A DNA stretch of 62,050 nt from Patescibacteria group bacterium. GTDB lineage: Bacteria; Patescibacteriota; Microgenomatia; Levybacterales; UBA12049. Every line of letters starts with the position of its first letter. The first letter of the stretch is position 1. The stretch is taken from contig JBBTVO010000011.1 in assembly GCA_038063195.1 (NCBI GenBank), forward strand, positions 1 through 62,050, written 5' to 3'. Position numbers and translations under genes: made by a program. Positions 1 to 62,050 of this stretch are shown one piece after another. Under the pieces are notes generated by a model. The model worked only from the letters and a program-made list of their open reading frames with translations. It had not been told where the DNA came from and did no database searches.

Positions 1-88
1 TGTTTTGGCAGGATAGAATATTTTATAAAAGATACGGAAAATTTCGTAAACTGCTCAAGAAGAATCTCTCCAGCTCCAAATCCGTAGA

Positions 89-1228
89 TTATTTAATAAA
101 TCCAAGTGCTTTCAATCGCTTGGTAAGATAAATCCTAAGCTGTTGTTCATCGCCGATTTTGTATAGATTTGATAAATTTCCTCTTCGGTATTGATGCACT
201 GAAACAGGACAGTCATCTGAGATGATATTCCTAGCTCTTAGTATCCTGTTTCCTCCCACCTTCCTTCCGGCAATTTCAAAAATAAGTTTTTCAAGAGGAG
301 CATAATTCCCGCTCGTAAACAACTCTCCCGCCCTAACGTCTCTTGTGTTTTTCTTTCCAAAACTCACCACAGGATTTATCCGAAGCGGATCAAGTTCTTT
401 CGCTTTTTGTATGGCTTCTATTGCTCTTTTCTTGTCTGTTGCACAAATTACGTAATAATTATATTCAACCTCTCTACCTCTTTTTCTATCCTGGTAGACG
501 TGAGGAACAACCCCAGCAGGAATCTCCAGCTCTTTAATTACTTTATAAATTGCTGGAACTTTATCTATTCTAAAATACAATCCTGCTTCACGTGCTATCG
601 CAGAAATAAATATAATTGACGAATTTTCTCCTGAGGATAAAACTTCTATTGTACTCTGGGTAGTTATAGAATCAAGTAGTCTTTGTTTTTCTTCATCTGA
701 GATATCTGGATTTTCTAGTTCCCCAAACTTCTCACGAATTTTCTCTTTTAATGGAACATTCATTCTTCTTCTCGCAAATACTTGTCTCGCAGCACTAATC
801 TGTTCCCCGCTATAAACTTCTCTTAATTGATCGTAGGCTTGTCCTTCCTGTACTGAGTTAGCAATTTTCAGATTTACTTCCTTGTTTTTGGAATTATTAA
901 TTTTTCCCTCAAATCCAGCTGGTTTTCGAAAGTCAAACGATCCAAGCGGATGCTCGGTTTGAACTTCTGGGCTTTGAGCTTGGTGAATATTTTCAATGCT
1001 TTCGCTTACAATTTGCCGTACGCGCTCCCTGGTCAAATCATAATCGCTCCCTACTCTATCCAGAGTTTTATCTAGTCCGGCAAACTTACCTAACATCTCC
1101 CAATCTCTTGGATTTTTCAGAGAAGATTTATAAGTATCTTTTCTGGATAAAGGAATGGAGCTTACTCTTTCATCACTTACAAACGCTATTAAATTATCAA
1201 AGCTTTTGCCTGTCTCTTTTCCTGCCAT
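89..1228 (-). CDS. hypothetical protein with sigma-70 region-4-like helix-turn-helix
   Basis: 379-aa ORF. Segment LTRERVRQIVSESIENI resembles a sigma-70 region-4 HTH. The rest is unrecognised. Confidence 0.5.
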   Translation of the reverse strand: MAGKETGKSFDNLIAFVSDERVSSIPLSRKDTYKSSLKNPRDWEMLGKFAGLDKTLDRVGSDYDLTRERVRQIVSESIENIHQAQSPEVQTEHPLGSFDFRKPAGFEGKINNSKNKEVNLKIANSVQEGQAYDQLREVYSGEQISAARQVFARRRMNVPLKEKIREKFGELENPDISDEEKQRLLDSITTQSTIEVLSSGENSSIIFISAIAREAGLYFRIDKVPAIYKVIKELEIPAGVVPHVYQDRKRGREVEYNYYVICATDKKRAIEAIQKAKELDPLRINPVVSFGKKNTRDVRAGELFTSGNYAPLEKLIFEIAGRKVGGNRILRARNIISDDCPVSVHQYRRGNLSNLYKIGDEQQLRIYLTKRLKALGFIK

Positions 1229-1293
1229 AATCGGGAATTATAGCAAAAAAACCCTATAGTAGCAAGGTAAGAGACACTACTTTTATTTAGCAT

Positions 1294-1491
1294 CTATTTG
1301 CTCATCATTGCTTTTTTGGCCCAGCCCACCAAAATTAAGATAACTCCTCCTGCAATCCAAGCCATATATTCCGGCCACGACAAATTCTCAATAAGATATG
1401 TTCCTATTCCGTAAACTACTGCAATTACTCCAGCTGTCTCAAGCAGCTTTCCTTTTCCTCCGTGCATTTTTTCATCTACCATTTTCATCAC
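1294..1491 (-). CDS. small membrane protein, unknown function
   Basis: 65-aa ORF with two hydrophobic helices (AGVIAVVYGIGTYLI, IAGGVILILVGWA), co-oriented with the neighbouring rpe gene. Confidence 0.4.
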   Translation of the reverse strand: MMKMVDEKMHGGKGKLLETAGVIAVVYGIGTYLIENLSWPEYMAWIAGGVILILVGWAKKAMMSK

Positions 1492-1497
1492 CTCCTT

Positions 1498-2127
1498 TTA
1501 TGAAACTTTATTCAAAAGCTCTTTGTATCTTTCTTCCGGATCTCCTTCAAAGATATGTGAAGTTGCGACAAATCTTGATGCTCCCGCATTCTTAGCTTTG
1601 ATAATTGTTTCCGGATTTATCCCACCATCTACTTGGATCGGAATAAATGATTTGATTATATTCTCTAGCTTCTTAAGGACATTTTCATCAAATTTTTGCC
1701 CCGACTCCCCAGCTTTTACCGTCATAAGAAATAATAAGTCCAGATCTTCAACTGGGACCTCAATTTTTTCAACTGGAGTAGGACTGTCAACCGCAAGTCC
1801 TACTTCTCCCAAAAGCTCACCCTGAACGACAAACTCTACTTGGTCCGACATTTTTTCTATTTGTCCTATAAATCTTACGAAGCCTGCATCGGCAAAGCTC
1901 TTCAGATAATTTATAGGTTCCTCGACCATCATATGAACTTCAAATTCAATTTCTCCGCTGTATTTTTTAAAAGGCGCTGGATCCATAAAAGTCGTGTGCG
2001 GGGCGAATTTTCCGTCGATAAGATCTATGTGGATTTTATTAGTAAAAGCTTTAACTATCTCGATCTTTTTCTCAATTTCTTCCCAAGTTTCTTCAAGAAT
2101 TCCGGGGATAATAATATTACTTGCCAT
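1498..2127 (-). CDS. rpe: ribulose-phosphate 3-epimerase
   Basis: 209 aa. Motifs IHIDLIDGKFAP, HMMV and QVDGGIN are typical of Rpe TIM-barrel enzymes. Overlaps the rpiB stop. Confidence 0.85.
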   Translation of the reverse strand: MASNIIIPGILEETWEEIEKKIEIVKAFTNKIHIDLIDGKFAPHTTFMDPAPFKKYSGEIEFEVHMMVEEPINYLKSFADAGFVRFIGQIEKMSDQVEFVVQGELLGEVGLAVDSPTPVEKIEVPVEDLDLLFLMTVKAGESGQKFDENVLKKLENIIKSFIPIQVDGGINPETIIKAKNAGASRFVATSHIFEGDPEERYKELLNKVS

Positions 2128-2620
2128 TTTCGATTTGCTTAAGCTTGCTCAATCTTCTAATGTGTCTCTCGTCATTTGAAAAAGGCGTTTCAAGCCACAT
2201 CTCAACAACTTTCATCACATCTTCTTCTTTTAAAAATCTTGCTCCAAGAGAAAGCATATTTGCATCATTGTGCTCTCTTGTAAGTCTTGCAATTTCAAGC
2301 GGATCCGCACTCGTCCGTCCGGTCACGTCCGCAGGAAAAACCGGAACTGCAGGGGAATAAAAAAGTGCACAGCGGACATTAGAGAATTTATTTGCAACCA
2401 TTGCTTCTGCTTGTCCTGAACCACCAAGTACGATCCCCCGAGCTTGCGGATCTGTAGAAACTCCCTCTGCCGCCTTACCTATAAAATCAGGGTAATCGTC
2501 ATCTTTATTGAATTCATACGCTCCGCAATCTTCAACTTCATATCCTTTATCTTGCAAGTAATTCTTGATCTTTTCCTTTAATTCAAAACCTGCGTGGTCC
2601 GTTCCCAAAAATATTTTCAT
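2117..2620 (-). CDS. rpiB: ribose-5-phosphate isomerase B
   Basis: 167 aa. N-terminus MKIFLGTDHAGFELKEKIKNYL and the GGSGQAEAMVANK segment are characteristic of RpiB/LacAB. Confidence 0.9.
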   Translation of the reverse strand: MKIFLGTDHAGFELKEKIKNYLQDKGYEVEDCGAYEFNKDDDYPDFIGKAAEGVSTDPQARGIVLGGSGQAEAMVANKFSNVRCALFYSPAVPVFPADVTGRTSADPLEIARLTREHNDANMLSLGARFLKEEDVMKVVEMWLETPFSNDERHIRRLSKLKQIENGK

Positions 2621-3504
2621 ACAATTGCCTTGCCTGCTGAGCCAAACACATCAATTTTTTCCTCAACTACTCTTTGGACTGCCTCGATAATCGGCGGTTC
2701 TAATTTTACCACCGCATATTCGTCAGGATGTTCATGGAGCTGCTTTTCAAGTTCTGTACGATAAGCAAAACGCATATCTGAATTTATATTAACCTTACTT
2801 ACGCCAACCTTAATTGCATCAACAAAATATTGTGCAGGAGTATCGCTTCCGCCATGTAAGCTAATCGCGCATGATACAGCTTGCCGAATTAATTTTAACA
2901 ATTCTATATCGAGCTTTTTTGGTACAGGATATTTTCCGTGAAGATTTCCTATAGCAGCTGCAAAAGTATCTATCCCCGTAGCATCAACAAAAGCCCTAGC
3001 CCCTTCCGGAGTACTAAAAGTTTTTTTAATTTCCTCGTAGTCAATTTCTTCTTTATGAACATTTGAGCTTCCTCCAAAATAATGAGGTTCACTTTCGACC
3101 AAAGCTCCTGTTTTCTTAGCGTACTCCATTACTTGCCGGGTGGCATCGACTATTTCCTGATCAGTTGCATCTTTTTTTGCCTGAGAAAGATCGATGTGTA
3201 TAAACTCAAATCCTGCATCAATTCCTTTCTTAGCATTCTCAACTGAAGGAGAATGGTCGAGATTAAGATACATTTCAACACCGTACTCCTGCTTATAATT
3301 ATCCACTAAATCACGCGCATTCGACAGTCCAATCGCATCCACTTCTGCCTGACTTAACTCCACAAGAACCGGGCTTTTCTTAGCCTTTGCTGCGCGGGCT
3401 ATTGCAATCAGAGTTTCCTGATTATCTATATTAAATGCTCCTACTGCAAACTTCTCTTTTTTTGTCCTTTCCCAGAGTTCACGTGCTTTCTGCTGATTCG
3501 TCAT
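2617..3504 (-). CDS. fba: class II fructose-bisphosphate aldolase family protein
   Basis: 295 aa. FAVGAFNIDNQETL, LNLDHS and LHGGSD motifs of class II (metal-dependent) FBA/tagatose-bisphosphate aldolases. Confidence 0.8.
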   Translation of the reverse strand: MTNQQKARELWERTKKEKFAVGAFNIDNQETLIAIARAAKAKKSPVLVELSQAEVDAIGLSNARDLVDNYKQEYGVEMYLNLDHSPSVENAKKGIDAGFEFIHIDLSQAKKDATDQEIVDATRQVMEYAKKTGALVESEPHYFGGSSNVHKEEIDYEEIKKTFSTPEGARAFVDATGIDTFAAAIGNLHGKYPVPKKLDIELLKLIRQAVSCAISLHGGSDTPAQYFVDAIKVGVSKVNINSDMRFAYRTELEKQLHEHPDEYAVVKLEPPIIEAVQRVVEEKIDVFGSAGKAIV

Positions 3505-4487
3505 ATTGTTGCTACGGGTTGATTATGAATATTGGATGTACTCTCAATATTTTCTTTTCTCAAAAGTCCTGCTGTTGCGCCTACTTGCCCAACTACTGAG
3601 GCGGCGTTTTCACTTCCCCAATTCATCGCGGTGTCGTAATCTTTTCCCATAATAAGGGCAGATAAAAATCCGGAAGCAAATGCGTCTCCTGCGCCGGTTC
3701 TTTCTATAATTTCAACCGTACGCGGCTCTTTAAAATATAATTTCCCCGACTCATCAATCATACTTGCACCTTTGCCGCCGTCTGTAATAACAACTTTCTT
3801 AGGTCCCCTGTTCTTTACCTGCGAAAGCAAATGAGGAATAAGGCTTCCTTCATTTGATACTTCAATTCCGCAAATAAGACACGCTTCTTCTTTATTCAAG
3901 AAAACAATCTCAGAAGATGAAAGTATTTCTCTTAATGCATCTGCTCCATCCGAGAGTTGATTTGTTCCCGGATTGAAAGCGAGCTTGATGTTATTATTCT
4001 TAACAAATTCAACTGTTTTTCTGTACGCATCGTGCCATTTGTTTCCCATAGAAGTTAAATAAATCCACTTTGTAGAAATGTTTTCAAAAGAAAAATTATG
4101 TTCTCTTTCAAGGTGTTCTGTGAAAATGGTCCTTTCCCTCTGATAATTTATAATCACCGAGAAAGATGATGCAGACTGGGTCTTTTTGAGAAATTTTTCA
4201 GAAACTTTTTCGCTATTTAAAGTATTAATTATTTTATCTGCAAATTCATCTGAGCCAATTTCTGCTACGATTGCGCTTTTTAAGCCCATTCTTGAAATTC
4301 CAATACAAACATTTGCAGCATTTCCGCCTATCAGAATTGAGGCATTATCAACCGTCGCTTTGTCTCCTGATTTGATTCGCAATTCTTTTGTCTGTGGATC
4401 CAAGCGGAAGTGCTTATTGGCATCGTGGATTTGAAGAAAAATATCTACTTTGGCGTTTCCTACAACAATAACGTCAAACAAGTCCAT
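3501..4487 (-). CDS. PfkB-family carbohydrate kinase
   Basis: 328 aa. GGNAANV near the N-terminus and TGAGDAFASGFL near the C-terminus (ribokinase/PfkB signatures). First gene of the sugar-phosphate operon. Confidence 0.8.
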   Translation of the reverse strand: MDLFDVIVVGNAKVDIFLQIHDANKHFRLDPQTKELRIKSGDKATVDNASILIGGNAANVCIGISRMGLKSAIVAEIGSDEFADKIINTLNSEKVSEKFLKKTQSASSFSVIINYQRERTIFTEHLEREHNFSFENISTKWIYLTSMGNKWHDAYRKTVEFVKNNNIKLAFNPGTNQLSDGADALREILSSSEIVFLNKEEACLICGIEVSNEGSLIPHLLSQVKNRGPKKVVITDGGKGASMIDESGKLYFKEPRTVEIIERTGAGDAFASGFLSALIMGKDYDTAMNWGSENAASVVGQVGATAGLLRKENIESTSNIHNQPVATI

Positions 4488-4493
4488 AACTTA

Positions 4494-4522
4494 ATCCTAC
4501 ACAAAAGAATTTTGCGGGTCAA
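4494..4522 (-). promoter_or_regulatory. sigma-70-type promoter of the pfkB-fba-rpiB-rpe operon (TTGACC-17-TAGGAT)
   Basis: Minus strand reads TTGACC, a 17-nt spacer, TAGGAT, then 6 nt to the ATG. No Shine-Dalgarno sequence, so a leaderless mRNA is implied. Confidence 0.5.
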
Positions 4523-4545
4523 TTCCGATCCCGATTTAATCGGGA

Positions 4546-5142
4546 TTATTTACCTACTATAACAACAGCATCAGAAGAAGAACTTGAGGGCAAATCAGAA
4601 GTTGCAGATCCTATGGTATATTCCGAACTCAAATCTTTCTTAATAAGCGGCAGAAAATCACTTTCTGTACTTTTAACCTGGATCGTAATGTCTGAATAAT
4701 TGAAATTATCTGCATTTCCCGTAGAAACAACATCATATCCAAGGTTTTTTAGTATATCGGCTGCTTTACCGGCTACGCCACTCTCTCCGCTTCCGTTTTG
4801 AACAATAACTTTTAAGTCTTTCCTGTCAAGCCCAGTTACTTTGTCTACTGAATTTACAGACGTTTTTGGAGTAGGAGATGGCGTAGGCTTAGAAGTTGGG
4901 CTTGGAGTCACTTCTTCCGTGATAGTGGGAGCAGGAGTATCGGTTGGGATTATAAACTCCTCCGTTGGGGTCGGGGTAATTTCCGCATTCTCATTGGTCG
5001 TATTTGTGCCTAAAACTTTTGAACCTACATAAATAAGAAGGAGAATAAAAACTATTGCAAAAAATAAAAATACGAACCTTTTTCTTTTTTTCGAGGCAGT
5101 CTTGTTATCTAAAGACGGAGATGGAAATGGGTTTTCGTCCAT
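4546..5142 (-). CDS. membrane-anchored LytR_C (cell-envelope-related transcriptional-attenuator C-terminal) domain protein
   Basis: 198 aa. N-terminal TM helix, Pro/Thr-rich linker, C-terminal VIVQNGSGESGVAGKAADILKNLGYDV typical of the LytR_C domain. Confidence 0.7.
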   Translation of the reverse strand: MDENPFPSPSLDNKTASKKRKRFVFLFFAIVFILLLIYVGSKVLGTNTTNENAEITPTPTEEFIIPTDTPAPTITEEVTPSPTSKPTPSPTPKTSVNSVDKVTGLDRKDLKVIVQNGSGESGVAGKAADILKNLGYDVVSTGNADNFNYSDITIQVKSTESDFLPLIKKDLSSEYTIGSATSDLPSSSSSDAVVIVGK

Positions 5143-5211
5143 ATAATTTCTGCCTCATATTATCATATAAAACATCCTTTAGCAAGAGTTAATCTGCTAT
5201 AATAAATAAGC

Positions 5212-6912
5212 ATGAAGAGATTTTTTCTGCTGGTTTTAATTCCTGTTTTACTCATCCTAACTCTCTTTTACCAGGTCCCCAAAAGCTCATCCGATGAACT
5301 CGATGATATAACCAAGCAAATCCAGGATCTTACCAAGAATCTCAATGAATCACTCAAAGCAACTCAGCCTCTCGAATCAGAGCTCAATAACTTAAAAAAA
5401 CAGGTTGCAGGAATAAAAAGCAGAATTTCTTTTATAGAAGCTGACATTGAAAATAAAGAAAAAAGTATTAATGACAGCTATAAAAATCTTGAAAAGCAGG
5501 AAAAGATCTTAAATGAAACAGTAAGGGATTTTTATATAAAATCATACTACAATTCCCCGCTTTATATTTTCCTTTCCTCCTCCTCAGTCACTGATATTAC
5601 TAACATTCTTACTTACCAAAAAGTAGCAACTGATCAGGACAAAGCGATTATCACAAATATTGCTCTTTCGATTGTAGATTTAGAAACTAAAAAAACTCAG
5701 CTCGAGCGTGAAAGAGCACAGTTTGCCTCTATAAAAGCAGACCTTGATGTGCAATCGGATAAATTAGATAAAATAGTTTCAGGCGCAAAATCGTATCAGC
5801 AAACTTTATCAAGCCAAATAGCCCAGCTTTCTTCAAAACAGCAAAGTATATTAAGCCAAAGGCTTGGAAGTCTTGGTATTCCTCGATCTGCTGGAACATC
5901 CGTTCGGGGTTGTACTGATGATAGAGATATTGACCCGGGATTTTCACCAAGAATTGCATTTTTTTCCTATGGAGCTCCTCATAGAAATGGGTTAAATCAA
6001 TACGGAGCGTTCGCGCGAGCAAAAGAGGGCCAAGGCGAACAAAAAATACTTGAGGAATATTATCCGGGTAAAACCCTGAAGACAGATTACGACCAAAATA
6101 TTCAAATCAGAACAACCACAGGATGGTCTGGCGCAATTGAAGATTATGTTAAAAGAATATATGAAGTACCAAACTCTTGGGGCGATGAAGGTGGCATGGC
6201 GGCATTAAAGGCACAAGCTGTGGCAGCCCGTACATACGCCTTAAATGTAACTGGAAATGGCTCCAAACAAATATGCACATCCGAACAATGCCAAGTTTTT
6301 AAACCGGACCCAAAAGGAGGAAATTGGGATACTGCGGTTGAAGCGACCAGAGGATGGGTGCTAATGGATGGAGCCTCCCCTGCTTTCACTCAATATGCAT
6401 CGACTCATGGAGGGTACATCCAGAATTTAGGGAAATTTGACGGCAGAGTAGGTACGCCAACAAACTTTGCTGAATTAAACGAACGGGCATACGACAGAGA
6501 ATCCCCATGGTTTTACTGCGATTGGGGTGCGCGCCCTCAATATAACAAAACCGCATGGTTAAAATCGGATGAAGTGGCTGACATTGTAAACGTCCTTCTT
6601 CTTGTTCAAAAAGATTCAAGTATAAAAGAACATCTTTATCAAACTGACAAACCGAATCCTGCAGGAACAGACACATGGGACGAGGCAAGAGTGAAGCAAG
6701 AACTCCAAAACAGAGGAGGTAATCCCTTTAGCAGTGTTTCAAGCATAACAGTTAGCGCAGATTTTTCATCCGGAAAAACTTCGACTGTTTCTTTATCAGG
6801 TGACGCAGGAAGCGTAAGTTTTGCCGCATCTGATTTTAAAAATTATTTTAATATAAGAGCACCAGCAAATATACAAATTGTCGGACCTTTATTTAATATA
6901 GAAAAAAAATGA
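5212..6912 (+). CDS. SpoIID/LytB domain protein with N-terminal coiled coil
   Basis: 566 aa. Signal/TM segment, coiled-coil segment, then AALKAQAVAARTYAL and CTSEQCQVF motifs of SpoIID-type lytic transglycosylases. TGcTATAAT lies 8 nt upstream of the ATG. Confidence 0.8.
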   Translation: MKRFFLLVLIPVLLILTLFYQVPKSSSDELDDITKQIQDLTKNLNESLKATQPLESELNNLKKQVAGIKSRISFIEADIENKEKSINDSYKNLEKQEKILNETVRDFYIKSYYNSPLYIFLSSSSVTDITNILTYQKVATDQDKAIITNIALSIVDLETKKTQLERERAQFASIKADLDVQSDKLDKIVSGAKSYQQTLSSQIAQLSSKQQSILSQRLGSLGIPRSAGTSVRGCTDDRDIDPGFSPRIAFFSYGAPHRNGLNQYGAFARAKEGQGEQKILEEYYPGKTLKTDYDQNIQIRTTTGWSGAIEDYVKRIYEVPNSWGDEGGMAALKAQAVAARTYALNVTGNGSKQICTSEQCQVFKPDPKGGNWDTAVEATRGWVLMDGASPAFTQYASTHGGYIQNLGKFDGRVGTPTNFAELNERAYDRESPWFYCDWGARPQYNKTAWLKSDEVADIVNVLLLVQKDSSIKEHLYQTDKPNPAGTDTWDEARVKQELQNRGGNPFSSVSSITVSADFSSGKTSTVSLSGDAGSVSFAASDFKNYFNIRAPANIQIVGPLFNIEKK

Positions 6913-6957
6913 GCTCAGATTTTTTATTTTTAATATTTAATTTTTGATATTATCATC

Positions 6958-7680
6958 ATGCCTGATATATTTGTTTCAAAACATAAAACAATTTCTTCTA
7001 AGACAGAACATTCAGAAAAAACGCATCCTGAAAGTACAAATCTGACTGAGAAAAAAATTGAGCAGCTGGTTACTTCGGAGCTTAAACCTGAAAGCTCTGA
7101 GAAGCACATGGGAGTTTTCTCCGCTTATTGCGTTGATCCGGCCGGTGTTTCTTTTGCCGATCAGGAGAAAGACGAGAAGATACTTTTATTTCTTAGAAGG
7201 CATTTTATAACCAATCTTGATTGGATAATCATAGCCATCCTCCTTTCCTTAGTTCCCTTAATTTTTAGTGTGGTAAATCTTTTTACCTCTGTGGACTTTA
7301 ATGTATTTTCACTTCTCAATATTCCCGCCCGCTTCATTACTTTTTTTCTTATTTTTTATTATTCCGCAATTTTTACTTTTATATTGGTAAACTCGGTAAG
7401 CTGGTTTTACAACATAGGACTTATAACAACAAAAAGAGTAGTCGATATAGACCTTGTAGAGCTTGTTTTTAAAAACATTGCCACAACACAGCATAGTCTA
7501 ATCCAGGACGTTAGTTATTCCCAAAATGGAGCGATCAGATCACTGTTTCACTTTGGAGATGTCATAGTTCAGACTGCAGGACAGGAAGGAAAATTTGAGC
7601 TTGAAGCAGTCCCGCATCCTGACAAAGTAGTCCATTTAATTGAGGATTTTATAGGCAAAAGACACAAAAATGAGCATTGA
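6958..7680 (+). CDS. membrane protein with bacterial PH-like (YdbT/bPH_2-like) C-terminal region
   Basis: 240 aa. Two TM helices followed by a compact domain. Assignment rests on architecture only. Confidence 0.45.
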   Translation: MPDIFVSKHKTISSKTEHSEKTHPESTNLTEKKIEQLVTSELKPESSEKHMGVFSAYCVDPAGVSFADQEKDEKILLFLRRHFITNLDWIIIAILLSLVPLIFSVVNLFTSVDFNVFSLLNIPARFITFFLIFYYSAIFTFILVNSVSWFYNIGLITTKRVVDIDLVELVFKNIATTQHSLIQDVSYSQNGAIRSLFHFGDVIVQTAGQEGKFELEAVPHPDKVVHLIEDFIGKRHKNEH

Positions 7681-7900
7681 AATATTCAATAATATCCTAA
7701 GCTCCTTTATAATCTTTAAAATTGGACTTTTGGTTCTTATTTTTTTTCACGCTGTTTTTCTTTTTATTGTGTTTACTCAAATAAATTCAATGAACAGAAT
7801 AATAAGCCATGTTTATGCGTCATCACTTCTTAAGTTTATTTCAATTTTGAGCATTATTTTCTCTATTTCGCTTTTTCTTTTGGCAGTTGTTATACTGTAA
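7670..7900 (+). CDS. small membrane protein
   Basis: 76 aa with two hydrophobic helices. Start overlaps the stop of the upstream gene. Confidence 0.4.
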   Translation: MSIEIFNNILSSFIIFKIGLLVLIFFHAVFLFIVFTQINSMNRIISHVYASSLLKFISILSIIFSISLFLLAVVIL

Positions 7901-7904
7901 AAGT

Positions 7905-9641
7905 ATGCCGGATGGTGAAAATATCTCGGTTGCAAAAATTGCAGCAACTCCCACTGCCTCCTCGTGGTCGCAGGCTTACAACGCAGGAAAGCTTTTTGCG
8001 GTAATATCTTTATCGAAAGAGGCTTCAGAAGAAGATGGGAAAGATTTTCTAAATATACTTGGCAAAGACGTAATAGAAACGCTCGAGCAGGAATTTTTTG
8101 GTCTTGAAACCAAAGACCTAACTTCTATAAAGAAGGCTTTTGAGGAAGCTTCGAAAAAAATCCCCGAAGAAGTTGAAGCTTCATTCTTAGCATCTTCAAT
8201 TGTAAAAGACATAATCTACGTATTTCATAAAGGAGAGGCACGGGTCAGTCTTAAAAGAGGCGGTGAATTTGGAGTATTAATTGATTCAAAAGAAGAAATA
8301 GGTGCATCTTCCGGGATGATAAAAAATGATGATATCTTAATTCTTCAAACCCAACAATTCAAAGAACTTGTACCTTCCAGTGTTTTGACTAAAGCTCTTG
8401 ACCAGGAATCTCCAAGTGATGTCGCAGAAGCCTTGGCTCCCTTAATTCACCGTGAGGAAAAGGGAGGAGCAGCTGCAATTATTCTTCAATATAAAGCAAA
8501 GCAGGAGGAGGCAGTTCCGCAAACCATGGATGAAAAAGAAATGGAAGATGAGAAACAAGAAAGTTCTTCCGCAAGTAAATTTAATTTACCCGCATTTATT
8601 GCAAAATTAAGCTCACTAATAAAAGTTCCAAGTCTGAAAAAGATTAGTCACTCGCGGAAACTAATACTTACAATCATCATCATAATTGCGGCTCTTTTCC
8701 TTGTAATAGTTGTGCTTTCGGTAAAAAATCAGAATGAAGCAAAAAATAAAGCTTTCTTTGAAAGCATTTATAAACCGTCAGTTGAAAAGTTTAAAGAAGG
8801 AGAAAGCTTGCTTACACTTAACAAGAATCTTGCGAGGGATAATTTCTCAGAGGCTTACAAAATTCTAAATGAAAATAGAGATAAGTTTCCGAAAAATTCA
8901 AAAGAAGAGAAACAAATTCTTGAACTTTTAGAAAAAACACAAAAAGCACTTGGGGAAAGTTCTGGAGTGAGTAAAATTGAGGCAAAAGAAGAAAAAGAAG
9001 ACGCGAGTCCACTATTGCAAACTGTAAACAAAACAAACACGAACTATATATCGCAAGACGACAAAAATATTTATTTTATAAAAAAGGGCGTAGTATCTCA
9101 CGACAAGGGAAATAATAAAGAAAAAACGATAATAGAGGAGGAAGATTTACCCACGTCTATCGGAGGGCTTTCGGGATATAACGGAAATGTTTACGTACTG
9201 GATAAGGAAGAAAACCAAATTTATAAATTCGCAGGTGCAGATTATTCAAAGTCCAATTACTTCAAATCTCCGCCGGATCTGTCAAGTGCAAAAACAATTG
9301 CGATTGACGGATCTATCTGGATTCTTCTTAATGGGAGTATAGAGAAATTCACGAAAGGAATTTCAGATAACTTTAATATTACAAGGCTTGATAATCCTCT
9401 GTCTGCTCCAACAAGGATTTTTACAGATGCAAATACTGACAATGTGTATATTCTTGATAACGGCAATTCAAGGATCGTGGTTCTAAATAAAAGCGGCGAA
9501 TATCAGGCACAATACCAAACAGATATTCTAAAAAATGCAAAAGATTTTGAAGTAAAAGAAAAAGACCTGCCTGCCGGCAGGCAGGGCGAAATCATTTATA
9601 TTTTATCCGGCGGAAAAATATATTCTATTAAACTTCAGTAA
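7905..9641 (+). CDS. membrane protein: PP2C/SpoIIE-like N-terminal domain, TM helix, C-terminal NHL-like beta-propeller repeats
   Basis: The ATG at 7905 is preferred over the TTG at 7887 because the upstream ORF ends at 7900. The N-terminal ~200 aa resemble PP2C-like phosphatases weakly. TM segment LILTIIIIIAALFLVIVVL. Repeats such as NVYVLDKEENQIYKF and NVYILDNGNSRIVVLNKSGEY. Confidence 0.55.
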   Translation: MPDGENISVAKIAATPTASSWSQAYNAGKLFAVISLSKEASEEDGKDFLNILGKDVIETLEQEFFGLETKDLTSIKKAFEEASKKIPEEVEASFLASSIVKDIIYVFHKGEARVSLKRGGEFGVLIDSKEEIGASSGMIKNDDILILQTQQFKELVPSSVLTKALDQESPSDVAEALAPLIHREEKGGAAAIILQYKAKQEEAVPQTMDEKEMEDEKQESSSASKFNLPAFIAKLSSLIKVPSLKKISHSRKLILTIIIIIAALFLVIVVLSVKNQNEAKNKAFFESIYKPSVEKFKEGESLLTLNKNLARDNFSEAYKILNENRDKFPKNSKEEKQILELLEKTQKALGESSGVSKIEAKEEKEDASPLLQTVNKTNTNYISQDDKNIYFIKKGVVSHDKGNNKEKTIIEEEDLPTSIGGLSGYNGNVYVLDKEENQIYKFAGADYSKSNYFKSPPDLSSAKTIAIDGSIWILLNGSIEKFTKGISDNFNITRLDNPLSAPTRIFTDANTDNVYILDNGNSRIVVLNKSGEYQAQYQTDILKNAKDFEVKEKDLPAGRQGEIIYILSGGKIYSIKLQ

Positions 9642-9677
9642 TTTTACTTTTGAGCCTCTTTCCACTATCATTAAAGC

Positions 9678-10109
9678 GTGAAAATAACCAATAAGAAGGC
9701 ATTTTTAAATTACCAGATTATTGAGAAAATTGAGGCGGGAATAAATCTTTTGGGCTCCGAAGTCAAGGCTGTGCGACAAGGCATGGCTGATCTATCGGGA
9801 AGTTTTGCAAAAGTAATCGGAAGCGAAATTTATCTTATAAATGCGAAAATTTTTCCATACAAATATGCAAGACCCGAAGGCTATGATGAGAAAAGAACCA
9901 GAAAGCTTCTTCTTCACAGAAGTGAAATTATAGCCATAAAATCGCGTATTGATGGCGCCAATCTTTCGGTCATTCCTCTTTCAATGTATACAACCAAAGC
10001 TTTCATAAAGGTGGAGCTTGGGCTTGGAAAAGGTAAAAAAGAATATCAAAAAAAAGAAGCAAAAAAGAAAAAAGATATACAGCGCTCCATCGAACAAGAA
10101 CTCTCCTAG
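9678..10109 (+). CDS. smpB: SsrA-binding protein SmpB
   Basis: 143 aa, GTG start. NKKAFLNYQIIEKIEAGINLLGSEVKAVR and the basic C-terminal tail are typical of SmpB. Confidence 0.9.
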   Translation: MKITNKKAFLNYQIIEKIEAGINLLGSEVKAVRQGMADLSGSFAKVIGSEIYLINAKIFPYKYARPEGYDEKRTRKLLLHRSEIIAIKSRIDGANLSVIPLSMYTTKAFIKVELGLGKGKKEYQKKEAKKKKDIQRSIEQELS

Positions 10110-10158
10110 CTTTCCTTTAAGGAATTTGGAAGTTATCGCAAGGGGCTATTGAAGCAAG
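10105..10158. repeat. degenerate copy of the cassette-junction motif (3' side of a minus-strand cassette gene)
   Basis: cctagctttcctttaaggaatttggaagttatcgcaagg...attgaagcaagattatta aligns with the junction copies at 11390-11457, 12759-12811 and 13300-13365. Overlaps the smpB stop codon. Confidence 0.6.
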
Positions 10159-10162
10159 ATTA

Positions 10163-10837
10163 TTATTTTCCTCTTTGGAGAAAGCCTTTAACCATAGCCA
10201 CAGGACCACGACTATACCGTGACTTGAGTTCTCTCACTTGTTCTCCTGTTAGCCAATTTTCCGTGTATGAATGGACTGAATCTGGCTCAACTGCTCCAGT
10301 TGTTACACCATGCTCATATTCGTAAACTGCGTCTGCAGATAAAGTATCAGGATAAATCCTAACCCATGTTCGCCTTTTTATATCTCTTAGGTCTGTAGTT
10401 TTTAATTCTCCCACCTTTCTGCCTGCTAGCTCTACTGTTTCTGGCTCAGTTGTTTCGATTACTTCAGTTTTATCAGTCCGTAAAGTTCCAATAATTTCAT
10501 CATAATACAATCTCCCAAGGTCGATTCCACCATCAATTCTATTACGAGCTCTGTCTATCGAAGTTGAGTCAACTTCTGCAATTAAGTTTTTCATAAACGA
10601 ATTTAATCTATCCACATCAAACTCAGGATTTTTTGGAGATACGATTATGCTTACAAACTCGGTAAAATATCCACGCTGCGGAGCGTATGAATCGTACTTG
10701 TGTAGTTCTCCAGCAAGATGCACATCAGGATTGGCTTTTAGTAGCTCTCTTACTGTATCAATTTTTGTTCTCGGTCTTTCAGGAGTAGCTGATGCCTCAC
10801 CAGCTCCTCGTGCATTACCAGTTGGAAACTCTGTCAT
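10163..10837 (-). CDS. hypothetical protein, paralogue A of a two-member family in this window
   Basis: Collinear with 13372-14046 (MTEFPTGNARGAGEAS... vs MTEIPTSHSRGAGEVS..., both ending GFLQRGK). The start at 10837 was chosen by alignment to the paralogue and by the promoter 7 nt upstream. Confidence 0.7.
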   Translation of the reverse strand: MTEFPTGNARGAGEASATPERPRTKIDTVRELLKANPDVHLAGELHKYDSYAPQRGYFTEFVSIIVSPKNPEFDVDRLNSFMKNLIAEVDSTSIDRARNRIDGGIDLGRLYYDEIIGTLRTDKTEVIETTEPETVELAGRKVGELKTTDLRDIKRRTWVRIYPDTLSADAVYEYEHGVTTGAVEPDSVHSYTENWLTGEQVRELKSRYSRGPVAMVKGFLQRGK

Positions 10838-10844
10838 GGCAAGA

Positions 10845-10873
10845 AATATACCAGAAAGCAAACCAAAAATCAA
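10845..10873 (-). promoter_or_regulatory. cassette promoter TTGATT-17-TATATT
   Basis: Minus strand reads ...ccacaaacagtcctatagcTTGATT, 17-nt spacer, TATATT, 7 nt, ATG. The upstream motif is shared with two other cassette promoters. Confidence 0.55.
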
Positions 10874-10949
10874 GCTATAGGACTGTTTGTGGTTTACCAC
10901 GCAAAGCTAATTACTGAAAGTAATGAGCGAAGTGTGGACATTTCGGAAA

Positions 10950-11204
10950 TTAAATTAGGCGTTTATTCCTGAAAGCAAATCCAGAACTAGACTTTAGATA
11001 TTTTTCAAACTCTAGAGCTTTCTTTTTAGATTCAAAAGCAGAGTAATAAATTAGCTTAATTGGTCTTAAATTTTTTGTGGAAGCGATTAATCCTTGCGCA
11101 TGAGCTTTGATTCTTTTTTTCAAATCTGTAGAAAACCCATGATAATAAGTCTTATCTTTTAATCTAAGAATATAAACGTAGTACACACATAAATAATACA
11201 ACAA
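10950..11204 (-). CDS. GIY-YIG nuclease domain protein
   Basis: YYVYILRLKDKTYYHGFSTDLKKRIKAHAQG matches the GIY-YIG (URI) motif. The likely true start is the GTG at 11186, giving MYYVYIL. The TTG at 11204 is simply the longest ORF. Confidence 0.75.
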   Translation of the reverse strand: MLYYLCVYYVYILRLKDKTYYHGFSTDLKKRIKAHAQGLIASTKNLRPIKLIYYSAFESKKKALEFEKYLKSSSGFAFRNKRLI

Positions 11205-11327
11205 AAAATGTCCCCCTTCGCATAAAGCTTCGGTAGGGACACTCTTCGTTATTTAGCCAACTTTATTTTTCTTTAGAAGTGTGGCTTGCCACTTCGTAGC
11301 TCATAGGTTCCAACTCATGAGCGAAGA

Positions 11328-11457
11328 GTGGACATTTCAGAAATAAAGTGGAATCAGATTGAAGAGTATGTCTTTAAATGGTATCCCCGCCTTCAGAATA
11401 TGAACCTAGCTTCGCTTTGAGGAATTTATAGAGTTATCACAAGGGAGTGTTGGAACA
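11328..11457. repeat. 130-nt cassette-junction repeat, copy 1
   Basis: gtggacatttcagaaataaagtggaatcagattgaagagtatgtctttaaatggtatccccgccttcagaatatgaacctagcttcgctttgaggaatttatagagttatcacaagg... is near-identical to 13236-13365. Confidence 0.9.
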
Positions 11458-11469
11458 GTATAATTCAGT

Positions 11470-12297
11470 TTAGTCATCAATCATTCTTACATCAACCTTT
11501 TTTAATTTCTTAACTTCCTTCTTAACCTCTTTTATATGCTTTTCAGGAGATAGATCTTCTGGAAGTACTCCTCCGATCTCTTTAATCGTTTGTCGTACCT
11601 TGCCCCCTACCATATTGTGAGTACTTATCGCTGCTTGCTCATCTCTTGTTTCATCTTTTCTTAGTTTTTCGTCTGTCTGTGTTATCCTGAAGAGATTCGC
11701 AGCCAATTCAGTTGAGCCTGCTCTATCTAATAATTCTCCTTTTTTTATTCCCTTTTTTTTCTCAACCTCTTTAAGAGGCATCCCATACAGACCTTTGTAT
11801 CCTGCGTCATTAAAAACTCCGAACATCCTAACTCCTGCTTTTTGTGCCACCCGAGCAAGTTTTTTATTGTGATCAGATACTTCATTGCGTGTAAACAGGC
11901 GCTTTTCGCTTTCTGACAGATTGTCGTAAACCTCTTGTCTTCTTGTTTGAACTGCGAAATATGTCTGAGCAAAAGCAATCTCGGGTTTCTTGGAATCTCC
12001 ATTTTGAGCAATTAAGTAGCATGCATATCTATCTAATTTCCAGTCTTTAAGTTTTCTAATAGTGTTGTATCCTACGGTAACCAATTTACTGACATCAATA
12101 AAATGATTATCCACATACTGTCCACTCTTAATTGAGGCTACTTGTGCTTTTTTTATAACCTCTTCAAAATTTTGCCAATTTGCGTATCCAAGCACTATCA
12201 TCAACTCCCTAGCTGTCCAGTATTCCGTGCCATTTTCGTCTACTTTCTTGAGGTTTTCAAAGTTTTTATTGAGAGTAGCCGGTAAATTATAACTCAT
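11470..12297 (-). CDS. dinD: DNA-damage-inducible protein D (DinD family)
   Basis: Collinear resemblance to E. coli DinD as I recall it (WTARELMIVLGY, RYACYLIAQNGD..KPEIAFAQTYFAVQTRRQE, EKRLFTRNEV, GSTELAANLFRITQT, GGKVRQTI). Start at the internal ATG 12297, which has TTGAGT-17-TATAGT upstream. Confidence 0.8.
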   Translation of the reverse strand: MSYNLPATLNKNFENLKKVDENGTEYWTARELMIVLGYANWQNFEEVIKKAQVASIKSGQYVDNHFIDVSKLVTVGYNTIRKLKDWKLDRYACYLIAQNGDSKKPEIAFAQTYFAVQTRRQEVYDNLSESEKRLFTRNEVSDHNKKLARVAQKAGVRMFGVFNDAGYKGLYGMPLKEVEKKKGIKKGELLDRAGSTELAANLFRITQTDEKLRKDETRDEQAAISTHNMVGGKVRQTIKEIGGVLPEDLSPEKHIKEVKKEVKKLKKVDVRMIDD

Positions 12298-12307
12298 AAG
12301 TTTTACT

Positions 12308-12336
12308 ACTATAGCACCAGAGAAACTACAACTCAA
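12308..12336 (-). promoter_or_regulatory. promoter of dinD (TTGAGT-17-TATAGT)
   Basis: Hexamers and 17-nt spacing read on the minus strand; 10 nt from the -10 element to the ATG. Confidence 0.5.
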
Positions 12337-12436
12337 TAGTTCATCAAAAAAGAAAATGCCTATTACTTTTGCTCCCAGAGTACTTGCAGTTAATGATACT
12401 ATTTGATATACTTCATAACCAAATCTGGCATAGTAT

Positions 12437-12739
12437 ATGGAAGACAACGGAAATTCTATTGGATCTTTTATAGGTGGAGCAATAATCATAGGAATTGTTT
12501 GGTTCTTATTCTCAGGTTCAGGTAAATATGAAGGCGAAAATGCTGAATATTGGTATAACGAATATGACGCAGAAACTGCTGTATCAGAGAGCTATAAGAC
12601 AGCTCTTGAAGAAGCGAACTCAAATATTGAAGAGGCAAATGATATGATTGATAATGCAAAGTCTTATGATGATGCAGAAAGCCTTATAGACGGTGTGAAT
12701 AGTCTTGAAGAAATAGAAACAGTTGCTGAGCCTTATTAA
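12437..12739 (+). CDS. small membrane-anchored acidic protein, unknown function
   Basis: 100 aa. N-terminal TM helix (GGAIIIGIVWFLF) and acidic coiled C-terminus. The only plus-strand ORF in the array. Confidence 0.5.
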   Translation: MEDNGNSIGSFIGGAIIIGIVWFLFSGSGKYEGENAEYWYNEYDAETAVSESYKTALEEANSNIEEANDMIDNAKSYDDAESLIDGVNSLEEIETVAEPY

Positions 12740-12758
12740 ACCTCTCCTTTAGAAACCA

Positions 12759-12811
12759 AACCTAGCTTCGCTTTAAGGAATTTAGAAGAATATCACTAGG
12801 AAGTATTGGAA
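12759..12811. repeat. short copy of the cassette-junction motif
   Basis: aacctagcttcgctttaaggaatttagaagaatatcactaggaagtattggaa matches the 3' half of the 130-nt junction repeat. Confidence 0.8.
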
Positions 12812-12813
12812 TC

Positions 12814-13182
12814 TTATCTTGCCGTAGCTAAAGGATGTGGAAGTCCTAACAAAGACATTCCGATAGGACTTTTTGCAGGAGCAACTGGTTTTACTATTAT
12901 GTTGAGCTCAGGGTCGTTTGGCGTTTCTACACTAAATACAGTTTGCATGTCATCGCTTAATCTGTACTTAATTGTTCCAGACGGTGCCCTACCCTGAGAT
13001 AAAAGACGATTTAGAGCAGCGTCATATCTATTTTGTAAAGATGTCCCAACTCTTTCAGCGGTATCCAGGAAGGATGACTGAGCTTTATCCACAGACTCAA
13101 TTGTTCTGCGTAATTGGTCTGCTTTTTGTTCAAACTTTTCAAATGCTTTATGGTAGTTTTTGTCGCCTTCTGCGGTACTCAT
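12814..13182 (-). CDS. hypothetical protein
   Basis: 122-aa ORF with its own consensus promoter 9 nt upstream. No recognisable motif. Confidence 0.55.
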   Translation of the reverse strand: MSTAEGDKNYHKAFEKFEQKADQLRRTIESVDKAQSSFLDTAERVGTSLQNRYDAALNRLLSQGRAPSGTIKYRLSDDMQTVFSVETPNDPELNIIVKPVAPAKSPIGMSLLGLPHPLATAR

Positions 13183-13191
13183 AATCGTTGA

Positions 13192-13220
13192 ATTTTACTA
13201 CAAAAAGAGGATTTTGTCAA
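13192..13220 (-). promoter_or_regulatory. cassette promoter TTGACA-17-TAAAAT
   Basis: Minus strand reads tccacaaatagtcctatagcTTGACA, 17-nt spacer, TAAAAT, 9 nt, ATG. Confidence 0.65.
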
Positions 13221-13235
13221 GCTATAGGACTATTT

Positions 13236-13365
13236 GTGGACATTTCAGGAATAAAGTGGAATCAGATTGAAGAGTATGTCTTTAAATGGTATCCCCGCCC
13301 TCAGAATATGAACCTAGCTTCGCTTTGAGGAATTTATAGAGTTATCACAAGGAAGTATTGGAACA
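13236..13365. repeat. 130-nt cassette-junction repeat, copy 2
   Basis: Near-identical to 11328-11457, with a handful of substitutions by eye. Confidence 0.9.
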
Positions 13366-13371
13366 AGATTA

Positions 13372-14046
13372 TTATTTGCCTCTTTGAAGAAAACCTATTA
13401 CCTTAGATACAGGACCACGACTATGCTGTGCCTTAAGTTCTCTTATTTGTTCTCCTCTAAGCCAATGTTGTGTATAACCGTGAATCGAATTTGGTTCAAT
13501 AGTTCCATTTATTACCCCTTGCTCATACTCGTATACTTCATGGGCTGAAAGAGTATCGGGATAAACTCTAACCCAGGTTCTTCTTTGTAACGGCTTTATT
13601 TCTTCAGCTTTTGTTTCTCCGACTTTCTTACCAGCTCGCTGTACAGTTTCTAGCTCAGTTGTTTCGATTGTTTCAGTTCTCTCAATTCGTATCAAGCCAA
13701 TAGCTTCATCATAATATAGCTTGCCGAGATGTATTCCTCCATCATTTTCTTCATAGGCACGGTCTTTTGCAGATAAGTCAACTTCAGTAATTAAACCATC
13801 CATATAAACATTTAGCTTATCAACATCAAATTGGGGATTTGTAGGAGCGACAATCATACTTACTGTTTCAGTCCAGTAGCCAACATTGGGAGCATCTGGA
13901 TGAAAATCATGTATTTCTCCCGCAAAATATACATCTTTGTTAGCCTGCAGTTGCTCTCTAACAGCAGCAATTTTTGTTTTTGGTCTCTCAGAGGGAGGCG
14001 ATACTTCACCAGCTCCTCGTGAATGACTGGTTGGAATCTCTGTCAT
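13372..14046 (-). CDS. hypothetical protein, paralogue B
   Basis: Collinear with 10163-10837. Start at the ATG 14046, 8 nt downstream of the -10 element. Confidence 0.7.
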   Translation of the reverse strand: MTEIPTSHSRGAGEVSPPSERPKTKIAAVREQLQANKDVYFAGEIHDFHPDAPNVGYWTETVSMIVAPTNPQFDVDKLNVYMDGLITEVDLSAKDRAYEENDGGIHLGKLYYDEAIGLIRIERTETIETTELETVQRAGKKVGETKAEEIKPLQRRTWVRVYPDTLSAHEVYEYEQGVINGTIEPNSIHGYTQHWLRGEQIRELKAQHSRGPVSKVIGFLQRGK

Positions 14047-14054
14047 ACTTGCGG

Positions 14055-14083
14055 AGTATACCACATACGAGGCTAGCCGTCAA
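14055..14083 (-). promoter_or_regulatory. cassette promoter TTGACG-17-TATACT, immediately downstream of the tmRNA 3' end
   Basis: Minus strand reads ...catctccacaaatagtcctatagcTTGACG, 17-nt spacer, TATACT, 8 nt, ATG. Confidence 0.6.
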
Positions 14084-14099
14084 GCTATAGGACTATTTG

Positions 14100-14457
14100 T
14101 GGAGATGTCGAGTAGTGAGCTCGAGTCCAAGAAGGTAAAGTAAAAACGTCTACAAGCTTATCTGATTTTTAATCTCGCAATATTCTCCCCAACCAGAAGG
14201 AAACAAATATTGCAAAGGTTGAAAGTTCGGATAAAAAGCCAACCAACTTCTTATCTATAGCTCAACTTTATTTATGCCTTATAAAATCTCGTTGAGAAAG
14301 ATTTTACAGACACTTCGACATGCTTAAGCAGCTAGTGCATAAGCGTATCTCGGGCTAGAATCTCTTCCAGCATTTATTTTTTGACTCTGTTTTACGACTG
14401 TCATCAAAGTCGGCTTGCAGTTTTTAAAGTACAATCCTGTCGATGCAATGCATCCCC
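14100..14457 (-). ncRNA. ssrA: tmRNA (SsrA)
   Basis: Minus strand starts GGGGATGCATTGCATCGACAGGATT. The 3' end ...GGACTCGAGCTCACTACTCGACATCTCCA pairs with the 5' end to form a 7-bp acceptor stem containing a G3:U wobble, the alanine identity element. Internal frame GCT GGA AGA GAT TCT AGC CCG AGA TAC GCT TAT GCA CTA GCT GCT TAA (14324-14371) encodes a tag ending YALAA. About 358 nt. CCA is not encoded (CAA follows). Confidence 0.85.
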
Positions 14458-14466
14458 AAGGGCTAG

Positions 14467-14496
14467 ATTATAGCATATTTTGAAGCCAAAAGTCAA
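14467..14496 (-). promoter_or_regulatory. ssrA promoter TTGACT-18-TGcTATAAT
   Basis: Minus strand reads TTGACT, 18-nt spacer, TATAAT preceded by TGc, then 9 nt to the GGGG 5' end of the tmRNA. Confidence 0.7.
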
Positions 14497-14505
14497 TCTA
14501 AGCTG

Positions 14506-14533
14506 TTGACAAATTATTCTTTAGTGCTAAAAT
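14506..14533 (+). promoter_or_regulatory. promoter TTGACA-16-TAAAAT for the 79-aa ORF
   Basis: Consensus hexamers. The ATG at 14540 lies 6 nt after the -10 element with no Shine-Dalgarno sequence, so a leaderless transcript is likely. Confidence 0.6.
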
Positions 14534-14539
14534 GAGCTC

Positions 14540-14779
14540 ATGGAAAGAAGAATAGGTATATCAAAAGGTCCAAACCGAGCAACGCCTGTATACAGACCAG
14601 ATACCCGAACACCAGAGGAATATCAAAGAGACTTAGCTAAACTACAACCAACCTCAGTGGCAAGAGAAGGATCAATAAAGGGCACGAGAATAACCATTGG
14701 GAGATTTGCGAAAAGACTAAATAAACAACGAGGAATTCCACAAGGATTATCCCCGGTTAAACAATTAACCGCGCGCTAA
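14540..14779 (+). CDS. small basic hypothetical protein
   Basis: 79-aa Arg/Lys-rich ORF behind a near-consensus promoter. Its 3' end overlaps the convergent comF by 15 nt. Confidence 0.5.
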   Translation: MERRIGISKGPNRATPVYRPDTRTPEEYQRDLAKLQPTSVAREGSIKGTRITIGRFAKRLNKQRGIPQGLSPVKQLTAR

Positions 14780-15460
14780 AGTAAGACCCCAGACGTCCTT
14801 TGCTCCGTTTCTTTTTAAGATTTTTCCTGCTTCTAGAAGTGTTGATCCGGTCGTAAAAACATCATCAACTAAGAAGATTTGTTTATTCTTAATCTCTTTT
14901 TCAAACCTAATATCAATGGCAAAAGCATCTTTAAGGTTTTTCTTTCTCTCATCTTTTCCCAAATCAACTTGTGTTTTGGTATTTTTAATTCTTTTGAGGA
15001 CTTTAAGAAGCGGTAAGTTTAATTTCTCAGATAATTCTTGGGCTAAAATATGCGCATGGTTATACCCCCTCTTCCGCTCACGCGCATGATAAAGCGGAAT
15101 CGGAACTAGAATTGCATTTGAGGAATCCAGAACTTTATGAAACTCTTCTTTTTGAATAAGCCCTTCATAAAATAAATCTGATAAAACTGTCTTAATTCCG
15201 GTAAGATATGGGTCATACTTGAACTTGATTATCATTTTCTTCGCAACTCCTTTATAAGAAATGCTTGAGAAAACACCGTCAATTGTGTATTTATTTTTAC
15301 ACTTTGGGTGAGTAAATCCATTGAAAGAAGGAAGATTGCAGACCGCGCAAATTTTATCTACATCAAAGGAAAGAAAAGTAAAGCATTTGGCGCAAAGAAA
15401 ATCTCCGAGCTTCCGGCAATTTATGCAATATTTTGGGAAAATGATATCGAGCAGATCCAC
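14765..15460 (-). CDS. comF: ComF-family phosphoribosyltransferase
   Basis: 231 aa. N-terminal Cys clusters (CINCRK...CAKC, CAVCN...HPKC) and the PRTase motif IFLVDDVFTTGSTL. Confidence 0.85.
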   Translation of the reverse strand: MDLLDIIFPKYCINCRKLGDFLCAKCFTFLSFDVDKICAVCNLPSFNGFTHPKCKNKYTIDGVFSSISYKGVAKKMIIKFKYDPYLTGIKTVLSDLFYEGLIQKEEFHKVLDSSNAILVPIPLYHARERKRGYNHAHILAQELSEKLNLPLLKVLKRIKNTKTQVDLGKDERKKNLKDAFAIDIRFEKEIKNKQIFLVDDVFTTGSTLLEAGKILKRNGAKDVWGLTLARG

Positions 15461-15464
15461 ACTG

Positions 15465-15549
15465 CGGAGGGTATGGGAGTCGAACCCATTCAGGACTTTC
15501 GCCCTGCAGGTTTAGCAAACCTGTCTCGTGACCGTCTGAGTCACCCTCC
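15465..15549 (-). tRNA. tRNA-Ser(GCU)
   Basis: Minus strand GGAGGGT...CAGGT-TTGCTAA-ACCTG, long variable arm, ATGGG-TTCGACT-CCCAT-ACCCTCC-G. Class II tRNA with anticodon GCT. No encoded CCA. Confidence 0.85.
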
Positions 15550-16536
15550 ATTCCACTTTAACAATCTTGGATTATGAGTCCCTACTACTTCTAGATATCT
15601 CTCGACTTCGTTTGTATTATACAGCCAAACCTTCTTATTTTCTACTTTATCTATTATTTTTGGAGTAAATCCTAATTCTGCTAGTGTATTTTTAACAAAT
15701 AAGAGCAAGGGAGCTGAGCGATTTGAAAATGAGATTTTTTTATATTTATACTCCTTCCCGCCTACTTTATATCTATGAAGAAAAACTCCCCCATCAGTAT
15801 CCATGAGTCCCCTCAAACAAGAGATTCTAAAACTCTTTTCTGCCAATATCCAAATTGGCACATCTACTTGTTGTTTTACTTTGTTGCCAATTTTTAATCC
15901 TATTTGCAAAAGATATCTTACCAGAGATGATCCATTGTAATATAAGGCTACAGCATTACAGTCTTTCTTCTGGAAATGTTTCGGTGGTTCACCGAATAAT
16001 TTTCTCGAAAAACTTGATACAAAATTTATATATTCCCTATCTGCTATAGAATTTAAAGTAACCGTACACTGTCCTAGTGTTAGCCCACCGTCTCCAAGCA
16101 TAATTCCTACATATTCTGCTAGCTCTTTACAGAAGGCGGGTTGATTATACGTCTTAACTCTTGGTATAATTCCGTTTCTTCGAAAATTAGCGAGCGCTTT
16201 TGCTCCACCTTTTCTTCTCCCCTCCTCTGTTGCGGGACTTCCATGTTTTTTAAAACGCTCAATTCCTCCAATTTTGCTTGCCGCCTGCTTAGTTTTTTGC
16301 CACCTCGATATTAAAGATGCTTTTTCCTCCGGTAGAAAAATCTTAAACATCTCACAGAAAAGTTCTGCAGCAAAGAGAGTCATTGTTAGTCTCTCTCTTT
16401 TCCAATCCCTGAAGCTACGCGGATGAATTTTTGCAAATTCTGCCAATCGATCTGTATTTAAACCGCTTACTCTATAAACCGTGTCTAGAAATTCTTTCTG
16501 TTTGTTCGGAAGAAATTTGATTCGTAAGTTTTCCAT
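15541..16536 (-). CDS. LAGLIDADG-family homing-endonuclease-like protein with N-terminal HTH-like region
   Basis: Two LAGLIDADG motifs (YVGIMLGDGGL and LRGLMDTDGGVF). Start set at the ATG 16536 because the longer ORF extension only translates the antisense of tRNA-Ser(UGA). The stop overlaps the tRNA-Ser(GCU) 5' end by 9 nt. Confidence 0.8.
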   Translation of the reverse strand: MENLRIKFLPNKQKEFLDTVYRVSGLNTDRLAEFAKIHPRSFRDWKRERLTMTLFAAELFCEMFKIFLPEEKASLISRWQKTKQAASKIGGIERFKKHGSPATEEGRRKGGAKALANFRRNGIIPRVKTYNQPAFCKELAEYVGIMLGDGGLTLGQCTVTLNSIADREYINFVSSFSRKLFGEPPKHFQKKDCNAVALYYNGSSLVRYLLQIGLKIGNKVKQQVDVPIWILAEKSFRISCLRGLMDTDGGVFLHRYKVGGKEYKYKKISFSNRSAPLLLFVKNTLAELGFTPKIIDKVENKKVWLYNTNEVERYLEVVGTHNPRLLKWNGG

Positions 16537-16594
16537 ACGGCTTTGCTTATCCTCTATTACTATACCATATGCTATACTAAGTTTGAAATATTCT

Positions 16595-16681
16595 GGAGAG
16601 GTCGCATAGCGGACTAGTGCAATGGTCTTGAAAACCATCGTGGCAGAAATGCTACCGTGGGTTCGAATCCCACCCTCTCCG
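16595..16681 (+). tRNA. tRNA-Ser(UGA)
   Basis: GGAGAGG-TC-GCAT...ATGGT-CTTGAAA-ACCAT, long variable arm, GTGGG-TTCGAAT-CCCAC-CCTCTCC-G. Anticodon TGA. Confidence 0.9.
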
Positions 16682-16928
16682 CACAAACCCTTCGGTTGCT
16701 CCAAGTCCCACCCACTATGTCAACTTGGCTTGATGTGGCTTGCCAATAAAGTTAGAGAAAACGGACAAATCCCAAATATAGCCTGTAATGTTGGAAATAG
16801 CCGAAAATACCCTAAAGGTATTTGCTCTTGGTTCTAAGCTTTTGTAGAAAAGAGCTATTATTAGCCATATTTCATGAGATATTTTCGTTCTAAGCCTGTT
16901 TTCTCTATTGAAAGTATTGCCCGAGGAT

Positions 16929-18254
16929 TTATTGAAGATTAAGCTGGCGATCAGAAAGATTAAATTTCGAAGTAACTCCTTTAAGAATCTTTACTCTCTC
17001 CTCCGGTGTTCCGAATTGAAGAACATGTAGAAGATATTCCTTAAGCATATCTTTTTGTGTCTGGGTATATATTCTGGGACTTTGATCTCCAGTATTATGA
17101 GGAGTAATCTCAGCTCTTGGAATATATTCATCTATTACTGTTGCTTTAAGATGCTGAAGTCTTTTTACTTCTACTTCAAACTCTTGCATTAGGTATGAAG
17201 TACTGAGTTTAATCTTTGGAAGGTGACTAATGAGTTGCTTAATTAGTTCCTGTTCTGTGATATATGGTTCTGGACAATCATACTTCCTTATTCTATTGCA
17301 GTGGTAATAAATGTGAGAATTTACAATATTTGCTTTAGTTCTTCTGTATTTAATCTCTGCTGTTACACTTCCACCACAACTTCCGCAGATACAGATCTTC
17401 TTGAAAGGAAAGAGTTGTTTATTCCATTGTCTGGGAGCAACTTGTAGTTGAATCTGTACCTTCTCAAAGAGTGGTTTGGTAATTAATGGTTCATATGTTC
17501 CCTTATACCACTTGTCTCCATATCGAAACTCACCGTAGTAAAATGGGTTTTCTAGTGCAACATATATCTTACTAAGTGCCATCTTGTATCCATTCTTTGT
17601 GGTAAAGGAAATATCATCAAGCCACTTCTTTATCATTCTTCCTGAAAACCCTTGATAAGCTACTTTATTAAATATTTGTTTAATAACAGGTGCACGTTCT
17701 GGATCTAGTTCTACAGTTGATATACGGTTCTCCTTAAGAACATTACGGTAGCCTATTGGAGCAACACCAGGTCTTATTCCTATTTCACATTTATTCCTTA
17801 GTCCTCTTTTTACATTTACTCCTCTGTTATCATTCTCAAGTTTTGCCTGAGAGCAGAGAATCATAAGTAGGAACTTTTCATTGGGGTTATCAGAGAACGA
17901 TTGAGAGTATGTTTTAATATGAGCAAGTTTTCCTTGATCCATTAAATCAACTATTCTTCCTAAGTCTCCTGCATTACGGGACAGTCTGTCTGGTGCCCAA
18001 GTGAGGATACTGTTATACCTTCCTTCTGTTACTCCAAGAAGAAGCTTATTAAACTCTGGTCTTTGTCCTGATTCTTTGGCTGAATGGCTTTCTGTAATAG
18101 TTTCAGTAATATTTAGCTTTTCTCTCTTGGCAAGAAGTTGCATCTCCTTCAGTTGTCCGTCAATACTCATCGCTTGTCTTTCATCTGACTCAGAAGACTT
18201 ACGGACATACAGACAGTAGGCGATATTCTGATCTAGTTGTATATGCTTTTTCAT
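16929..18254 (-). CDS. large serine recombinase
   Basis: 441 aa. Resolvase-type N-terminus (YLYVRKSSESDERQAMSIDGQ, PDRLSRN), a recombinase domain, and a Cys-rich zinc ribbon (CICGSCGG...YYHCN...DCP). Confidence 0.85.
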   Translation of the reverse strand: MKKHIQLDQNIAYCLYVRKSSESDERQAMSIDGQLKEMQLLAKREKLNITETITESHSAKESGQRPEFNKLLLGVTEGRYNSILTWAPDRLSRNAGDLGRIVDLMDQGKLAHIKTYSQSFSDNPNEKFLLMILCSQAKLENDNRGVNVKRGLRNKCEIGIRPGVAPIGYRNVLKENRISTVELDPERAPVIKQIFNKVAYQGFSGRMIKKWLDDISFTTKNGYKMALSKIYVALENPFYYGEFRYGDKWYKGTYEPLITKPLFEKVQIQLQVAPRQWNKQLFPFKKICICGSCGGSVTAEIKYRRTKANIVNSHIYYHCNRIRKYDCPEPYITEQELIKQLISHLPKIKLSTSYLMQEFEVEVKRLQHLKATVIDEYIPRAEITPHNTGDQSPRIYTQTQKDMLKEYLLHVLQFGTPEERVKILKGVTSKFNLSDRQLNLQ

Positions 18255-18356
18255 AGTCAGGATAGACAGTACCGCAAGGGTTTTATGAAGTCAAGGAGGG
18301 GGATATCGCTAAAGCTCTCCGCTTAAACAGCCTAATTGTTTGATATAATACCCGAT

Positions 18357-19172
18357 ATGTCTAGGCAGGAAAGTAGTTCATCAAAGACAAGGAATGCCTG
18401 GTTTAGAGAAGCAACCTGCGGGAGTATTCAATCGATTACTAAAGTTCTACATGAGTGCTTTCCAGATTTGACTGCAGATCATATTACGGTGGCGGGAGTT
18501 GTAGGAGTAGCGATAGGCGCAGTTATTGCAGAAACACAAAATAGAAATACTGACAACAATTTGTCAAGAAAAATTCCAACAGTTTTATTTTTGGGTGCTG
18601 CATCGATCCTGGATGCATTTGACGGAGCAATAGCTAGATTAAGAGCTAAGGAAAGCTCTGGCGCTGATAATTCTCACGGACAGCTCGTTGATGTAATAGC
18701 GGATCGAATACAGGAAGCAACTTTAGCAACTTCTCGTGCTGTCTCTGCGAATAAGAGAGGCGACAGAGCTGGTGAGCTACTTGCGTATGTATCAGAGATG
18801 AGCAATGTCGCACCCAGTCTTATGCGCGCAATTTCGGAGACAAGAGGAGTGACAGTTCCGGAAGCAGGTAGAAACGTAATTGGATTTCTGGGAACAAGGG
18901 TTGGTAGATCAATGACTGGTATAGCGTCTACAGTATTTCCAGAAATACGAGGAATACCTACTCAAAAAATTATAGATATTTTAAATATTACTGCGAATGC
19001 GCTCACGACTTATGATCGTACTAAAACTGCATTTAGCGAGCCAGAAACAGACAATCTATTACCTTCTGATAAAAGAGAAGAGGCAGAAGTCAGAGCGAAA
19101 GTATTGACTGGAATCGCAGGAGCTACTATTATATCCGCAATTGGAACATACGTAGTACTAAGAAATAAATAA
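18357..19172 (+). CDS. CDP-alcohol phosphatidyltransferase family protein (phosphatidylinositol-synthase-like)
   Basis: Motif DAFDGAIARL...GQLVDVIADRI fits D-x2-DG-x2-AR...G-x3-D-x3-D. The ATG at 18357 is 7 nt downstream of TGaTATAAT. The ORF-track start at 18336 is a TTG. Confidence 0.7.
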   Translation: MSRQESSSSKTRNAWFREATCGSIQSITKVLHECFPDLTADHITVAGVVGVAIGAVIAETQNRNTDNNLSRKIPTVLFLGAASILDAFDGAIARLRAKESSGADNSHGQLVDVIADRIQEATLATSRAVSANKRGDRAGELLAYVSEMSNVAPSLMRAISETRGVTVPEAGRNVIGFLGTRVGRSMTGIASTVFPEIRGIPTQKIIDILNITANALTTYDRTKTAFSEPETDNLLPSDKREEAEVRAKVLTGIAGATIISAIGTYVVLRNK

Positions 19173-19203
19173 GAACTCTATCTATCGATGATACAATTGC
19201 TTG

Positions 19204-20565
19204 ATGAATAGTACGGAAAGACGATCAGGGCTTAGTGTCTTAATCCATTCTCCTTATCCACTCGACAAAAGTGCACCTGGAGGAGTAAGCAGTTATGTCC
19301 AAGAACTTGTACCACATCTAAGAGATTTGGGCTGTACCGTTACGACGGTTGCTCCAAAAGTTAAAGATGCGAATAACGATGCTGCGGAATATAACTTGGG
19401 AAGAACTATGTCAATTGAAGCCATCGGAACCAAGCTTGAAGCAGGAATTACTTTCAACAAAGGCCTTGCTAGGAATATTTTAAGTAAGGTAAATCCTGAC
19501 ATAATTATTGCTCAACAGCCTGAAATGCCTCCTAATTCTGGTCACACTTTTATATCTGCAATTCCAAAAACTGAAACAGGAAGAAGACTGATACCTATAG
19601 TGGGTCAATTTCATGCCGGTAGACCATTCGGCGGTCTTGATTTAAGAACAAGATTGCTTACTGAACTTGCACAAAGATTAAGGAGACCAATATTCAAATA
19701 TGGTGTGCCAGTGGGTTTAAGCGCAACTTACGTAGGCACTTTGCGGAATGCATTGGACGGGTGGTTGGCAATTTCTCATGGTACAGAAAATTATCCAAAG
19801 GAGTTTGCCCCAGGTAATTACGAAGTCATTCCTAATGGAATTGATGTTGAAACATTTACTCCCGAGGGACCCAAATTCGAAGAATGGCAGAAAGATGGGA
19901 GGAAAACTATTTTCTTTGCTGCTGGAAGACATGATAAAAGAAAAGGATTAGAGTATCTTGTGAAAGCATTTATTGAGCTTGTCAAAGAAGGTAATGATGA
20001 TATTAAACTTAAAATTACAGGTGAAGGTACTGAAACAAAAAAAATAAAAGAATTAATCGCTCGAGAAGGTGAGTTTGATATAGAATTTCTTGGGCTTTTG
20101 CCTCGAGAAGACTTAGCAAGAGCATATAGAAGCGTTGATCTTTTCGTAGCGCCTTCACTTGGAGGAGAGGGATTCACGAGAGTTATAGCAGAGGCAAGAG
20201 CAAGCGGAGCACCAGTATTGTGCACCAATATAGACGGACAAACAGAGGCAATAGGTCCAGATTTTGAGCCATTTATGGCAGCGCCTGCAGATTACAAAGA
20301 CTTGAAGAAGAAAGTTAAAAAAATTCTTAATTTGCCTGAAGAAGGCTTAGTTGGATTAAGGATGAGATCTATGGAGGATGCCAGAAGAGAGCTTGCTTGG
20401 CCAGGTATTGCGAAAAGAAATGAATCCTACTATCGTAGAGTACTCTCAGAGGTAGGTTATCCACCCAAATGGGAAACCAGAAAAACTTTTCTAACTAAGC
20501 TTATCCCACCGCTTGGAATTATTTATGTAAGCGATAGCGCCTATACGATCAAGGAATCTGCTTAG
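19204..20565 (+). CDS. GT4-family glycosyltransferase, PimA-like
   Basis: N-terminus IHSPYPLDKSAPGGVSSYVQELVPHLRDLGCTVTTVAP, IPNGIDVETF and GGEGFTRVIAEARASGAPVLCTNIDG parallel mycobacterial PimA segments as I recall them. Confidence 0.75.
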   Translation: MNSTERRSGLSVLIHSPYPLDKSAPGGVSSYVQELVPHLRDLGCTVTTVAPKVKDANNDAAEYNLGRTMSIEAIGTKLEAGITFNKGLARNILSKVNPDIIIAQQPEMPPNSGHTFISAIPKTETGRRLIPIVGQFHAGRPFGGLDLRTRLLTELAQRLRRPIFKYGVPVGLSATYVGTLRNALDGWLAISHGTENYPKEFAPGNYEVIPNGIDVETFTPEGPKFEEWQKDGRKTIFFAAGRHDKRKGLEYLVKAFIELVKEGNDDIKLKITGEGTETKKIKELIAREGEFDIEFLGLLPREDLARAYRSVDLFVAPSLGGEGFTRVIAEARASGAPVLCTNIDGQTEAIGPDFEPFMAAPADYKDLKKKVKKILNLPEEGLVGLRMRSMEDARRELAWPGIAKRNESYYRRVLSEVGYPPKWETRKTFLTKLIPPLGIIYVSDSAYTIKESA

Positions 20566-20645
20566 ATTTGGATTTTTATTCCTAATATAATACTTTATGT
20601 TATAGGCGAAAGAGGTAGGTAGGTAGAGCAATCAGTTGACGTTAA

Positions 20646-21218
20646 TTATGAAATTAACCTCCAGACAAACGGAACAATTCTTGTAGTCGGCAGTTTGTAT
20701 TTATAAGCCACTTTGTAATACCACCTAAGATACAATTTTTGTAATACTTCGAATTGATGATTAAATACAGAGTCCTTCTGTATGTTTATTAATCTGTTCC
20801 CAACTGCTCTTTCTATTGCAACACTTAAAAATGCAAATTCAAAATCATAATCAGGATCTGCGTAGTCGGATTGATTTTGTTTTGCTATAGAGAGCTGGAT
20901 CAACTCATTTTCTACAGAAAAATAAACTTTTATTCTTTCTCTATCAGGTAATTTGTTAGTAAGAGAGAAAGTTTTATCTAAAACTAGTGCTTCCCATAAA
21001 GGTTTGTAGGGAAGACTTAGTGTTCGGGAGAGTTTTGATATTTCAGGGACAGACTTCTTATTAAAATATTTACTTCGTAATTCTTTTGGTTTTAATTTAT
21101 TATCAAATTTATATTTTGCTCTTATTCCTTGTGATATACGATAAAAAGGGTAAGAACGGAGAAATAGGAAAAGTCTTAATTTCTTAAATGCTAAACGGGT
21201 TCTTCCTGCTTTTCTCAT
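20646..21218 (-). CDS. hypothetical protein (190 aa), last gene of the Fic/AEP-helicase module
   Basis: Basic N-terminus, no motif recognised. Co-oriented 88 nt downstream of the helicase gene. Confidence 0.55.
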   Translation of the reverse strand: MRKAGRTRLAFKKLRLFLFLRSYPFYRISQGIRAKYKFDNKLKPKELRSKYFNKKSVPEISKLSRTLSLPYKPLWEALVLDKTFSLTNKLPDRERIKVYFSVENELIQLSIAKQNQSDYADPDYDFEFAFLSVAIERAVGNRLINIQKDSVFNHQFEVLQKLYLRWYYKVAYKYKLPTTRIVPFVWRLIS

Positions 21219-21306
21219 AAGATTAGGGCAGGATAATAACTATATCAAGCTGATTACTAAGTTGTTACGGGATTATAATAGAATGCAGTAGGAGATTTTT
21301 CCCATG

Positions 21307-23454
21307 TTAAGATATCCATCCGCGTTTTCGATAATATGCCTGTCGTTTCTTAAATAGTCTATCAAAATATGTTACGTGTGGATCATGATAGTCGTAGACA
21401 ACTTGATTCTTTTTAGAACGTTGGATTCTCCCTATATATTGAGTAAGCTTCCCCTCAAAAGAAAATGGGTAGACCAAGAAAAGGCAATTAAGAGATGCCA
21501 GATCTATTCCCTCACCAAATAATTGTCCTGTCGCGACAAGTACTTGAAAATGACCAAGACTTATTTGTTCTAGTTTTAATTTTCTTTTAGATGCAGAATC
21601 TTCGCCCGTTAAAGTAATTACTTCGCACTTACTTTTAAGATAAAGATTTAGGACTTCTACGTGTTCTTTTCGTTCCGTTAAGACAAGAACTTTCCTACCA
21701 TCCTGTATTTGTTTCAGGACATCATCAATAATCATCTGATTTCTCGCACTGTCATAGATAAGTATTTTTGATAAAACCTCAAATGTGTCAGTCTTATAAT
21801 CAAATGGGGCTTCGAGTGAAGTTTTCTTTATATTAAGTAAAACGTCCTGATCACTTGACGGTGAGTTTTTCAGATCCGGATTTATTTCTACAAGTATATC
21901 ACCAATGTAAAAATAAATAAGTTTTTCATCGTTGTATTTTCTTTTTGGTGTTGCTGTAAGACCATACAAATAATATGGGTTGAATTGGACAATCAATTCC
22001 CTAAATGTTTTTGCGGGAATATGATGACATTCATCAACAATTACAATTCCGAATTGATCAGCAAAACTATCAATGTCTTTTATTTTGGTAAGACTTTGCA
22101 TCATGGCAACAGTGATTTGTTTTCCAATTATTTTTTTACTTCCTGAGATTTGGCCGATTTGGTTTTTTGGGATACCTAAAAATGATTGAATTCGCTCAAT
22201 CCACTGATCAAGTAATTGTTTTCTGTGGACAAGAATTAACGCAGGTTGAGACTTTTGGACAATAAGCTCAAGGCCAATAATAGTTTTTCCTGAGCCGGAC
22301 GGCGCAACGATAACTCCAGAATCATTTCCTTCTATTTCCTTGAGTGCTTGTTTTTGATAATCATAAAGAGTAATCTTCGAATTAAATTCACTTTGAGATT
22401 TACGTTTTCGCTCGTCAACTATTACGTGGGGTATTTCGTGTTCCCGGCAAAAATCTATGAGCTGAGGAAGGAATCCTCTTGGGATATGAACAAATTCCGT
22501 TGTTTCTGTAATTAATTTAAAATACTTTTCGGTTTGGTAGGTACTTACACCAATACGTTTTTTAATTAAATATTCGGTATTTAAAAAATTAAGATTCTCT
22601 CGTAAATATTTGACTAAAAGAGGTGTAAGGCTTGATTTTTGTATCCCGATATGATTCTTCAGGACGATATTTAATGCGTTTGATTTTATCTTCGATTTAG
22701 ATTTCGTTTTCTCAATTTGAGTGAAGTTTGACTCGACCAGCGAACTATAAAGTTCATCAAGTTGATTCTTGCTTAGTTTTTGAATTGTTCGTAAATATTC
22801 CCACTGATCCGGTATAATTTCGAACGTTTCGGGATTAAGAAAAACGGTGTTGCCTTTTTTATTTGATACTCCCTGAAAGGGAAGCGCAATTAAATTGCCA
22901 AAGCCCTGTCCGCTATGATAATCTTGATTTGGGAAAAGACGGTCAAAACCTACTTCCTTTTCAAACTCAGAAAGATTGAGAGCTTTTCTAATAAGTTCAA
23001 GCATGATGGTTCTTGATTTTTGCGCCAGATATTTTTCCTCAAAGAAAACCCATATATGAGAACCGATTCCCGACCGAGAGCGTTCGATGCATGCCGGAAT
23101 TTTATATTCCTTACAAACTTTAAGAAAATTAACGCTTTCCTTTTGCCAGTTTTCTTTATCAAAATCTGCAGCGATAAAATGAGAAGTATTATCGACAAGT
23201 AGTGGATAAATACCTATCGTTTGCACGCCAGCCAAATGTGACTGGATTACTTCTGGAGTAAGCATAAGTGGTTTTTTGTTAGGAAAGTCACTAAATTTTC
23301 CGCCCCTTGCTTTAAAAGCCATGAATTCTTTCCAGTCGAGTTCGTATGCAGGCGAATATCCGTTTTTACCGTTTTTCTCCCAGCGCCTAGCATACACATC
23401 GGTTCTACCTTTGAAAAGAGACATAAAAAGATTAATTTGTTTTGTATCAACCAT
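21307..23454 (-). CDS. archaeo-eukaryotic primase (PrimPol)-like domain fused to an SF2 DEAD/DEAH (ResIII-type) helicase
   Basis: N-terminal AEP motifs FIAADFDKENW (DxD) and SRSGIGSHIWVFF (sGxGxH). C-terminal helicase motifs APSGSGKT (I), VIVDECHH (II), LTATP (III) and QYIGRIQR (VI). Confidence 0.85.
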   Translation of the reverse strand: MVDTKQINLFMSLFKGRTDVYARRWEKNGKNGYSPAYELDWKEFMAFKARGGKFSDFPNKKPLMLTPEVIQSHLAGVQTIGIYPLLVDNTSHFIAADFDKENWQKESVNFLKVCKEYKIPACIERSRSGIGSHIWVFFEEKYLAQKSRTIMLELIRKALNLSEFEKEVGFDRLFPNQDYHSGQGFGNLIALPFQGVSNKKGNTVFLNPETFEIIPDQWEYLRTIQKLSKNQLDELYSSLVESNFTQIEKTKSKSKIKSNALNIVLKNHIGIQKSSLTPLLVKYLRENLNFLNTEYLIKKRIGVSTYQTEKYFKLITETTEFVHIPRGFLPQLIDFCREHEIPHVIVDERKRKSQSEFNSKITLYDYQKQALKEIEGNDSGVIVAPSGSGKTIIGLELIVQKSQPALILVHRKQLLDQWIERIQSFLGIPKNQIGQISGSKKIIGKQITVAMMQSLTKIKDIDSFADQFGIVIVDECHHIPAKTFRELIVQFNPYYLYGLTATPKRKYNDEKLIYFYIGDILVEINPDLKNSPSSDQDVLLNIKKTSLEAPFDYKTDTFEVLSKILIYDSARNQMIIDDVLKQIQDGRKVLVLTERKEHVEVLNLYLKSKCEVITLTGEDSASKRKLKLEQISLGHFQVLVATGQLFGEGIDLASLNCLFLVYPFSFEGKLTQYIGRIQRSKKNQVVYDYHDPHVTYFDRLFKKRQAYYRKRGWIS

Positions 23455-23528
23455 AATAATAGGCTAGATTATAGCATGCACGGTTACGCTTTTGAAGTTT
23501 AGGGGATAAGTTAGGAAAATGGTTCTGA

Positions 23529-24542
23529 TTATTCTGATAATGTTTGCTTCAACTCGGCGATTGTTAAGCGTTTCTCTTTTTGTAATTTCCTGATTCTTTT
23601 TATCCTCTCAATTGCACTAGGTGAATAAAGTTGATATCCTCCCTCTGTATAATTTTCTACTTTCAGGAGTCCTTCTTTTGTCCAATAGCGAAGAGTATGA
23701 ATTGTCTCCTTGGTTTCTTTGGCAAGCTCACCAATCTTCAGAAGATTGGCCTTGGGTTTAGTAGTAAATTCTTTTAGAACCGATTTCTTGTTTTCTAAGG
23801 CATTAAGGTATATATCAAGAGATCTATCAACAGCAGTATAGATTAATTCATAAAATGGCTGTAGCGAATGTTCGCGTCGTTCAATTTCAAATGCGCGAAG
23901 ATAAATCGTTCTATCCTCATTTCGAATAATTGCCATTGGGTAGCCATTCAATAGCAGGATTAAATTCATAAGCAACCTGGTAGTTCTACCGTTCCCGTCA
24001 ATAAACGGATGAATGCCTACGAATTTGAAATGAGCATCAGCTGCAATTTTTACCGGATGCACTTCTTGCTGAGCGGAAAGCCACTCAATAAATTCATTCA
24101 TAGCGTAAGGAATTGCGTGTGGTCTTGGAAATTCGGCATCAGAGCCACGAATAAAAACCTCTGTTTGTCTATATTTTCCGGCCCAATAGTTATTGATGCC
24201 CGTTAAAATAATTTTGTGAATCTCCAAAATGTCTTTCTCTGTAATGAACTGGTGTCCTTTTCGTTCTTTTGCCAGTTGTTTTATAAACTCAACAGCTTTT
24301 GCATGATTAATTGCCTCTAATTGATCTTTTAATGGTTTTCCGCTTATAACCGCTGAAACCCCCTTTTCTATCACTTCTGCTGTTTCGATTCGCGTTAGAG
24401 TATTCCCTTCAATAGCATTGGAAGAGTAAGTAATCTCAACCTTAAGCCACTCTTCAAGATTTTTTATTAATTCCTCAGGAAGTGGTTTATATGAATCAAG
24501 TTTTTGTTTTTTCTCTGTAAGTTTAGAAAGTAAAAGGTCCAT
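23529..24542 (-). CDS. Fic-family AMPylase-type protein with N-terminal autoinhibitory motif and C-terminal MerR-type HTH
   Basis: Fic motif HPFIDGNGRTTR. Inhibitory helix motif SNAIEG, which fits (S/T)xxxE(G/N). C-terminal LKIGELAKETKETIHTLRYWTKEGLL...YQLYSPSAIERIKRIRKLQ resembles a MerR N-terminal HTH. Confidence 0.85.
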   Translation of the reverse strand: MDLLLSKLTEKKQKLDSYKPLPEELIKNLEEWLKVEITYSSNAIEGNTLTRIETAEVIEKGVSAVISGKPLKDQLEAINHAKAVEFIKQLAKERKGHQFITEKDILEIHKIILTGINNYWAGKYRQTEVFIRGSDAEFPRPHAIPYAMNEFIEWLSAQQEVHPVKIAADAHFKFVGIHPFIDGNGRTTRLLMNLILLLNGYPMAIIRNEDRTIYLRAFEIERREHSLQPFYELIYTAVDRSLDIYLNALENKKSVLKEFTTKPKANLLKIGELAKETKETIHTLRYWTKEGLLKVENYTEGGYQLYSPSAIERIKRIRKLQKEKRLTIAELKQTLSE

Positions 24543-24552
24543 AACAACATAA

Positions 24553-24581
24553 AGTATAAAGCATCACTTTATGCTTGTCAA
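24553..24581 (-). promoter_or_regulatory. promoter of the Fic gene (TTGACA-17-TATACT)
   Basis: Consensus hexamers on the minus strand, 10 nt from the -10 element to the ATG. Confidence 0.6.
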
Positions 24582-24781
24582 GAACTAAATGACATTGTAA
24601 ATGAGACACCCCTTTTTAAGGACTGTCTCGTTTGTCTCATTCAGCCTCGAGGATGAGACACTATAAGGACAAAAATCTCAAGATTTGGTACAATACTACT
24701 CATGGAGCTTATGGGATAATTGGGTTCCAGACCCAGATGCTCCGCATTGACTACTTTCTTCAAATAAGTTAAATTAAACTT

Positions 24782-25402
24782 ATGGCTGCTCAGAAAAAAG
24801 AAGAAGAATTTTTGCCGAAAGAACCGAAGGATTTACCCAAAGAACCGCTGGAACTTGAAGCACACAATGAGCATCAAGCCAAAGGGCAAGAATATCCTCA
24901 TGAAGTAAGAACCCTTCTCTCATGGACTGCTCCGGGAAGACCATTCAGAAAAAGGACCAAGCAGTATTTCCTCACCGTTCTTCTCATAATGCTTCTTGTT
25001 GAGATTATTCTTTTCCTTTTCTCGCAGTATGTTCTCATGCTTGTAGTCCTTTCTCTGGTATTTGTTTCCTTTGCTCTTGCTACAGTCCCACCCCATGACT
25101 TTCATTATAGAATTTCAACCGAAGGAATTACGGTCGAAGACCATTTTTCTCTCTGGCAGGAGCTTTACGATTTTTATTTCAAGAAAATTGAAGGAGTTGA
25201 GGTTCTTCATATACGAACTCATGATTTTATCCCCGGGGTTCTTGCAATTCCCATACAAGGGCTTGATAAAGAACACGTCAAGTCTATTCTTCTTCCTTAT
25301 CTTCCCTACAGAGAAGTCGTGCGGGAAACCTTTATGGAAAAATCTGGAGAATGGCTTGTGCGAAATTTTCCGCTTGAGAACCCCAAGCATATTGCCTCAT
25401 AA
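24782..25402 (+). CDS. membrane protein, unknown function
   Basis: 206 aa. Acidic/basic N-terminus, two TM helices, small C-terminal domain. Confidence 0.5.
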   Translation: MAAQKKEEEFLPKEPKDLPKEPLELEAHNEHQAKGQEYPHEVRTLLSWTAPGRPFRKRTKQYFLTVLLIMLLVEIILFLFSQYVLMLVVLSLVFVSFALATVPPHDFHYRISTEGITVEDHFSLWQELYDFYFKKIEGVEVLHIRTHDFIPGVLAIPIQGLDKEHVKSILLPYLPYREVVRETFMEKSGEWLVRNFPLENPKHIAS

Positions 25403-25496
25403 ACCTAAAAAAGGTAAAATGTGAATCAGGGTATAGTTACTAGCGTATAGCGTCCAGTTAACTATTTCCTAAACGCTATTTTCTAAACGCTGGACT

Positions 25497-25572
25497 GCGC
25501 TTGTAGCTCAAAGGATAGAGCATTGGATTGCGGATCCAAAGGTTGGTGGTTCGATTCCACTCAGGCGCGCCA
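25497..25572 (+). tRNA. tRNA-Arg(GCG), CCA encoded
   Basis: GCGCTTG-TA-GCTC...TTGGA-TTGCGGA-TCCAA...GGTGG-TTCGATT-CCACT-CAGGCGC-G-CCA. Anticodon GCG. Confidence 0.8.
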
Positions 25573-25659
25573 GGAGAGGTCGCATAGCGGACTAGTGCGG
25601 CGGTTTCGAAAACCGCTGTTGCCGAAAGGTAACCGTGAGTTCGAATCTCACCCTCTCCG
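25573..25659 (+). tRNA. tRNA-Ser(CGA)
   Basis: The 5' 26 nt are identical to tRNA-Ser(UGA). Anticodon arm GCGGT-TTCGAAA-ACCGC, long variable arm, GTGAG-TTCGAAT-CTCAC-CCTCTCC-G. Confidence 0.9.
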
Positions 25660-25660
25660 C

Positions 25661-26098
25661 ATGAAATTTGAATTCTCAGCAGGCGGTGTTGTTTTTCGAA
25701 AAGCCCATTCGGCAAGCTCAGGGCAAGAAGAAATTTTTATTTTGGTTGCTCAGCATTCCCAGCATCATGGTTGGGTTTTTCCAAAAGGATGGATTGAAAA
25801 GAGTGAAACCAAAGAAGATGCTGCTCTAAGGGAAGTTAAGGAAGAGACAGGCATCATCGGGAGGATCACAAAACCTTTACAACCCGTCACATACTGGTAT
25901 GATCTTGAACGAGTAAAAATAAAAAAGACTGTTTATTATTTTCTGATGGAATTTGCCGGAGGAAATACTGAGGAACATGACGATGAGATGGAAAACGTAG
26001 AATGGATGCCCAAAAAAGAAGTTTTGGAAAAATTAACATATAAATCAGATAAGGAGGTTTGGGTTCAGGCAGAAAGAATATTAGCAACTAGCCACTAG
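25661..26098 (+). CDS. NUDIX hydrolase
   Basis: Nudix box GWVFPKGWIEKSETKEDAALREVKEETG. The ATG at 25661 is used because the upstream ORF extension only translates the tRNA genes. Confidence 0.85.
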   Translation: MKFEFSAGGVVFRKAHSASSGQEEIFILVAQHSQHHGWVFPKGWIEKSETKEDAALREVKEETGIIGRITKPLQPVTYWYDLERVKIKKTVYYFLMEFAGGNTEEHDDEMENVEWMPKKEVLEKLTYKSDKEVWVQAERILATSH

Positions 26099-26110
26099 TT
26101 ACTAGTCGCT
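26081..26110. repeat. CTAG-rich repeat (contains ACTAGCCACTAG)
   Basis: ttagcaactagccactagttactagtcgct. Supplies the last codons and stop of the NUDIX gene. Inverted copy at 26933-26962. Confidence 0.8.
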
Positions 26111-26120
26111 GTTTTACTTG

Positions 26121-26207
26121 CGGTGGGACCGGGATTCGAACCCGGGATAATCTTACGACCATACACGCTTTCCAAGCGTGCTCCTTAAACCACTCGGACA
26201 CCCCACC
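26121..26207 (-). tRNA. tRNA-Ser(GGA)
   Basis: Minus strand GGTGGGG...CACGC-TTGGAAA-GCGTG, long variable arm, CCGGG-TTCGAAT-CCCGG-TCCCACC-G. Confidence 0.85.
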
Positions 26208-26218
26208 CGTTTCCCGAT

Positions 26219-26593
26219 TTAAATTACTTTAATATCGTATTTTTTGATTTTCCTATCGTCTGTAAGAAGCGTAAGCCCTTCGGCTTTTGCCTGAGCAATA
26301 AGCATTCTGTCAAACGGATCATTGTGATAAATAGGAAGTTTTCCTAAATTTAGAACATGAGAAAGATTTATGGATAATAATTCAAAACCAGAAAAAGACA
26401 CCATTTCCGTTATTGTAGTTTTTAAAGGTAACTTTCCTGCAGTATTTTTAATGCTTATTTCCCAAAGAGTAGCAATGCTGACATAGATATGGCTATTTGG
26501 ATCTTTTAATATTTTCTGCGTTGACTTGTTGAGCTTCTTATCTTCGCTTAACCACCAAATAAAAATATGAGTATCTACCAGATAACTTTCCAT
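26219..26593 (-). CDS. vapC: type II toxin VapC (PIN domain)
   Basis: 124 aa. YLVDTHIFIWW N-terminus and the spacing of acidic residues are typical of PIN toxins. Follows the antitoxin gene. Confidence 0.8.
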   Translation of the reverse strand: MESYLVDTHIFIWWLSEDKKLNKSTQKILKDPNSHIYVSIATLWEISIKNTAGKLPLKTTITEMVSFSGFELLSINLSHVLNLGKLPIYHNDPFDRMLIAQAKAEGLTLLTDDRKIKKYDIKVI

Positions 26594-26601
26594 ATCTTAG
26601 G

Positions 26602-26835
26602 TTATTTACCATAAAACATTTTGTTTATTTCGGGATCTTCGTCTGTAAAGTTATCCGGCATAAAAATTTTCCCCTTCAAAAGCCCTGGCTTGCGGGGCTT
26701 TAATGGCTTCTTGTAGCCGATCAATTTCGCGACAGGTTTCCCTGCCTTTGCAATTATTACATTCTCGCCAGCAGCCACCTGCTCAATGAGTTTTGACAGA
26801 TTTGTTTTTGCCTGATGAATATTTATTATCTGCAT
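26602..26835 (-). CDS. Phd/YefM-type antitoxin
   Basis: 77 aa. MQIINIHQAKTNLSKLIEQVAAGENVIIAKAGKPVAKL is typical of the prevent-host-death family. Confidence 0.8.
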   Translation of the reverse strand: MQIINIHQAKTNLSKLIEQVAAGENVIIAKAGKPVAKLIGYKKPLKPRKPGLLKGKIFMPDNFTDEDPEINKMFYGK

Positions 26836-26932
26836 AAATTATTTAATTAGCTAACTTAGCTAAGTATAATAAAAAACTTATTTTATGTCAACATTGCCGA
26901 TCAAAAAATTAAAAAATACGACATTTCAACAA

Positions 26933-26962
26933 TCTAGCTAACTAATCGCTAGTGGCTAGTCT
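26933..26962. repeat. CTAG-rich repeat, inverted copy (contains CTAGTGGCTAGT)
   Basis: tctagctaactaatcgctagtggctagtct. The 14-mer tcgctagtggctagt recurs at 32197-32210. Confidence 0.8.
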
Positions 26963-27009
26963 CTAAATTCCTTGACAAGGTCTTGAAAATATATCAGACT
27001 AAGGTAGGA

Positions 27010-28704
27010 ATGAAATTTTCTGCCCTAAAGTTACTTCTTTTTTTCTTTTCTATTTTCGTTCTTTTGGGATTTCTGGTAAAACCTGCTCAAGCCCAAACAG
27101 ATTACGAGACCCAGCCTTCTTCATCCGCTCCTACCTCCCAAACAACTACTGGCCATTACACTGCTCCGAACACTGAGGATGATGTACCGAACAATCTTCA
27201 CACATACTCTCAAAACGTGCTTATTGAGGTAATGGCGGCAGTTGCCTGCCAGCTTACAGGAATTGATCCCAGTAACCTTTCTCAAAAATGTCTGGGAATA
27301 AATCCTTCGACCGGAAAGATCGGGTATGCAGGAAGTGACGGAGGAGCGATAGGCTTTATGGGAAATATGATTGCGGTACTCTATGAACCTCCTGCACACG
27401 TCGGAGATTATGTTCAAAATCTTGCTCAGGATTTCGGAATAACCAATAAAACATACGCAAGACAGATAGATATCGTGCCTACTCTGAAAAAACCTTCAAC
27501 CACAGCAGATACCAGGGGAATTGGCTTTGAGGGATTAAGTCCTCTGCTGAATATTTGGAAAGCTTTTAGAGATATTGCTTATCTTCTATTTGTGCTCGTA
27601 TTTATTATATTGGGTGTTGCGATAATGCTGAGGGTAAAAATAGACCCCCGAACTGTAATGAGCATACAAAATCAAATACCCAAAGTTATCATTGGCATCT
27701 TGCTTGTGACATTTTCTTTTGCAATTGCAGGATTTCTTATTGACGTTATGTGGATTGCTATCTATCTTTTTTACGGTGCGTTCGCAAATATTAATATTGC
27801 ACCAGAGGGGGCACCCGCTGTCCTTCTTGATGTTTCTCAATTTAGCCCTCAAAACATAACTGGGACCACTCCTCTCGGGGCAATCGGAGGATTTGGAGGA
27901 ATAGGTGATTTATCAAGAGATGGTTCGGGTGCTATTAAAAGTGTTATCTCAAGCCTTTTCAGCAATAGTGCTGGATCAATTGTTGCTGCAATATTAGGAG
28001 GACTAATAGGAACTGCAAGCTGTGCCGCTACAGGACTTGGGCTCTTGATTTCACCTATCTGCGGTCTGATAGGAGCTGGAGCTGGGGCAGCTATTGGAGG
28101 GAGCTTAATATCCACCATTGGAGGATTTATTGCATTTATAATTATTGCGGTAGCACTTCTTTGGGCGCTTATCAGGGTTTGGTTTATTCTTCTTATGGCT
28201 TATATAATGATCCTACTTGATGTGGTATTTGCGCCATTCTGGATCATAGGAGGAATATTTCCCGGAAGCAAGATAAGCTTTAGTGGATGGCTTCGTGATC
28301 TCGTAGGTAACTTGGCTGCGTTTCCTGCAGTTTTTGTTATGTTCTTGCTTGGCAAAACTTTTATTGTCGCTTTTGCCAGCGGTCCGGGAGAAGCGTCTAA
28401 TTTCCTACCGCCATTTATAGGAAACCCTACCGATTACAAGTCGTTTGGAGCCCTGATCGGTCTTGGGATAATTCTTACGACTCCCAATGCTGTCAAGATG
28501 ATGAAGTCAGTCTTTGGCGCTCCACAAATCGATGTCTCTTCAATAGGTCAGGCAGTTAGCGCGGGGGCTGCGGCTCCGGGACGTCTAATTGGCGGAGGTG
28601 CATCTGCTATCTTTACTCCTCACTATAATAAAGAAGGTACTAAATTTGTTTATCCAGGTGGTCCACTTGGAAAAGCTATTAGGGCATTTGGTCTGGTACG
28701 TTGA
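27010..28704 (+). CDS. polytopic membrane protein, candidate VirB6/TrbL-like T4SS channel component
   Basis: Signal peptide MKFSALKLLLFFFSIFVLLGFLVKPAQA after an aaggtagga RBS. At least six hydrophobic helices and Gly-rich loops. Assignment rests on architecture and position only. Confidence 0.5.
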   Translation: MKFSALKLLLFFFSIFVLLGFLVKPAQAQTDYETQPSSSAPTSQTTTGHYTAPNTEDDVPNNLHTYSQNVLIEVMAAVACQLTGIDPSNLSQKCLGINPSTGKIGYAGSDGGAIGFMGNMIAVLYEPPAHVGDYVQNLAQDFGITNKTYARQIDIVPTLKKPSTTADTRGIGFEGLSPLLNIWKAFRDIAYLLFVLVFIILGVAIMLRVKIDPRTVMSIQNQIPKVIIGILLVTFSFAIAGFLIDVMWIAIYLFYGAFANINIAPEGAPAVLLDVSQFSPQNITGTTPLGAIGGFGGIGDLSRDGSGAIKSVISSLFSNSAGSIVAAILGGLIGTASCAATGLGLLISPICGLIGAGAGAAIGGSLISTIGGFIAFIIIAVALLWALIRVWFILLMAYIMILLDVVFAPFWIIGGIFPGSKISFSGWLRDLVGNLAAFPAVFVMFLLGKTFIVAFASGPGEASNFLPPFIGNPTDYKSFGALIGLGIILTTPNAVKMMKSVFGAPQIDVSSIGQAVSAGAAAPGRLIGGGASAIFTPHYNKEGTKFVYPGGPLGKAIRAFGLVR

Positions 28705-28706
28705 TC

Positions 28707-31688
28707 TTATTTTCTACCAGCAGCTCCCTTTGCTCCTGATATTTCATACGCCTCTGAGAATAGAGCTGTAAGTAAAAAGATAAAGAAAGACATTCCTCTT
28801 CTGGCTGACTGTGGAAGAAGCCCAAGCTGAAGTTTTTTCTCAAGTCCTTTCCAGAGCGTCGGATCGCCATTCATTAGAGTGTTTATTTCATCCGCCTTTG
28901 CTCTTGCAGTATCGCGGCTTATAGGCGTTGCTTGTGGACCAAAAATTCTTTCAATTTTTGATATAGGTCTTCTGAATATTCCTTTTGATATACCCAGGCT
29001 GTCTGACATTAGATCCTGAAGAGAAGCTATAAGAAATGTGCCTCTGGTGAACCTTATACACTTTGCTCTCCCAGGTTCTCCATTATACTGGCTTACTGCA
29101 TCACCAAAAGCTCTTGCTGCTTTGTCATTTTCCTCATCGTGCTCGACATTCTTCATAAATCCAACAAGACTCTGTCCTGCTTTCATTCCGTTTGCGGTAT
29201 CATTCCAGATTCTTACATAGGCATCTCCGCCCTTATCTGTCCCAAACATCTTTGAAAGCGGCACTATTCCTCTTTCTTTTTCCTCATCGCTTACCAACTC
29301 AAGCCTATCAAGCAATGCATCGTCAACGGTTAAAGTACGGTTATAAATATCCTCAAATTTAGTACTAGTCATAAGCTGATCAATCATTTTGTTATCCGTT
29401 ATATACTTTTGCATTGCTGCAAATATCCCTACTGCATCACTTACCGCTTCTTCACTACCCATTATCTTGAGAAAAGATGCTTTTTGTTCGTCAGTTAGAG
29501 TTGCTAAGTTAATTTGTTCAGGGGCCCACTTTTTCTTCCCAGCCGGGTTGCCTTCATCATCCAATACATCTATCTCTTTTCTAAAATATTCTTCCCTTAG
29601 CATTCTTATCGCCGCTCCGTATTTGTCTTTAAACTTGGTATATGCAGTGATCTTCCCCATATCAGGATGCTCTTCATCATTTTTGTTTATCAAACGGTTA
29701 TGTTCTTTTTCTTCGTCTGTAAGCCTCAGGTAGTCATCCACACCTTCAAGTTGTGCGTAAAGACCTTCCAGTTGGCCATTGTCTCTTTCTTTAAAAAGCC
29801 TTATTATTTCTTCCGGCCGATAGCCAGCTATTTTGTCCCATATTTGCGCCCTTGCTCTAACTCTTTCCCTACCTTCACCAATTCTAGGATCTTTAAGTCT
29901 TAAAAATAGCCCAAAATCCTGTGCATTTTCAAATCTGCTTTCTATTGACTTAAGTATTCCTTGTACCCTCCAGCTAGATGAGAAAAAGTCAGGAACAAGG
30001 AAAAGATCTCTAAAGAGCCTCGTCCCAAGCTCAATCTTATCCTCTCTGCTCATAGACCAGGTGCTTTTCCCTCTTGTTTTAAGATCTTCATCTGCCATGT
30101 CTATTTTCGTCTCATCTAAATACTTTCGTTCATCTTCAGTGTAGAGTCCGAATTTTGCTGTAAGAAGATCCTCAAGGTTATAGACATTAAGAGGCCCCCC
30201 CACAGCATCTGAAAAGTAAGCATCTGCGCCTTGCAAATGTTTTCCTCTTGCAGTAATAACTGCCTGACGCTGGGACGAAACGAAGACATCATAAGCTGTG
30301 CCTATTGCTCTTTTTATCTCTCCTTCCATCTCTGCCTGATTTTTTTCAGCGCTGAAGAAAATTCCAATCCCTCTTCCCGCCATATCTATCTGCTCTTTAA
30401 TTAGTTTATCCTGCAGCTTTGCTTGCATCTCAGGTGTTACATGGTTTCTCTCAGCCTTAAGTCTCTCGTTCTCAAGTAGCTCGTCAAATCTGTTAAACAT
30501 TGCCCCTACCTTCCCATCCTCAAAGCTCATACCTGTAAATAGTCCATGAACCTGAAGATTATAAGATTCCTGCTGTATTTGCTCTATGCTTCTATAACCT
30601 ATAGCTGATCGCATTTTTAATAAGTTAAGTCTGATTATTTGTAGTTTTTCAAATTCCTGTAAGCTTTTATTAAGCCTATCTGCTTCACCGGTATTACCTG
30701 TATCAGCTTCTACTGCCGCCTTTTCTTTAAGAATTCTCATAGCCTCACTTGCCTGTTGCAAAATACTGTTTACAATAGGTGAGTCAAATGCCTGTCCTTC
30801 GGCGGCGATACGGTATATAACGTCAAACTGACTATTCAACCAGGCTATTGGGTCTCTAGCGATAGCCTCTATTGCAGGCTGGCTTATGTAAAGACTGCTC
30901 GTTTCCCTTCTTCTCTCTTCCATGGCAGTTCTTTCATCAGCTCTAGTATTTGCTATCTTCTCATTTATTTTCTGCAATAGCATATCTCGATCAGCTTCTT
31001 GTCCTAGTGTAACTGTCATTGCTGCTACCTGATCGTGGATATCCGTGAGCCTATCTGAGGATACACCAAGACTTGCAAGATTATTATTGTATCGCTCGCC
31101 AATAGCCTGTATTCCTGCGTCTCCGATACCACTGATATCTATGGCGGACGGGCGTGGTCCTCCCGCAGCCATAGTCCCGGGGCCCATACTAAGCGGCTCT
31201 GGTTGTAAATGGCTGTTTGTTGCTCTCAGGATTAGTTTCCCAATATCCGCTCCTCTGTCTTGGAGCTCTGCTAACATTCCCCACCCTACCTGCTGGGCTT
31301 CAGAAGCAATACCTTCTCTCTCAAAACCTTCTGCATGTCCCATTGCTAGGCGTTGTCTCTCAGTAAGTAATTTTACGTAGGCGTCTTCAAGGTCAGCATC
31401 TGACCATTTATTAAGAGGGTTAATTTCTAACTTAGCTTTTAAATCTGCTGCGAATTCTTTAAGAATCGGGGTTTTTATATTCTCAAGGTCTGGTGATGCC
31501 CATTTTGGAGACTCGATAGGTGGCGTTTCCTGAATACTAGAACTTTTTATAGGTGGTCTCTCTGACTTACCTTGATCCATGAAAATATTTCCTCTTACAT
31601 CAAGTGTAGGAACAACCGGCGGGGTTGTCAAATCCGCCGAAGGCGAGACAGGCTTATTAAATTGTGCTCGAACTTCAAATTCTTTCAT
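28707..31688 (-). CDS. 993-aa tail-anchored protein of unknown function
   Basis: Long uninterrupted ORF. Pro-rich N-terminus, largely helical/charged body, single C-terminal TM helix (MSFFIFLLTALFSEAY). No NTPase or relaxase motifs seen. Confidence 0.7.
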   Translation of the reverse strand: MKEFEVRAQFNKPVSPSADLTTPPVVPTLDVRGNIFMDQGKSERPPIKSSSIQETPPIESPKWASPDLENIKTPILKEFAADLKAKLEINPLNKWSDADLEDAYVKLLTERQRLAMGHAEGFEREGIASEAQQVGWGMLAELQDRGADIGKLILRATNSHLQPEPLSMGPGTMAAGGPRPSAIDISGIGDAGIQAIGERYNNNLASLGVSSDRLTDIHDQVAAMTVTLGQEADRDMLLQKINEKIANTRADERTAMEERRRETSSLYISQPAIEAIARDPIAWLNSQFDVIYRIAAEGQAFDSPIVNSILQQASEAMRILKEKAAVEADTGNTGEADRLNKSLQEFEKLQIIRLNLLKMRSAIGYRSIEQIQQESYNLQVHGLFTGMSFEDGKVGAMFNRFDELLENERLKAERNHVTPEMQAKLQDKLIKEQIDMAGRGIGIFFSAEKNQAEMEGEIKRAIGTAYDVFVSSQRQAVITARGKHLQGADAYFSDAVGGPLNVYNLEDLLTAKFGLYTEDERKYLDETKIDMADEDLKTRGKSTWSMSREDKIELGTRLFRDLFLVPDFFSSSWRVQGILKSIESRFENAQDFGLFLRLKDPRIGEGRERVRARAQIWDKIAGYRPEEIIRLFKERDNGQLEGLYAQLEGVDDYLRLTDEEKEHNRLINKNDEEHPDMGKITAYTKFKDKYGAAIRMLREEYFRKEIDVLDDEGNPAGKKKWAPEQINLATLTDEQKASFLKIMGSEEAVSDAVGIFAAMQKYITDNKMIDQLMTSTKFEDIYNRTLTVDDALLDRLELVSDEEKERGIVPLSKMFGTDKGGDAYVRIWNDTANGMKAGQSLVGFMKNVEHDEENDKAARAFGDAVSQYNGEPGRAKCIRFTRGTFLIASLQDLMSDSLGISKGIFRRPISKIERIFGPQATPISRDTARAKADEINTLMNGDPTLWKGLEKKLQLGLLPQSARRGMSFFIFLLTALFSEAYEISGAKGAAGRK

Positions 31689-31772
31689 GCGCTGAGTGTA
31701 TAGGAAGAGCAGGCGGAGTACTTGACGTTTACATTACAGCTTCCTGACGATATACTTACAATAGAATTAAAC

Positions 31773-31817
31773 AGCAACTAGCAGGCTAGCAATTAGCCAC
31801 TAGTTATTAGGCACTAG
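31773..31817. repeat. CTAG-rich repeat upstream of a four-helix-bundle gene
   Basis: agcaactagcaggctagcaattagccactagttattaggcactag. Confidence 0.75.
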
Positions 31818-31821
31818 AATT

Positions 31822-32202
31822 ATGAAAATAACATCCTACAGAGAGCTGATTGTATGGCAGAAATCAATGGATTTAGCAACTTTAATATTTAACATAACTA
31901 AGTCTTTCCCTGCTTCTGAGCAGTATGGACTTACAAATCAAATAAGAAGGGCTTGTTTTTCAATCCCATCAAACATAGCAGAGGGATTTTGTAGAGGCGG
32001 TAGGCCAGAATTCAGACAATTCCTGCAAATCGCATTTGCATCCGGAGCAGAGCTTGAAACAGAACTGGAAATAGCTAAAAACATTGGAATATTACAAGAT
32101 AAAGATTATAAAATTTTAATTTCAAAGCTTGATGAAATCATGCGAATGCTGAATAAAATGATCAGAACTGTTAGAGATAATCAGAAACAATCTAGTCGCT
32201 AG
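31822..32202 (+). CDS. four-helix-bundle protein (23S rRNA intervening-sequence protein family)
   Basis: YRELIVWQKSMDLATLIF...FPASEQYGLTNQIRRACFSIPSNIAEG is the family signature. Confidence 0.85.
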   Translation: MKITSYRELIVWQKSMDLATLIFNITKSFPASEQYGLTNQIRRACFSIPSNIAEGFCRGGRPEFRQFLQIAFASGAELETELEIAKNIGILQDKDYKILISKLDEIMRMLNKMIRTVRDNQKQSSR

Positions 32203-32221
32203 TGGCTAGTTGCTAATCGCT
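32191..32221. repeat. CTAG-rich repeat downstream of the four-helix-bundle gene (inverted relative to 31773-31817)
   Basis: tctagtcgctagtggctagttgctaatcgct contains CTAGTGGCTAGT, the reverse complement of ACTAGCCACTAG. Confidence 0.8.
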
Positions 32222-33604
32222 ATGGAAGCTACACATTTCGAATCTCTATATCCAGCACAGTCCCGCTTTGACGAGATTGAGAAAATACTTAAATTTGCCA
32301 GAGAAGGGAAATCTTCTCAGCTTGTGGGGCTTCCCGGAGTAGGTAGGTCAAATACTCTTGGGCTTTTAAGCTACAACAAGAATATAAGAAAGAAACATTT
32401 GGGCGAAAATCAGAAATGGTTTCATTTTGTCTCCTGCGATTTTTCAGAAATCCGCAAGAAGCCTGTCTCTGATGCGATGAAATTTATATTCCTGCGCCTT
32501 GCTGATTCGCTTCGCGAAAGAAAAATATTAAAAAACGCAGAATCTGAATTCGCAGGAGAAGGCTCTTTTGAGCAGATTGATAAAATTTTTAAAGAATCTG
32601 CCGCGACAAATGACGAGATGGTTCTTTTTCAGGGTCTCAAGCGCGCAATAGACTTCCTTTGTATTGAAAAAGAGCTGACAATTGTATTCTTGTTCGACAG
32701 ATTTGAAGAATATATTCCAATGCTTACTCCCGAGTTTTTTGCAAACTTAAGGGTCTTGAGAAACCGCGCAAAGTACAGATTCTCAGTAGTATTTTCTCTT
32801 AATAGACCCCTTGAAGAACTTATCGAGCCCATACTTTTTGCCGATTTCTATGAATTTCTTGCAGATAATATTGTCTATCTTCCTATTTTGGATAAACCCG
32901 GCTTAGATTTCAGGATTTCTTATCTCGAAAAAGTGACAATGAAACAATTGAACAATGAAACAATTGAACAAGTCCTTTTACTAACCGGCGGACACGGGAA
33001 GCTTACAAGACTCAGTCTGGAAACAATATTAGCAACTAGCGACTGGCCACTAGCAACTAGTGAAAAACTGCAAGAGTTTCTGTTGGAGCAAAAAAGCGTA
33101 AAAGCAAGTCTATACGAGATATGGATATCGCTAATTCCGGAGGAACAATTACTGCTAGCGTCTAGAGAAAAGCGTTTAGCGTTTAGTTTTTCAGGTAGTT
33201 CCTACTTAGAGAAAATTGGACTTCTTAAAAATGAAGTAATAACTATTCCCCTTTTTGAAGAATTTATCTCAACCCTACTTCGTCAAGACTCCGGAAGGGC
33301 ACAGCAAATATCTTTTGATCAGAACACAAATGAGATCAAAATGGGCGAAACAGCTCTGTCTGATTCTTTAACTTCATCTGAATTCAAGCTTCTTAAATTT
33401 CTTCTTGATAATCCAGACAAACTAATCGAACGGGAAGAAATAATTAAGGCCGTATGGAAAGATGAAAAGACCACAGAAGGAGTCACAGACCAGGCACTTG
33501 ACCAGCTTATATTCCGCCTTCGCAAAAAAATTGAAGTTGATCCAAATAATCCTGTCCACCTCCAAACCTTAAAAGGCAAGGGGATAAGGTTTAGCAATCG
33601 CTAG
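32222..33604 (+). CDS. P-loop NTPase-like domain fused to an OmpR/PhoB-type winged-helix DNA-binding domain
   Basis: Walker-A-like GLPGVGRSN (Arg where Lys is expected), Walker-B-like IVFLFDRFEE. C-terminal LTSSEFKLLKFLLDNPDKLIEREEIIKAVW...ALDQLIFRLRKKIE...LQTLKGKGIRF matches trans_reg_C. The ATG at 32222 is preferred over the TTG at 32210. Confidence 0.75.
   Translation: MEATHFESLYPAQSRFDEIEKILKFAREGKSSQLVGLPGVGRSNTLGLLSYNKNIRKKHLGENQKWFHFVSCDFSEIRKKPVSDAMKFIFLRLADSLRERKILKNAESEFAGEGSFEQIDKIFKESAATNDEMVLFQGLKRAIDFLCIEKELTIVFLFDRFEEYIPMLTPEFFANLRVLRNRAKYRFSVVFSLNRPLEELIEPILFADFYEFLADNIVYLPILDKPGLDFRISYLEKVTMKQLNNETIEQVLLLTGGHGKLTRLSLETILATSDWPLATSEKLQEFLLEQKSVKASLYEIWISLIPEEQLLLASREKRLAFSFSGSSYLEKIGLLKNEVITIPLFEEFISTLLRQDSGRAQQISFDQNTNEIKMGETALSDSLTSSEFKLLKFLLDNPDKLIEREEIIKAVWKDEKTTEGVTDQALDQLIFRLRKKIEVDPNNPVHLQTLKGKGIRFSNR
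33029..33062. repeat. CTAG-rich repeat embedded in-frame in the NTPase-wHTH gene
   Basis: ttagcaactagcgactggccactagcaactagtg encodes LATSDWPLATS. Same word family as 26081-26110. Confidence 0.75.
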
Positions 33605-33714
33605 ACTTTTAAATTTTCAATTTTTAATTTTAATTGAAAACTTCAAATTTTAAATTTCAAATTAAATTCCGTCGCCTATTGACGTAGGACGACCAATAAG
33701 TATACGATAATTGT

Positions 33715-34980
33715 GTGAGAAAGTTTCTGCTCTTCATTCTTTCTTTTTATATATTCCTCTCTTTTTTCTATACAAAAACTTTCGCAAGCTATACTGTAAA
33801 GGCTGATCCTCCAGTGACATCTGCTAATCCATTTAACGGACAACCTACCCACAAATCTGCATTGCAAATATTTAAAGACTTAAGTCTTTCAGCTCAATCC
33901 CCTATTATTACCGAGAACACAAACACAGTCACAATTAACTTCGAAAACCTTGGACAAAATAAAGAATATGTAGTTTGGGCAGGAAAAGAGGATTTCCTTG
34001 GCAAATATTCTTCTTCGGCAGACAGAAAGCTAGATTTTGCAGTCTGTGGCTGGGGAAGTATACTTAAATTAGCTGACAAAGACAATCCTGGTACAGGAAA
34101 ATGTGCAGATGATGATTATTTCCACGCTGGAACTTATACTCTTCAAATATGTACTGACGAGGAATGTAATAACGTTGTGGAGTCTGTACCCCTTTCTGTG
34201 GCTCGTTACTATCCTGATTTTATAATTAGCGAGAAAGATCCTGTTACAGTAACTTTAATTGGATTAAGAAAACGAAACGACGACGGAGGACGAAATAATT
34301 ACTCAATAGAAATCTCCCGTATGTCAGACCTTGGTAAAGAAATTGAAGAACACTGCACCACAGTTAAGCCTGACGGAACCAATGATCCCCCAGTTACTTT
34401 CAAATCTCTTGAGCCTGGCAATTATGAACTTAGAATTAATGAAAGGCAGAAGGAGGGGAATTCATTTACCCGCGCATTTGGCAGTGATTGTAATACTGGT
34501 TTTACTTATTACTCTGTCCGGCTGTTTGTTGGATTAGATGGAGCAATAAAGGTAGAAGAGGTTATCGCTGATCCATATGGTCAGGATGTCGGAGGACAAG
34601 AGCGAAAAGATTATAAAGCTCCGAATGCGCCATGCGAAGTAGATCAGAAAACCGGAAAAGGAAAGTGTCCTACCGGTCTTGGTATATCTATAAATACAAG
34701 CCCAGGTGGCTTCGTCAGGTCTGTATTTGGGCTTATCTTAAGTATCGCAGGCGGAATTGCGCTTCTTCTTATAATATACTCCGGATATCAGCTAATTACA
34801 TCTCAAGGCACTCCTGAAAAGCTTGAAGCAGCCAGACAGCAGCTTGTTTCAGCAATTGTCGGACTCTTGTTTATAATTTTCGCACTGGTTATTCTTCAGG
34901 TAATAGGGGTAGATATTTTGCAAATTCCTGGTTTTGAACCAAGCACTACGTCTCATTCCCAAAAATCAGCGGCACCTTAA
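33715..34980 (+). CDS. secreted protein with large N-terminal domain fused to a C-terminal VirB2/TrbC-like T4SS pilin module
   Basis: GTG start. Signal peptide ...FFYTKTFA. The C-terminal ~90 aa (LILSIAGGIALLLIIYSGYQLITSQGTPEKLEAARQQLVSAIVGLLFIIFALVILQ) is paralogous to the three small pilins downstream. Confidence 0.7.
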   Translation: MRKFLLFILSFYIFLSFFYTKTFASYTVKADPPVTSANPFNGQPTHKSALQIFKDLSLSAQSPIITENTNTVTINFENLGQNKEYVVWAGKEDFLGKYSSSADRKLDFAVCGWGSILKLADKDNPGTGKCADDDYFHAGTYTLQICTDEECNNVVESVPLSVARYYPDFIISEKDPVTVTLIGLRKRNDDGGRNNYSIEISRMSDLGKEIEEHCTTVKPDGTNDPPVTFKSLEPGNYELRINERQKEGNSFTRAFGSDCNTGFTYYSVRLFVGLDGAIKVEEVIADPYGQDVGGQERKDYKAPNAPCEVDQKTGKGKCPTGLGISINTSPGGFVRSVFGLILSIAGGIALLLIIYSGYQLITSQGTPEKLEAARQQLVSAIVGLLFIIFALVILQVIGVDILQIPGFEPSTTSHSQKSAAP

Positions 34981-34983
34981 ATT

Positions 34984-35310
34984 ATGATTGTAAAAAATGT
35001 TGATTATTTAGCACTTAAACTAGGGGACACAGAAATTGGTGCGCCGGGAGGAATCCCAACTGGGGGTACAGGCACAGGTCAAAAAATAATCCAAACAGGA
35101 ATAACACTTTTGTTTATATTTGCCATCATTCTTGCCCTTTTCTATATCGTGCAGGGTGGAATTCAGTGGATAGTATCAGGCGGAGATAAACAGCAGATAG
35201 ATCAGGCAAGACTGAGAATTACATATGCAATAGTAGGTCTTGTTATAGTTCTTGCCGGGTTTTTCATAGTAAATCTAGTTTCCGGAATTTTCAAGATAAA
35301 TTTTTTCTAG
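34984..35310 (+). CDS. VirB2/TrbC-like T4SS pilin paralogue
   Basis: 108 aa. Two TM helices flanking a conserved WIVSGGDKQQIDQAR loop. Confidence 0.7.
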   Translation: MIVKNVDYLALKLGDTEIGAPGGIPTGGTGTGQKIIQTGITLLFIFAIILALFYIVQGGIQWIVSGGDKQQIDQARLRITYAIVGLVIVLAGFFIVNLVSGIFKINFF

Positions 35311-35361
35311 CAAAAGTAGCTCTTGACAAAGTAAAAAATTCATAATAGCATTAACTTAAGC

Positions 35362-35790
35362 ATGAAGAAATTTATTCCAGCCATTGCCCTCTCAACATAT
35401 CTTCTAACTCCCGCTGTTGCTTTTGCTCAAACGAGTGTATCAACATGCCCGCCTGGTCAATTTAATGTCCTTTGTGGTTTTACAGCTAGCAGCTTTGGAA
35501 GCGTAGTAAGTACTCTTGTCAGTGTACTTTTTGTAATTGCAGTAGTAATTGCATTGGTATTCTTAATCTGGGGAGGTATAAAATGGATTCTCTCAGGCGG
35601 AGATAAAAGTGCTGTTGAGAGCGCAAGGAATACTATAGTTGCGGCAGTAGTCGGATTGATAATAGTCTTCCTGTCTTACTTTATATTGAATATCGTTCTC
35701 GGATTCTTTGATATTAAGCTTGCAGACCTTAAGATTCCCAAAATAAACCCGGCTGCACCAATTGAAACGCCTGAAACGCCTTCTTTGTAA
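35362..35790 (+). CDS. VirB2/TrbC-like T4SS pilin paralogue
   Basis: 142 aa. Signal peptide ...PAVAFA, then two TM helices flanking WILSGGDKSAVESAR. Confidence 0.7.
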   Translation: MKKFIPAIALSTYLLTPAVAFAQTSVSTCPPGQFNVLCGFTASSFGSVVSTLVSVLFVIAVVIALVFLIWGGIKWILSGGDKSAVESARNTIVAAVVGLIIVFLSYFILNIVLGFFDIKLADLKIPKINPAAPIETPETPSL

Positions 35791-35837
35791 TCTCTTCTAG
35801 TCTTGCCTTTTTTTTCCTTCCCTGCTAATCTAGTTAT

Positions 35838-36149
35838 ATGCCATGGACAGACTGTCTTTCCCCAGAAGGGGTAGCAACCCTTAACTGCATCCCTATTGTT
35901 TTTAGTAACATCGTTAATTGGGCGCTTATACTATCAGGTACGACTGCTTTGTTCTTCGTAATAATCTCGGGCACGAGATACATAAGGTCCGGAGGAGATC
36001 AGGAGAAAATTAAAGGCGCAAGGGAGACTCTGACTTATGCAATAATAGGGTTGGTTATTATCCTACTTTCGTTCGGCATAATAAATTTCATAAGCTATGT
36101 TACAAACGTCGAATGTATAAAGCAATTTGGTTTTGGAAACTGCACATGA
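35838..36149 (+). CDS. VirB2/TrbC-like T4SS pilin paralogue
   Basis: 103 aa. Two TM helices flanking YIRSGGDQEKIKGAR. Confidence 0.7.
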   Translation: MPWTDCLSPEGVATLNCIPIVFSNIVNWALILSGTTALFFVIISGTRYIRSGGDQEKIKGARETLTYAIIGLVIILLSFGIINFISYVTNVECIKQFGFGNCT

Positions 36150-36153
36150 AGCA

Positions 36154-36350
36154 GATACTAGATACTAGTTGTTAGATATTAGCATTTAGTTAATAATTTC
36201 CAGACTATTATCTAGTATCTATTACCTATTAACTGTCAGGTTTTCACAGCCAGCTTCAATTCTCAGAAATTTTGACACATTTTGATTATCTTGCATTGAT
36301 ATTTTTCACATAGTTAAATAGATAATAGATACTAGTTACTAGATATTAGT
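36154..36350. repeat. TAG/ACTAG-rich repeat blocks upstream of the second four-helix-bundle gene
   Basis: gatactagatactagttgttagatattagc...tctagtatctattacc... and tagataatagatactagttactagatattagt. The terminal 14-mer tactagatattagt is inverted at 36722-36735. Confidence 0.75.
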
Positions 36351-36358
36351 AAATACAA

Positions 36359-36733
36359 ATGGCAAGTATTAAATCATACAAGGACTTAATTGTATGGCAA
36401 AAATCTATGATTTTAGTAAAAGAGGTTTTTGCTCTAACAGCAAGATTTCCAAAATCTGAACTATATGGAATTATTTCTCAAATCAGAAGATCCGCTATAA
36501 GTATTCCATCCAATATCGCCGAAGCGTTTGGCCGAAGATCTGTTAGGTCAACTGCTCAATTTTATTCAATTGCACTCGGCTCAGCGCTGGAGCTTGAAAC
36601 GCAGCTTCTGATATCACGTGACCTTAAGATGGCGGATTTGCAATATTTTAAACCAAGCGATGACTTATTATTGGAAGTTTGCAAAATGTTGAATTCAATG
36701 ACTGGGAAATTAAAGTTCTCAACTAATATCTAG
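36359..36733 (+). CDS. four-helix-bundle protein (23S rRNA intervening-sequence protein family)
   Basis: YKDLIVWQKSMILVKEVF...FPKSELYGIISQIRRSAISIPSNIAEA. Paralogue of 31822-32202. Confidence 0.85.
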   Translation: MASIKSYKDLIVWQKSMILVKEVFALTARFPKSELYGIISQIRRSAISIPSNIAEAFGRRSVRSTAQFYSIALGSALELETQLLISRDLKMADLQYFKPSDDLLLEVCKMLNSMTGKLKFSTNI

Positions 36734-36750
36734 TATCTAATTACTAATAA
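36722..36750. repeat. inverted copy of the ACTAGATATTAGT repeat, overlapping the stop of the four-helix-bundle gene
   Basis: actaatatctagtatctaattactaataa. Its reverse complement ends ...gatactagatattagt. Confidence 0.75.
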
Positions 36751-36756
36751 CTATTT

Positions 36757-37956
36757 ATGGAAAATCATCCAATACCTCAGGACATTACTGGCTTTCAATT
36801 TAAGCTGATTGGAGATATGACAATCAAACAATTTGCTTATCTTGCTGCGGGCATAATACTTGGCTGGATTACTTATATCCTGCCCATATTTATAATTATA
36901 AAAATCCCGATACTTGTTACTTTTGTAGGACTTGGTGTTGCGGCCGCATTTTTGCCAATTGAAGGAAGACCATTTGATGTAATGATAGGGAATTATTTTA
37001 AGGCGCTCTTGAGCCCTACTCAATATATATACCAAAAAATCGGGGGACATATCTGGTTCCCGGATACACCTATTCAGAATCAGAAAGCTGCCCAAAGTAT
37101 TGCTCCAAGCGATAATGCCGAGTCCTCGAGAAAGCTTAAGGAGTTCTTAAAATCATTACCCCAGAAGCCCAAAAATAAGCTGGATGAAAAGGAAATGAAT
37201 TTCTTAAATTCCCTGGGATTCTCTCCTACTGCTGTCTCAGTTCCAGTTGTAAATTCCGGAAACAGTGCATATGAAAAAATTATATCCCATCATGACCCGA
37301 TAATTCCTCTGCAGATACATCCTGAAGAAAAAAAAGAGCCTGATAAGAATCCTGAGCCAAAACTTAATCACGACGAAACACAACCCGGGAAAGAACCCGA
37401 AAAAGCAAAACTGCCTGAAAAAGTTCAGGAAAGTCTTCCTCAGTATAGTATCGCCCAACAGGAACTACTTTCTCAAAAACAAAACCTTGAAAATCAGGTT
37501 CTTGAGCTAAGAAATAAAATGAGTGCGCAAAACCAAAATATTACCACATCGGACGCTTCAGCTGTAAAACAGGAGAGCCAGACGGTAAGAACAATACCAA
37601 GAAACATGGGAAAAACAGCAGGACTTCCCTTCATGTCTGACGTGCCAAATCTCATAATGGGTATTATTAAAGGGCCGCGGGAAAATCCTCTTTCAAATAT
37701 TCTGGTGGAGGTAAAAGACACAAGCGGCAATCCCGTAAGAGCCTTTAAGACCAATGCTCTTGGCCAATTTTCCTCAGCGACCCCGCTTGGAAACGGAACA
37801 TATACGATATCGTTTGAAGATCCCAAAAGCGAAAATAAATTCGATATAATCGAGATAAAAGCCAATGGAGACGTGCTTATGCCGCTTGAAGTCATTTCCC
37901 TTGACCAAAGAGAAGAATTAAGAAGGTCACTATTTAATCCGGCACAAAAATCATGA
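36757..37956 (+). CDS. PrgI-like (VirB3-analogue) membrane protein with C-terminal carboxypeptidase-regulatory-like beta-sandwich
   Basis: N-terminus IPQDITGFQFKLIGDMTIKQFAYLAAGIILGWITY plus a second TM helix resembles the PrgI family of Gram-positive T4SS. C-terminal ILVEVKDTSGNPVRAFKTNALGQFSS...GTYTISFED. Confidence 0.6.
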   Translation: MENHPIPQDITGFQFKLIGDMTIKQFAYLAAGIILGWITYILPIFIIIKIPILVTFVGLGVAAAFLPIEGRPFDVMIGNYFKALLSPTQYIYQKIGGHIWFPDTPIQNQKAAQSIAPSDNAESSRKLKEFLKSLPQKPKNKLDEKEMNFLNSLGFSPTAVSVPVVNSGNSAYEKIISHHDPIIPLQIHPEEKKEPDKNPEPKLNHDETQPGKEPEKAKLPEKVQESLPQYSIAQQELLSQKQNLENQVLELRNKMSAQNQNITTSDASAVKQESQTVRTIPRNMGKTAGLPFMSDVPNLIMGIIKGPRENPLSNILVEVKDTSGNPVRAFKTNALGQFSSATPLGNGTYTISFEDPKSENKFDIIEIKANGDVLMPLEVISLDQREELRRSLFNPAQKS

Positions 37957-38618
37957 GTAAAACTGCCCAAAAGAAAAATTCAACCACTCAGAAATTTATA
38001 GAAATCGACCACATCGAAGAAGATATTGCACTTCTGTCCGGAAAGCACGCCTGTCTTATAATAGAAGTGAATGCGACTAACTTCGCGCTTTTGTCCAAAG
38101 AAGAACAGGATACCAAAATATTTTCCTATGCTTCGCTTCTCAACTCCCTCTCCTTTCCCATACAGATTTTCATAAGAAGCAAGAAGCTTGATATATCTGC
38201 TTATCTTAAGCTTCTTGAGGCTCAGGCCTCTCAATCACAAAACCACCTCCTTTCATCCCAGATACGTCTTTATAGAGACTTTATTAAAGAGCTTGTTAAA
38301 GTAAATACGGTTCTTGATAAAAAATTCTACATTGTCCTTTCTCACTCATCTCTTGAAAGAGGCGTTCATAATGCAAAAGCTACAGAGAAAAAGAATATTC
38401 CTGCAGATTCTTTCGCTTCAACTGCAAAGACAACGCTTCATTCAAAAGCAGAATCAGTTCTCTCCCAGCTCGCAAGATTGAACCTGCGGGCCAAAACACT
38501 TCAGAAGGAAGAGCTAATAAAGCTTTATTACGAAATTTATAATGGCAGTACTGTTGAGACCAATCAAATATCTGATGATATAAGTACGCCAATAGTCAGA
38601 GGAGGAAATCAGGCATGA
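37953..38618 (+). CDS. T4SS-associated protein resembling a VirB4 N-terminal domain (no ATPase motifs)
   Basis: 221 aa. FIEIDHIEEDIALLSGKHACLIIEVNATNFALLSKEEQ...SLSFPIQIFIRS pattern. Translationally coupled on both sides (ATGA overlaps). Confidence 0.5.
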   Translation: MSKTAQKKNSTTQKFIEIDHIEEDIALLSGKHACLIIEVNATNFALLSKEEQDTKIFSYASLLNSLSFPIQIFIRSKKLDISAYLKLLEAQASQSQNHLLSSQIRLYRDFIKELVKVNTVLDKKFYIVLSHSSLERGVHNAKATEKKNIPADSFASTAKTTLHSKAESVLSQLARLNLRAKTLQKEELIKLYYEIYNGSTVETNQISDDISTPIVRGGNQA

Positions 38619-40618
38619 GTCTTTTTGGGAACAAGAAACAGCCGCAGGAAATAAAAAATCCGACCGTAACTTACCCTGCTCAGCAGCCGGCTCCAAAACC
38701 TGCGGCAATAAATTCTCAGCCACAGCCGCAGCCGCCTGCAAAATCACTTCCGGGAATTGAGAAGCTTGAAAAAGGAATATCATCATTAAATGATATTATT
38801 GCCCCATCATCTATTGAAGTGGACTTTAATTTTATAAGAGTCGGGGATCATTACTACAAGACATTTTTTATAATTGGTTACCCCCGGTTCGTCTCTCCAA
38901 ACTGGCTATCGCCCCTTATTGATTTTGACCATTCAATGAATATCTCAATGTTTTGCTATCCTGCTTCATCAAACGACGTCTTATCAGATTTAAGACGGAA
39001 AATTGCCGAGATGGAAGCAACTCTATCTTCTCAGGCAGAAGAAGGAAAAATCACAGACCCGAAAGTTCAGGCTGCGCTTGAGGACGCGCTTTCTCTTCAG
39101 GAACAGCTAGCAAAAGGAGTCGAGAGATTTTTCCAGTTCGGGCTTTATATAACTCTTTTTTCGGAAAACCTCCAGGATCTTGAGGACTCGGCAAGGAGAT
39201 TAACATCAACGCTCTCCTCAATCCTTCTGATACCCAAGATGACAACGCTTCAGATGGAAGACGGTTTCAAGTCCACAATTCCTGCGGGGCTTGACAGGCT
39301 TTATATAACAAGGAACATGGACACTACATCTCTTGCCTCAACTTTTCCGTTTACCTCAGCAACTCTTACTCAGGACAAAGGCATAATGTACGGAATAAAT
39401 GAGCAGAATGGCTCACTAATAGTCTTTGACAGATTTTCTCTCGAGAATGCCAATGAAATCGTATTGGGAAAATCAGGAGCAGGAAAGTCATATCTTATTA
39501 AACTTGAGGCTCTTAGGCAATTTATGTTTGGCACTGAAGTCATAATAATAGACCCCGAAGGTGAATATGAAGCTCTTTCAAAAACTCTGGGCGGTGAACA
39601 CGTATCATTTACCCCTTCTGACCCTATAAAAATAAATCCATTTGATCTTTCAGGGCTTTATGAAGAAGGAGAAAATGAGCTGGGGCTTAAAATCCTTTCT
39701 CTGCATGGACTCTTGCGGATAGTTATGGGAGAGCTTGGGGCTGCGGAAGATGCGATACTTGACCGCGCGCTGGTTGAAACATATCGGCAAAAAGGAATTA
39801 CAGCAGAGCCGTCAACGCAGAAAAATCAGCCTCCTCTTATGGAAGACTTATATAAGGTTTTGCTTGGAACTGAGGATGCGACGGCAAGAGGCCTGGCCTT
39901 GCGGCTTGAGAAGTTTATTAAAGGAAGCTTAAACGGAATATTCAATCAGCAGTCAAATTTTGATATAACTAATCCATTTACGGTTTTTTCAATAAAGGCG
40001 CTTGAGGAGGAACTGCGGCCAATTGCGATGCATATAATCCTTGACTTCGTCTGGACGAGAGTAAGAAAGAGTCTCAAGAAAAGATTATTAATTTTGGATG
40101 AGGCATGGTATATTATGAAATACGAAGATTCCGCAAGCTTTGTGTATGGAATTGCCAAGCGGGCAAGAAAATACTACCTTGCCCTAACTACGGCAACGCA
40201 GGATGTGCAGGATTTCCTGTCCACCGACTACGGAAAAGCAGTCCTTTCAAACTCATCAATTCAGATGCTTCTTAAGCAAAGTCCCACTGAAGTCGACTTG
40301 ATAAGTAAGGAGTTTTATCTCTCAGAAGGAGAGCGTGAGCTCTTGCTTTCTGCTGATGTTGGAGAAGGACTCTTCTTCGCAGGCCAAAGTCATGTAGTAA
40401 TAAAAGTTATCGCAGCGCCATTTGAGCATACAATTATAACATCTAATCCTCAAGAAATTTTAAAACAGAGAGAAGATGCAGGACAAGCAGGCGAGGCGCC
40501 TACTCAGCCTCAAGCTCCGGTCTCAGCTATTGAACAGATTTCAAAAGAGCCGGCACCCCAAAGCCCTCCAAGTCAACCGCAAGATTCAGCTACACCTCCT
40601 GCGTCTGGCGGGTCGTAG
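38615..40618 (+). CDS. virB4: VirB4/TraC-like T4SS ATPase
   Basis: 667 aa. Walker A GKSGAGKSY, Walker B LLILDEAW. The N-terminal domain pattern (IRVGDHYYKTFFIIGYPRFVSPNWLSPLI) is typical of VirB4 homologues. Pro/Gln-rich termini. Confidence 0.85.
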   Translation: MSLFGNKKQPQEIKNPTVTYPAQQPAPKPAAINSQPQPQPPAKSLPGIEKLEKGISSLNDIIAPSSIEVDFNFIRVGDHYYKTFFIIGYPRFVSPNWLSPLIDFDHSMNISMFCYPASSNDVLSDLRRKIAEMEATLSSQAEEGKITDPKVQAALEDALSLQEQLAKGVERFFQFGLYITLFSENLQDLEDSARRLTSTLSSILLIPKMTTLQMEDGFKSTIPAGLDRLYITRNMDTTSLASTFPFTSATLTQDKGIMYGINEQNGSLIVFDRFSLENANEIVLGKSGAGKSYLIKLEALRQFMFGTEVIIIDPEGEYEALSKTLGGEHVSFTPSDPIKINPFDLSGLYEEGENELGLKILSLHGLLRIVMGELGAAEDAILDRALVETYRQKGITAEPSTQKNQPPLMEDLYKVLLGTEDATARGLALRLEKFIKGSLNGIFNQQSNFDITNPFTVFSIKALEEELRPIAMHIILDFVWTRVRKSLKKRLLILDEAWYIMKYEDSASFVYGIAKRARKYYLALTTATQDVQDFLSTDYGKAVLSNSSIQMLLKQSPTEVDLISKEFYLSEGERELLLSADVGEGLFFAGQSHVVIKVIAAPFEHTIITSNPQEILKQREDAGQAGEAPTQPQAPVSAIEQISKEPAPQSPPSQPQDSATPPASGGS

Positions 40619-40636
40619 TTTAATTATTATTAATTT

Positions 40637-41887
40637 ATGGCACAAAATAATCAAGAAAATGGGCTTGATGATGCTAGAAGACTAGGAGCTGCTTTGCTCC
40701 AGAATGCAGCAAGAAGCGCTGTAAGCGGTTTTGCGGTACCTATTGCAATAGTAATTGCAGTTATTTTGATCGTAACTTTTATTATTCTGCTTGGCGGAGG
40801 CGGTGGGGCAACCCCCGGCCTTGCCAACAACAACACTCCTCCAGTGGGAGACAATCCCGGAAGCCCCCCTGTACCAGCTGGCCCCAATCTAAATTACACA
40901 ATTAAATTCAGGGATACAACTGTCGTTCCTGTAAAAAGCACATCTATCGATGCAATAAAACAGCAATTTCCGAAAGCACAAGTTCAGTATTACGATATAA
41001 TCGTGGATCGCGCAATACAAGCAGGCTGGAATCCAGCTTTTGTTCTTACTCTCTGGATAGAAGAAACAGGCGCTTCCCAGAACACAAAAATAGCCGCAGG
41101 CGGAGCCGGAGTTTTACCAGCGTCTAATGGACACCTTGGGTGCGCTCCATGGGAATTACAGACTATAAACGAAAGTCTTGATTGTCTTTTCAAGAATTTC
41201 TCGGGATATTCAAATGATCAGTTTGAGAAGTTTATGAGGACATATTCAGGAGAGAGCTCCGATTCTGGTCCTTTCGTAAACAACCCAAATTTCCCCGGGA
41301 ATGTTTTGAAATTTTATTCAATGCTCGTCCCTTCAGGCCCAGGAGCCGCAACGGGAACAGGCGGGACGACAGCCGGAATTCAAGTTTCCTGTCCCATCAA
41401 TAAAACCAACAACACCGCTTATTTTACCTGTGGTACAGCTACGAATCCGCGAAATGGCTGCGGACATGGTGTCCCACCTGTATATCCACCGTGCACGCAA
41501 CCACCATACGCATTCTGCCCTTTCTCCGAACAGCTTAAGAATTCTGTAGACATTCAGTTGTCACCCGGAAATGGATCAAATCTACCCGTTTATCTTCCGA
41601 CTATCAACGGGGCATCGCAGCAATGGACGTTTACGGGAGGCACATATATTGACAGCGGTAACGCTTCAAAACAGGCATATGAAACTAATTCTGGAGGACA
41701 TAATATAATCGCAGTATTTACGCATCTCAACCAACGAACTCCTCTTGCAGGAAGTAGGGCAACTTACTCTTCGGGAACAAAGGTTGGCACGACTTTTGCC
41801 GGAAAAAACCACCTTCATGCAGAAATCGTAATTGATGGAATCCCAACAGACCCAATAACTGGAGTTTCAATGTGTACGGGAAGTTAG
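40637..41887 (+). CDS. membrane-anchored putative cell-wall hydrolase (VirB1-like role) with C-terminal M23-peptidase-like motif
   Basis: N-terminal TM helix, Gly/Pro linker, central region AIQAGWNPAFVLTLWIEETG, C-terminal GKNHLHAEIVIDGIPTDP resembling the HLHxE motif of M23 peptidases. Confidence 0.5.
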   Translation: MAQNNQENGLDDARRLGAALLQNAARSAVSGFAVPIAIVIAVILIVTFIILLGGGGGATPGLANNNTPPVGDNPGSPPVPAGPNLNYTIKFRDTTVVPVKSTSIDAIKQQFPKAQVQYYDIIVDRAIQAGWNPAFVLTLWIEETGASQNTKIAAGGAGVLPASNGHLGCAPWELQTINESLDCLFKNFSGYSNDQFEKFMRTYSGESSDSGPFVNNPNFPGNVLKFYSMLVPSGPGAATGTGGTTAGIQVSCPINKTNNTAYFTCGTATNPRNGCGHGVPPVYPPCTQPPYAFCPFSEQLKNSVDIQLSPGNGSNLPVYLPTINGASQQWTFTGGTYIDSGNASKQAYETNSGGHNIIAVFTHLNQRTPLAGSRATYSSGTKVGTTFAGKNHLHAEIVIDGIPTDPITGVSMCTGS

Positions 41888-41902
41888 ATATACTTATAGA
41901 CA

Positions 41903-42394
41903 ATGAGCAGAATTATTAATTATCGTTTTTTACTTCTAGCTTTTTTTGCCCTACTTTTCTTAGGATTAATAACAATAATCTTCTTAAGTATAACAAAAAA
42001 GCCAAAGCAGGTGGAAACATATCCATCCGATCTTTCAAGCGAAGACATAAGAAGAATTACACCAATTGATTCTCAAGATAAAAGAAAACCGTTAAGAATC
42101 TTGGCTGAAACAAAATCAGAAGCCAATTTTGGGATTCAAAAAGCATTTGTGGTACATTTTTCTGAAAAACCTTCGCCTTTTTACTTTTCTTATTCAATTA
42201 CGCCTAATGCAACTATAAGTGCAACTATCGATGAGAACAATATGGTTCTTATGCCCATCCCGCGCTGGGAATCAGAAACAGAATACAAGCTGACTGTAAA
42301 TAAAGATACAAGAGACGTATACGGCAATCTATTGGATAGGAATTACGAATTCAGGTTTACAACTATTCGCGATGAAATCTATGAAATCTATTGA
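41903..42394 (+). CDS. membrane-anchored Ig-like (SbsA/Big-type) domain protein
   Basis: 163 aa. TM helix then a single beta-sandwich-like domain ending YEFRFTT. Confidence 0.5.
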   Translation: MSRIINYRFLLLAFFALLFLGLITIIFLSITKKPKQVETYPSDLSSEDIRRITPIDSQDKRKPLRILAETKSEANFGIQKAFVVHFSEKPSPFYFSYSITPNATISATIDENNMVLMPIPRWESETEYKLTVNKDTRDVYGNLLDRNYEFRFTTIRDEIYEIY

Positions 42395-43501
42395 TCAACC
42401 TTGAATCCTTATCGGCATTATTATGTGGAGATAGTTGGGCTCGCCTTCTATTTTAAAAACTCCTGAATTAAGAGGGCCGGACATTTCAAAGATTATTTTT
42501 TCTCCATCCGTATTTGAAAGAAACTCTAGAACATATCTTACGTTAAATGCAATTTCGTTTTCTTCCCCCTCCATAGTGGCATCGACATCAATAGTTGTCT
42601 CACCTACTGACGGCGCGGATGCTGAAACAACAATCTTATTTTTCCCAATAGATAATTTAATAATATTGGCAGTTTCTCTCGCAAAAACAGCACAGGTCTT
42701 AACAGCCGAAAGAAAGTCTTTCCTGTCTATCACAGCTTTTGTCGAATAATCCTGAGGAATAATCTTTTGATAGTTGGGAAATTCTGCTTCAATAAGTCTT
42801 CCCACCATAATAACATCCTCCTGCTCAAAAATAATCTGATTACTTTTGGGAGAGACGCGGACAGATACATCTCCGCCGTCTTTAAGCATTGCAAGTTCCC
42901 TTAATATTCTTGAAGGCACCAGGATTTTATCCTCGTCCCCGTCTCCTACGCCACCCTTTTTAAAGGATAATCTGTATCCGTCGGTTGCCACCATATAGAA
43001 ATCTCCCTTCCTGCTTTTTCCCCTGCCAAACAAGACACCTGAAAGAGCAGGTCTTCCAGTGTCCTGCGATGCTGAAAAAACAACTTCAGGGATTTCTTTT
43101 TCCAAAACTTCTTTGGTAAAAATCCCAATCTCTTCACCTTTTTCTTCGTAGATCTTAGGAAACTCGTCTGCCTTTATTGTCTGGAAAATTGTTCTTATCT
43201 TGTCTCCTTCAAAAATAAGATTGTTTTCTTCTGTTTTTAAAACTATCTTACCTTTATCAACGCTTGATAAAAGGTCATAGAATGTCTTAGCCGGTACTGT
43301 TACTGACCCCTCCTCTTCGATACTTGCGGGTACTTCTGCTTCTATTCCTATTTCAAGATCTGTAGCGCTTATTGTGAATTTACCTTTTTCTGCTTTGAAG
43401 AGAAAATTTAAAAGAATTGGAAGTTGAGATCTGCTTGAGACTGCATGGTTTACAATTGAAATTTTCTTATTAACATTTTCGCAGAGGAACGAGACCTTCA
43501 T
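42395..43501 (-). CDS. dnaN: DNA polymerase III beta sliding clamp
   Basis: 368 aa. Three-domain clamp pattern, N-terminus MKVSFLCENVNKKISIVNHAVSSRSQLPIL, directly downstream of dnaA. Confidence 0.9.
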   Translation of the reverse strand: MKVSFLCENVNKKISIVNHAVSSRSQLPILLNFLFKAEKGKFTISATDLEIGIEAEVPASIEEEGSVTVPAKTFYDLLSSVDKGKIVLKTEENNLIFEGDKIRTIFQTIKADEFPKIYEEKGEEIGIFTKEVLEKEIPEVVFSASQDTGRPALSGVLFGRGKSRKGDFYMVATDGYRLSFKKGGVGDGDEDKILVPSRILRELAMLKDGGDVSVRVSPKSNQIIFEQEDVIMVGRLIEAEFPNYQKIIPQDYSTKAVIDRKDFLSAVKTCAVFARETANIIKLSIGKNKIVVSASAPSVGETTIDVDATMEGEENEIAFNVRYVLEFLSNTDGEKIIFEMSGPLNSGVFKIEGEPNYLHIIMPIRIQG

Positions 43502-43635
43502 CTTGAATTACTTTCTATTAATTTGTAGTTGTAGTAGTTTATAGGGAAAAGCGGAAAAAAGCAAGCGTAAAGCCTTGTAGGAAATGTTGAAAACAAGTGT
43601 ATAAAAATAAGGATAAGTTGTGGATATCCCGGAAG

Positions 43636-44976
43636 TTAGGAAACTGTTGTGGATTTCGTAAGTTCTTTAATTTTATTTATTTCTCCTGATAAATTATTCT
43701 CATCAAGCATGCCTTCAATTTTACCAACACCATGCATTATCGTGGAGTGGTCCCTTCCGCCCAAAAGATTCCCAATTTCCATAAATGAAAGGCCAAGCTC
43801 ATTTCTTAAGATATACATTGCAATCTGCCTTGCTTTTACCAAAGACGCATCTCTTTTCCCGCTTTTTATCTGGGTTGGTTTAAGACCATAATAATTACAA
43901 AGAGTTTTGATAATCTCATCAGGATGAAAACGGCTCGCCTGCTTTGATGCTTCACTTCCCATAAGCCGATCAACGATGCTATCCATTGAAGATGTGCTTT
44001 TTTCCATCTCCGTCATGAGTCGTAATAAATTTCCCTCAAGGCTTCTTGTGTCAAAAATTTCCTCAGCTATTTTTTTTGCGATATCGATATTTAGCTCGAA
44101 ATTATATTTCTTGGCTTTTATAAGAAGTATTGCGGTCCTAAGTTCAAAATCAGGCGGTTCGATATCCACAGTAAGCCCTCCTGAAAAACGGGAAGACAAT
44201 CTTTTTTCGAGTTTGGAAATTTCTGTAGGAGGCCGGTCTGAAGAAAACACAATCTGCGATCCTCTGTCAATAAGAGTGTTAAATGTATGGAAAAGTTCCT
44301 CCTGAACTCTGTCTTTTCCTGCAATAAACTGAATATCATCTATTACGAGAAGATCCGCGCTTCTGAATTTTCTTTTCATCCGCGCGGTATCTCCTGATCT
44401 AATTGCCTCAACGACTTCATTTGTGAAATCTTCACTTGTCATGTAGACAGTTTTTTTATCGGGAGAATCATGATAAACCTGATTTGCTATAGCCTGCATG
44501 ATGTGAGTCTTCCCGACTCCTACGGGACCATATATAAAAAGCGGGTTATATGCATTTCCGATTTTCTTGGCAACAGTTTGAGCGCTTACGTATGCAAGCT
44601 GATTGCCTCCTGATACTGCAAAAGTTTCAAATGTATAATCTTTCCTGGCTCTCGGAAGATGTCCTATTGATGGCTTCTGGTAGCTTTCTTTAAAAAGAGG
44701 AGTGTTTTCGTGATTGGTGGTCTCAGGCGTTTTGGGAATGAAAATTATTTTTGCATTTTTCTTTGTTTGTTTATCTACCGCCTGTTTAATAACTTCATAA
44801 AACCTTTTTTCTAAAAGGTCTAGTATCATCGCAGAAGGAGCAGCAATGGTAACCACGTCGTTCTCAATTGAGAGCAGTTGAGTTTTTTTAAAGAGTGTTA
44901 AGAAATTTGCCTTTGAAATTTGAGTTTCAATCTCGTTTAATATTATTTTCCAAAGCTCACTTTCATTTTGTTTCAT
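43636..44976 (-). CDS. dnaA: chromosomal replication initiator DnaA
   Basis: 446 aa. Walker A [9 protein letters not shown], Walker B [9 protein letters not shown], C-terminal domain IV [35 protein letters not shown]. Confidence 0.95.
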   Translation of the reverse strand: [446 protein letters not shown]

Positions 44977-45102
44977 AAAATTTGGGGTAAAAACAAGTTT
45001 AGTGAGTAGGCCTACTTCTTGTCAAGAATATTAAATAGATTAAACTGTATCCTTTTTCCACTATTAAAAATTTCACTTCTTTGCTATAATTTGGAAAGCA
45101 AA

Positions 45103-45237
45103 ATGGAAAAAACAATAAAACTTAAAAAAGTTAAGCGCAAAAGAAAACATGGATTTCTAAAAAGATCCGAAAGTCATTCGGGGAGAAAAGTCATTAAAAG
45201 AAGAAAGCAAAAAGGAAGAAAAAGAATTGCAGTCTAA
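45103..45237 (+). CDS. rpmH: 50S ribosomal protein L34
   Basis: 44 aa, MEKTIKLKKVKRKRKHGFLKRSESHSGRKVIKRRKQKGRKRIAV. Divergent from dnaA. Confidence 0.9.
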   Translation: MEKTIKLKKVKRKRKHGFLKRSESHSGRKVIKRRKQKGRKRIAV

Positions 45238-45238
45238 A

Positions 45239-45565
45239 ATGCTTCATAAAAAGCATAGACTTCCCAGTAATATTAACTTTGGCAGTAGCAAGATATTTTT
45301 CTCTAATGCTTTTTCTATTAAGATAGCACAAGGCCAAAGCGAGTTTTCGAGATTTGGAGTAGTGGTAGGTAAGAAAATTGACAAGAGGGCGGTTGGGCGG
45401 AATAAAATAAAAAGACTAATAAGAAGTAGCATTGAAAAATTAATTCCCAAGATGCAAAAGCCAAGCGAAGTTTTAATAATAGCAAGAGCGGGAATAAGAG
45501 AAATGAATAATAGTGAAGTTGCAAGCTTACTTACGGAGTCTTTTAAAAAAATTAAATTAATTTAA
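45239..45565 (+). CDS. rnpA: ribonuclease P protein component
   Basis: About 108 aa, basic. RFGVVVGKKIDKRAVGRNKIKRLIR motif. The ATG at 45239 is 1 nt after the rpmH stop (the track TTG start is at 45227). Confidence 0.85.
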   Translation: MLHKKHRLPSNINFGSSKIFFSNAFSIKIAQGQSEFSRFGVVVGKKIDKRAVGRNKIKRLIRSSIEKLIPKMQKPSEVLIIARAGIREMNNSEVASLLTESFKKIKLI

Positions 45566-45792
45566 TGAAGTATTTACTACTCGGTTTTATCATTTTTTAT
45601 CAAAAATTCCTCTCAATAGTCTTAAAAAATTTACTTGGGATTAGCGGTTCGTGCCGATTCTCCCCAACTTGTTCTGAATACGCAAAGCAATCGATTCTTG
45701 AAAAGGGAGCGATTACCGGAAGCCTTTTAACAATTCAAAGACTTGCCAAATGCCAGCCCTTTTATAAAGTAGCTTATGATAGAAATATTTAA
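45565..45792 (+). CDS. yidD: membrane protein insertion efficiency factor YidD
   Basis: 75 aa. FYQKFLS...CRFSPTCSEYA signature. Confidence 0.85.
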   Translation: MKYLLLGFIIFYQKFLSIVLKNLLGISGSCRFSPTCSEYAKQSILEKGAITGSLLTIQRLAKCQPFYKVAYDRNI

Positions 45793-46609
45793 TTTCATTT
45801 TAGTCAATCCAATTATTAATATACTTGTTGCAATATACAAGCTGCTTTTAGTTTTGCATATTCCGTTTCCTCTGGGGTTTTCAATAATCGGACTTACTGT
45901 CGTAATAAGACTTATTCTTTATCCCCTCACCCATTCTCAGCTTAAAGCTTCTAAAAAAATGCAGGAGTTGTCACCTCATATATCAAGGCTTAAGGACAAG
46001 CATAAAAATGATGCCAAAACTCTTCAGGCAGAGACCATGAAGCTTTACAAAGAATTCGGAGTAAATCCTGCAGCCGGATGCCTTCCTCTTATAATCCAAA
46101 TTCCCGTAATCTGGGGACTCTACTCAGTGCTAGATAAGGTTGTTAAGCTTAACTCAGTAGATCTTTTGAAATACGTAAATGGCGTAGTACTCCCTCCTCT
46201 TAAACTGACTAGTGCATGGGATACTTATTTTTTTGGGATTCCCCTTGGAGATAATCCGGCCAAACTTTTTTCTATAATGCCATTTATAATTCTGGTTCCG
46301 GTTTTAACCGCAGTCTTTCAGTTCATGCAGTCAAAAATGATGATGGCATCAAAGGATAAGACGGCCAAGCAAACGGATAAGAAAGTTTTGCCTGCGGGTA
46401 AAGAAGTAAAAAAGAAAGATGATTTTGCTTCAGTTTTTCAATCGCAGTCGCTATATATATTTCCTCTTATGATAGGATTTTTCTCTTACACTTTCCCCAT
46501 AGGACTTTCCCTGTACTGGAATACATTTTCTGTTTTTGGTATCATACAGCAATATCAAATTTCAGGCTGGGGAGCACTTTCTGACTTATGGAAAAGAAGA
46601 AAAAAATAA
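45776..46609 (+). CDS. yidC: membrane protein insertase YidC (short form)
   Basis: 277 aa. MQELSPHISRLKDKHKND...LYKEFGVNPAAGCLPLIIQIPV signature. Conserved rnpA-yidD-yidC order. Confidence 0.9.
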   Translation: MIEIFNFILVNPIINILVAIYKLLLVLHIPFPLGFSIIGLTVVIRLILYPLTHSQLKASKKMQELSPHISRLKDKHKNDAKTLQAETMKLYKEFGVNPAAGCLPLIIQIPVIWGLYSVLDKVVKLNSVDLLKYVNGVVLPPLKLTSAWDTYFFGIPLGDNPAKLFSIMPFIILVPVLTAVFQFMQSKMMMASKDKTAKQTDKKVLPAGKEVKKKDDFASVFQSQSLYIFPLMIGFFSYTFPIGLSLYWNTFSVFGIIQQYQISGWGALSDLWKRRKK

Positions 46610-47040
46610 TTCAAAAAACTACAAAAGAGCTTTTCAAACTGCTTGAGATAGAAGGAGATATTACAGTCGGGCTTGACGATGAGATGGCAAGCATAGTATT
46701 GTCAACTGAAGACAGCGGAATTGTAATTGGGCGCCACGGCGACATGCTTGAGTCTCTCCAAACTATCCTGGCACTTTGTGTTTCAAAAAAACTGGATAAA
46801 TTCTACAGGATTTCACTAGAGGTGGGAGATTATAAAAAAAACAGAGAAGAGTGGCTAAGAAGTATGGTTATTGACACAAAGGATAGAGTCCTTTCGGAAA
46901 ATAGAGAAATAACCATCCCCTCTCTTAAAGCCTGGGAGAGAAGGATTGTTCATCTAAGTCTTTCTGATGATAAAGAAGTTGTATCAGAATCAATTGGTGA
47001 AGGCAAAGACAGGGTTCTTCTCATCCGTCCCAAAAATTAA
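46588..47040 (+). CDS. jag: Jag/KhpB-type RNA-binding protein (KH + R3H)
   Basis: 150 aa. GIVIGRHGDMLESLQ (KH-like) and ERRIVHLSL (R3H). Conserved position after yidC. Confidence 0.8.
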   Translation: MEKKKKIIQKTTKELFKLLEIEGDITVGLDDEMASIVLSTEDSGIVIGRHGDMLESLQTILALCVSKKLDKFYRISLEVGDYKKNREEWLRSMVIDTKDRVLSENREITIPSLKAWERRIVHLSLSDDKEVVSESIGEGKDRVLLIRPKN

Positions 47041-48289
47041 GCTGGAAGATTTTATTTTTCTTCTAATCCTTTTTTTATTACCCACGCAATTTGGCAGGCA
47101 TTTTTGGCCGGACTTTTCATACATATCCGGAGTAAGAATCGATTATCTATCCCCCACTATTTATATTACTGATATTTTAATTTTACTGCTTTTTATTTCA
47201 GTGTTCATAAAAAGTTTTAAAAACAGCATCTTAAAAGTTATTAAAAAAAATCGAACGCTTGTAAATCATTTAATCCTAATTACGCTATTCATAATTCTTA
47301 ACATTTTGTTTTCAAAGAATATTTTACCCTCGCTTTATGGGGCAATTAAATTATCGGAATGTATTTTTTTCGCATTGTACACATTTTTTAAAATAAGGAA
47401 AATTAAGCAGGATTTGATTCTTTTTGTTTTCTCCAGCGGAGTTATCTTTCAATCATTGCTTTCAATTGCGCAATATATAAAACAAGGGTCACTGGGAGGA
47501 ATGTTTTATTTTCTTGGAGAGAGAACATTTAATGGGCAAACACCTGGTATCGCAAATGTTTCTCTAAATGGGGAATTAATACTCCGCTCTTATGGTACAT
47601 TTTCTCATCCGAATGTCCTTGCAGGATTTCTTCTTCTGATAATGACTTTTATTTTATTCAATTCAGATTTTAAAAAAATAATGTCGTCTTTATATATTTG
47701 CGCAATTATTCTTGGAACCGTAGCTCTTCTTTTTACCTTTTCGAGAATTGCAATTCTTCTTTGGCTGTTTAGTATTCTATTTTTTGTTTTTTCAAAAGTT
47801 AGAACAAGCCCTAAATACAAAGCTTCATTAGTGGCTTTACTAACGCTTTCGGTTATTACTTCTTTCTTTTTATATTCTCCCTTCTATTTAAGGTTTATAC
47901 AAACCTCTTTCTTTGAAGATGCACTCATCTTGCGGGAAAAATTAATCTTCGCAGGATTTGAACAGTTTCTTAAAAATCCAATCCTGGGAGTAGGATTGAA
48001 TAATTATTTCTCAGCTATTGTTGCGTCCGGGAACGTTTTTATTCTTCAGCCGGTACACAATATTTTCTTGCTTACCTTAATACAGACAGGAGTTGTAGGA
48101 TTTTGTTATTTCATGTGGATCTTCTATAAAGCCTTAGCGGCTGTCGTAAAAACAAAGTATATCTATCTTAAATTAATATTTTTCTATATTATATTAATTG
48201 GGCTTTTTGACCATTATTTTATTACACTTCAGCAGGGACAGCTTTTATTTTCATATTTTATGGGAGTTATACTAAGTAAACATGATTAA
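46967..48289 (+). CDS. O-antigen ligase (Wzy_C)-like polytopic membrane protein
   Basis: 440 aa, at least 10 TM helices, FTFSRIAILLW loop typical of Wzy_C. The first ATG overlaps jag by 74 nt, so the start is uncertain. Confidence 0.6.
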   Translation: MIKKLYQNQLVKAKTGFFSSVPKIKLEDFIFLLILFLLPTQFGRHFWPDFSYISGVRIDYLSPTIYITDILILLLFISVFIKSFKNSILKVIKKNRTLVNHLILITLFIILNILFSKNILPSLYGAIKLSECIFFALYTFFKIRKIKQDLILFVFSSGVIFQSLLSIAQYIKQGSLGGMFYFLGERTFNGQTPGIANVSLNGELILRSYGTFSHPNVLAGFLLLIMTFILFNSDFKKIMSSLYICAIILGTVALLFTFSRIAILLWLFSILFFVFSKVRTSPKYKASLVALLTLSVITSFFLYSPFYLRFIQTSFFEDALILREKLIFAGFEQFLKNPILGVGLNNYFSAIVASGNVFILQPVHNIFLLTLIQTGVVGFCYFMWIFYKALAAVVKTKYIYLKLIFFYIILIGLFDHYFITLQQGQLLFSYFMGVILSKHD

Positions 48290-48707
48290 GACTTTAAATA
48301 TCTTTACCGACGGAGGAGCAAGGGGAAATCCCGGCCCTTCCGCAATTGGTGTGTATATTGAAGATGAAGAGGGAAAAGAGATTGCACGGATTGGCAAGAC
48401 AATTGGAATAGCTACAAATAATACGGCAGAGTACAAGGCGGTAATTGAGGCACTTTCGTGGACTGTAGAAAATAAAGAAAAATTGTCAAAAGAGACTATT
48501 ATCAATTTCCATCTTGATTCTCTCTTGGTCTGCTCGCAAATAAAGGGATTATATAAAATTAAAAACGCAGATCTCAGAACTTATTTATTTAGAATTCGTG
48601 AACTTGAAGCCGAGATTGAAAGTCCGCTATTTTATACACACATTCCGCGTGAGAAAAATAAAAAAGCAGATGACCTCGTGAATAAGGCGCTAGACACAGG
48701 TCTATAA
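48282..48707 (+). CDS. rnhA: ribonuclease HI family protein
   Basis: 141 aa. IFTDGGARGNPGPSAIGV, NNTAEYKAVIEAL and NKKADDLVN motifs carrying the DEDD catalytic residues. Confidence 0.85.
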   Translation: MIKTLNIFTDGGARGNPGPSAIGVYIEDEEGKEIARIGKTIGIATNNTAEYKAVIEALSWTVENKEKLSKETIINFHLDSLLVCSQIKGLYKIKNADLRTYLFRIRELEAEIESPLFYTHIPREKNKKADDLVNKALDTGL

Positions 48708-48726
48708 ATTGCCTTAAAATAGGCTA

Positions 48727-51396
48727 ATGAAGAGGCCTGCCCTTTTTGCTTCAGAAGAGAAAACGAATCCCGTACTTGTTGTTGATAAAAATGGGATTTT
48801 GGGAGTAGAAATTGCTAAGGAATTATCCAAAGAGCTATTGATAATTCTTGTAACTTCACAAAATCCAAAAGACCTAAATGACAGCAATATTATTACAGTT
48901 CCTTACAGAAAAAAGTTTCCCGTAATTCCGGATAATGTTTATTCCCATATCATACTTTTTGACGAAGATGATAAGGGGATTGAAGAAAGTATCTCCTCAT
49001 TTATAAAAAAAGCAGAAAAAGATAATTCGGTTCTGACTTATTCTTCAGGAGTTTCTGAAAAATCTCAAAAGTTTTCGGAAAAACTTACGGGGTCTTTTAA
49101 AAAGGCAAAAGCAGTTTTGTACGGAGATATTTTTGGAGAGGGCTCTGCTATGCGTTTTCAAAATCCTGTCAATTTTGTAATAAGCCAAATTGCAAAAGAC
49201 AGGAAAATAAGGATTCCGGGAGAAGGGCTTACTCAAACTTATCCTGTTTATCTTCCGGATGTTGTAAGAGAAATTATATCAGCGGTTTTTGGAGCAAGTA
49301 AGGAAAAAGTATTTTTTGTTTTTTCAAAGCATCCAAAAAGCATTATGTCTCTTTCCCATATTTTCCAAAAAAAAGACCCGACGATTACTGTAGATTTTAT
49401 AAAAGGAAAAAAAGAGACTGGTGATAGGAATATTATTGTCCCAGGTGAGTATATACTTCCGGAGGATTACGATTTTGAAAAAAAATTAAAGGATCTTGAT
49501 CTTACTTCCGATGAGACAGAGAGAGAAACGGTCTTTCAGAAAGAGAATAGTCCTAAGTCTTTTAAATTTAATTTTGTTCCATATTTATTATTTTTTGTAT
49601 TTTTATTACTGCTCCCAGTTTTATCAACTTCGCTATTCGCTGGTCTTGGATTTCTTCAGCTTAATAATGCCAGGAATGAGGTTGGTAGCGGTAATCTAAA
49701 AAACTTAGAAGGGACTCTTGGAAATACTCAAGCTCTTTTTGAGATGGCCACGAATACAAGCAGGGCCCTTGAATATGAAGCAAAAGCGGTTGGTCTTTGG
49801 GGAAAAGCATCAGAGCTTTCTTATAAAATTGAAACCGCAAGAAAAATAGCTCATGCTCTTAGTGAAGTTTCTCAAGCCTCTTCAAAATTGCAGAATGTTT
49901 TCGGCGGTAATTCCAAGAATCCCCCTGATGACACGCTTGCTTTTCTAAGTTCATTCAAAAATTCAGCCGGCGTTATAAAAGAAGCTCAGCTAAATGGAGT
50001 ATTGGATAAAAGCATTATGGATAAATTAAATGATTATGATGCGATGCTAAATTCTGCATATGGACTTTCTGATAGTTTTTATCCGCTGATTAATCCGGGC
50101 GGAAAGTCAACTTATCTTGTGCTTTTTCAGAACAACATGGAACTGCGGCCGGGAGGGGGATTTATAGGTTCCTACGGAATTCTATCGCTTGATCGCGGGA
50201 AGCTTATGGATTTTTCCATACACGATGTTTATGATGCGGACGGCCAGCTTAAGGTGCATGTTGAGCCGCCATATGCGATAAGAAGATATTTACCGTCTGT
50301 CCATTTGTACTTGCGCGACAGCAATTTTAATGTTGATTTCACAGAATCGGCATCAACAGCTGCTAATTTTCTCTTTCTGGAAACCGGACAAAAAGCTGAC
50401 GGAGTCATTGGAGTTGACGTGAGCTTTGTAAAGGAGCTAATTAGCGCGCTCGGAGAGATAAATGTTCCTGAATACAATGAGAAGATTAATGAACATAATT
50501 TTTTCAAAGTTACGGAATCACATGTTGAGAAAAACTTTTTCCCCTCATCAACCCAGAAGAAGGATTTCCTGGGAGCGCTTTTTACTGCTATTAAGAATAA
50601 TTTGTCTGAAAGAAAAAATATCCCGTATCCTCAAATATTAAAGGCGCTTTTTACTGCAATTGAAGAAAAGCATGTACTTTTTGCTTTTTCTGACAATAAT
50701 ATCCAGAAGAGCTTTTCCGCAAACGGCTGGTCATCAAGGCTGGATGACTATAGAGATAGTTCGCAGATCAACGATTTCCTGGGAATAAATGAAGCAAATT
50801 TAGGAGTTAATAAGGCTAACTTTTTTGTAGGAAGAAGTCTCAGATACGAGCTTAATATAAAAGACGACGGAAGTCTTTCTTCATCGGCAATTCTAAATCT
50901 AAGAAACGATTCCAATGCATGGCCGGGCGGAGATTATAAAACATATGTCCGAATCATAACTCCCCAGGGATCTTCATTAACATCAATAATTATTGATGGG
51001 CAGACTCAGAAAATTACTTCAGCAATCACTGACCCACTTATTTATGAGAAGAAAGGTTTTAAGCCTCCTGCCGGACTCGAAGTGGAAAAATATGAGGAAA
51101 ATGGAAAAACAATTTATGGAATCCTTACTATCGTTCCTCAAGGAAAATCAAAAAAAATAGTTTTTAATTATACTCTTTCCAGAAAGATTTCACTCAAAAG
51201 TCCTTTGTCAATTTACTCACTTAAGCTTTTCAAGCAACCCGGCACCGAAAACTACCCTTTTGATTTTATAGCATCGTACCCGCCGTCCGTTACTGTCTCG
51301 TCTTCCCAAAAATCTGAAATAGTTAATGGAAAAGTTGTAATATCAAAAACTTTAACGGCAGACGAAAGCATAGAGCTTAATATTTCAAGGAAGTAG
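48727..51396 (+). CDS. DUF4012-like large membrane-anchored protein with N-terminal Rossmann-like region
   Basis: 889 aa. Central TM helix. NNMELRPGGGFIGSYG motif, which I associate with DUF4012. Confidence 0.6.
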   Translation: MKRPALFASEEKTNPVLVVDKNGILGVEIAKELSKELLIILVTSQNPKDLNDSNIITVPYRKKFPVIPDNVYSHIILFDEDDKGIEESISSFIKKAEKDNSVLTYSSGVSEKSQKFSEKLTGSFKKAKAVLYGDIFGEGSAMRFQNPVNFVISQIAKDRKIRIPGEGLTQTYPVYLPDVVREIISAVFGASKEKVFFVFSKHPKSIMSLSHIFQKKDPTITVDFIKGKKETGDRNIIVPGEYILPEDYDFEKKLKDLDLTSDETERETVFQKENSPKSFKFNFVPYLLFFVFLLLLPVLSTSLFAGLGFLQLNNARNEVGSGNLKNLEGTLGNTQALFEMATNTSRALEYEAKAVGLWGKASELSYKIETARKIAHALSEVSQASSKLQNVFGGNSKNPPDDTLAFLSSFKNSAGVIKEAQLNGVLDKSIMDKLNDYDAMLNSAYGLSDSFYPLINPGGKSTYLVLFQNNMELRPGGGFIGSYGILSLDRGKLMDFSIHDVYDADGQLKVHVEPPYAIRRYLPSVHLYLRDSNFNVDFTESASTAANFLFLETGQKADGVIGVDVSFVKELISALGEINVPEYNEKINEHNFFKVTESHVEKNFFPSSTQKKDFLGALFTAIKNNLSERKNIPYPQILKALFTAIEEKHVLFAFSDNNIQKSFSANGWSSRLDDYRDSSQINDFLGINEANLGVNKANFFVGRSLRYELNIKDDGSLSSSAILNLRNDSNAWPGGDYKTYVRIITPQGSSLTSIIIDGQTQKITSAITDPLIYEKKGFKPPAGLEVEKYEENGKTIYGILTIVPQGKSKKIVFNYTLSRKISLKSPLSIYSLKLFKQPGTENYPFDFIASYPPSVTVSSSQKSEIVNGKVVISKTLTADESIELNISRK

Positions 51397-51502
51397 CTTG
51401 TTTTTAAAATCTATCTTTAGTAGAATTTGCGGATAGTTTAATGGTTTGTGAATTTTTCGTGTTATCTATGCTCAAGTTGTATAATGATTAATAATAAATA
51501 TT

Positions 51503-53734
51503 ATGGATAAAGCATATGATCATAAAAAAGTAGAAGACAAGATTTATAAAATGTGGGAGGAAAAAGATTACTTCTCCGCAAAGATTGATCCTTCGGCACC
51601 CTTCGGCAATGCTCAGGATAAAAGCTCAGGACAAGTAAAAGGTAAGAAGCCTTTTTCAATAATTCTTCCTCCGCCCAATGCCAATGCTCCTCTTCATTTA
51701 GGACACGCGATGTATGTAATAGAAGACTTGCTTATCAGATTTCATAGGATGAAGGGTATTCCGTCTCTCTGGCTTCCCGGGGCTGATCACGCGGGTTTTG
51801 AAACCCAGTTTGTTTTTGAAAAGCATTTACAAAAAGAAGGAAAGTCGCGCATGGATTATCCGCGGGAAACTCTTTACCGAATGATCTGGGATTTCGTACA
51901 GGAGAATAGGAAGGGAATGGAGGGACAGCTCCGAAAACTTGGATTTTCGCTCGATTGGTCACGCAAGAAATTTACTCTTGATAAAGATATCATTGCGATT
52001 GTTTATAAGACTTTTAAGAAAATGTACGAAGATAATTTAATTTACCGCGAGGAAAGACTTGTTAATTATTGCACCTACTGCGGGACCTCCTTTTCGGATC
52101 TAGAAGTGAATCACAGAGAGCAAAAAGATCCTTTATATTTTATAAAATACGGGCCTCTTATTATTGCGACCGTGAGACCCGAAACAAAGTTCGGAGATAC
52201 TGCTGTTGCTGTAAATCCGAAAGACAAAAGATACCAGAAATATATCGGCAAGATTCTTGAGTTTGATACGCTTCTCGGAAAAAAGAAATTAAAAGTAATT
52301 GCAGATGATGTTATAGATCCTAATTTCGGAACAGGAGCCGCCAAGGTGACACCAGCGCATGATGAGAAGGATTTTGAAATGGCGGGAAGGCACGATCTTG
52401 AAATAGTAAAAGTAATAGATTTTGATGGGAGACTTACAGATATAGCAGGTCCTTATGAAGGCTTAAGAGTTAAGGAAGCCAGAAAAAAAGTCGCAGAAGA
52501 TATGAAGACAAAAGGTTTAATAGAAAAAGTCGACGAAGAATATATTCATATAATTGAGACATGTTATAAATGCGGGACGACAATTGAACCAATGCTACTT
52601 CCTCAGTGGTTTATAAAAATGGAGCCTTTGGCAAAACCCGCAATTGAGGCAGTTAAAAAAGGGAAGATAAAGATTACACCTTCGAAGTTTGAAAAAATAT
52701 ATTTTCAGTTCCTCGAAAACATAAGGGATTGGAATATTTCAAGACAAATCGTATGGGGGATAAGAATTCCTGCATGGCAATGCGTTCGCTGCGCTCGAAC
52801 GAATAACGAAGAAGGAAAAACGAATAACAAAGATGGATGGATTATTACCGATGGGCAGAGACCAGAAGAATGTCTGGTTTGTAAATCAAAAGATTTAGAG
52901 CAGGATCCGGACACTTTTGACACGTGGTTTTCATCGTCGCAATGGCCGTTTGCAACGCTTCAAACTACAAAGCCGGGAGATTATGAATATTTTTATCCTA
53001 CGACTGTTATGGAGACAGGCTATGATATCCTGCGTTGGTGGGTGGCAAGAATGGTAATGGTGGGACTTTACGTTACGGAAAAAGTGCCGTTTGAAAATGT
53101 TGTCCTTCACGGGCTCGTGAATGATCCGCTTGGCAAGAAAATGAGTAAAAGTAAAGGAAATATTGTAAATCCCCTGGAGCTTGTTGAGCAATACGGAGCT
53201 GATGCGGTACGTTTTGCTCTTGTCTTCGGGACAGCACTTGGTAATGATCAGGCGCTTTCATATCCCAAGCTCGATGCCGCCAGAAAGTTTACCAATAAAT
53301 TATGGAACATAGCCCGTTTCATAGACATGAAACGGGAAGCACTAAATCCGAAATTCGAAATTTCAAACAATAAAACAATTAAGCAATTAGACAACCTTGC
53401 AAGAAATAAAACAGACAAGGAATGGATTAATAAAACAGAAAAACTCGCAAAGGATGTTACGGAAGATTTGGAAAAATATAATTTCAACTTTGCTGCGGAA
53501 AAGCTCTATGAGTTTACTTGGCATCAGTTCGCCGATATTTATATTGAAGACGTGAAAAAACGTATTGATGAAAACTCATACTTAATACTTAATACTTTAT
53601 ACTTAATACTTCTCAAGCTTCTTCACCCGATAATGCCTTTTGTGACAGAGGAAATTTATCAGAGATTTAATCCGCCAGCTGGCGGAGGCGAATCTTTAAT
53701 GATATCCGCTTGGCCCCATGAGCAAAAATATTAA
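51503..53734 (+). CDS. valS: valine--tRNA ligase (short form)
   Basis: Class I HIGH (PPPNANAPLHLGHA) and KMSKS (KMSKSKGN) motifs. The editing-domain segment TGAAKVTPAHDEKDF is typical of ValRS. No long C-terminal coiled coil. Confidence 0.8.
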   Translation: MDKAYDHKKVEDKIYKMWEEKDYFSAKIDPSAPFGNAQDKSSGQVKGKKPFSIILPPPNANAPLHLGHAMYVIEDLLIRFHRMKGIPSLWLPGADHAGFETQFVFEKHLQKEGKSRMDYPRETLYRMIWDFVQENRKGMEGQLRKLGFSLDWSRKKFTLDKDIIAIVYKTFKKMYEDNLIYREERLVNYCTYCGTSFSDLEVNHREQKDPLYFIKYGPLIIATVRPETKFGDTAVAVNPKDKRYQKYIGKILEFDTLLGKKKLKVIADDVIDPNFGTGAAKVTPAHDEKDFEMAGRHDLEIVKVIDFDGRLTDIAGPYEGLRVKEARKKVAEDMKTKGLIEKVDEEYIHIIETCYKCGTTIEPMLLPQWFIKMEPLAKPAIEAVKKGKIKITPSKFEKIYFQFLENIRDWNISRQIVWGIRIPAWQCVRCARTNNEEGKTNNKDGWIITDGQRPEECLVCKSKDLEQDPDTFDTWFSSSQWPFATLQTTKPGDYEYFYPTTVMETGYDILRWWVARMVMVGLYVTEKVPFENVVLHGLVNDPLGKKMSKSKGNIVNPLELVEQYGADAVRFALVFGTALGNDQALSYPKLDAARKFTNKLWNIARFIDMKREALNPKFEISNNKTIKQLDNLARNKTDKEWINKTEKLAKDVTEDLEKYNFNFAAEKLYEFTWHQFADIYIEDVKKRIDENSYLILNTLYLILLKLLHPIMPFVTEEIYQRFNPPAGGGESLMISAWPHEQKY

Positions 53735-54236
53735 AAAATTTTACAAAAACAAAACAGAAAGAAAGTCACCGCAAGTGCGGGATCCCGACTGGAAATCCCG
53801 ACGAATTCCATTCGTGCGGGATGCCGTATGGAAGCTACCATCGGCACTACCAGCGGGACAATTCCCGAAGAATAACCGATCAATTACCGAGAACTTTATT
53901 TTTAAGGTTATTCATAAGCATAGAAGACTTCTTCTAATAAGTTTTGTATCCTTATTGATTTTTCTAGCAATTGTTACGGTTTCAATAGATGCTTATGTAA
54001 ATTATCAGGATAATAAGAGATTTACTCAGGAGAGAATTAAAATTGAGAGTGAAATTAAGCTCTGGCAATCAGCAATTGAAAGGTTCCCAAACTACAGAGA
54101 TGCTTATTTCAAGCTTGCAGCTTTAAATTATCAATTGAGGAAATTTGATAAAGCGCGGGAATATTTGGATAAAGCCTTAAAATTGGATCCGAATTTTAAA
54201 GAGGGAAGAGAGCTTGAGAAAAAACTAAATCAGTGA
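53718..54236 (+). CDS. membrane-anchored TPR-repeat protein
   Basis: 172 aa. TM helix then TPR-like AYFKLAALNYQLRKFDKAREYLDKALKLDPNF. Confidence 0.6.
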   Translation: MSKNIKKFYKNKTERKSPQVRDPDWKSRRIPFVRDAVWKLPSALPAGQFPKNNRSITENFIFKVIHKHRRLLLISFVSLLIFLAIVTVSIDAYVNYQDNKRFTQERIKIESEIKLWQSAIERFPNYRDAYFKLAALNYQLRKFDKAREYLDKALKLDPNFKEGRELEKKLNQ

Positions 54237-54239
54237 TTC

Positions 54240-54980
54240 CTAATGTCCGTTTGAGCTTGTCATTTGCACAACTCGTTCTCTAACCGCTTCACGTAGATCT
54301 CTTCTAGCTTTTATAATCGGATACATATCTTCCAGCTCAGTTACAAAATCTCTAAAATCGTTGTCCTCTCGCATTCTTCTTAAAACTCTTCTTATTGAAT
54401 TAATTGCTGCAGCATGACTTCTGTTAACACTACTTCCTGATTCTTTAAGAGATGATCCACTCGTCCTTACTAAATATACCAGCAAATGTCTTACATTCGA
54501 TGTATATTCCTCCCTTACATTTTTTTTGATAAACTTCAAATCTACGTTCAATATAGGTGGAACAGTATCTAATACATCATGTTTAATAGTATCTACGCCA
54601 TTAATTGAAGGAATCTTATTTTCTATTTTGTCAATTTTTCTTGCAGTGTTTGGATTGTCATGCATTAAATGTTCGATTTTATTGATACCTCTGTTTACAC
54701 TGTTTAGATCCGATCGGAACAAATGAGCTACGTCTTCCGTTGGGACACCTGCTCTCTCTAGAAGATAGCTTGATAGGTATTTCGCAGCTTTAATTTCTGG
54801 TGTAGGTTTTATATCAGGATTTTGTATGTCTGCCGGTGATTGCAGTTTTAAATGTATTGCGACTAATTCAAAAATAGAATCAAGAGGATTTGGTTGTGGT
54901 TGCTTTGTTTCTTGTGAAGAGATTGAGCCGTTTCGAGAGCCATCTGGAACAGAAACTAAAATTGGTGACTCGACTGTCAT
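54240..54980 (-). CDS. protein with two DnaA-domain-IV-like HTH repeats, no AAA+ module
   Basis: Segments AAKYLSSYLLERAGVPTEDVAHLFRSDLNSVNRGINKIEHLM and VRHLLVYLVRTSGSSLKESGSSVNRSHAAAINSIRRVLRRM parallel the DnaA C-terminus [43 protein letters not shown] in this same window. Confidence 0.5.
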   Translation of the reverse strand: MTVESPILVSVPDGSRNGSISSQETKQPQPNPLDSIFELVAIHLKLQSPADIQNPDIKPTPEIKAAKYLSSYLLERAGVPTEDVAHLFRSDLNSVNRGINKIEHLMHDNPNTARKIDKIENKIPSINGVDTIKHDVLDTVPPILNVDLKFIKKNVREEYTSNVRHLLVYLVRTSGSSLKESGSSVNRSHAAAINSIRRVLRRMREDNDFRDFVTELEDMYPIIKARRDLREAVRERVVQMTSSNGH

Positions 54981-54991
54981 AAAAGAGTAGA

Positions 54992-55735
54992 CTATTGGCC
55001 TTCGGGTTTTGCTTTCTCGCCCTCCGAAGCTTTAGCGGAGGAGGGTTCTTTTTGTCCTTCTTCTTTTGGTTTTTCGCCTTCTGCAGGTGCTTCTTCTTCG
55101 GCTGCGGCTTCACCCTCAGCGCTCTCAGCTTTTGCTTCTTCAGCTGCCGCTGCTTCTGCCGCGGCTTGCTCTTGTGCCTCTTTACTTACCAGTTCATCGA
55201 TCTTAACTATTACTTGTCCCGGATCTGTAATAATTGTAACTCCGGCTGTTGCTTTTATATCGGCCACTGTAATGTGATCGCCAACATTTGCAAGATTTTC
55301 TACATTTATCTCAATATTTTCAGGAAGTTCCGTAGGAAGTGCTTCTACCTCGACTTCATTTGTGATATTCATAAGAAGTCCTATTTTTTCGCTCACTGCC
55401 TTTGGCTCGCCAACGATTTCAAGCGGTACCATAGTCTTTACTTTCTCAGAAAGATTCACTTTGTAAAACTCTGCGTGAAGAGGATTTCCGAGGTAATCTT
55501 TATCTACGTTATGAATAAGTACGGGAATAGTCTTTGAATCAATAGCAATATCTACAACTCCGGTTTCTCCGGCAACTTTATAGACTTTGTCAAAATCTTT
55601 AAAAGGAACTTGGACCGAAATAGACTTAAAATCCTTGCCGTAAATATTTGCCGGCAAGATCCCGTCGCGTCTTAAGTTTTTAACTTTTTTACCAGTAATT
55701 TTGCGTTTTTCGACTTTGAGATCCTCTCTCTTCAT
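54992..55735 (-). CDS. rplY: 50S ribosomal protein L25/general stress protein Ctc
   Basis: LKVEKRKITGKKVKNLRRDGILPANIYGK N-terminus, two-domain Ctc form, acidic/Ala-rich tail. Confidence 0.85.
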   Translation of the reverse strand: MKREDLKVEKRKITGKKVKNLRRDGILPANIYGKDFKSISVQVPFKDFDKVYKVAGETGVVDIAIDSKTIPVLIHNVDKDYLGNPLHAEFYKVNLSEKVKTMVPLEIVGEPKAVSEKIGLLMNITNEVEVEALPTELPENIEINVENLANVGDHITVADIKATAGVTIITDPGQVIVKIDELVSKEAQEQAAAEAAAAEEAKAESAEGEAAAEEEAPAEGEKPKEEGQKEPSSAKASEGEKAKPEGQ

Positions 55736-55795
55736 AAGGCTATATTCTATACTAATGAGCCGATTATTACAAGATGATATAATAGTAAAGATTTT

Positions 55796-56281
55796 ATGAG
55801 AGTTTTGGGGATTGACCCGGGGATTGCAAGGACCGGATGGGGGATAATAGACGGAATTCAGAGTTCAAAATTCAGAGTTCAGAATTATGGTTGTCTCGAG
55901 ACTTCTTCAAAAAAAAAGACTCATGAGAGACTTGTGGAGATTTATAATCATATTTTAAAGCTTATACAAAAATATTCTCCAGATGAAATGGCAATTGAAG
56001 AGTTGTTTTTCAATACCAACTCAAAAACTGCATTTGTAGTGGGGCAGGCAAGAGGAGTAGTAATTTTAGCAGGAGCGCAAAAGAAATTATCAATTGGGAT
56101 TTACACGCCGCTACAGGTCAAAATTGCGGTCTCAGGGTATGGGCGGGCAGAGAAAGCGCAAGTTGGAAAAATGGTTAAGACAATTCTGGGTCTTAAAGAA
56201 ATTCCCACACCTGATGATACTACAGATGCACTTGCAGTAGGACTTGCGCATTTGTTCTCAAGGAAAATAAATAAATTATGA
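55796..56281 (+). CDS. ruvC: crossover junction endodeoxyribonuclease RuvC
   Basis: MRVLGIDPGIARTGWG, AIEELFF and DTTDALAVGLAH catalytic-site motifs. Confidence 0.9.
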   Translation: MRVLGIDPGIARTGWGIIDGIQSSKFRVQNYGCLETSSKKKTHERLVEIYNHILKLIQKYSPDEMAIEELFFNTNSKTAFVVGQARGVVILAGAQKKLSIGIYTPLQVKIAVSGYGRAEKAQVGKMVKTILGLKEIPTPDDTTDALAVGLAHLFSRKINKL

Positions 56282-56322
56282 CCCATTCGACAAGCTCAGG
56301 GTCATATTGAATTAATTGAAGT

Positions 56323-56901
56323 ATGATAGGAAGTTTAAAGGGAAAAGTAGAGCTTCAAGACGGGACAACTTTAATCGTTGACGTAAATGGAGTAGGCTAT
56401 AAGGTGACAGCTACAGCGGATGTTTTAAGAAATGCCACAATTTCTTCAAATATAAAAGTTTTTACTTTTACATATGTAAGAGAAGATGTTTTGGAGCTCT
56501 TCGGATTTTCAGCAGCAGAAGATCTAAAGCTTTTTGAAAGGATTATTGCAATTTCGGGAATTGGACCAAGGACCGCAATAAATATTTTCTCAGTTGGAAG
56601 CAGGGAGGAAATAATCGGTGCGATCGTAAAAGGTGATGTAGATTTCTTTACCGGAGTGCCGAGGCTTGGGCGGAAAAATGCACAGAAGCTTATAATTGAA
56701 CTGCGCGGAAAACTCGGAAGCCTTGAAGATCTTGATTTATCAGCTGAGGCGGACGGACAATCAAATGAAGTTATCTCGGCTCTTAAGACTTTTGGGTTTT
56801 CGGCAGGCGAAGCAAGAGAGGCACTGAAAGCTGTAGGTAAAGATGGGAAAACAACTGAGGATAAGATTAGATTAACACTTAAGTACTTAGGCAAAGCATG
56901 A
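56323..56901 (+). CDS. ruvA: Holliday junction DNA helicase subunit RuvA
   Basis: MIGSLKGKV...VNGVGYKV, HhH motifs ISGIGPRTA and VPRLGRKNAQK. Confidence 0.9.
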   Translation: MIGSLKGKVELQDGTTLIVDVNGVGYKVTATADVLRNATISSNIKVFTFTYVREDVLELFGFSAAEDLKLFERIIAISGIGPRTAINIFSVGSREEIIGAIVKGDVDFFTGVPRLGRKNAQKLIIELRGKLGSLEDLDLSAEADGQSNEVISALKTFGFSAGEAREALKAVGKDGKTTEDKIRLTLKYLGKA

Positions 56902-57005
56902 AAATTTCTAATTGACCTAATTAATCTAATTGATCTAAGGTTTGGAGTTTAGAGATTTGGGATTTGATTAGAAATTAGTAATTAGAACTTAGGAATTTTG
57001 AAGAT

Positions 57006-58058
57006 ATGAAAGATAAAACAGACAAGAAGATTAAAATTGATGAATCGGCAACTCCTGAAGAGCAGATGCTTTTTACTTCTCTTCGCGTCTCTGACTGGAT
57101 AGGATTTTTGGGACAGAGCCAGGTTAAAGAATCTTTGCATATCGCGATAAATGCCGCGAAGAAAAGAAAAGAAGCAATTGAACACATACTTCTTTACGGA
57201 CCCCCGGGACTTGGTAAAACTACGCTTTCACATCTTATTGCCAAGCAAATGGGAGCAAATATAAGAGTGACATCAGGCCCTGCAATTGAAAGAGCTGGAG
57301 ATCTTGCATCGATCCTCACCAATCTTGAAAAAGGAGATATTTTATTTATCGATGAGATTCACAGACTTAATAAAGTTGTTGAGGAGACACTTTATCCTGC
57401 GATGGAAGATTATGCATTAGACATTGTATTAGGAAAAGGGCCGTCTGCCCGCACATTAAGATTAGATCTTCCCCAGTTTACTATCATCGGCGCGACAACC
57501 AGAATAGGTCTTATGTCTGCGCCTCTTCGCGACAGATTCGGCGTAGTCCATCGTTTGAATTTCTATGATCCGAAAGATCTCGAGACTATTATTGAAAATG
57601 CAGCCAAGAAACTTAAAGTCTCAATTGATAAGGAAAGTATCAGGCAGATTGCCAAAAGAGCAAGAGGAACACCTCGCATAAGTTTAAAACTACTAAAACG
57701 CGCAAGAGATTTTGCCCAAGTCAGGGGAGAGGGGAAGATCACCAAAGAATTGGTAAAGGAAGCGCTTGCAATGCTTGAGGTGGATGAGATGGGGCTTGAT
57801 AGCTCTGACAGGCGATTTTTAAAAGCAATTATAGATAAGCATACAGGAGGACCGGTGGGTCTTGAAACAATCGCATCTACAATATCTGAAGACACAGGAA
57901 CACTAGAAGAGGTAGTAGAACCATACCTTCTTCAGATAGGATTTATAAAAAGGACTTCAAGAGGAAGAGTCGCAACTCCAGCTGCCTACGCTCACCTCGG
58001 CAAGCCGCCTCCACCAAAATCTTCTCCAGAAAACAAAAGCCAGCGAAAATTATTGTGA
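57006..58058 (+). CDS. ruvB: Holliday junction DNA helicase RuvB
   Basis: Walker [10 protein letters not shown], Walker [10 protein letters not shown], sensor TLIGATTR, RGTPRI. Confidence 0.95.
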
Positions 58059-58070
58059 TAGAATATACTT

Positions 58071-59396
58071 ATGTCTGATGTAAGCGGAGAACGAGAACCC
58101 CCAAAAGAAATTTCAGCTCAATTTCCTAAAGTTAGTTTGGATACCGTTTATAAAATTGGAGATCTTATTCTTGCTGGAGAAGAAGAAGGAAAGTATAGTG
58201 AATTTGATCAAATGATGAGTAAAACTCAAGATGGGATCATAAGGGATGAGCCAGATCTGCTTGAGTTTCTTCAGGGGCAATTAGAAGATGATCCAGAAAC
58301 TGCTGTCGAATTTATTTCCGGAGTTATGTTTGTTCGGGCAGCGTTTGATGCAGAAGGTATAAAATTGCCACCTGTAACATGGAGTGCTTCAATGGCTATT
58401 GCTCAAGAACATTTATTTAAGCAGCAGAAAATTAGGCGAATAACTGATCTTGATGCAAGAAATGCATTAAAGGGAACGGAATCAGTGATTATTCCCCATC
58501 CAATTGATTTAGCCGAAGAAAATCCCTCATTAATGAGTTTTATTTCAGCACTTGGGGTAACCGAAGATGGTCTCTTTACTGCATTTGGAAAAGGAGCAAT
58601 GTACTATTACGAAGTTAAAAGAAAACAATTTTTTGCAGAACAAATAAGAAAAAGCCCATTTGGGAATGAGGTAAAAGCTGAGGGTGGAGATCAAGACAAA
58701 GAGCAAGCTCCGCCATTCTTAGAATTTAAGACTTTTGAAGTTGAAGGTGATATGTGGGATTATGAAGAATTGGCAGAAGTATCAGGAAAAATTGGAGAAG
58801 CTTTCTTAGATAGATTTTACAAAACACAACCTGAGGATGAAAGAAAAAGAGAATTGGAGAGCTTTATTCATAGGATTAGGGCAGGCAATGAAACTCCTCT
58901 TAGATTTTTCGAGGATATGGCGGTATTACCACAAGCAACCGAAGGGTATGTCCAATTAACTTTTCAAAGACACTATGATGCTGAAGAAAGTACAGGACCA
59001 TTGGAGTATGACGAAGAAGAAAGATTAATACTTCCCTTAGAAAATCCTCCTAGAAAACCAGCTAAAGAAGCGATCATTAATGATTGTGTGATTAATATTA
59101 CCGCTAGACCAGCTGCCCTTGTTGAATTGCAAAGTAAATTTCCCGAAAAGGGAAGAGAACTGAAAGAAGATGTTAGAGATTTTGCAGAAAACGCACCTAA
59201 ATTAGTTGAAGGACTAAGTGTAGGAATGGGAATAGATTTGGGAGATTTTCTACCAGATATTGAGAAAAAATATCCTTATGGTTTACCTAGAACTATATCA
59301 CTACATTTTGATCCCAACATATTTAAGAAAGGAAGAGGAAGAATAAAAATTATGGGTGAAAAATATTGGGATAGAGAAAACTTATCAGACGCTTAA
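58071..59396 (+). CDS. acidic hypothetical protein (441 aa)
   Basis: Long ORF immediately after ruvB. No recognisable motif. Confidence 0.55.
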   Translation: MSDVSGEREPPKEISAQFPKVSLDTVYKIGDLILAGEEEGKYSEFDQMMSKTQDGIIRDEPDLLEFLQGQLEDDPETAVEFISGVMFVRAAFDAEGIKLPPVTWSASMAIAQEHLFKQQKIRRITDLDARNALKGTESVIIPHPIDLAEENPSLMSFISALGVTEDGLFTAFGKGAMYYYEVKRKQFFAEQIRKSPFGNEVKAEGGDQDKEQAPPFLEFKTFEVEGDMWDYEELAEVSGKIGEAFLDRFYKTQPEDERKRELESFIHRIRAGNETPLRFFEDMAVLPQATEGYVQLTFQRHYDAEESTGPLEYDEEERLILPLENPPRKPAKEAIINDCVINITARPAALVELQSKFPEKGRELKEDVRDFAENAPKLVEGLSVGMGIDLGDFLPDIEKKYPYGLPRTISLHFDPNIFKKGRGRIKIMGEKYWDRENLSDA

Positions 59397-59417
59397 TTTC
59401 GCATTCTAAGCTATAAT

Positions 59418-59440
59418 TCTTCTGATATAATTGCCCCGAT
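59418..59440. repeat. promoter-like repeat TTCTGATATAATTGCCCCGAT, copy 1 (orphan)
   Basis: Shares about 20 nt with copies at 60235, 61061 and 61771, and a related copy at 18339. No plus-strand gene follows this copy. Confidence 0.8.
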
Positions 59441-59472
59441 TTAATTTTACGATTAGATTTTGGAGTTTTATT

Positions 59473-59727
59473 CTAGAAATTTACAGGAGTAATGGTCCAG
59501 TTGTCTTGAGAAGTTTTAGGTTCCTGTGCTTTTGCTACTGGTTTAGCCTCTTTTACTAAAGAATTTAGAAGCTCCTCGTTTGCTTTATTTAGCTTCTCAT
59601 CTTTTTTTGAAAAAGGCACAAAAGATACATTCTTAGGCAACTTAGATAGTTTTGGTGTACTCACTAAATAATCAAGAAGCTTTTGAGTTAAATCTATATT
59701 TTTTTGGGTTTGTTTTTTCTTACTCAT
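59473..59727 (-). CDS. hypothetical protein (84 aa)
   Basis: Lys-rich ORF downstream of and co-oriented with 59784-60209. Confidence 0.45.
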   Translation of the reverse strand: MSKKKQTQKNIDLTQKLLDYLVSTPKLSKLPKNVSFVPFSKKDEKLNKANEELLNSLVKEAKPVAKAQEPKTSQDNWTITPVNF

Positions 59728-59783
59728 GTCTAAAATATATCACCTTTCTGTTATAGGAGTGTAATAATACAATATATTTTTGG

Positions 59784-60209
59784 TTAATACAAGTCAACCC
59801 CGCTGTTTTTAAGAAATTTATACCTGTAATTTAAATAATTTCTTTTTATATCTTTGAATGCCCAGTTAAATTGTTTTCTTTTGCTCTTTGATTTTTTAAC
59901 TCCCTCGGAAGACTCAACTTCTCTTCCATCATTCAATGCTATTCTAGTGTGTTTGTGAATTGATCCGATTCCGCCATGATCATCAAATCGTACAATCCAA
60001 GCCCACTCGCCCTCAATTAGAATTTCATAAGATATATTTTCTATTTTTCTAATTTCATTTTTCTTATTCATCAACACAGAAAAAGAAATTCGGTCAGATT
60101 TTGCAATATTTAAAGGTACATCACCATTCCAAGTTTTCAAATCTTCTTCTTGTGGAGGCTTCTTCAGAGGCAATGCTGCTGGTATATGTTTTCTGATTTT
60201 TCTTGCCAT
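59784..60209 (-). CDS. hypothetical protein (141 aa)
   Basis: ORF with basic termini. No motif recognised. Confidence 0.5.
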   Translation of the reverse strand: MARKIRKHIPAALPLKKPPQEEDLKTWNGDVPLNIAKSDRISFSVLMNKKNEIRKIENISYEILIEGEWAWIVRFDDHGGIGSIHKHTRIALNDGREVESSEGVKKSKSKRKQFNWAFKDIKRNYLNYRYKFLKNSGVDLY

Positions 60210-60234
60210 AGCTTATTATATCAAGCTCCTTTCC

Positions 60235-60255
60235 CTTCTGATATAATTGCCCCAG
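60235..60255 (+). promoter_or_regulatory. promoter-like repeat CTTCTGATATAATTGCCCCAG, copy 2
   Basis: Extended -10 (TGaTATAAT) 18 nt upstream of the SWIM gene ATG, with aaaagga as a possible RBS. Confidence 0.6.
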
Positions 60256-60266
60256 CTTAAAAGGAT

Positions 60267-60992
60267 ATGATTCCTAAATACGACTTGGATAAAATCAAAT
60301 TTGCTACCGATCCCCCAACTTTTCAGAAGGCAGTCGATTTATATGAGCGCGGATGCGTTACAGAGTTTAAGAATCAATTTCACGGGTATTCTGCTGTAGT
60401 GATTGGGAGCAGGCCGTATCATGTATTTGTCTCAAGCCGTAGCTTCGATATTGCAAATTGCACCTGTTACCTCGGAGTCAATGATACTCTTTGCAAGCAT
60501 ATGGTATCGGTTGCTATTCACGCCGTTAAGAATGGTAAAATTTTAACCGACGAAGATAAACTTCAAAAAAATCAGCTGATTTTTAGTGGACGCGCGGGTA
60601 ATCTTACAAAAGCGGAACTCTCATCATTTAAAAAAGAAGTAACTGGGGCTGTACGCTATATCAAACCATATTTGGGACCATCTCGAATTTGGTTTTCTTA
60701 CCAAAATTCGCTTGAGGAAGGTTGTAACCGTTTATCGGCTTTATTATCAGAATTGCCCGCAGGCAAACAGACAGCACAGCTTACAGTGGACTTGCTTTTG
60801 CGGCTAGATAAAAAATTATCTAGTGGTGGGGTTGATGATTCCGACGGAACTGTTGGTGGATTTATTGAAGAAGCAGTAAGAATGCTTCTTGAGTTTGAAA
60901 AAATAGATACAGAATGTAAAAAAGAATTTAAAAAATTAAAAGGGACAGAAACATCTTTTGGATGGGAAGAACCGCTGCTTGAGATTTTATGA
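60267..60992 (+). CDS. SWIM zinc-finger protein
   Basis: CTCYLGVNDTLCKHMVSVAIH fits the CxCxnCxH SWIM signature. Confidence 0.7.
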   Translation: MIPKYDLDKIKFATDPPTFQKAVDLYERGCVTEFKNQFHGYSAVVIGSRPYHVFVSSRSFDIANCTCYLGVNDTLCKHMVSVAIHAVKNGKILTDEDKLQKNQLIFSGRAGNLTKAELSSFKKEVTGAVRYIKPYLGPSRIWFSYQNSLEEGCNRLSALLSELPAGKQTAQLTVDLLLRLDKKLSSGGVDDSDGTVGGFIEEAVRMLLEFEKIDTECKKEFKKLKGTETSFGWEEPLLEIL

Positions 60993-61060
60993 TTACACGA
61001 ATTACAATATTACGCCATAGCGTATTGATGTAACTCACGAGAATATCATGTTAATCATAG

Positions 61061-61080
61061 CTTCTGCTATAATTGCCCCG
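61061..61080 (+). promoter_or_regulatory. promoter-like repeat CTTCTGCTATAATTGCCCCG, copy 3
   Basis: TGcTATAAT extended -10 upstream of the RHH/PIN pair. Confidence 0.6.
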
Positions 61081-61102
61081 AGGTTGAAGGAAAGAATAAA
61101 AC

Positions 61103-61378
61103 TTGATACAATACTTTTGTATGCAAACGACTATTTCACTTCCTAGAAATTTAGCACAAGAGGTAGAAAAGCAAGTTAAGAAAGGAAAGTTTAGGACACC
61201 TTCTGAGTTTGTCAACTCTGCCGTAAAAACTCTTCTTTCTTTTCAGAAAGGGGAGCTTACTTGGGAAACTCTCGCAAGCCCTTTCCGGTCTTATGCAAAG
61301 CAAAAAAAACTTACAGAGAAAGATCTTCTTCAAGCTGTAATGAAAGGCAGACGTGCAAAAACCTCCAAGAATAGTTAA
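61103..61378 (+). CDS. ribbon-helix-helix antitoxin
   Basis: TISLPRNLAQEVEKQVKKGKFRTPSEFVNSAVKTLL is RHH-like. The start may instead be the ATG at 61121. Confidence 0.65.
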   Translation: MIQYFCMQTTISLPRNLAQEVEKQVKKGKFRTPSEFVNSAVKTLLSFQKGELTWETLASPFRSYAKQKKLTEKDLLQAVMKGRRAKTSKNS

Positions 61379-61775
61379 CGATACGAACATTTGGTTATCC
61401 GCATTATATTTTTCAGGTAAACCTGCTCAAATAGTTCATCTGATTGAAGAGAAAAATTTGACATCTGTTACTTCGCATGCGATTCTGAATGAGCTGAGAG
61501 AGAAAATGATCATAAATTTTCAAACTCCGGCGTTTGCAGCAAATGGAACAGTTTCCTATATCCAGTCAATCTCAGAATTAATTCCTCTTCAGGGAATAGA
61601 TTTTGGATTGCGAGACACGGCCGATAATATGGTCTTAGAAACTGCAGTAGTAGGAAAATGCAGTTTTCTTATAACAGGTGATAAGGATTTACTAATACTT
61701 AAGAAATATAAAAACTTACAAGTGGCTACACCTTCTCAGTTTTTGAATCAATACAGGAGCCAAGAATTGATCTGA
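61353..61775 (+). CDS. PIN-domain toxin
   Basis: IVNDTNIWLSALYF...GKPAQIV and ...DNMVLETAVVGKCSFLITGDKDLL are typical of the PIN toxin family paired with small antitoxins. GTG start overlapping the antitoxin gene. Confidence 0.7.
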   Translation: MQKPPRIVNDTNIWLSALYFSGKPAQIVHLIEEKNLTSVTSHAILNELREKMIINFQTPAFAANGTVSYIQSISELIPLQGIDFGLRDTADNMVLETAVVGKCSFLITGDKDLLILKKYKNLQVATPSQFLNQYRSQELI

Positions 61776-61790
61776 TATAATTACCCTGAT
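61771..61790 (+). promoter_or_regulatory. promoter-like repeat TCTGATATAATTACCCTGAT, copy 4
   Basis: Overlaps the PIN gene stop. Precedes the partial membrane-protein ORF. Confidence 0.6.
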
Positions 61791-61826
61791 TTGATTAAAG
61801 AATTCGATCCAAAGTATACTTAGTTA

Positions 61827-62050
61827 ATGAAGTCATGGCATAGATTAAAATATAAAAACCTTACCCTACTCTTCTTCTCTATAATTCTCGCTGTTTTTCT
61901 CTCAAGACTTGAAGGTTTTCATACATTATTATTGAATTTGGGAAGCTTTGGATATATAGGAGCTTTTATTGCTGGCATATTGTTTGTATCTACTTTTACA
62001 GTCGCAACCGGAGCAGTAGTTCTTCTAGTTTTGGCGGAAAAATTATCACC
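61827..62050 (+). CDS. membrane protein, partial (runs off the window)
   Basis: MKSWHRLKYKNLTLLFFSIILAVFLSRLEG... Open to the end of the window, with two or more hydrophobic helices. Confidence 0.5.
   Translation, partial: MKSWHRLKYKNLTLLFFSIILAVFLSRLEGFHTLLLNLGSFGYIGAFIAGILFVSTFTVATGAVVLLVLAEKLS

Follow-up and report, generated by a model that had tools for sequence, protein, structure and literature searches.

A tandem array of putative serine-recombinase element remnants at the 3' end of ssrA in a Levybacterial genome

Mobile elements at tmRNA genes

The 3' part of the tmRNA gene (ssrA) is a hot spot for integration, as Williams reportedly described in 2003. Like the classical islands at tmRNA genes, the locus analyzed here, i.e. 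the interval between smpB and ssrA in a 62-kb stretch of Patescibacterial DNA (the whole of which is called the window), combines the use of this hot spot with regeneration of the target, a displaced fragment that marks the far end and a multi-island array. The classical islands, however, employ tyrosine integrases and displace tens of nt of tDNA, whereas here a serine recombinase appears to be involved and almost no tmRNA sequence is displaced.

The closest precedent is formed by the ssrA islands (ssrA-GIs) of Dehalococcoides (McMurdie et al. 2011, PMC3146451), which occur as tandem arrays directly downstream of the single-copy tmRNA gene. Their serine recombinase DsiB (~540 aa) is encoded beside attL, the 3' end of its gene always overlapping attL/ssrA, and many islands in the arrays have no integration module and have been suggested to be cis-mobilisable and to join by accretion; the authors also speculated that a complete recombinase exists only on the circle or where a neighbouring island supplies the 3' fragment (PMC3146451). 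The tandem array at tmRNA, the serine recombinase overlapping attL and the integrase-less islands recur in the system described here, the likeness between DsiB and the present family being drawn at the level of shared domains. The two systems differ in host phylum (Chloroflexota for Dehalococcoides, Patescibacteria here), in the site of insertion (the T-loop, with a 20-bp ssrA direct repeat, versus a core of ~5-8 nt at the very 3' end) and in the module (six genes, a second small recombinase, DsiA, among them, versus elements of 4-11 kb with one large serine recombinase, LSR). Moreover, the detached recombinase tail is here conserved as protein, and circular contigs have it joined to the body, which PMC3146451 did not show.

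CIMEs and site-specific accretion (ICESt1/ICESt3; cited in PMC3146451) provide a further parallel in integrase-less, att-flanked cargo that is stacked beside the site of a related element, although the recombinase class differs and mobilisation in trans is putative here. SCCmec/CcrAB at orfX (rlmH) shares with our locus the large serine recombinases, the 3' end of an essential single-copy gene as target, the tandem composites and the recombinase-less remnants, but its target is protein-coding, where ours is the tmRNA gene, and two recombinases act together. To our knowledge, a recombinase ORF spanning attP is not a described feature of SCCmec. The gene of the SSV1-type archaeal integrases, which are tyrosine recombinases, is split near its middle by integration, and in the cluster G/N mycobacteriophages, likewise a tyrosine-recombinase system, immunity is integration-dependent in that the repressor loses its degradation tag. 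In both cases, as in ours, attP lies inside a reading frame and integration alters a protein of the element, either at its C-terminal end or in its integrity; what would be exchanged here are ~30 C-terminal residues of a serine recombinase, namely for antisense-tmRNA codons.

The smpB-ssrA interval and its cargo

In the window, smpB and the tmRNA gene are convergent and 3987 nt apart, and gene calls, Rfam and Pfam bear out the original prediction that this gap of about 4 kb holds five minus-strand genes and one plus-strand ORF. Mis-assembly is disfavoured because the independent assembly of strain L095 (GCA_038063575.1), which is 98.6% identical, shows the same gene order and repeats. The flanking genes and the cargo are:

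9678..10109, plus: smpB (Pfam SmpB, 3.3e-44), chromosomal flank of the island
10163..10837, minus: A2, 224 aa, paralogue of A1 (61% identity)
10950..11204, minus: stand-alone GIY-YIG nuclease-domain protein, 84 aa (Pfam GIY-YIG, 4.3e-16)
11470..12297, minus: Bro-N/DinD-like gene (Pfam Bro-N; PADLOC PDC-S13, 3.8e-104; phrog_8036)
12437..12739, plus: 100-aa ORF with one hydrophobic segment (ORF list; gene also called in L095)
12814..13182, minus: gene B, 122 aa (ORF list)
13372..14046, minus: A1, 224 aa, paralogue of A2 (AlphaFold model)
14097..14457, minus: ssrA (tmRNA), intact (Rfam, full length, 107 bits)
14467..14496, minus: ssrA promoter-like site (TTGACT, 18-nt spacer, TATAAT), homologous to a site in L013

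The acceptor 3' strand of the tmRNA (...CATCTCCA) ends at 14100 and the encoded tag is AGRDSSPRYAYALAA (...YALAA). The terminal CTCCAC reads on the plus strand as GTGGAG (14099-14104), the putative recombination core.

The A family is very rare, with 15 homologues among 5.8 billion proteins, and its homologues in other genomes do not lie at ssrA. Neither A2 nor gene B matched any family in Pfam, PADLOC or PHROG. The AlphaFold model of A1 is confident (pLDDT 83), and the only fold that it resembles, faintly, is that of small alarmone synthetases and Pol-beta-type nucleotidyltransferases. The longest ORF of the DinD-like gene extends to 12489, a promoter-like site (12336..12308) is suitably placed for the ATG at 12297, and the gene call in L095 is 275 aa. 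This gene matches PDC-S13, a candidate defence family, and the cargo of the window is partly defence-like; related islands carry conflict-type cargo as well (AbiV, Fic/DOC, Bro-N, restriction-modification and TIR).

A set of 80 homologous smpB loci was used for comparison, 68 of which have a tmRNA. In 16 of the 22 relatives with the convergent arrangement, only 9-122 nt lie between the stop codon of smpB and the 3' end of the tmRNA; by comparison with this near-adjacency the 4-kb interval is an insertion. The empty sites anticipated by the original prediction thus exist, and the relatives do not carry the island genes of the window, contrary to what an ancestral locus would entail. For the population itself, neither an excised circle nor an empty-site polymorphism was seen, the contigs of other samples breaking within the repeats.

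The junction repeats and the recombinase of related elements

The interval contains three repeat families, none of which occurs elsewhere in the window. The 24-mer GTCAAGCTATAGGACTATTTGTGG is found at 14079, at 13216 and, with 2 mismatches, at 10869, and the core of a 55-nt motif at 10105, 11405, 12761 and 13313, the chance expectation being 0.00 in both cases; GTGGACATTTC occurs three times (10934, 11328 and 13236). Of the P arms among these repeats, two are complete and three are truncated; in addition there are two M (B') modules and three 24-nt arms:

10105..10160, plus: truncated P-arm remnant, copy 1 of the 55-nt motif (nhmmer match, junction-model positions 87-159)
10845..10892, minus: A2 promoter-like site (-35 TTGATT, 17-nt spacer, -10 TATATT, 7 nt to ATG) with the 24-mer variant (10869-10892), which has CCAC at its end
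10889..10933, minus: M module 1, hairpin-forming trailer, B'-type arm (fold z-score -3.0)
10934..10953, plus: P-arm stub (GTGGACATTTCGGAAATTAA; repeat family D6), truncated by the GIY-YIG gene at its 3' end
11281..11327, minus: M module 2, tmRNA-trailer-type hairpin, B' arm (fold z-score -2.3)
11328..11465, plus: complete P arm, junction copy J3 (repeat, junction-model match, coding test)
12741..12811, plus: truncated P arm, junction copy J2 (repeat family D3, 55-nt motif, nhmmer)
13192..13239, minus: B promoter-like site (TTGACA, 17-nt spacer, TAAAAT, 9 nt to ATG) with the 24-mer (13216-13239)
13236..13373, plus: complete P arm, junction copy J1 (repeat, junction-model match, coding test)
14055..14102, minus: A1 promoter-like site (TTGACG, 17-nt spacer, TATACT, 8 nt to ATG) with the 24-mer (14079-14102)

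The two complete arms are 95% identical across 138 nt. Each consists of an orphan integrase-tail ORF (11328-11420, VDISEIKWNQIEEYVFKWYPRLQNMNLASL and stop, in J3; 13236-13328, VDISGIKWNQIEEYVFKWYPRPQNMNLASL and stop, in J1) and a box 2 (TATCACAAGGGAGTGTTGGAAC at 11435-11456 in J3; 13343-13364 in J1). J2 retains the distal part and box 2, the 100-aa ORF standing in place of the tail-coding part, and the remnant to which the stop codon of smpB is fused has a degenerate box 2 (TATCGCAAGGGGCTATTGAAGC, 10134-10155) and no tail-coding part.

The first 93 nt of the 138-nt junction are plus-strand coding sequence: over 11 junction copies the summed column entropies of the three codon positions are 9.2, 8.9 and 21.6, i.e. 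variation at the third position is 2.4-fold above that at positions 1 and 2. In the junction copies this frame always opens with GTGGAC and never lies within a long ORF. The orphan peptides of the window align without gaps to the tails of database recombinases, and the first 93 nt encode the C-terminal tail of a large serine recombinase (VDIxEISWNxIEEYIFKWYP...). Correspondingly, the junction as a whole is the detached 3' end of an integrase gene (~30 codons) plus a conserved 22-nt box, in other words the P arm of attP/attR. The ~55-nt motif that had been predicted to follow four gene 3' ends is indeed a repeat with four copies, but it is not purely intergenic, as its initial ~18 nt are the final codons and the stop of the tail frame.

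Five relatives (L031, L033, L014, L073 and L055) carry LSR genes that adjoin the tmRNA 3' end and whose last ~15 codons are antisense tmRNA (VEMSS...); the protein of L031 has matches to Pfam Resolvase (83.9 bits) and Recombinase. A homology search with the reconstructed recombinase body plus tail yielded 1944 homologues (E<=1e-20), and among the best 120 of these at least 85 have the VEM... ending and 8 (P0017, P0050, P0076, P0086, P0087, P0088, P0089 and P0118) a tail contiguous with the body in the GTG-GAC frame. The contigs of P0088, P0017 and P0089, on which body and tail are a single ORF, have terminal direct repeats of 127, 55 and 26 nt, respectively, and no tmRNA; such repeats are an assembly signature of circular excised forms and not proof of them. 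From the two forms of the tail, antisense tmRNA in the islands and the fused tail on the circles, we therefore conclude that the integrase gene most plausibly spans attP. Only 5-8 nt (GTGGA[C/G]AT) are common to the tmRNA end and the P arms, so that the crossover point is one we infer rather than map. Separately, L031 contains a single-gene cassette between two P arms without an integrase, and L012 and L015 share one P' arm, which adjoins a P arm in one instance and tmRNA in the other.

In the relatives, attR is formed by a P arm against the native tmRNA terminator/trailer hairpin, of a type present at empty sites. The M modules of the window are of this same type, the counterpart of M module 1 being located directly after tmRNA in L068 and L028 and present in L013 as well. 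M module 2 with the P arm at 11328..11465 is accordingly interpreted as an attR-type junction (P/B'), and the B promoter and 24-mer together with the P arm at 13236..13373 look like a P/P'-type, attP-like junction. The segment 14055..14102 would be the element side (P') of attL.

The upstream element predicted for three genes was recovered by the 24-mer count and a consensus scan, which gave -35/-10 pairs with 17-nt spacers at 14083..14055 (10/12 matches), 13220..13192 (11/12) and 10873..10845 (9/12), each 7-9 nt from an ATG (A1, B and A2). Since the promoter-like sites in the region total 17 against 12.2 +/- 3.4 in shuffled controls, i.e. no excess, the promoters of the cassette genes are plausible but not proven. 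Where intact integrase genes end, the 24-mer finds only a weak likeness: TGTCAAGCTA corresponds to the PIKLI codons, but its distance from the core is not the same. The 24-mer also occurs once at a non-ssrA locus, upstream of a leaderless gene (L092), and for these reasons it may represent a promoter module instead of an att arm.

Alternative origins and proposed history

We consider it about 80% probable that small remnants of integrative elements, of serine-recombinase origin, make up the interval as a tandem array at the extreme ssrA 3' end. In the 10 related loci that have it, the junction family always lies beside ssrA, mostly downstream and antisense as in the window, and overall it is confined to ssrA-adjacent islands or circular recombinase elements, which sets it apart from a genome-wide intergenic repeat. 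The integrase-less island with conflict-type cargo, built by serial integration at the ssrA 3' end, that was originally proposed is thus supported by the empty sites, the distribution of the junction and the gene content of relatives. No recombinase was found in the 4-kb interval and no homologue of the relatives' LSR anywhere in the 62-kb window, so that the link of the window to the LSR rests on the relatives.

The original prediction had left open serial integration or tandem duplication. Expansion of an ancestral locus in place, by tandem duplication or unequal crossing-over and with no site-specific integration, would account for the paralogy of A1 and A2, for the duplication of a whole unit (box 2, gene and 24-mer, ~74% nucleotide identity) and for the missing integrase, and the 95% identity of the junctions is compatible with gene conversion. 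Serial integration is nevertheless favoured because the junctions are that similar while A1 and A2 are only 61% identical; expansion in place is improbable also in view of the near-adjacency of smpB and ssrA in most relatives, the wholly different cargo that the same junction family flanks elsewhere, its presence on circular recombinase elements, the recombinase tail that it encodes and the location of the other A homologues away from ssrA.

The conserved frame might instead be an independent small gene, e.g. for a toxin or regulator of ~30 aa, that travels with the cassettes, given that GTG is a possible start codon and that the frame is intact in both complete copies of the window and in most copies of integrase-less islands. 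This is distinctly unlikely: eight database proteins and three circular contigs have this very peptide as the in-frame C-terminal end of a recombinase of ~530 aa, neither a promoter nor a ribosome-binding site is conserved ahead of the GTG, each copy has a different upstream sequence, and the three-base periodicity can be inherited from functional parent genes.

The junction had also been viewed as a spacer or possible stable RNA, and its intergenic position after gene 3' ends and its high conservation would suit a non-coding RNA, a terminator or a regulatory RNA element. We rejected the spacer and RNA readings, the latter being very improbable, as on either strand motif and junction fold worse than their shuffled controls (z +1.6 and +1.3), Rfam gave no match for the junction even at E<=1, the RNAalifold consensus of 12 diverged copies (-1.9 kcal/mol, one covarying pair) shows no conserved pairing, a scan found no terminator-like site in the junction, and the three-base periodicity of substitutions points to coding constraint on the strand opposite to the cargo genes. 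An integron-like platform, in which a dedicated integrase handles cassettes bounded by an attC-like structured site (the 55-nt motif), fits the single genes in one orientation that are each followed by the same motif and a weak, imperfect dyad symmetry seen by eye, but is largely refuted by the poor folding just described, the absence of RYYYAAC/GTTRRRY ends on direct reading, the partly coding motif, the serine-type rather than IntI-type tyrosine recombinase of the relatives and the promoter of each cassette, integron cassettes being typically promoterless.

Under the preferred reading as remnants of serine-recombinase elements, the parent elements, intact in related Levybacteria, would encode an LSR of ~515-530 aa whose reading frame runs across attP, and recombination would take place in or beside the GTGGA core, the antisense of the terminal TCCAC of the tmRNA. 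On the excised circle the LSR body would continue into ~30 conserved codons (VDIxEISWNxIEEYIFKWYPxLQ...) followed by the 22-nt box, whereas in the integrated state the body beside the tmRNA would read into antisense-tmRNA codons (VEMSS[SN]ELESKK...), the true tail and the box becoming stranded at the far island end as the P arm of attR. Several acquisitions have been stacked at the ssrA end of the window, probably by accretion at the regenerated tmRNA end. Since reuse of attL is not a property of canonical serine integrases, we infer both the order of this stacking and its mechanism; for action on attL/attR, serine integrases also usually require a directionality factor. Later deletion of the recombinase genes would have left single-gene cassettes (A1; B; the 100-aa ORF with the DinD-like gene; GIY-YIG; A2), each perhaps transcribed from a promoter of its own into a near-leaderless mRNA. 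By now the array may be fixed, or mobilisable only by a recombinase in trans, and cis-mobilisable cassettes are possible. The locus is an instructive example of an integrase-less tmRNA-gene island array in the Levybacteria, i.e. within the candidate phyla radiation.

An insertion at the 3' end of the tmRNA gene

In the window, smpB (9678-10109, plus strand) converges with ssrA, the tmRNA gene, across 3987 nt, and the interval between the two holds five minus-strand genes and one plus-strand ORF:

10163-10837, minus strand: A2, 224 aa, 61% identical to A1, no family match
10950-11204, minus strand: GIY-YIG protein, 84 aa
11470-12297, minus strand: Bro-N/DinD-like protein, match to the PADLOC candidate defence family PDC-S13 (3.8e-104)
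12437-12739, plus strand: 100-aa ORF
12814-13182, minus strand: B, 122 aa, no match
13372-14046, minus strand: A1, 224 aa, no family match
14097-14457, minus strand: full-length tmRNA, 107 bits, the sole tmRNA match reported (Rfam)

The same layout is found in an independently assembled strain that is 98.6% identical (L095, GCA_038063575.1). The target RNA gene is itself intact: the acceptor stem of the tmRNA is paired (5' GGGGATG with ...CATCTCC, the discriminator A being position 14100), the tag frame reads AGRDSSPRYAYALAA up to its stop codon and ends in YALAA, and the island begins at the base right after ...CTCCAC, the 3' end of the gene (i.e. the attB region) reading ...CATCTCCAC followed by AAA. 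Since this tmRNA was not called by ARAGORN, Rfam and nhmmer were used instead; that it was missed despite its Rfam score, its normal acceptor stem and its ...YALAA tag suggests that ARAGORN may under-call the tmRNAs of CPR bacteria.

SmpB relatives place the organism in a Levybacteria (Patescibacteria) MAG lineage, and 80 smpB loci of these relatives were searched with the tmRNA of the window using nhmmer. A full-length ssrA was recovered in 68 of them, co-directional with smpB in 46 cases and convergent in 22. The site is empty in 16 of the 22 convergent loci, with 9-122 nt separating the smpB stop from the tmRNA 3' end (in convergent relatives this spacer is often a hairpin alone), and only a few loci have an expanded interval of 2.5-5.6 kb. 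In a close relative with 78% SmpB identity (locus L017) the spacer measures about 10-14 nt. It follows from these short spacers that the six genes in the window are not ancestral to the locus, and the interval is thereby shown to be an insertion at the tmRNA terminus, in support of the original prediction of an ssrA-targeted island. The orientation of ssrA relative to smpB itself flips among Levybacteria (the 46 and 22 loci mentioned). In locus L013, ssrA is bracketed by inverted GTGGA[C/G]AT cores (13455-13475 and 13925-13940), and the entire segment with ssrA and the island, flanked by smpB and the comF-like gene, has opposite orientations in the window and in locus L031; the sequence arrangement suggests recombinase-mediated inversions of the tmRNA gene.

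The content of the island had been described as apparently stress- or conflict-related, and both the PDC-S13 match of the DinD-like protein and the cargo in relatives agree with this. In related tmRNA-end elements most of the cargo consists of conflict systems: AbiV/HEPN, Fic/DOC (twice), a restriction-modification/Vsr/HNH cluster, and a TIR_2 protein that adjoins a trypsin-like protease (L031 14042-14551, L013 12076-13431, L033 11144-12214, L088 2203-5943 and L090 2924-4672). The similarity between the DinD-like gene of the window and the Bro-N gene of the L033 island is not significant. For the A family, no match was found in Pfam, PADLOC, PHROGs or a PDB sequence-profile search. Its AlphaFold model is confident, but the similarity that Foldseek detects to Pol-beta nucleotidyltransferases and small alarmone synthetases is only weak (E about 2e-3, TM 0.27-0.33), and BFVD yielded no match; the modelled fold offers only a hint of a faint nucleotidyltransferase-like resemblance. 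Homologues of A in other genomes occupy contexts unrelated to ssrA (i.e. beside dnaB, Fic/UDG and rpoD); there is no fixed link between the cassette genes as such and ssrA.

A1, B and A2 each have a consensus -35/-10 pair (17-nt spacer) at 7-9 nt before the ATG, and the cassette genes would be transcribed from promoters of their own as near-leaderless mRNAs. The array is flanked by smpB, ssrA, a 79-aa ORF and a gene for a ComF-like phosphoribosyltransferase. The 79-aa ORF (14506-14779, plus strand; basic, no family match) is oriented divergently to the ssrA promoter and resembles the cassette genes in its leaderless layout, with a strong promoter-like site (TTGACA, 16-nt spacer, TAAAAT; 11/12 matches) 6 nt before its ATG. 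In L095 a 331-aa gene with a weak LAGLIDADG_3 match is called between the comF-like gene and tRNA-Ser (window ~15541-16536, minus strand), and L031 has a LAGLIDADG-like ORF in a comparable position.

The junction repeat and the C-terminal tail of a serine recombinase

All the repeats reported in the original prediction are present, and within the 62-kb window they are confined to the smpB-ssrA interval: three copies of the 24-mer, four of the 55-nt motif, three of GTGGACATTTC, and the 138-nt junction pair (11328-11465 and 13236-13373), the members of which are 95% identical. Of the 3' end of the target, only a core GTGGA[C/G]AT (5-8 nt) is repeated, at 13236, 11328 and 10934, and it may mark a distal boundary (attR). 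It is shorter than classical displaced fragments, but in the case of serine recombinases a short core suffices.

A junction family is present in ten other Levybacteria loci (nhmmer), always in the neighbourhood of ssrA and mostly, as in the window, downstream of and antisense to the tmRNA. The aligned copies contain two conserved blocks, namely a coding frame and a 22-nt box (box 2). The first block opens exactly at GTGGAC and is protein-coding on the plus strand of the window, the summed column entropy at codon positions 1, 2 and 3 being 9.2, 8.9 and 21.6 (11 copies). The encoded peptide is V-D-I-x-E-I-S-W-N-x-I-E-E-Y-I-F-K-W-Y-P-x-L-Q (VDISGIKWNQIEEYVFKWYP in the window). In none of these copies does the frame belong to a long ORF, and each copy has a different sequence ahead of GTGGAC. 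The junction is not a diverged copy of the tmRNA 3' domain: past GTGGA[C/G]AT the two lack convincing similarity, and the codon periodicity points to coding constraint instead. Nor is the 130-nt junction a stable RNA: shuffled controls fold better than either of its strands, 12 diverged copies yield no consensus structure or conserved pairing in RNAalifold, and Rfam gives no match to the junctions, neither at the gathering threshold nor at E<=1.

The origin of the orphan frame becomes apparent from the relatives. The array itself lacks an integrase, as had been stated: a recombinase domain is absent from all six ORFs of the interval, and tblastn detected no homologue of the relatives' large serine recombinase (LSR) anywhere in the 62 kb. 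In L031 and L033, the tmRNA 3' end is abutted, on the other strand, by an ORF of 514-526 aa with Resolvase and Recombinase domains, and tblastn places homologues in the matching position in L014, L073 and L055. The L031 protein matches PF00239 (83.9 bits) and PF07508 (23.8 bits), both over the cut-offs, and many homologues match PF13408. The last ~15 codons of the tmRNA-abutting genes are antisense of the tmRNA end, GTG GAG ATG TCG... being translated as VEMSS[SN]ELESKK, and their register is identical to that of the orphan frame GTG GAC ATT...

A search of 5.8 billion proteins with a reconstructed body plus tail as query recovered at least 1944 homologues at E<=1e-20, mostly from Patescibacteria. 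Among the best 120 of these, at least 85 have the integrated form ending in VEM..., a few end in antisense-tRNA-like tails, and in eight the conserved tail is fused in frame to the body (P0017, P0050, P0076, P0086, P0087, P0088, P0089 and P0118). The two orphan peptides of the window align without gaps to the tails of these eight; the P arms of the window (i.e. frame plus box 2) encode the tail of a recombinase. The contigs of P0088, P0017 and P0089 (10.9, 4.2 and 7.5 kb) carry terminal direct repeats of 127, 55 and 26 nt, the usual signature of circularity, and no tmRNA, and are putative circles. The first bases of one contig with this signature are precisely GTGGAC, which is what a branching of the assembly graph at the crossover would produce. 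On these putative circles body and tail are shown to be contiguous, and the integrated copies end in antisense tmRNA. In the AlphaFold model of P0017 the standard LSR layout is seen (long helix E, a beta-rich ribbon region and long paired helices at 346-422), the tail being an alpha-helix (505-523, moderate confidence) behind a flexible linker.

The antisense-tRNA-like tails (P0034, P0066, P0082, P0111, P0126 and P0131; e.g. ..GLEPPTSS and ..GIEPLISS) imply that a design in which attP lies within the ORF may also be in use at tRNA genes. The full-length P0050 has a hybrid tail, VEMSEESWNQIEEYIFRWYP; at least 11 nt (GTGGAGATGTC) are thus common to its attP and the tmRNA end, and the common core is not equally long in all element lineages. 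A phage origin was rejected, since the elements cannot be recognised as phages and their nearest counterparts among IMG/VR recombinases reach only 32-36% identity.

Arms, cassettes and the assembly of the array

Read in the sense of the tmRNA, i.e. along the minus strand of the window, the array runs as follows:

tmRNA...CTCCAC
24-mer and promoter, A1, box 2, tail...GTCCAC
24-mer and promoter, B, box 2, tail lost
100-aa ORF (opposite strand), DinD-like gene, box 2, tail...GTCCAC
M hairpin module
GIY-YIG gene
20-nt stub of tail...GTCCAC
M hairpin module...CCAC
24-mer variant with promoter, A2, and a remnant of box 2 that is fused to the stop codon of smpB

Its att-type junctions are these:

14079-14110: attL-type
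13216-13260: P arm to P' arm
11281-11340 and 10889-10953: P arm to B'-type arm

Box 2 (TAYCACAWG...ATTGGAAC) occurs solely in these P arms; its copies lie at 11435-11456 and 13343-13364, and two more, at 10134-10155 and 12789-12810, are degenerate. The box sits 15-60 nt past the recombinase stop codon in the majority of arms that are fully represented, those of the circular elements L089 and L090 among them. One half of the box, TATCAC, is similar to a half-site of lambdoid operators, and HTH_3 proteins are encoded on the elements that carry the recombinase. The M module (ACTTCGC..hairpin..GCGTGGnnnnCCAC; 10889-10933 and 11281-11327) has a conserved stem potential and a variable loop (z-scores -1.5 to -3.4), and may be a tmRNA 3' trailer, a processing signal or a terminator. 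M-type hairpin trailers lie directly 3' of the tmRNA in L068, L028 and L058, which makes the junctions between P and M attR-type (element arm versus native flank). The tmRNA/24-mer junction is attL-type, and the one at 13216-13260 looks attP-like, as expected within a tandem stack. The 24-mer, placed as the P' arm, had three exact matches in 241 million metagenome records, with only one similar in kind, located away from ssrA. This one (L092 9078-9099, CCACAAATAGTCCTATAGCTTGA, then 17 nt, TATAAT, 8 nt and the ATG of a 197-aa leaderless gene) lies between lon and an M32-type peptidase gene on a soil metagenome contig, with no tmRNA nearby. The 24-mer may be an att arm, a remnant of a recombinase 3' end or, given this non-ssrA locus, simply a promoter module.

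Several arms are stacked in the window, and its cassettes have att-type flanks and no integrase. In L031, an element with a recombinase gene is followed by a single-gene cassette that has a P arm on either side. L012 and L015 have one P' arm in common; in one of the two loci it adjoins a P arm, in the other the tmRNA. The closest relative, L013 (SmpB identity 82%), contains an M module, a 24-mer and two P arms, and its cargo differs from that of the window (a 317-aa acidic protein and a Fic/DOC protein). Serial integration or tandem duplication had been proposed for the array; at the DNA level A1 and A2, flanks included, share about 74% identity versus 95% for the two complete P arms, which fits separate acquisitions of related cassettes with recent arm exchange better than recent local duplication. 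From a comparison of attB, attL, attR and attP, we infer that the LSR catalyses attP x attB recombination at a central dinucleotide, with the crossover probably within GTGGA. The cassettes of the window may derive from recombinase-bearing elements by deletion, or may have been captured by accretion without an integrase, and the array would now be immobile unless a cognate recombinase acts in trans. Circular or alternative junctions are absent from the available assemblies of the source population, from Hainich H52 groundwater, in which other contigs are identical to it and end inside repeats.

The array is not an integron and not an Rfam RNA. As attC sites the repeats fail on their fold z-scores (+1.6 and +1.3), on conserved pairing and on the RYYYAAC...GTTRRRY ends, which are absent, and no IntI tyrosine recombinase is encoded by the genes adjoining the array. 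Islands and arrays at tDNA, ssrA included, were reportedly described by Williams in 2003, and the island of the window lies within this general class (Islander/TIGER). Conceptual relatives are SSV1-type split integrases and integration-dependent immunity. The closest precedent is formed by the ssrA-specific islands of Dehalococcoides, fifteen of which are without an integration module and were considered as cis-mobilisable elements, and for which the authors explicitly suggested, as a speculation, that the recombinase is complete on the circle only (PMC3146451). In Dehalococcoides the crossover is in the T-loop with a 20-bp repeat (PMC3146451), whereas the Levybacteria islands use the extreme 3' end with a 5-8-nt core, and they differ also in module content and host phylum. 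Beyond that precedent, in the Levybacteria case the tail is seen to be conserved and under selective constraint, and to be fused to the body on the putative circles.

A possible state switch, and the bearing of the locus

The placement of attP inside the recombinase ORF could constitute a built-in state switch, coupled in Patescibacteria with a cassette platform at the tmRNA end; we regard this combined reading as unlikely, at a probability of roughly one in five. The excised circle alone would encode the complete enzyme, including the conserved amphipathic helix at its C-terminus (WNxIExYIFKWYP), and the integrated copy would give a variant ending in arbitrary antisense-tmRNA residues. If true, the activity, stability or directionality of a serine integrase would be set by its integration state, without a separate directionality factor. 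As for the platform, integrase-less single genes with leaderless promoters would be captured, stacked and exchanged in trans between P and P' arms, and the whole would be a functional serine-recombinase analogue of the integron for defence genes.

The finding also bears on annotation, in that gene callers will report hundreds of recombinases with spurious C-termini, and orphan 30-codon ORFs beside tmRNA genes are markers of the far ends of islands. The short, well-defined pairs of attB (the tmRNA 3' end) and attP could be mined for new serine-integrase tools. The comparison provides sequence-level support for the speculation, made for Dehalococcoides, of a recombinase gene that is complete only across attP. 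Few mobile elements of the bacteria of the candidate phyla radiation have been described so far, and the locus and its relatives define a large family, with recombinases that mostly end in antisense-tmRNA codons. Its members are small serine-recombinase elements, for which the final bases of the tmRNA gene serve as the site and whose cargo is of the defence or toxin type (AbiV, Fic/DOC, TIR, restriction-modification and DinD-like).

Follow-up and report, generated by a model that had tools for sequence, protein, structure and literature searches.

GIY-YIG enzymes cut DNA by hydrolysis and have no joining activity. In Seg and I-TevI-type enzymes a DNA-binding domain sets specificity, and in IS608 a guide sequence pairs with the cleavage site. 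To our knowledge, UPF0213 proteins are single-copy host genes that have not been reported in connection with the ends of RNA genes or with a structured leader. The T-even phages encode Seg proteins, such as SegB in the T4 tRNA gene cluster (PMC2330249). Characterised GIY-YIG nucleases have been described as modular (PMC11893778), and the same paper (Chenal et al. 2025) reports an insertion-sequence-like NTS-ssnA-NTS layout and an SsnA nuclease that recognises single-stranded hairpin DNA. In CPR bacteria, rRNA genes carry non-intron insertion sequences that encode GIY-YIG proteins (PMC11270868). Judged by title or abstract, none of the papers found on GIY-YIG enzymes with tRNA genes, tmRNA or CPR appears to describe the cassette reported here.

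The locus lies in a 62,050-nucleotide stretch (the window) of a Patescibacteria genome. With a probability of roughly 0.55, we read it as a site-specific Microgenomates cassette of ∼378 nt, made up of a ∼150-nt structured leader and the gene of a 78-residue single-domain GIY-YIG nuclease, that is variably present among related genomes. Its parts and the repeat that flanks it are as follows, in gene orientation, with a slash marking the junction.

11317..11344, no strand: direct repeat, right copy, 28 nt, ATTTCTGAAATGTCCAC/TCTTCGCTCAT, 26/28 identical to 10923-10950
11322..11330, minus strand: S1, 5' strand of helix P1, CACTCTTCG, from the comparative structure
11299..11322, minus strand: hairpin A, GCTCAT...ATGAGC (helix 2), in which all 5 pairs change on both sides with pairing kept
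11276..11295, minus strand: hairpin B, GAAGTGG-CAAG-CCACACTTC (helix 3), with the junction motif CCAC-N-CTTC repeated in its 3' arm
11240..11248, minus strand: S3, 3' strand of helix P1, CGAAGAGTG, predicted to pair with the junction CAC/TCTTCG
11209..11241, minus strand: hairpin C, TGTCCC...GGGACA (helix 4), terminator-like, then a T-run
11187..11208, minus strand: spacer with a -10-like box TATTAT (11193-11198), 6 nt before the GTG, and the T-run (11203-11208)
10950..11186, minus strand: GIY-YIG nuclease gene, 78 aa, a single catalytic domain (PF01541, similarity to PDB 1zg2)
10923..10950, no strand: direct repeat, left copy, 28 nt, ATTTCCGAAATGTCCAC/ACTTCGCTCAT, adjoining the GIY-YIG stop codon

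That the open reading frame between the repeats encodes a GIY-YIG protein, as originally predicted with no strand stated, was confirmed by a profile match to Pfam PF01541 on the minus strand (E = 4.3e-16; 59.4 bits against a cut-off of 22.6), which covers residues 8-75 of the 84-aa frame. The likely start codon is the GTG at 11186, and the stop codon (10950-10952) shares one base with the end of the left repeat. The protein has the signature residues of the family (YVY...YHG, R in KKRIKAH, E in FEKYLK and N in FRNK), and its nearest solved structures, 1zg2 (BH0048; E = 1.2e-10, residues 2-66) and 1ywl (EF2693; E = 4e-5), were deposited merely as hypothetical UPF0213 proteins. By size and by full-length similarity to BH0048/EF2693 it belongs with the single-domain UPF0213/Slx1-like proteins of ∼80-107 residues; no NCBIfam model matched it. 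At least 1457 relatives were found, mostly of 78 aa, and comparison with the closest one points to strong purifying selection (dN/dS 0.04, dS ∼2.3). The expectation of a homing-endonuclease-like protein was not supported: the product is a bare 78-residue catalytic domain and lacks the DNA-binding domain by which classical GIY-YIG homing endonucleases are defined; it therefore probably recognises DNA (or RNA) structure.

The ∼110 nt upstream of the gene in which two hairpins had been noted are real (11205-11316), but the conserved hairpins number three. About 107 loci share one layout, in which ...TCCAC/NCTTCG is followed by hairpin A, hairpin B, the junction-pairing strand, the terminator-like hairpin C and the gene. 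The first three bases of S1, CAC, are landing-site sequence, here the antisense of the GTG start of a small ORF. Helix 1 (P1) is paired in 94.2% of cases, and its variable pair occurs as UA (10), AU (7) or CG (2); in helix 4 (hairpin C) 98.8% of cells are paired and 2 of 4 pairs change on both sides. Across the leader alignment 90.1% of cells are paired, as compared to 81.4% in shuffles (0 of 500 reached the observed value) and 33-50% when the partners were slid, and this covariation supports the predicted leader fold. The leader is 85% identical and the gene 78% identical to their counterparts in the closest relative, and leader conservation exceeds that at the gene's silent sites. Counts of G-U and A-C in the fold were 20 and 13; with G-U so little in excess, the fold may act as RNA or as DNA. 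A single-sequence minimum-energy fold (z = -5.0), which had an extended hairpin C and another partner for S1, was set aside for the comparative structure. No Rfam family matches the leader, even with the E-value limit relaxed to 10, and the tmRNA is the sole match in 9600-14600. Relatives have TACAAT or TATAAT at the position of TATTAT, and this box may be a promoter that produces a leaderless mRNA; a promoter scan of the locus did not call it before the nuclease gene.

Sequence comparison places the unit in a large Microgenomates (CPR) cassette family, the ∼107 loci of one layout noted above. Most members lie directly after tmRNA and some after tRNA-Ala, immediately 3' of TCCAC. The wider search for relatives was productive: nucleotide homologues that include the leader (68-77% identity, at equivalent sites) were found in 33 of the order's 245 genomes and 25 of its 103 genera, and 80 further species also have the cassette: strict rules placed 44 copies at the tmRNA end and 7 at tRNA-Ala, with more assigned by eye, and 2-3 lie at the start of a small ORF. 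Within one genus (g51), 10 tmRNA loci were read; 8 continue from CCAC into a plain terminator, and the other 2 carry the cassette at exactly that point. In the protein tree, tRNA- and tmRNA-linked copies are interleaved, and well-supported branches force at least 5-6 changes of target. The distribution, as read from these comparisons, is patchy and the type of target has switched repeatedly.

Some of these properties would suit a domesticated partner of tmRNA/tRNA-Ala, acting for example in 3'-end maturation or quality control, which is inherited vertically and often lost, with the arrangement in the window as a by-product of local rearrangement. Selection on the gene is very strong and the leader is conserved even better, nearly all cassette copies are intact, linkage to RNA genes with alanine-type acceptor ends is constant, and P1 is predicted to pair with the RNA gene's 3' tail. 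We nevertheless hold this account to be quite improbable, given that the cassette is found in just ∼13% of the order's genomes by nucleotide search and at 2 of 10 tmRNA loci read in one genus, that the site type switches repeatedly on the tree, that here and in three or four other genomes the cassette sits at a protein-coding start merely resembling an RNA end, and that stacked or truncated leaders exist (in G212, and in the stump described below). The cassette is apparently selfish.

A direct repeat of 26/28 had been predicted to bound the unit, and it was found exactly where claimed, with 2/28 mismatches, as were the ∼30 nt separating ...ctgtttgtgg from its left copy (10893-10922). Allowing up to 3 mismatches, a search of the window recovered just these two copies (expected 0, from 100 shuffles), and the 28-mer occurs at the same two positions only in the whole 913-kb genome. 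The likeness of the copies extends 3-4 nt past the 28-mer, giving ∼32 nt with 4 mismatches. As a target-site duplication, the 28-mer fits in part: 17-21 nt duplicate the landing site, but the remaining 11 nt, NCTTCGCTCAT, form the cassette's conserved 5' end, which makes the repeat a composite in sequence terms. The string NCTTCGCTCAT occurs twice because directly downstream lies what is left of an older cassette, a 45-nt stump. This stump and the other neighbouring parts are listed below.

11328..11420, plus strand: small ORF, 30 aa, MDISEIKWNQIEEYVFKWYPRLQNMNLASL, the first part of the 138-nt D2 repeat (11328-11465)
10934..10953, plus strand: second copy of the opening ∼20 nt of the small ORF, GTGGACATTTCGGAAATTAA, which the cassette separates from the remainder; single copy in a same-genus genome (G001)
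10889..10933, minus strand: stump of an older cassette leader (S1, hairpins A and B), ACTTCGCTCATTACTTTCAGTAATTAGCTTTGCGTGGTAAACCAC, severed exactly after hairpin B's CCAC
10845..10892, minus strand: promoter module of a 245-aa gene, AAACAGTCCTATAGC-TTGATT-17-TATATT, with a promoter-like site at 10873-10845; repeat family D4
13216..13260, no strand: paralogous junction at which the D2 start meets the promoter module, lacking the 41-nt stump portion kept in G001
14097..14457, minus strand: tmRNA gene (Rfam RF00023, 107 bits)

The cassette in the window thus sits, within the smpB-ssrA interval, on a look-alike of the usual target, the antisense of the start (GTGGAC) of the ∼30-aa ORF, and the landing site is the antisense end of that ORF, ...ATGTCCAC. 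The peptide of the small ORF is conserved in three other genomes (G109, G169 and G223), in each of which the cassette abuts the start codon, and a cassette at a small-ORF start was also found in L066, L069 and L124. The stump's hairpin B, GCGTGGTAAACCAC, is identical to that of another cassette of the family (G091/L061), and the stump is present in G001 too; the promoter module joins its CCAC directly.

Each copy of the repeat starts a leader-like sequence, the complete leader in one case and the stump in the other, which hints at a duplicated block. The repeat could then stem from a local tandem duplication that later decayed, or could be mere chance, with no mobile or recombination process behind it. 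We strongly disfavour this and assign it a very small probability: leader and stump are different subtypes (TCTTCG with CTACGAAGTGG as compared to ACTTCG with GCGTGGTAAACCAC), each is closer to relatives in other genomes than to the other, the stump occurs without the unit in G001, and the chance expectation for the 28-mer is 0.

No flanking repeat like the 28-mer was found at the ∼106 other loci of the subfamily (27 loci of the order and 80 loci from other species), and it is therefore not a family signature; the duplication at 10923-10950 and 11317-11344 may be incidental. The repeat in the window does contain a look-alike of the tmRNA end, and a tRNA-Glu-linked subfamily has a target-end repeat in two genera: this genome has a second flanked cassette, a tRNA-Glu GIY-YIG gene with an exact 47-nt flanking repeat, and in another genus (G018) the homologous tRNA-Glu cassette is followed by a copy of the tRNA end.

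Variable presence of the unit, which supports the original reading of a mobile element, emerged when filled and empty junctions were aligned. The same-genus genome G001 provides an empty site, in which the flanks are contiguous, one repeat copy is present and the gene is absent. Positions 59558-59641 of its contig C33 correspond to 10870-10953 of the window at 95% identity and positions 59611-59748 to 11317-11454 at 83%, with an overlap of 31 nt; this alignment rests on BLAST coordinates and the G001 sequence, as a MAFFT global alignment placed the gap wrongly. The two genomes differ by a single block of 394 nt, comprising the unit and one repeat copy, which represents either a gain in this genome or a loss from G001. 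The copies in the window have 2 mismatches in 28 positions (4 in 32), and the single copy in G001 resembles a mixture of both, which would fit either direction of change. The junction at 13216-13260, which had been taken as the uninterrupted form, does join both halves, but without the 41 nt of 10893-10933; it is therefore a paralogous junction and does not represent this site in its empty state, and the true empty site is that of G001. GIY-YIG gene positions are almost wholly different between this genome (G000) and G001: G001 has a GIY-YIG gene at a tRNA-Gly site that is empty in G000, and the tRNA-Trp sites carry different GIY-YIG types. The idea of a small mobile GIY-YIG element is thus upheld in its variable presence and its relatives at equivalent sites, and not in the homing type or the simple target duplication.

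The search for further copies of the unit in the 913-kb genome was negative; neither the unit nor hairpins B/C have a second copy there, nor does the 28-mer beyond its two flanking positions. Movement within the genome therefore has no support, which we count against the cassette reading. Elsewhere in the genome, a few hairpins (on C24 and C19) share just a CCGAAGC...GCGAAGG core.

The family usually lands at the tmRNA 3' end (here ...CGACATCTCCAC), but in this genome the promoter module comes next, with no cassette. On a metagenome contig (L062), the cassette's closest relative follows a near-identical tmRNA end with nothing in between, and relative to that contig a 2.8-kb block sits here exactly between the tmRNA CCAC and the cassette. 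Judged by this comparison, the cassette could be a resident and not a newcomer. Insertion of a 2.8-kb array between the tmRNA and a resident cassette is supported by the comparison with L062, but it leaves the 20-nt ORF fragment and the stump after the gene unexplained, and the tmRNA of G001 is reversed, with nothing behind it; we retain the idea only within the account that follows.

The same block is what one would expect if the GIY-YIG unit were passive cargo in an integron-like smpB-ssrA array in which recombination crosses at CCAC, the repeat being a recurring site (units end ...GAAATGTCCAC) that the nuclease did not generate. Each of the five junctions in the interval falls directly after CCAC (at the tmRNA, at D2 twice, at the 20-nt D2 fragment and at the hairpin B of the stump), and G000 and G001 share the promoter-stump-repeat module at 95% identity, while their flanking genes differ and their coding DNA is ∼70-78% identical. 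However, no integrase was identified in the smpB-ssrA interval, ∼100 other genomes have the cassette alone behind tmRNA or tRNA-Ala with no array, and in G001 the tmRNA gene lies in the opposite orientation with nothing behind its CCAC. We regard passive carriage as unlikely.

For the site-specific cassette, mobility is well supported and a mechanism may be proposed. In the leader, S3 would pair with the junction CAC/NCTTCG while hairpin B offers a second CCAC-N-CTTC copy, held in a stem. The nuclease would break the DNA after CCAC, after which host recombination or repair would introduce a copy of the cassette, at times duplicating the target end; because GIY-YIG enzymes hydrolyse without joining, the insertion chemistry must be the host's. 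Once in place, the leader would give the upstream RNA gene a replacement terminator (hairpin C and the T-run) and would also supply the promoter of the nuclease gene. The data show the family and its preferred site, the empty site, the leader fold, selection on both gene and leader, and the patchy distribution; what the nuclease acts on, where it cuts, in which direction the change went and how copies spread are inferred. A bolder version, which we consider improbable, would make this an autonomous element of <400 bp whose nuclease is aimed by structure, with S3 pairing to CAC/NCTTCG and the hairpin B copy together defining the cut, as in the guide-cleavage-site pairing of IS200/IS605 but carried out by a hydrolytic GIY-YIG enzyme.

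If the cassette reading is true, these cassettes would be among the smallest self-contained mobile units of bacteria (∼378 bp, with one 78-residue protein and one structured leader), parasitising tmRNA and tRNA gene ends while replacing the displaced terminator. It would also explain the many tiny GIY-YIG genes beside RNA genes in CPR genomes, assembly breaks at RNA-gene-linked GIY-YIG sites, and the build-up of tRNA-end fragments and hairpin stumps. The covarying pairing between leader and junction offers a testable idea of how a nuclease lacking a DNA-binding domain might find its site, connects the cassettes with the single-strand nucleases of the Ssn family, described not long ago, and may serve as a tool. 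Should the structure-guided version be true, it would define a new class of minimal element, with a cut site set partly by base pairing and in principle re-aimable. The window itself contributes a clean filled/empty pair within one genus and a dissected flanking repeat.

Among known systems, the UPF0213/YhbQ/Slx1-like proteins give the best whole-protein matches and have the same size and motifs. The Neisseria Ssn system (SsnA/NTS) is alike in its bare GIY-YIG domain of ∼80-95 residues, with no DNA-binding domain, and in a gene flanked by conserved hairpin-forming sequence. It differs in that there is no genome-wide repeat family here and in that the present cassette is tied to tmRNA/tRNA-Ala 3' ends, whereas 'tRNA' occurs 0 times in PMC11893778; the published SRM motif, HGTCWYN(0-2)YYVSBRHN(0-5)WNVSBRGN(0-2)RNCYNB, was absent near the gene and had 1 match in the genome, as compared to 0-4 in shuffles. 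IS200/IS605 elements similarly insert directly 3' of a short specific sequence, mostly with no target duplication, and have subterminal hairpins, and S3 by the hairpin foot may pair with the junction in analogy to the guide-cleavage-site pairing of IS608. Here, however, there is no HUH/Y1 transposase (the sole ORF is the GIY-YIG gene, and a hydrolase is incapable of covalent strand transfer), and no right-end hairpin of the cassette was found, the unit ending at its stop codon. Integrative islands that target tRNA/tmRNA genes differ in that this unit encodes a GIY-YIG protein alone and no integrase. The rRNA insertions of PMC11270868 share CPR hosts and small GIY-YIG genes in or at structural RNA genes with no intron, but concern rRNA genes only ('tRNA' and 'tmRNA' occur 0 times each). 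Finally, the Seg genes are likewise free-standing GIY-YIG genes wedged between genes, beside tRNA-type genes and variably present; the 78-residue protein described here differs from Seg and I-TevI-type enzymes in having no DNA-binding domain and in the conserved structured leader that travels with its gene, and resembles them in the occurrence of filled and empty alleles among relatives, the empty site of G001 and the tmRNA ends of both kinds in g51.

The direct repeat of about 28 nt that the original prediction had placed around the GIY-YIG gene was confirmed, and a search of the window allowing 3 mismatches returned only its two copies, where none would be expected by chance. A search for other copies, also proposed there, found no further 28-mer in the 913-kb source genome (47 contigs, ∼38% G+C; the window is contig C11) but did turn up related cassettes in other genomes and an empty site. 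The features of the locus are as follows.

9678–10109, plus strand: smpB, on one side of the GIY-YIG locus
10923–10950 and 11317–11344: the two 28-mer copies, with mismatches at 2 positions
Between the 28-mers, minus strand: the GIY-YIG ORF (Pfam GIY-YIG match, E = 4.3e-16)
11328–11420, plus strand: a small ORF of 30 codons, the first part of the D2 repeat
11328–11465 and 13236–13373: the two copies of D2, a 138-nt repeat
14457–14097, minus strand: the tmRNA gene, ssrA (Rfam, 107 bits), on the other side of the locus

Comparison with relatives (the closest protein relatives are labelled Candidatus Levybacteria or Microgenomates in their sources) places the gene start at GTG 11186 (MYYVYIL...) for a product of 78 residues, where the ORF listing gives TTG 11204; the stop codon (10950–10952) and the left 28-mer overlap by one base, the last of that 28-mer.

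In a second genome of the same genus (G001), contig C33 matches window 10870–10953 at 59558–59641 (95% identity) and window 11317–11454 at 59611–59748 (83% identity), the two matches sharing 31 nt of overlap. Read directly, the sequence there is ...GTCAAGCTATAGGACTGTTTGTGG-TTTACCACGCGAAGCTAATTTCTGAAAGTA-ATGAGCGAAGTGTGGACATTTCAGGAAT-TAAGTGGAATCAG... Both flanks of the unit are there with a single repeat copy, but the gene is not, and the two genomes differ by 394 nt. The junction at 13216–13260 had been taken for the uninterrupted form; because it lacks the 41 nt at 10893–10933, it is a paralogous junction, and the true empty site is that of G001.

Nucleotide searches found the gene and its upstream 150 nt together, at 66–77% identity, in 33 genomes out of the 245 of the order, which fall in 25 of 103 genera. 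All copies have a single layout, here in gene orientation.

S1, first element, at the junction: ...TCCAC / NCTTCG(C)
Hairpin A, after S1: sequence variable
Hairpin B, after hairpin A: CTACGAAGTGG-loop-CCACACTTC
A-rich spacer, between hairpin B and S3
S3, after the spacer: CGAAG-N-GTG
Hairpin C, after S3: GTCCC...GGGAC, often then a T-run
TACAAT/TATAAT-like box, 6–10 nt ahead of the start codon
78-residue ORF, last element

At these loci the unit begins exactly where a tmRNA gene ends (Rfam matches at L010, L011, L014, L015, and L017) or where tRNA-Ala does (L013). A wider scan gave 80 loci, each from a different species (Levy-, Roizman-, Shapiro-, Woese-, Ames-, Davies-, and Gottesmanbacteria, and others), at which the cassette is preceded by the tmRNA end in 44 by strict rules and in several more by eye (...CGTCTCCAC), by tRNA-Ala (...GGTCCAC) in 7 to ∼12, and by tRNA-Arg in 1, and adjoins the start codon of a small ORF in 2–3. 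Individual copies depart from the common form: the gene of G006 (L014) has a +1 frameshift within an A-run, G212 has two leaders in tandem ahead of one gene, and G114 and G223 have an additional hairpin module after hairpin C, ahead of the gene. Taken together, these departures suggest that cassettes have arrived and decayed repeatedly at one and the same site.

The leader has a conserved fold. Four helices were tested on 21 aligned leaders, namely P1 (formed by S1 and S3) and the three hairpins; 90.1% of their cells are paired, compared with 81.4% in column shuffles, and 0 of 500 shuffles reached the observed value; sliding the partners by 1–3 columns drops pairing to 33–50%. Two-sided changes occur at 11 pairs across the four helices. 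At the variable position of P1, a helix that includes the CAC of the landing site, the pair is U-A (10 sequences), A-U (7), or C-G (2), and pairing is also kept in the CTTCA/TGAAG and CTCCG/CGGAG variants. The excess of G-U over A-C pairs (20 vs 13) is too weak to choose between the sense transcript and DNA as the place where the fold acts, and the leader matched no Rfam family. Measured against the closest protein relative (P0002, on metagenome contig L062; 86% amino-acid identity), the gene has a dN of 0.09 and a dS of 2.3 (dN/dS = 0.04), and the non-coding leader is 85% identical as compared to 78% for the gene at the nucleotide level; gene and leader are both under purifying selection.

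In the window, the sequence ahead of S1 is no RNA gene but runs antisense to GTGGACATTTCAGAAATAAAG..., with which the small ORF (MD-x-x-E-I-x-W-N-Q-I-E-x-Y-x-F-K-W...) begins. The start codon of this ORF also abuts the cassette in three genomes of other genera (G109, G169, and G223), and the scan of other species found ORF and cassette together at L066, L069, and L124, the first two being the same loci as those of G169 and G109. Because the antisense end of the ORF (...GAAATGTCCAC) is similar to the ends of tmRNA (...CGACATCTCCAC) and tRNA-Ala (...GGGTCCAC), the family seems able to use a short site ending in TCCAC; the copy in the window has taken such a look-alike, 2.8 kb away from the genuine tmRNA end.

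Beside the unit, the 45 nt at 10889–10933 (ACTTCGCTCATTACTTTCAGTAATTAGCTTTGCGTGGTAAACCAC in gene orientation) are S1 and hairpins A and B of another leader, one belonging to a different subtype; its hairpin B (GCGTGGTAAACCAC) matches that of the G091/L061 cassette without a difference. G001 has the stump too, which makes it older than the split of the two genomes. Its presence makes the 28-mer a composite of 17 nt of small-ORF start (∼20 nt with the adjoining TTA/TAA) and 11 nt (NCTTCGCTCAT), the conserved bases with which each of two cassettes in succession begins. A target-site duplication, one of the two origins that the original prediction allowed for, is accordingly real for the small-ORF part only. 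Comparable flanking repeats were found in none of 27 loci of the order and none of 80 loci of other species when the junction region was compared with the 400–450 nt past the stop codon, so the repeat is exceptional in the family and no signature of this cassette subfamily.

The second part of D2, following its conserved ∼30-aa plus-strand ORF, is a ∼50-nt tail (CCTAGCTTCGCTTTGAGGAATTT...TATCACAAGG.AGT.TTGGAAC), and tails of this type also follow the smpB stop codon (10105–10155) and the end of a 100-aa ORF (12741–12811). D2-like units occur in further genera (G163, G109, G169, G223, G030, and G029), and another fragment of the small-ORF start (TGTGGACATTTCAGGA) lies at ∼61280–61300 of G001 contig C33 (L144), ∼110 nt upstream of that genome's tmRNA promoter.

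In substance, the evidence supports reading the unit as a small mobile GIY-YIG element, and the filled and empty sites of the two genomes are one line of evidence for it. In genus g51, CCAC is followed immediately by a plain terminator (AACTAAAAAACCCGCC...GGGTTTTTT) in 8 of 10 tmRNA loci read and by the cassette at exactly that point in 2. GIY-YIG genes number about nine in the source genome and six in G001, and the RNA genes used largely differ: a tRNA-Gly site is filled in G001 only, and the cassette at tRNA-Trp is of a different type in each genome. The tree of the 78-residue proteins, poorly resolved overall, mixes copies linked to tRNA with those linked to tmRNA and also interleaves several candidate phyla, with at least 5–6 changes of site type forced by well-supported branches. 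Several GIY-YIG genes lie at contig ends, which is compatible with repeats or population variation and proof of neither.

A different GIY-YIG subfamily behind tRNA-Glu in the source genome (contig C10, 100–315) has an exact 47-nt flanking repeat, in which 19 nt come from the tRNA 3' end and 28 nt from the trailer. A copy of the final 18–19 nt of tRNA-Glu likewise stands after the homologous cassette of G018, a genome of another genus. Contigs C45 (9600–10003; L002) and C10 (1–500; L001/L146) overlap by 55 nt, and tRNA-Glu therefore has a mini GIY-YIG gene on both sides, the downstream one flanked by the 47-nt repeat and the other preceded by a short copy of the 12 nt that open the tRNA. On contig C38 (4090–4970; L005/L007), two GIY-YIG genes enclose tRNA-Gln, with a degenerate second tRNA-Gln at 4538–4640, in which ∼50 nt replace the anticodon-arm region, and a fragment of the tRNA-Gln 5' part upstream of the first gene.

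At L062, a tmRNA 3' end 94.6% identical to that of the window is joined directly to the closest relative of the window's cassette (81% identity); compared with it, the window holds a 2.8-kb block (14098–11331), beginning with promoter module AAATAGTCCTATAGCTTGAC and ending with D2 ...GTCCAC, inserted precisely where the tmRNA CCAC would otherwise meet the cassette. Each of the five junctions of the smpB-ssrA interval directly follows a CCAC, and an 84-nt promoter-stump-repeat module is 95% identical between the source genome and G001 even though the neighbouring genes differ and coding DNA is only ∼68–78% identical. A CCAC-centred recombination process thus shuffles units in the interval, and, as the first alternative to the mobile-element reading, this process rather than its own enzyme may move the GIY-YIG unit. 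Against this alternative as a full account, the interval has no recognisable integrase, ∼100 other genomes have the cassette without any such array, and the tmRNA gene of G001 points in the opposite direction with nothing behind it.

The interval also contains a conserved module, AA(A/T)AGTCCTATAGC, fused to a -35 box (TTGAC/TTGAT) with a -10 box 17 nt on; its copies at 14079–14103, 13216–13240, and 10870–10892 head three minus-strand genes, each starting right after a CCAC, and it recurs on contig C29 of the source genome (3967–3987). As cargo, the interval carries a 339-aa minus-strand ORF (11470–12489) with a Bro-N domain, assigned by an NCBIfam equivalog to DNA damage-inducible protein D (DinD; E = 4.8e-100). 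The first and last positions of the interval are taken by two paralogous ∼225-aa minus-strand proteins (10163–10837 and 13372–14046) that matched no Pfam or NCBIfam model; the equivalent position in G001 holds an unrelated 318-aa gene, and the tmRNA gene there is inverted relative to that of the source genome.

For the mobile-element reading, we infer a structure-guided mode of cutting by the nuclease, because the P1 helix covaries, hairpin B contains a mimic of the junction, and the breakpoints follow CCAC. Among solved structures, the UPF0213 proteins BH0048 (1zg2, E = 1.2e-10) and EF2693 (1ywl) come nearest to the protein, which no NCBIfam model matched. GIY-YIG genes have been described in non-intron insertions of CPR rRNA genes, in a study that makes no mention of tRNA- or tmRNA-linked cassettes (PMC11270868). 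Our literature search found no paper apparently describing such cassettes. With homing endonucleases of the classical free-standing kind, for example T4 SegB (PMC2330249), the cassette has a lifestyle in common. Those enzymes carry a DNA-binding domain; the 78-residue protein has none, and the predicted likeness does not extend to the enzyme, which is not a classical homing endonuclease. The published SRM motif of the Ssn family is absent at the window's cassette. The closest characterised analogue in behaviour is that family of single-domain GIY-YIG enzymes, which cut single-stranded DNA beside hairpin repeats flanking their own genes (PMC11893778).

Follow-up and report, generated by a model that had tools for sequence, protein, structure and literature searches.

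Three minus-strand genes in a patescibacterial genome raise the question of whether they form a conflict module in which an autoinhibited Fic-MerR fusion, an AEP (PrimPol)-SF2 helicase fusion and a 190-aa protein cooperate, as a first-pass annotation had proposed. The genes lie in a window of 62,050 nucleotides (the whole stretch of DNA that was analysed), and their proteins are GenBank MEK7559011-13 from a Patescibacteria MAG; thus, the earlier guess of a 'CPR-like' genome was right. The three open reading frames, the gaps of 74 and 88 nt between them and all of the quoted motifs were found as described. The locus is laid out as follows:

16595..16682, plus strand: tRNA-Ser(tga) (ARAGORN and Rfam)
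16929..18254, minus strand: large serine recombinase, integrase type (Pfam, PHROG, homologues)
18336..20565, plus strand: second cargo block, flanked by the recombinase and unk190 (Pfam)
20646..21218, minus strand: gene 3, unk190, 190 aa (homologue context)
21239..21268, minus strand: promoter-like site 5' of gene 3 (promoter scan; aligned region in L001 and L035)
21307..23454, minus strand: gene 2, predicted IEE-family AEP-SF2 protein, 715 aa (Pfam, IEE alignment)
23468..23496, minus strand: promoter-like site in the gene 1-gene 2 gap (promoter scan)
23529..24542, minus strand: gene 1, Fic-MerR, 337 aa (Pfam, motif positions)
24553..24581, minus strand: gene 1 promoter with dyad (promoter scan; architecture in homologue loci)
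24592..24752, minus strand: conserved non-coding boundary element (blastn, regex search, alignments)

Gene 1 matches the Pfam families Fic (4e-26, residues 100-196) and MerR_1 (3e-18, residues 269-336), and its translation contains HPFIDGNGRTTR at residue 178 and SNAIEG at residue 41. By domain and motif content, it is a predicted class II (N-terminal SNAIEG inhibitory motif) FICD-like Fic AMP-transferase with a C-terminal MerR-type HTH and a coiled coil. The nearest solved structures are FICD (7e-40) and then BtFic and CdFic, and the PADLOC models PDC-S04 and SoFic match at about 1e-29 to 1e-30. Fic-MerR is a widespread stand-alone fusion that usually has no gene 2 neighbour: its architecture is common to at least 120 clusters (61-96% identity), its neighbours vary, with housekeeping genes (SecA and ribosomal protein S2, for instance) among them, and a full AEP-helicase neighbour was present at 0 of the 14 metagenome loci analysed, with a remnant at one. 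At L040, Fic-MerR is accompanied by only the first 30 codons of the AEP-helicase. Position 24581, at which the first-pass annotation ended, is where a strong promoter-like site (TTGACA-17-TATACT, 11/12 matches) begins. The dyad ATAAAG-N5-CTTTAT (24556-24572) lies within the spacer and over the -10 of this promoter, occurs nowhere else in the window, and is presumed to be the operator of the MerR domain of gene 1. The same promoter-dyad arrangement precedes Fic-MerR at each of the 13 homologue loci examined.

Gene 2 matches AEP-TOTE (PF22548, 3.5e-83, residues 6-234), ResIII (1.7e-33) and Helicase_C (1.4e-09), and AADFD, SGIGSH, GSGKT, DECH, TATP and QYIGRIQR were read in its translation. The domain and motif calls made earlier for both enzymes were therefore all correct, and the catalytic residues of Fic and AEP had not been misassigned. 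The AEP-SF2 fusion is not the unusual combination that it had been taken for, since it is that of the biochemically characterised IEE (IS-excision enhancer; Z1568-like AEP) family (PMC9943667), with at least 7,952 homologue clusters. Gene 2 is co-linear with the 786-aa IEE of E. coli O157:H7 (32% identity over 705 aligned positions); IEE residues D142, D144, H178, D216, K451 and R735 correspond to D97, D99, H133, D171, K390 and R676, and every IEE residue named in PMC9943667 is kept. Judged by this alignment, gene 2 is an IEE-family protein with an N-terminal AEP/PrimPol polymerase domain (D97, D99, H133, D171), and its C-terminal half is a predicted XPB-like SF2 ATPase (K390, DECH, R676). The closest PDB matches are the CRISPR-associated PrimPol 7NQD for the AEP domain and XPB/Rad25 for the helicase. 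E. coli IEE is a Mn-dependent polymerase, end-joining enzyme and DNA-dependent ATPase that juxtaposes 3' single-strand ends with shared microhomology before extending them, and it also stimulates transposase-dependent IS loss (PMC9943667); unwinding activity was not seen for it. At 32% identity, these activities are ascribed to gene 2 provisionally. The window showed no detectable transposase of the IS3, IS1, IS30, IS66, IS110 or IS4 type, so a role in IS excision would have no obvious substrate here.

The gene 2 family occurs in 1,849 of 5,426 (34%) complete E. coli genomes and, at full length, in 98 plasmid records. No full-length homologue was found among 50,697 phage records, and IMG/VR yielded a single partial match. 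The neighbours of IEE-like genes are mostly toxin-antitoxin or abortive-infection genes, and include HEPN/MNT, AbiE, ParE/HicB, HigBA, PemK/MazE, SLFN-AlbA_2, DUF3800 and Pif1-like genes; thus, the AEP-helicase is not consistently embedded in replication modules, an arrangement about which the first-pass annotation had cautioned. In the window, a promoter-like site (TTCAAA-17-TATAAT with an extended TG) lies 5' of gene 2, inside the 74-nt gap, and the intergenic sequence yielded no terminator-like site. The coupling of genes 1 and 2 is loose, with separate promoter-like sites and no shared operator.

Gene 3 was said to carry no recognisable motif, and it indeed has no match in Pfam, PADLOC, NCBIfam or PHROGs. 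Its 73 homologues, each of about 190 aa, are likewise devoid of Pfam domains (0/73); a profile search recovered 98 representatives, and ten longer forms that were scanned contain no informative domain. The protein, unk190, is all-helical and confined to Patescibacteria; its AF2 model has a pLDDT of 66.9, and Foldseek returned no match with an E-value below 2 in PDB or BFVD. Homologues adjoin a large serine recombinase without an AEP-helicase at L033, L035/36 and L037/38. Because unk190 travels with this recombinase and a tRNA also where the AEP-helicase or a Fic gene is missing, it belongs to the backbone of a serine-recombinase element rather than being partnered with gene 2, and its place in the proposed module is lost. 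Around its promoter-like site, the sequence can be aligned to that preceding unk190 in L001 and L035.

The recombinase (16929-18254), correctly placed on the same segment by the first-pass annotation, carries the Pfam domains Resolvase, Recombinase and Zn_ribbon_recom and matches a PHROG integrase at 4.8e-56. Homologues with 89-95% identity adjoin unk190 and a tRNA in L001, L035 and L037, and the recombinase-tRNA adjacency is kept in the latter two; tRNA-Ser(tga), which adjoins the recombinase, is presumed to be the integration end of the element. The second cargo block comprises a CDP-alcohol phosphatidyltransferase-like gene (18336-19172) and a GT4 glycosyltransferase gene (19201-20565; both by Pfam), neither of which occurs at the equivalent place in L035 or L037. 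At the opposite side lies the boundary element, which was detected by blastn at 79-88% identity in L001, L035 and L037 and by regex search and alignments also in L002, L039, L045, L046, L047 and L053. It contains an invariant inverted repeat, TGTCTCA-N14-TGAGACA, present once in the window, together with extra GAGACA copies; its 5' part resembles the T-arm and acceptor strand of a tRNA, and Rfam and ARAGORN made no call on it. As the repeat arms are invariant and almost without covariation, the repeat suggests a candidate protein-binding DNA site rather than an RNA. Homology of the window to L001 and L035 jumps from about 24599 to 21248, which brackets exactly Fic-MerR and the AEP-helicase. 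Genes 1 and 2 are a single 3.3-kb insertion between the boundary element, which marks its left edge, and unk190. The boundaries of the element were drawn from synteny; neither an empty site nor an att repeat was found.

What remains of the proposed module is therefore narrower. A conserved operon of all three genes is unsupported because the genes have separate promoter-like sites, the operator occurs only at gene 1, and Fic-MerR homologues are mostly without an AEP-helicase; a looser two-gene association between Fic and IEE-like genes stands. Co-localisation of Fic and AEP-helicase genes is seen in other genomes too. In 11 of 22 distinct lineages of the close clade, a small sample without correction for phylogeny, no more than 3 kb separates an IEE-like gene from a Fic gene, and Fic is by far the commonest recurrent neighbour in this sample. 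The paired Fic genes belong to at least six Fic lineages with 25-48% mutual identity, and one is without the catalytic His. Ahead of the helicase start in L007, L009, L010, L012, L014/16 and L018 there is either a 4-nt ATGA overlap or a gap of 6-28 nt, and the gene directly upstream in these six lineages is Fic or a small ORF that follows Fic. L039 carries the Fic-MerR and AEP-helicase pair split by an opposite-strand gene, and a Fic neighbour was seen at 0 of 8 loci of a distant IEE clade. A real pairing is plausible on this pattern, and since Fic genes of many lineages recur directly upstream of IEE-like genes, the two proteins probably act as a pair. As far as could be found in the literature, the pairing has not been described before.

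The pairing could instead reflect island co-residence, as the metagenome loci (0/14 with a full AEP-helicase) and the distant clade (0/8 with Fic) would allow. Fic-MerR and the IEE-like gene would then be independent selfish or defensive cargo of an insertion hotspot, without cooperation. This is unlikely, though it deserves serious weight: each gene has its own promoter-like site, the Fic-MerR operator is confined to its own promoter, Fic-MerR homologues adjoin unrelated, even housekeeping, genes, and IEE-like genes also adjoin the toxin-antitoxin, abortive-infection and other genes listed above. Moreover, SoFic defends as a stand-alone gene whose sole reported partner is a small downstream antitoxin, AS1. 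However, the recurrence of Fic from several lineages in half of the close-clade sample speaks for more than shared residence, the overlaps or short gaps (up to 28 nt) before the helicase in six lineages are unexpected from co-residence alone, and genes 1 and 2 form one clean insertion in the window.

Among mobile elements, AEP-helicase fusions typically serve as replicases, which raises the possibility that gene 2 replicates an excised element circle and that Fic-MerR serves as its addiction toxin. Serine recombinases lie a few kb from the helicase in the window, L001, L026 and L039, and a distant 992-aa homologue in L021 sits after a Phage_rep_org_N gene; yet this role is improbable, given that gene 2 is missing from the minimal element versions L035 and L037, that E. 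coli IEE is without unwinding activity and occupies the cargo slot of islands already encoding a YfjI-type replication protein, and that phage records hold no full-length homologue. More improbable still is a dedicated defence operon of TOTE type that would use the AEP-helicase to sense or prime on nucleic acid, Fic-MerR as its effector and the 190-aa protein as a third component. As annotation the label is accurate, given the PF22548 match and the PGAP product name of the E. coli homologue ('TOTE conflict system archaeo-eukaryotic primase domain-containing protein'), and all three gene families occur together in the window, L001, L002 and L039. Nevertheless, no TPR, OB/CSD or TBP gene was found near gene 2 or in the related loci examined, so this is not a TOTE system; the order and strand of the three genes vary in every locus, unk190 accompanies the recombinase without genes 1 and 2 in L033, L035 and L037, and a 140-aa gene between the helicase and the unk190-like gene (L002, L004, L039) is absent from the window.

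The explanation that we favour, at slightly better than even confidence, is an accessory-gene mosaic within a small integrative recombinase element of a patescibacterial host, with a Fic-MerR and IEE-like pair as cargo and unk190 as backbone. The element would run from tRNA-Ser through the large serine recombinase, cargo and unk190 to the conserved boundary element, and the 3.9-kb stretch would be a mosaic of accessory genes in its cargo region, each with its own promoter-like site. Gene 1 may be a self-contained SoFic-like unit, the MerR domain of which would bind the dyad in its own promoter and repress it, while the SNAIEG glutamate would block AMPylation by the FICD-like Fic site until a trigger arrives. 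The released enzyme could then modify a core target (EF-Tu in the case of SoFic) and arrest growth. Gene 2, by homology an error-prone, Mn-dependent AEP polymerase fused to a DNA-dependent SF2 ATPase, would act on mobile or invading DNA, at its ends or replication intermediates. Within the pair, the Fic-HTH protein might be the regulator, the toxin or both, and the IEE-like enzyme the DNA-acting arm. As for unk190, a regulator or a recombination directionality factor is a guess.

Four known systems invite comparison. TOTE conflict systems were reportedly described by Aravind, Iyer and Burroughs in 2022. The YprA preprint defines them as TPR, OB, TBP, Effector; gene 2 has an AEP domain of the Pfam family named after them, but the TPR-OB/CSD and TBP genes are absent from its vicinity. 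CRISPR-associated primase-polymerases (CAPP; PDB 7NQD) provide the solved AEP domain nearest gene 2 (1.6e-12), and the PADLOC PrimPol model matches at 2e-68; however, neither cas genes nor a CRISPR array was noticed in its vicinity, Cas families matching none of 17 neighbouring proteins scanned with Pfam, the NCBIfam CAPP model gives gene 2 96.5 bits against a cut-off of 200, and the helicase partner is not that of CAPP. SoFic of Shewanella oneidensis is an abortive-infection defence protein that AMPylates EF-Tu and binds the promoter of its own gene. Gene 1 shares with it an N-terminal inhibitory (S/T)xxxE(G/N) motif, a canonical Fic motif, a C-terminal DNA-binding domain and a PADLOC SoFic match (3.4e-29), and self-regulation may be common to both, promoter binding being demonstrated for SoFic and a conserved dyad being present at gene 1. 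Gene 1 is nevertheless not an orthologue (37.9 bits against an NCBIfam SoFic cut-off of 550): its Fic core is closer to FICD, BtFic and CdFic, a MerR-type HTH with a coiled coil, and not a winged helix, serves as its DNA-binding domain, and the window has no AS1-like small ORF after it. IEE (ECs1305/Z1568, PF22548) differs from gene 2 in its N-terminal extension of roughly 45 residues and in its E. coli setting, after a Gp2/YfjJ-like gene and without a Fic neighbour, whereas gene 2 has no IS3-, IS1- or IS30-type transposase nearby; still, the two proteins share the same two-domain architecture end to end, and both genes reside on integrative or mobile DNA among accessory genes.

Three co-oriented genes lie on the minus strand of this 62,050-nt contig from a Patescibacteria MAG, as the first-pass annotation had claimed, and their spacing (74 nt between genes 1 and 2, 88 nt between genes 2 and 3) is confirmed from the ORF coordinates:

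23529-24542, minus strand: gene 1, 337 aa, with Pfam Fic (4e-26) and MerR_1 (3e-18) domains
21307-23454, minus strand: gene 2, 715 aa, with Pfam AEP-TOTE (PF22548, 3.5e-83), ResIII (1.7e-33) and Helicase_C (1.4e-09) domains
20646-21218, minus strand: gene 3 (unk190), 190 aa, without a Pfam match

In GenBank, the locus carries the names 'Fic family protein', 'DEAD/DEAH box helicase family protein', 'hypothetical protein' and 'recombinase family protein'. Every motif quoted in the first-pass annotation is found in the translated genes, and the profile searches proposed there detect Fic, MerR_1, AEP, ResIII and Helicase_C, but return no match for gene 3 in Pfam, PADLOC, NCBIfam or PHROGs. The annotation is corrected as follows: gene 1 encodes a SoFic-like, probably self-regulated Fic protein, gene 2 is related to the IS-excision enhancer (IEE) of E. 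coli O157:H7, and gene 3 belongs to a recombinase element.

By its sequence, gene 2 is an IEE-family enzyme, a new member of a known family and not an orphan fusion. The AEP motifs A (hDhD), B (sxH) and C (hD) are present in its N-terminal part, and its alignment with IEE is co-linear and runs end-to-end (32% identity over 705 aligned positions). Catalytic residues are conserved in both halves. In particular, D142, D144, H178 and D216 of IEE correspond to D97, D99, H133 and D171 of gene 2, K451 (the motif I lysine) and R735 (the motif VI arginine finger) correspond to K390 and R676, and the DECH motif is also aligned. Among solved structures, the AEP domain is closest in sequence to a CRISPR-associated PrimPol, and the ATPase to XPB/Rad25. 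The AEP-SF2 architecture is very common, with at least 7,952 clusters matching at E <= 1e-10; of the best 120 matches to gene 2, most are about 700-750 aa long and 54-93% identical, and their hosts include Patescibacteria, Mucilaginibacter, Omnitrophota, Actinomycetota and Desulfobulbus.

The relative of gene 2 in E. coli O157:H7 has 786 aa; in E. coli, it occurs in 1,849 of 5,426 complete genomes and is named by PGAP 'TOTE conflict system archaeo-eukaryotic primase domain-containing protein'. It is identified as IEE because its length, host and prevalence agree with the reports on that enzyme, which is found in >30% of E. coli assemblies (PMC9943667). In IEE, a Z1568-like AEP domain at the N-terminus is joined to an SF2 domain at the C-terminus; in vitro, the enzyme is an error-prone, Mn-dependent DNA polymerase and a DNA-dependent ATPase that does not unwind DNA, and it joins 3' overhangs sharing at least 4 nt of microhomology, for which both domains are required (PMC9943667). 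[quoted passage not shown] These biochemical and genetic properties are those reported for the E. coli protein only (PMC9943667). A low-sensitivity tblastn search of the window with nine transposase/integrase queries found no IS elements that could serve as IEE substrates. YfjK/AbpB of E. coli K-12 holds an island slot equivalent to that of the E. coli relative of gene 2; it was rejected as a homologue, as BLASTP yields trivial P-loop similarity (E = 0.21). The Ppol-Hel protein of Thermus ICETh2 (PMC7693054), a different PrimPol accompanied by a DnaG-like helicase, is likewise irrelevant.

Gene 1 is a stand-alone and probably self-regulated Fic protein. It carries the Fic motif HPFIDGNGRTTR at residue 178 and the inhibitory SNAIEG motif at residue 41 of the same chain, the combination that defines class II (autoinhibited) Fic proteins: HxFx(D/E)GNGRxxR with an N-terminal (S/T)xxxE(G/N). 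FICD is the best solved match to the Fic core (7e-40), and FICD, BtFic and CdFic are the closest by sequence. The MerR_1 domain occupies residues 269-336. Fusions of this kind are widespread: proteins of about 338 aa, 61-96% identical, make up at least 120 clusters, whose sources are Patescibacteria and bins with the labels Methylomirabilota, Limnocylindrales and Sulfuricurvum. At all 13 homologue loci examined, the promoter TTGACA-17-TATACT contains a conserved dyad, ATAAAG-N5-CTTTAT. In the window, this dyad occurs once (24556-24572), in the 17-nt spacer and over the -10, a placement typical of a MerR operator. Gene 1 thus fits the pattern of the MerR family, with a MerR HTH, a dimerising coiled coil and a candidate operator dyad between -35 and -10, although the domain is C-terminal without an effector-binding domain and the spacer measures 17 nt, not 19-20. 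A shared MerR operator upstream of gene 2 was rejected, the dyad being present at the Fic-MerR promoter alone.

Gene 3 belongs to the backbone of a serine-recombinase element. Its product has 73 close homologues and 98 representatives in an exhaustive profile search, all on Patescibacteria-type contigs; the homologues show no known domain, and 10 longer forms were scanned without an informative Pfam domain. The AF2 model is all-helical (pLDDT 66.9), and the structure comparison proposed by the first-pass annotation gave no significant match (nothing with a Foldseek E-value below 2 against PDB and BFVD). The L-numbered loci are related loci from other genomes and metagenomes compared with the window. 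In L037/38, a large serine recombinase (89% identity with that of the window) comes directly after unk190, with a tRNA behind it; in L035/36, unk190 and the recombinase are separated by two small genes; and in L033, unk190 comes after the recombinase, where the locus borders on a prophage-like block (HNH, ParB-methylase, terminase). Neither an AEP-helicase nor a Fic gene is present in these three neighbourhoods, so the conserved unit consists of unk190, cargo where present, the recombinase and the tRNA. In the window, the integrase (Resolvase, Recombinase and Zn-ribbon domains) lies at one end of the integrative element and adjoins its presumed integration target, tRNA-Ser(tga), an arrangement kept in L035 and L037, and a second cargo block lies between unk190 and the recombinase:

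18336-19172: CDP-alcohol phosphatidyltransferase-like gene
19201-20565: GT4 glycosyltransferase gene, which also passes the Pfam 'GT4-conflict' model (PF20706; 36.2 bits, cut-off 26)

Genes 1 and 2 entered this element as a block. A conserved non-coding element (24592-24752), here called the boundary element and 79-88% identical in L001, L035 and L037 by blastn of the relatives against the window, stands directly upstream of unk190 in L001 and L035. Homology with the relatives skips in the window from about 24599 to 21248, so the Fic-MerR and IEE-like genes constitute one insertion of ~3.3 kb between the boundary element and the unk190 promoter region. The boundary element also precedes Fic-MerR in L039, L045-47 and L053, and a block of short Fic and AEP-helicase in L002. 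Its inverted repeat, TGTCTCA-N14-TGAGACA, is invariant with almost no covariation, which points to a protein-binding DNA site as the more likely nature of the repeat; the element as a whole may be a binding site for the recombinase or a regulator, or an element boundary. A structured RNA was rejected (no Rfam match, fold z-score -2.9, covariation almost absent). The boundary element is about 110-160 nt long, its 5' part resembles a tRNA T-arm and, weakly, a tRNA 3' end, and the gene downstream of it differs among the relatives: unk190 in some, Fic or Fic-MerR in others. It is identical to the tRNA-Ser 3' end at only 18 of 26 positions by eye, the underlying local alignment being weak, and as a direct repeat with the tRNA 3' ends of the window (a classical att arrangement) it gives weak local alignments, with scores of 15-27.

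Several other features were noted in the window. A tmRNA gene at 14097-14457 (minus strand) scores 107 bits in Rfam and is not reported by ARAGORN. Directly beside tRNA-Ser(tga) lies an ORF with a LAGLIDADG domain (15541-16590, minus strand), for which the listed 387-aa ORF spuriously enters the tRNA gene; LAGLIDADG in the same pairing with Pribosyltran also occurs close to the AEP-helicase in a Daviesbacteria genome (L066). A PIN (VapC-like) toxin with a Phd/YefM antitoxin (26219-26835, minus strand) adjoins tRNA-Ser(gga). Two large convergent genes without a Pfam domain (26983-31688; 573 and 993 aa) are kept beside the island in L001 and the first of them, whose product resembles a multi-pass membrane protein, in L035 and L037 as well (43-56% identity). 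About 4.4 kb from the recombinase is a gene for a Bro-N domain protein (11470-12489, minus strand); such proteins are usually associated with phages or mobile elements.

Adjacency of Fic and IEE-like genes is recurrent. Among 22 distinct lineages of close gene 2 relatives (at least 49% identity, sufficient flanks), 11 carry a Fic gene within 3 kb of the IEE-like gene: the window, L001, L002/13, L003, L007, L009, L010/11, L012, L014/16, L018 and L039. The Fic partners themselves belong to at least six lineages with a mutual identity of 25-48%: Fic-MerR; a 206-210-aa form with HPFxDYNGR; class II Fic with a winged helix; DUF4172-Fic-wHTH; a form in which the catalytic His is replaced by Gln; and an HPYLDGNGR form. 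Tight operons of the two genes occur in Mucilaginibacter, Omnitrophota and several Patescibacteria. Fic and helicase genes overlap by 4 nt (ATGA) in L007; L009, L010 and L012 have the order Fic, 85-97-aa ORF, helicase, with 4-nt ATGA overlaps; and the gap is 6 nt in L018 and 28 nt in L014/16. In the 11 other lineages, the neighbours are Pif1-like helicases, DUF3800, AbiE, HicB/ParE, PemK/MazE, SLFN-AlbA_2, HEPN/MNT and small HTH proteins. In the distant IEE clade, which includes E. coli, Acinetobacter, Massilia and Desulfobulbus, none of the loci examined has a Fic neighbour; Gp2/YfjJ-like, HigBA, AAA or Phage_rep_org_N genes are found there. Fic is not mentioned in the IEE literature searched.

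A second recurrent neighbour, in three lineages, is a Pif1-like helicase (PIF1/AAA_30 with HTH_40) whose gene is divergently oriented and lies immediately upstream of the AEP-helicase (L003:5212-6927, L022:5216-6919, L024:2343-4019; 67-85% identical). Homologous proteins of 140-180 aa without a Pfam family are encoded directly after the AEP-helicase in L002 (10135-10554), L039 (7832-8257) and L004 (3752-4303), just ahead of an unk190-like gene in L002 and L039; this gene is absent from the window and is a fragment in L045. In L040 (2565-3543), Fic-MerR is followed by only the first 30 codons of an AEP-helicase (90% identical) and then by an ORF with a weak match to the serine-recombinase zinc ribbon; the locus gives the impression of a degraded version of this island. 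The cultured isolate Mucilaginibacter sp. JRF (L016) has two DUF4172-Fic-wHTH paralogues within 6 kb (5852-6973 and 11821-12921, 91% identical), one of them immediately upstream of an AEP-helicase that is apparently split in the assembly (606-aa and 357-aa ORFs).

These data bear on four readings of the locus. The first-pass annotation had proposed an unusual three-gene conflict module, possibly of the TOTE type, and on our assessment this model is very improbable. Fic genes do lie near IEE-like genes in half of the sampled lineages, but the three genes do not make up a unit, and gene 3 goes with the recombinase element. Moreover, TOTE stands for TPR, OB, TBP and Effector, and Pfam searches of 17 neighbouring proteins detect no TPR, CSD or S1 domain and no TBP domain; precomputed Pfam lists for annotated neighbourhoods of the related loci contain no TPR, CSD/S1 or TBP either. 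In the absence of such partners, the TOTE label on gene 2 is a domain-family name and not evidence of a system, and the locus is not a TOTE system. A role of gene 2 in replication is improbable too. Full-length homologues occur in 98 plasmid records and in no phage record. A phage origin of gene 2 was rejected: the 2,843 phage matches span the helicase half only, and IMG/VR yields one partial match.

Pure co-residence of the Fic-MerR and IEE-like genes has more to recommend it, yet it is still rather unlikely. In the 14 metagenome loci analysed, the neighbours of Fic-MerR bear no relation to one another and include SecA and ribosomal protein S2, and an AEP-helicase stands beside Fic-MerR in the window and L039 only. 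Coupling of genes 1 and 2 is also loose in the window, with separate promoter-like sites and no shared operator; the reading that Fic and IEE-like genes cooperate as a pair, against which these points stand and for which the recurrent adjacency argues, is for this reason favoured only slightly, with the other three retained at their lower probabilities. In the paired reading, the MerR domain of gene 1 would repress its own promoter, and the Glu of SNAIEG (Glu45) would block AMPylation until a trigger arrives, whereupon the Fic domain might modify a core target and cause growth arrest. On mobile or invading DNA, the IEE-like enzyme would gather and extend ends or replication intermediates, and the two enzymes would work jointly. 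More tentatively, and with rather low probability, Fic-HTH and IEE-like PrimPol-ATPase proteins could form an undescribed two-gene system, widespread and directed against phages or mobile elements, with AMPylation either controlling the end-joining polymerase or set off by it, the Fic-MerR of the window being a loosened variant.

The recurrent Fic and IEE-like pairing is the only possibly new finding here. About one in three E. coli genomes carries IEE, which shapes the IS content of pathogenic strains; the question of why cells or mobile elements carry it is touched by the observation that close relatives sit in toxin-antitoxin and defence neighbourhoods across phyla, where Fic-HTH proteins precede them in half of the sampled lineages, often with overlapping stop and start codons. 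This raises the hypothesis that IEE-family enzymes act as regulated effectors directed at mobile DNA rather than in housekeeping repair, and, if the two-gene system is real, the 'IS-excision enhancer' family would be the DNA-acting arm of an immune system. As one such operon comes from the cultured Mucilaginibacter sp. JRF, the hypothesis is practical to test. If the genes merely reside together, the locus would be no more than the usual cargo region that a small integrative element carries.

The nearest functional analogue of gene 1 is SoFic, an abortive-infection anti-phage Fic protein with a small antitoxin encoded downstream (PMC12249575), which binds its own promoter and AMPylates EF-Tu (bioRxiv 10.64898/2026.07.09.737422). 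Gene 1 matches the PADLOC SoFic model at 3.4e-29 over residues 7-290, its matches to the SoFic and PDC-S04 models lying at about 1e-29 to 1e-30. The 74-nt gap after gene 1 in the window holds no ORF for an AS1-like antitoxin. In L009-L012, the Fic gene is followed by a small ORF of 85-97 aa; those of L009 (948-1205), L010 (6738-6995) and L012 (6711-7004), between Fic and the AEP-helicase, whose start codon they overlap by 4 nt, and without a Pfam family, resemble in position the AS1 antitoxin downstream of SoFic. Gene 1 is not a SoFic orthologue, as it reaches 37.9 bits against the cut-off of 550 of the NCBIfam equivalog NF046030; it adds a new member to the SoFic-like class of Fic proteins and is probably self-regulated, with a DNA-binding domain of the MerR type that is C-terminal and a candidate dyad in its promoter.
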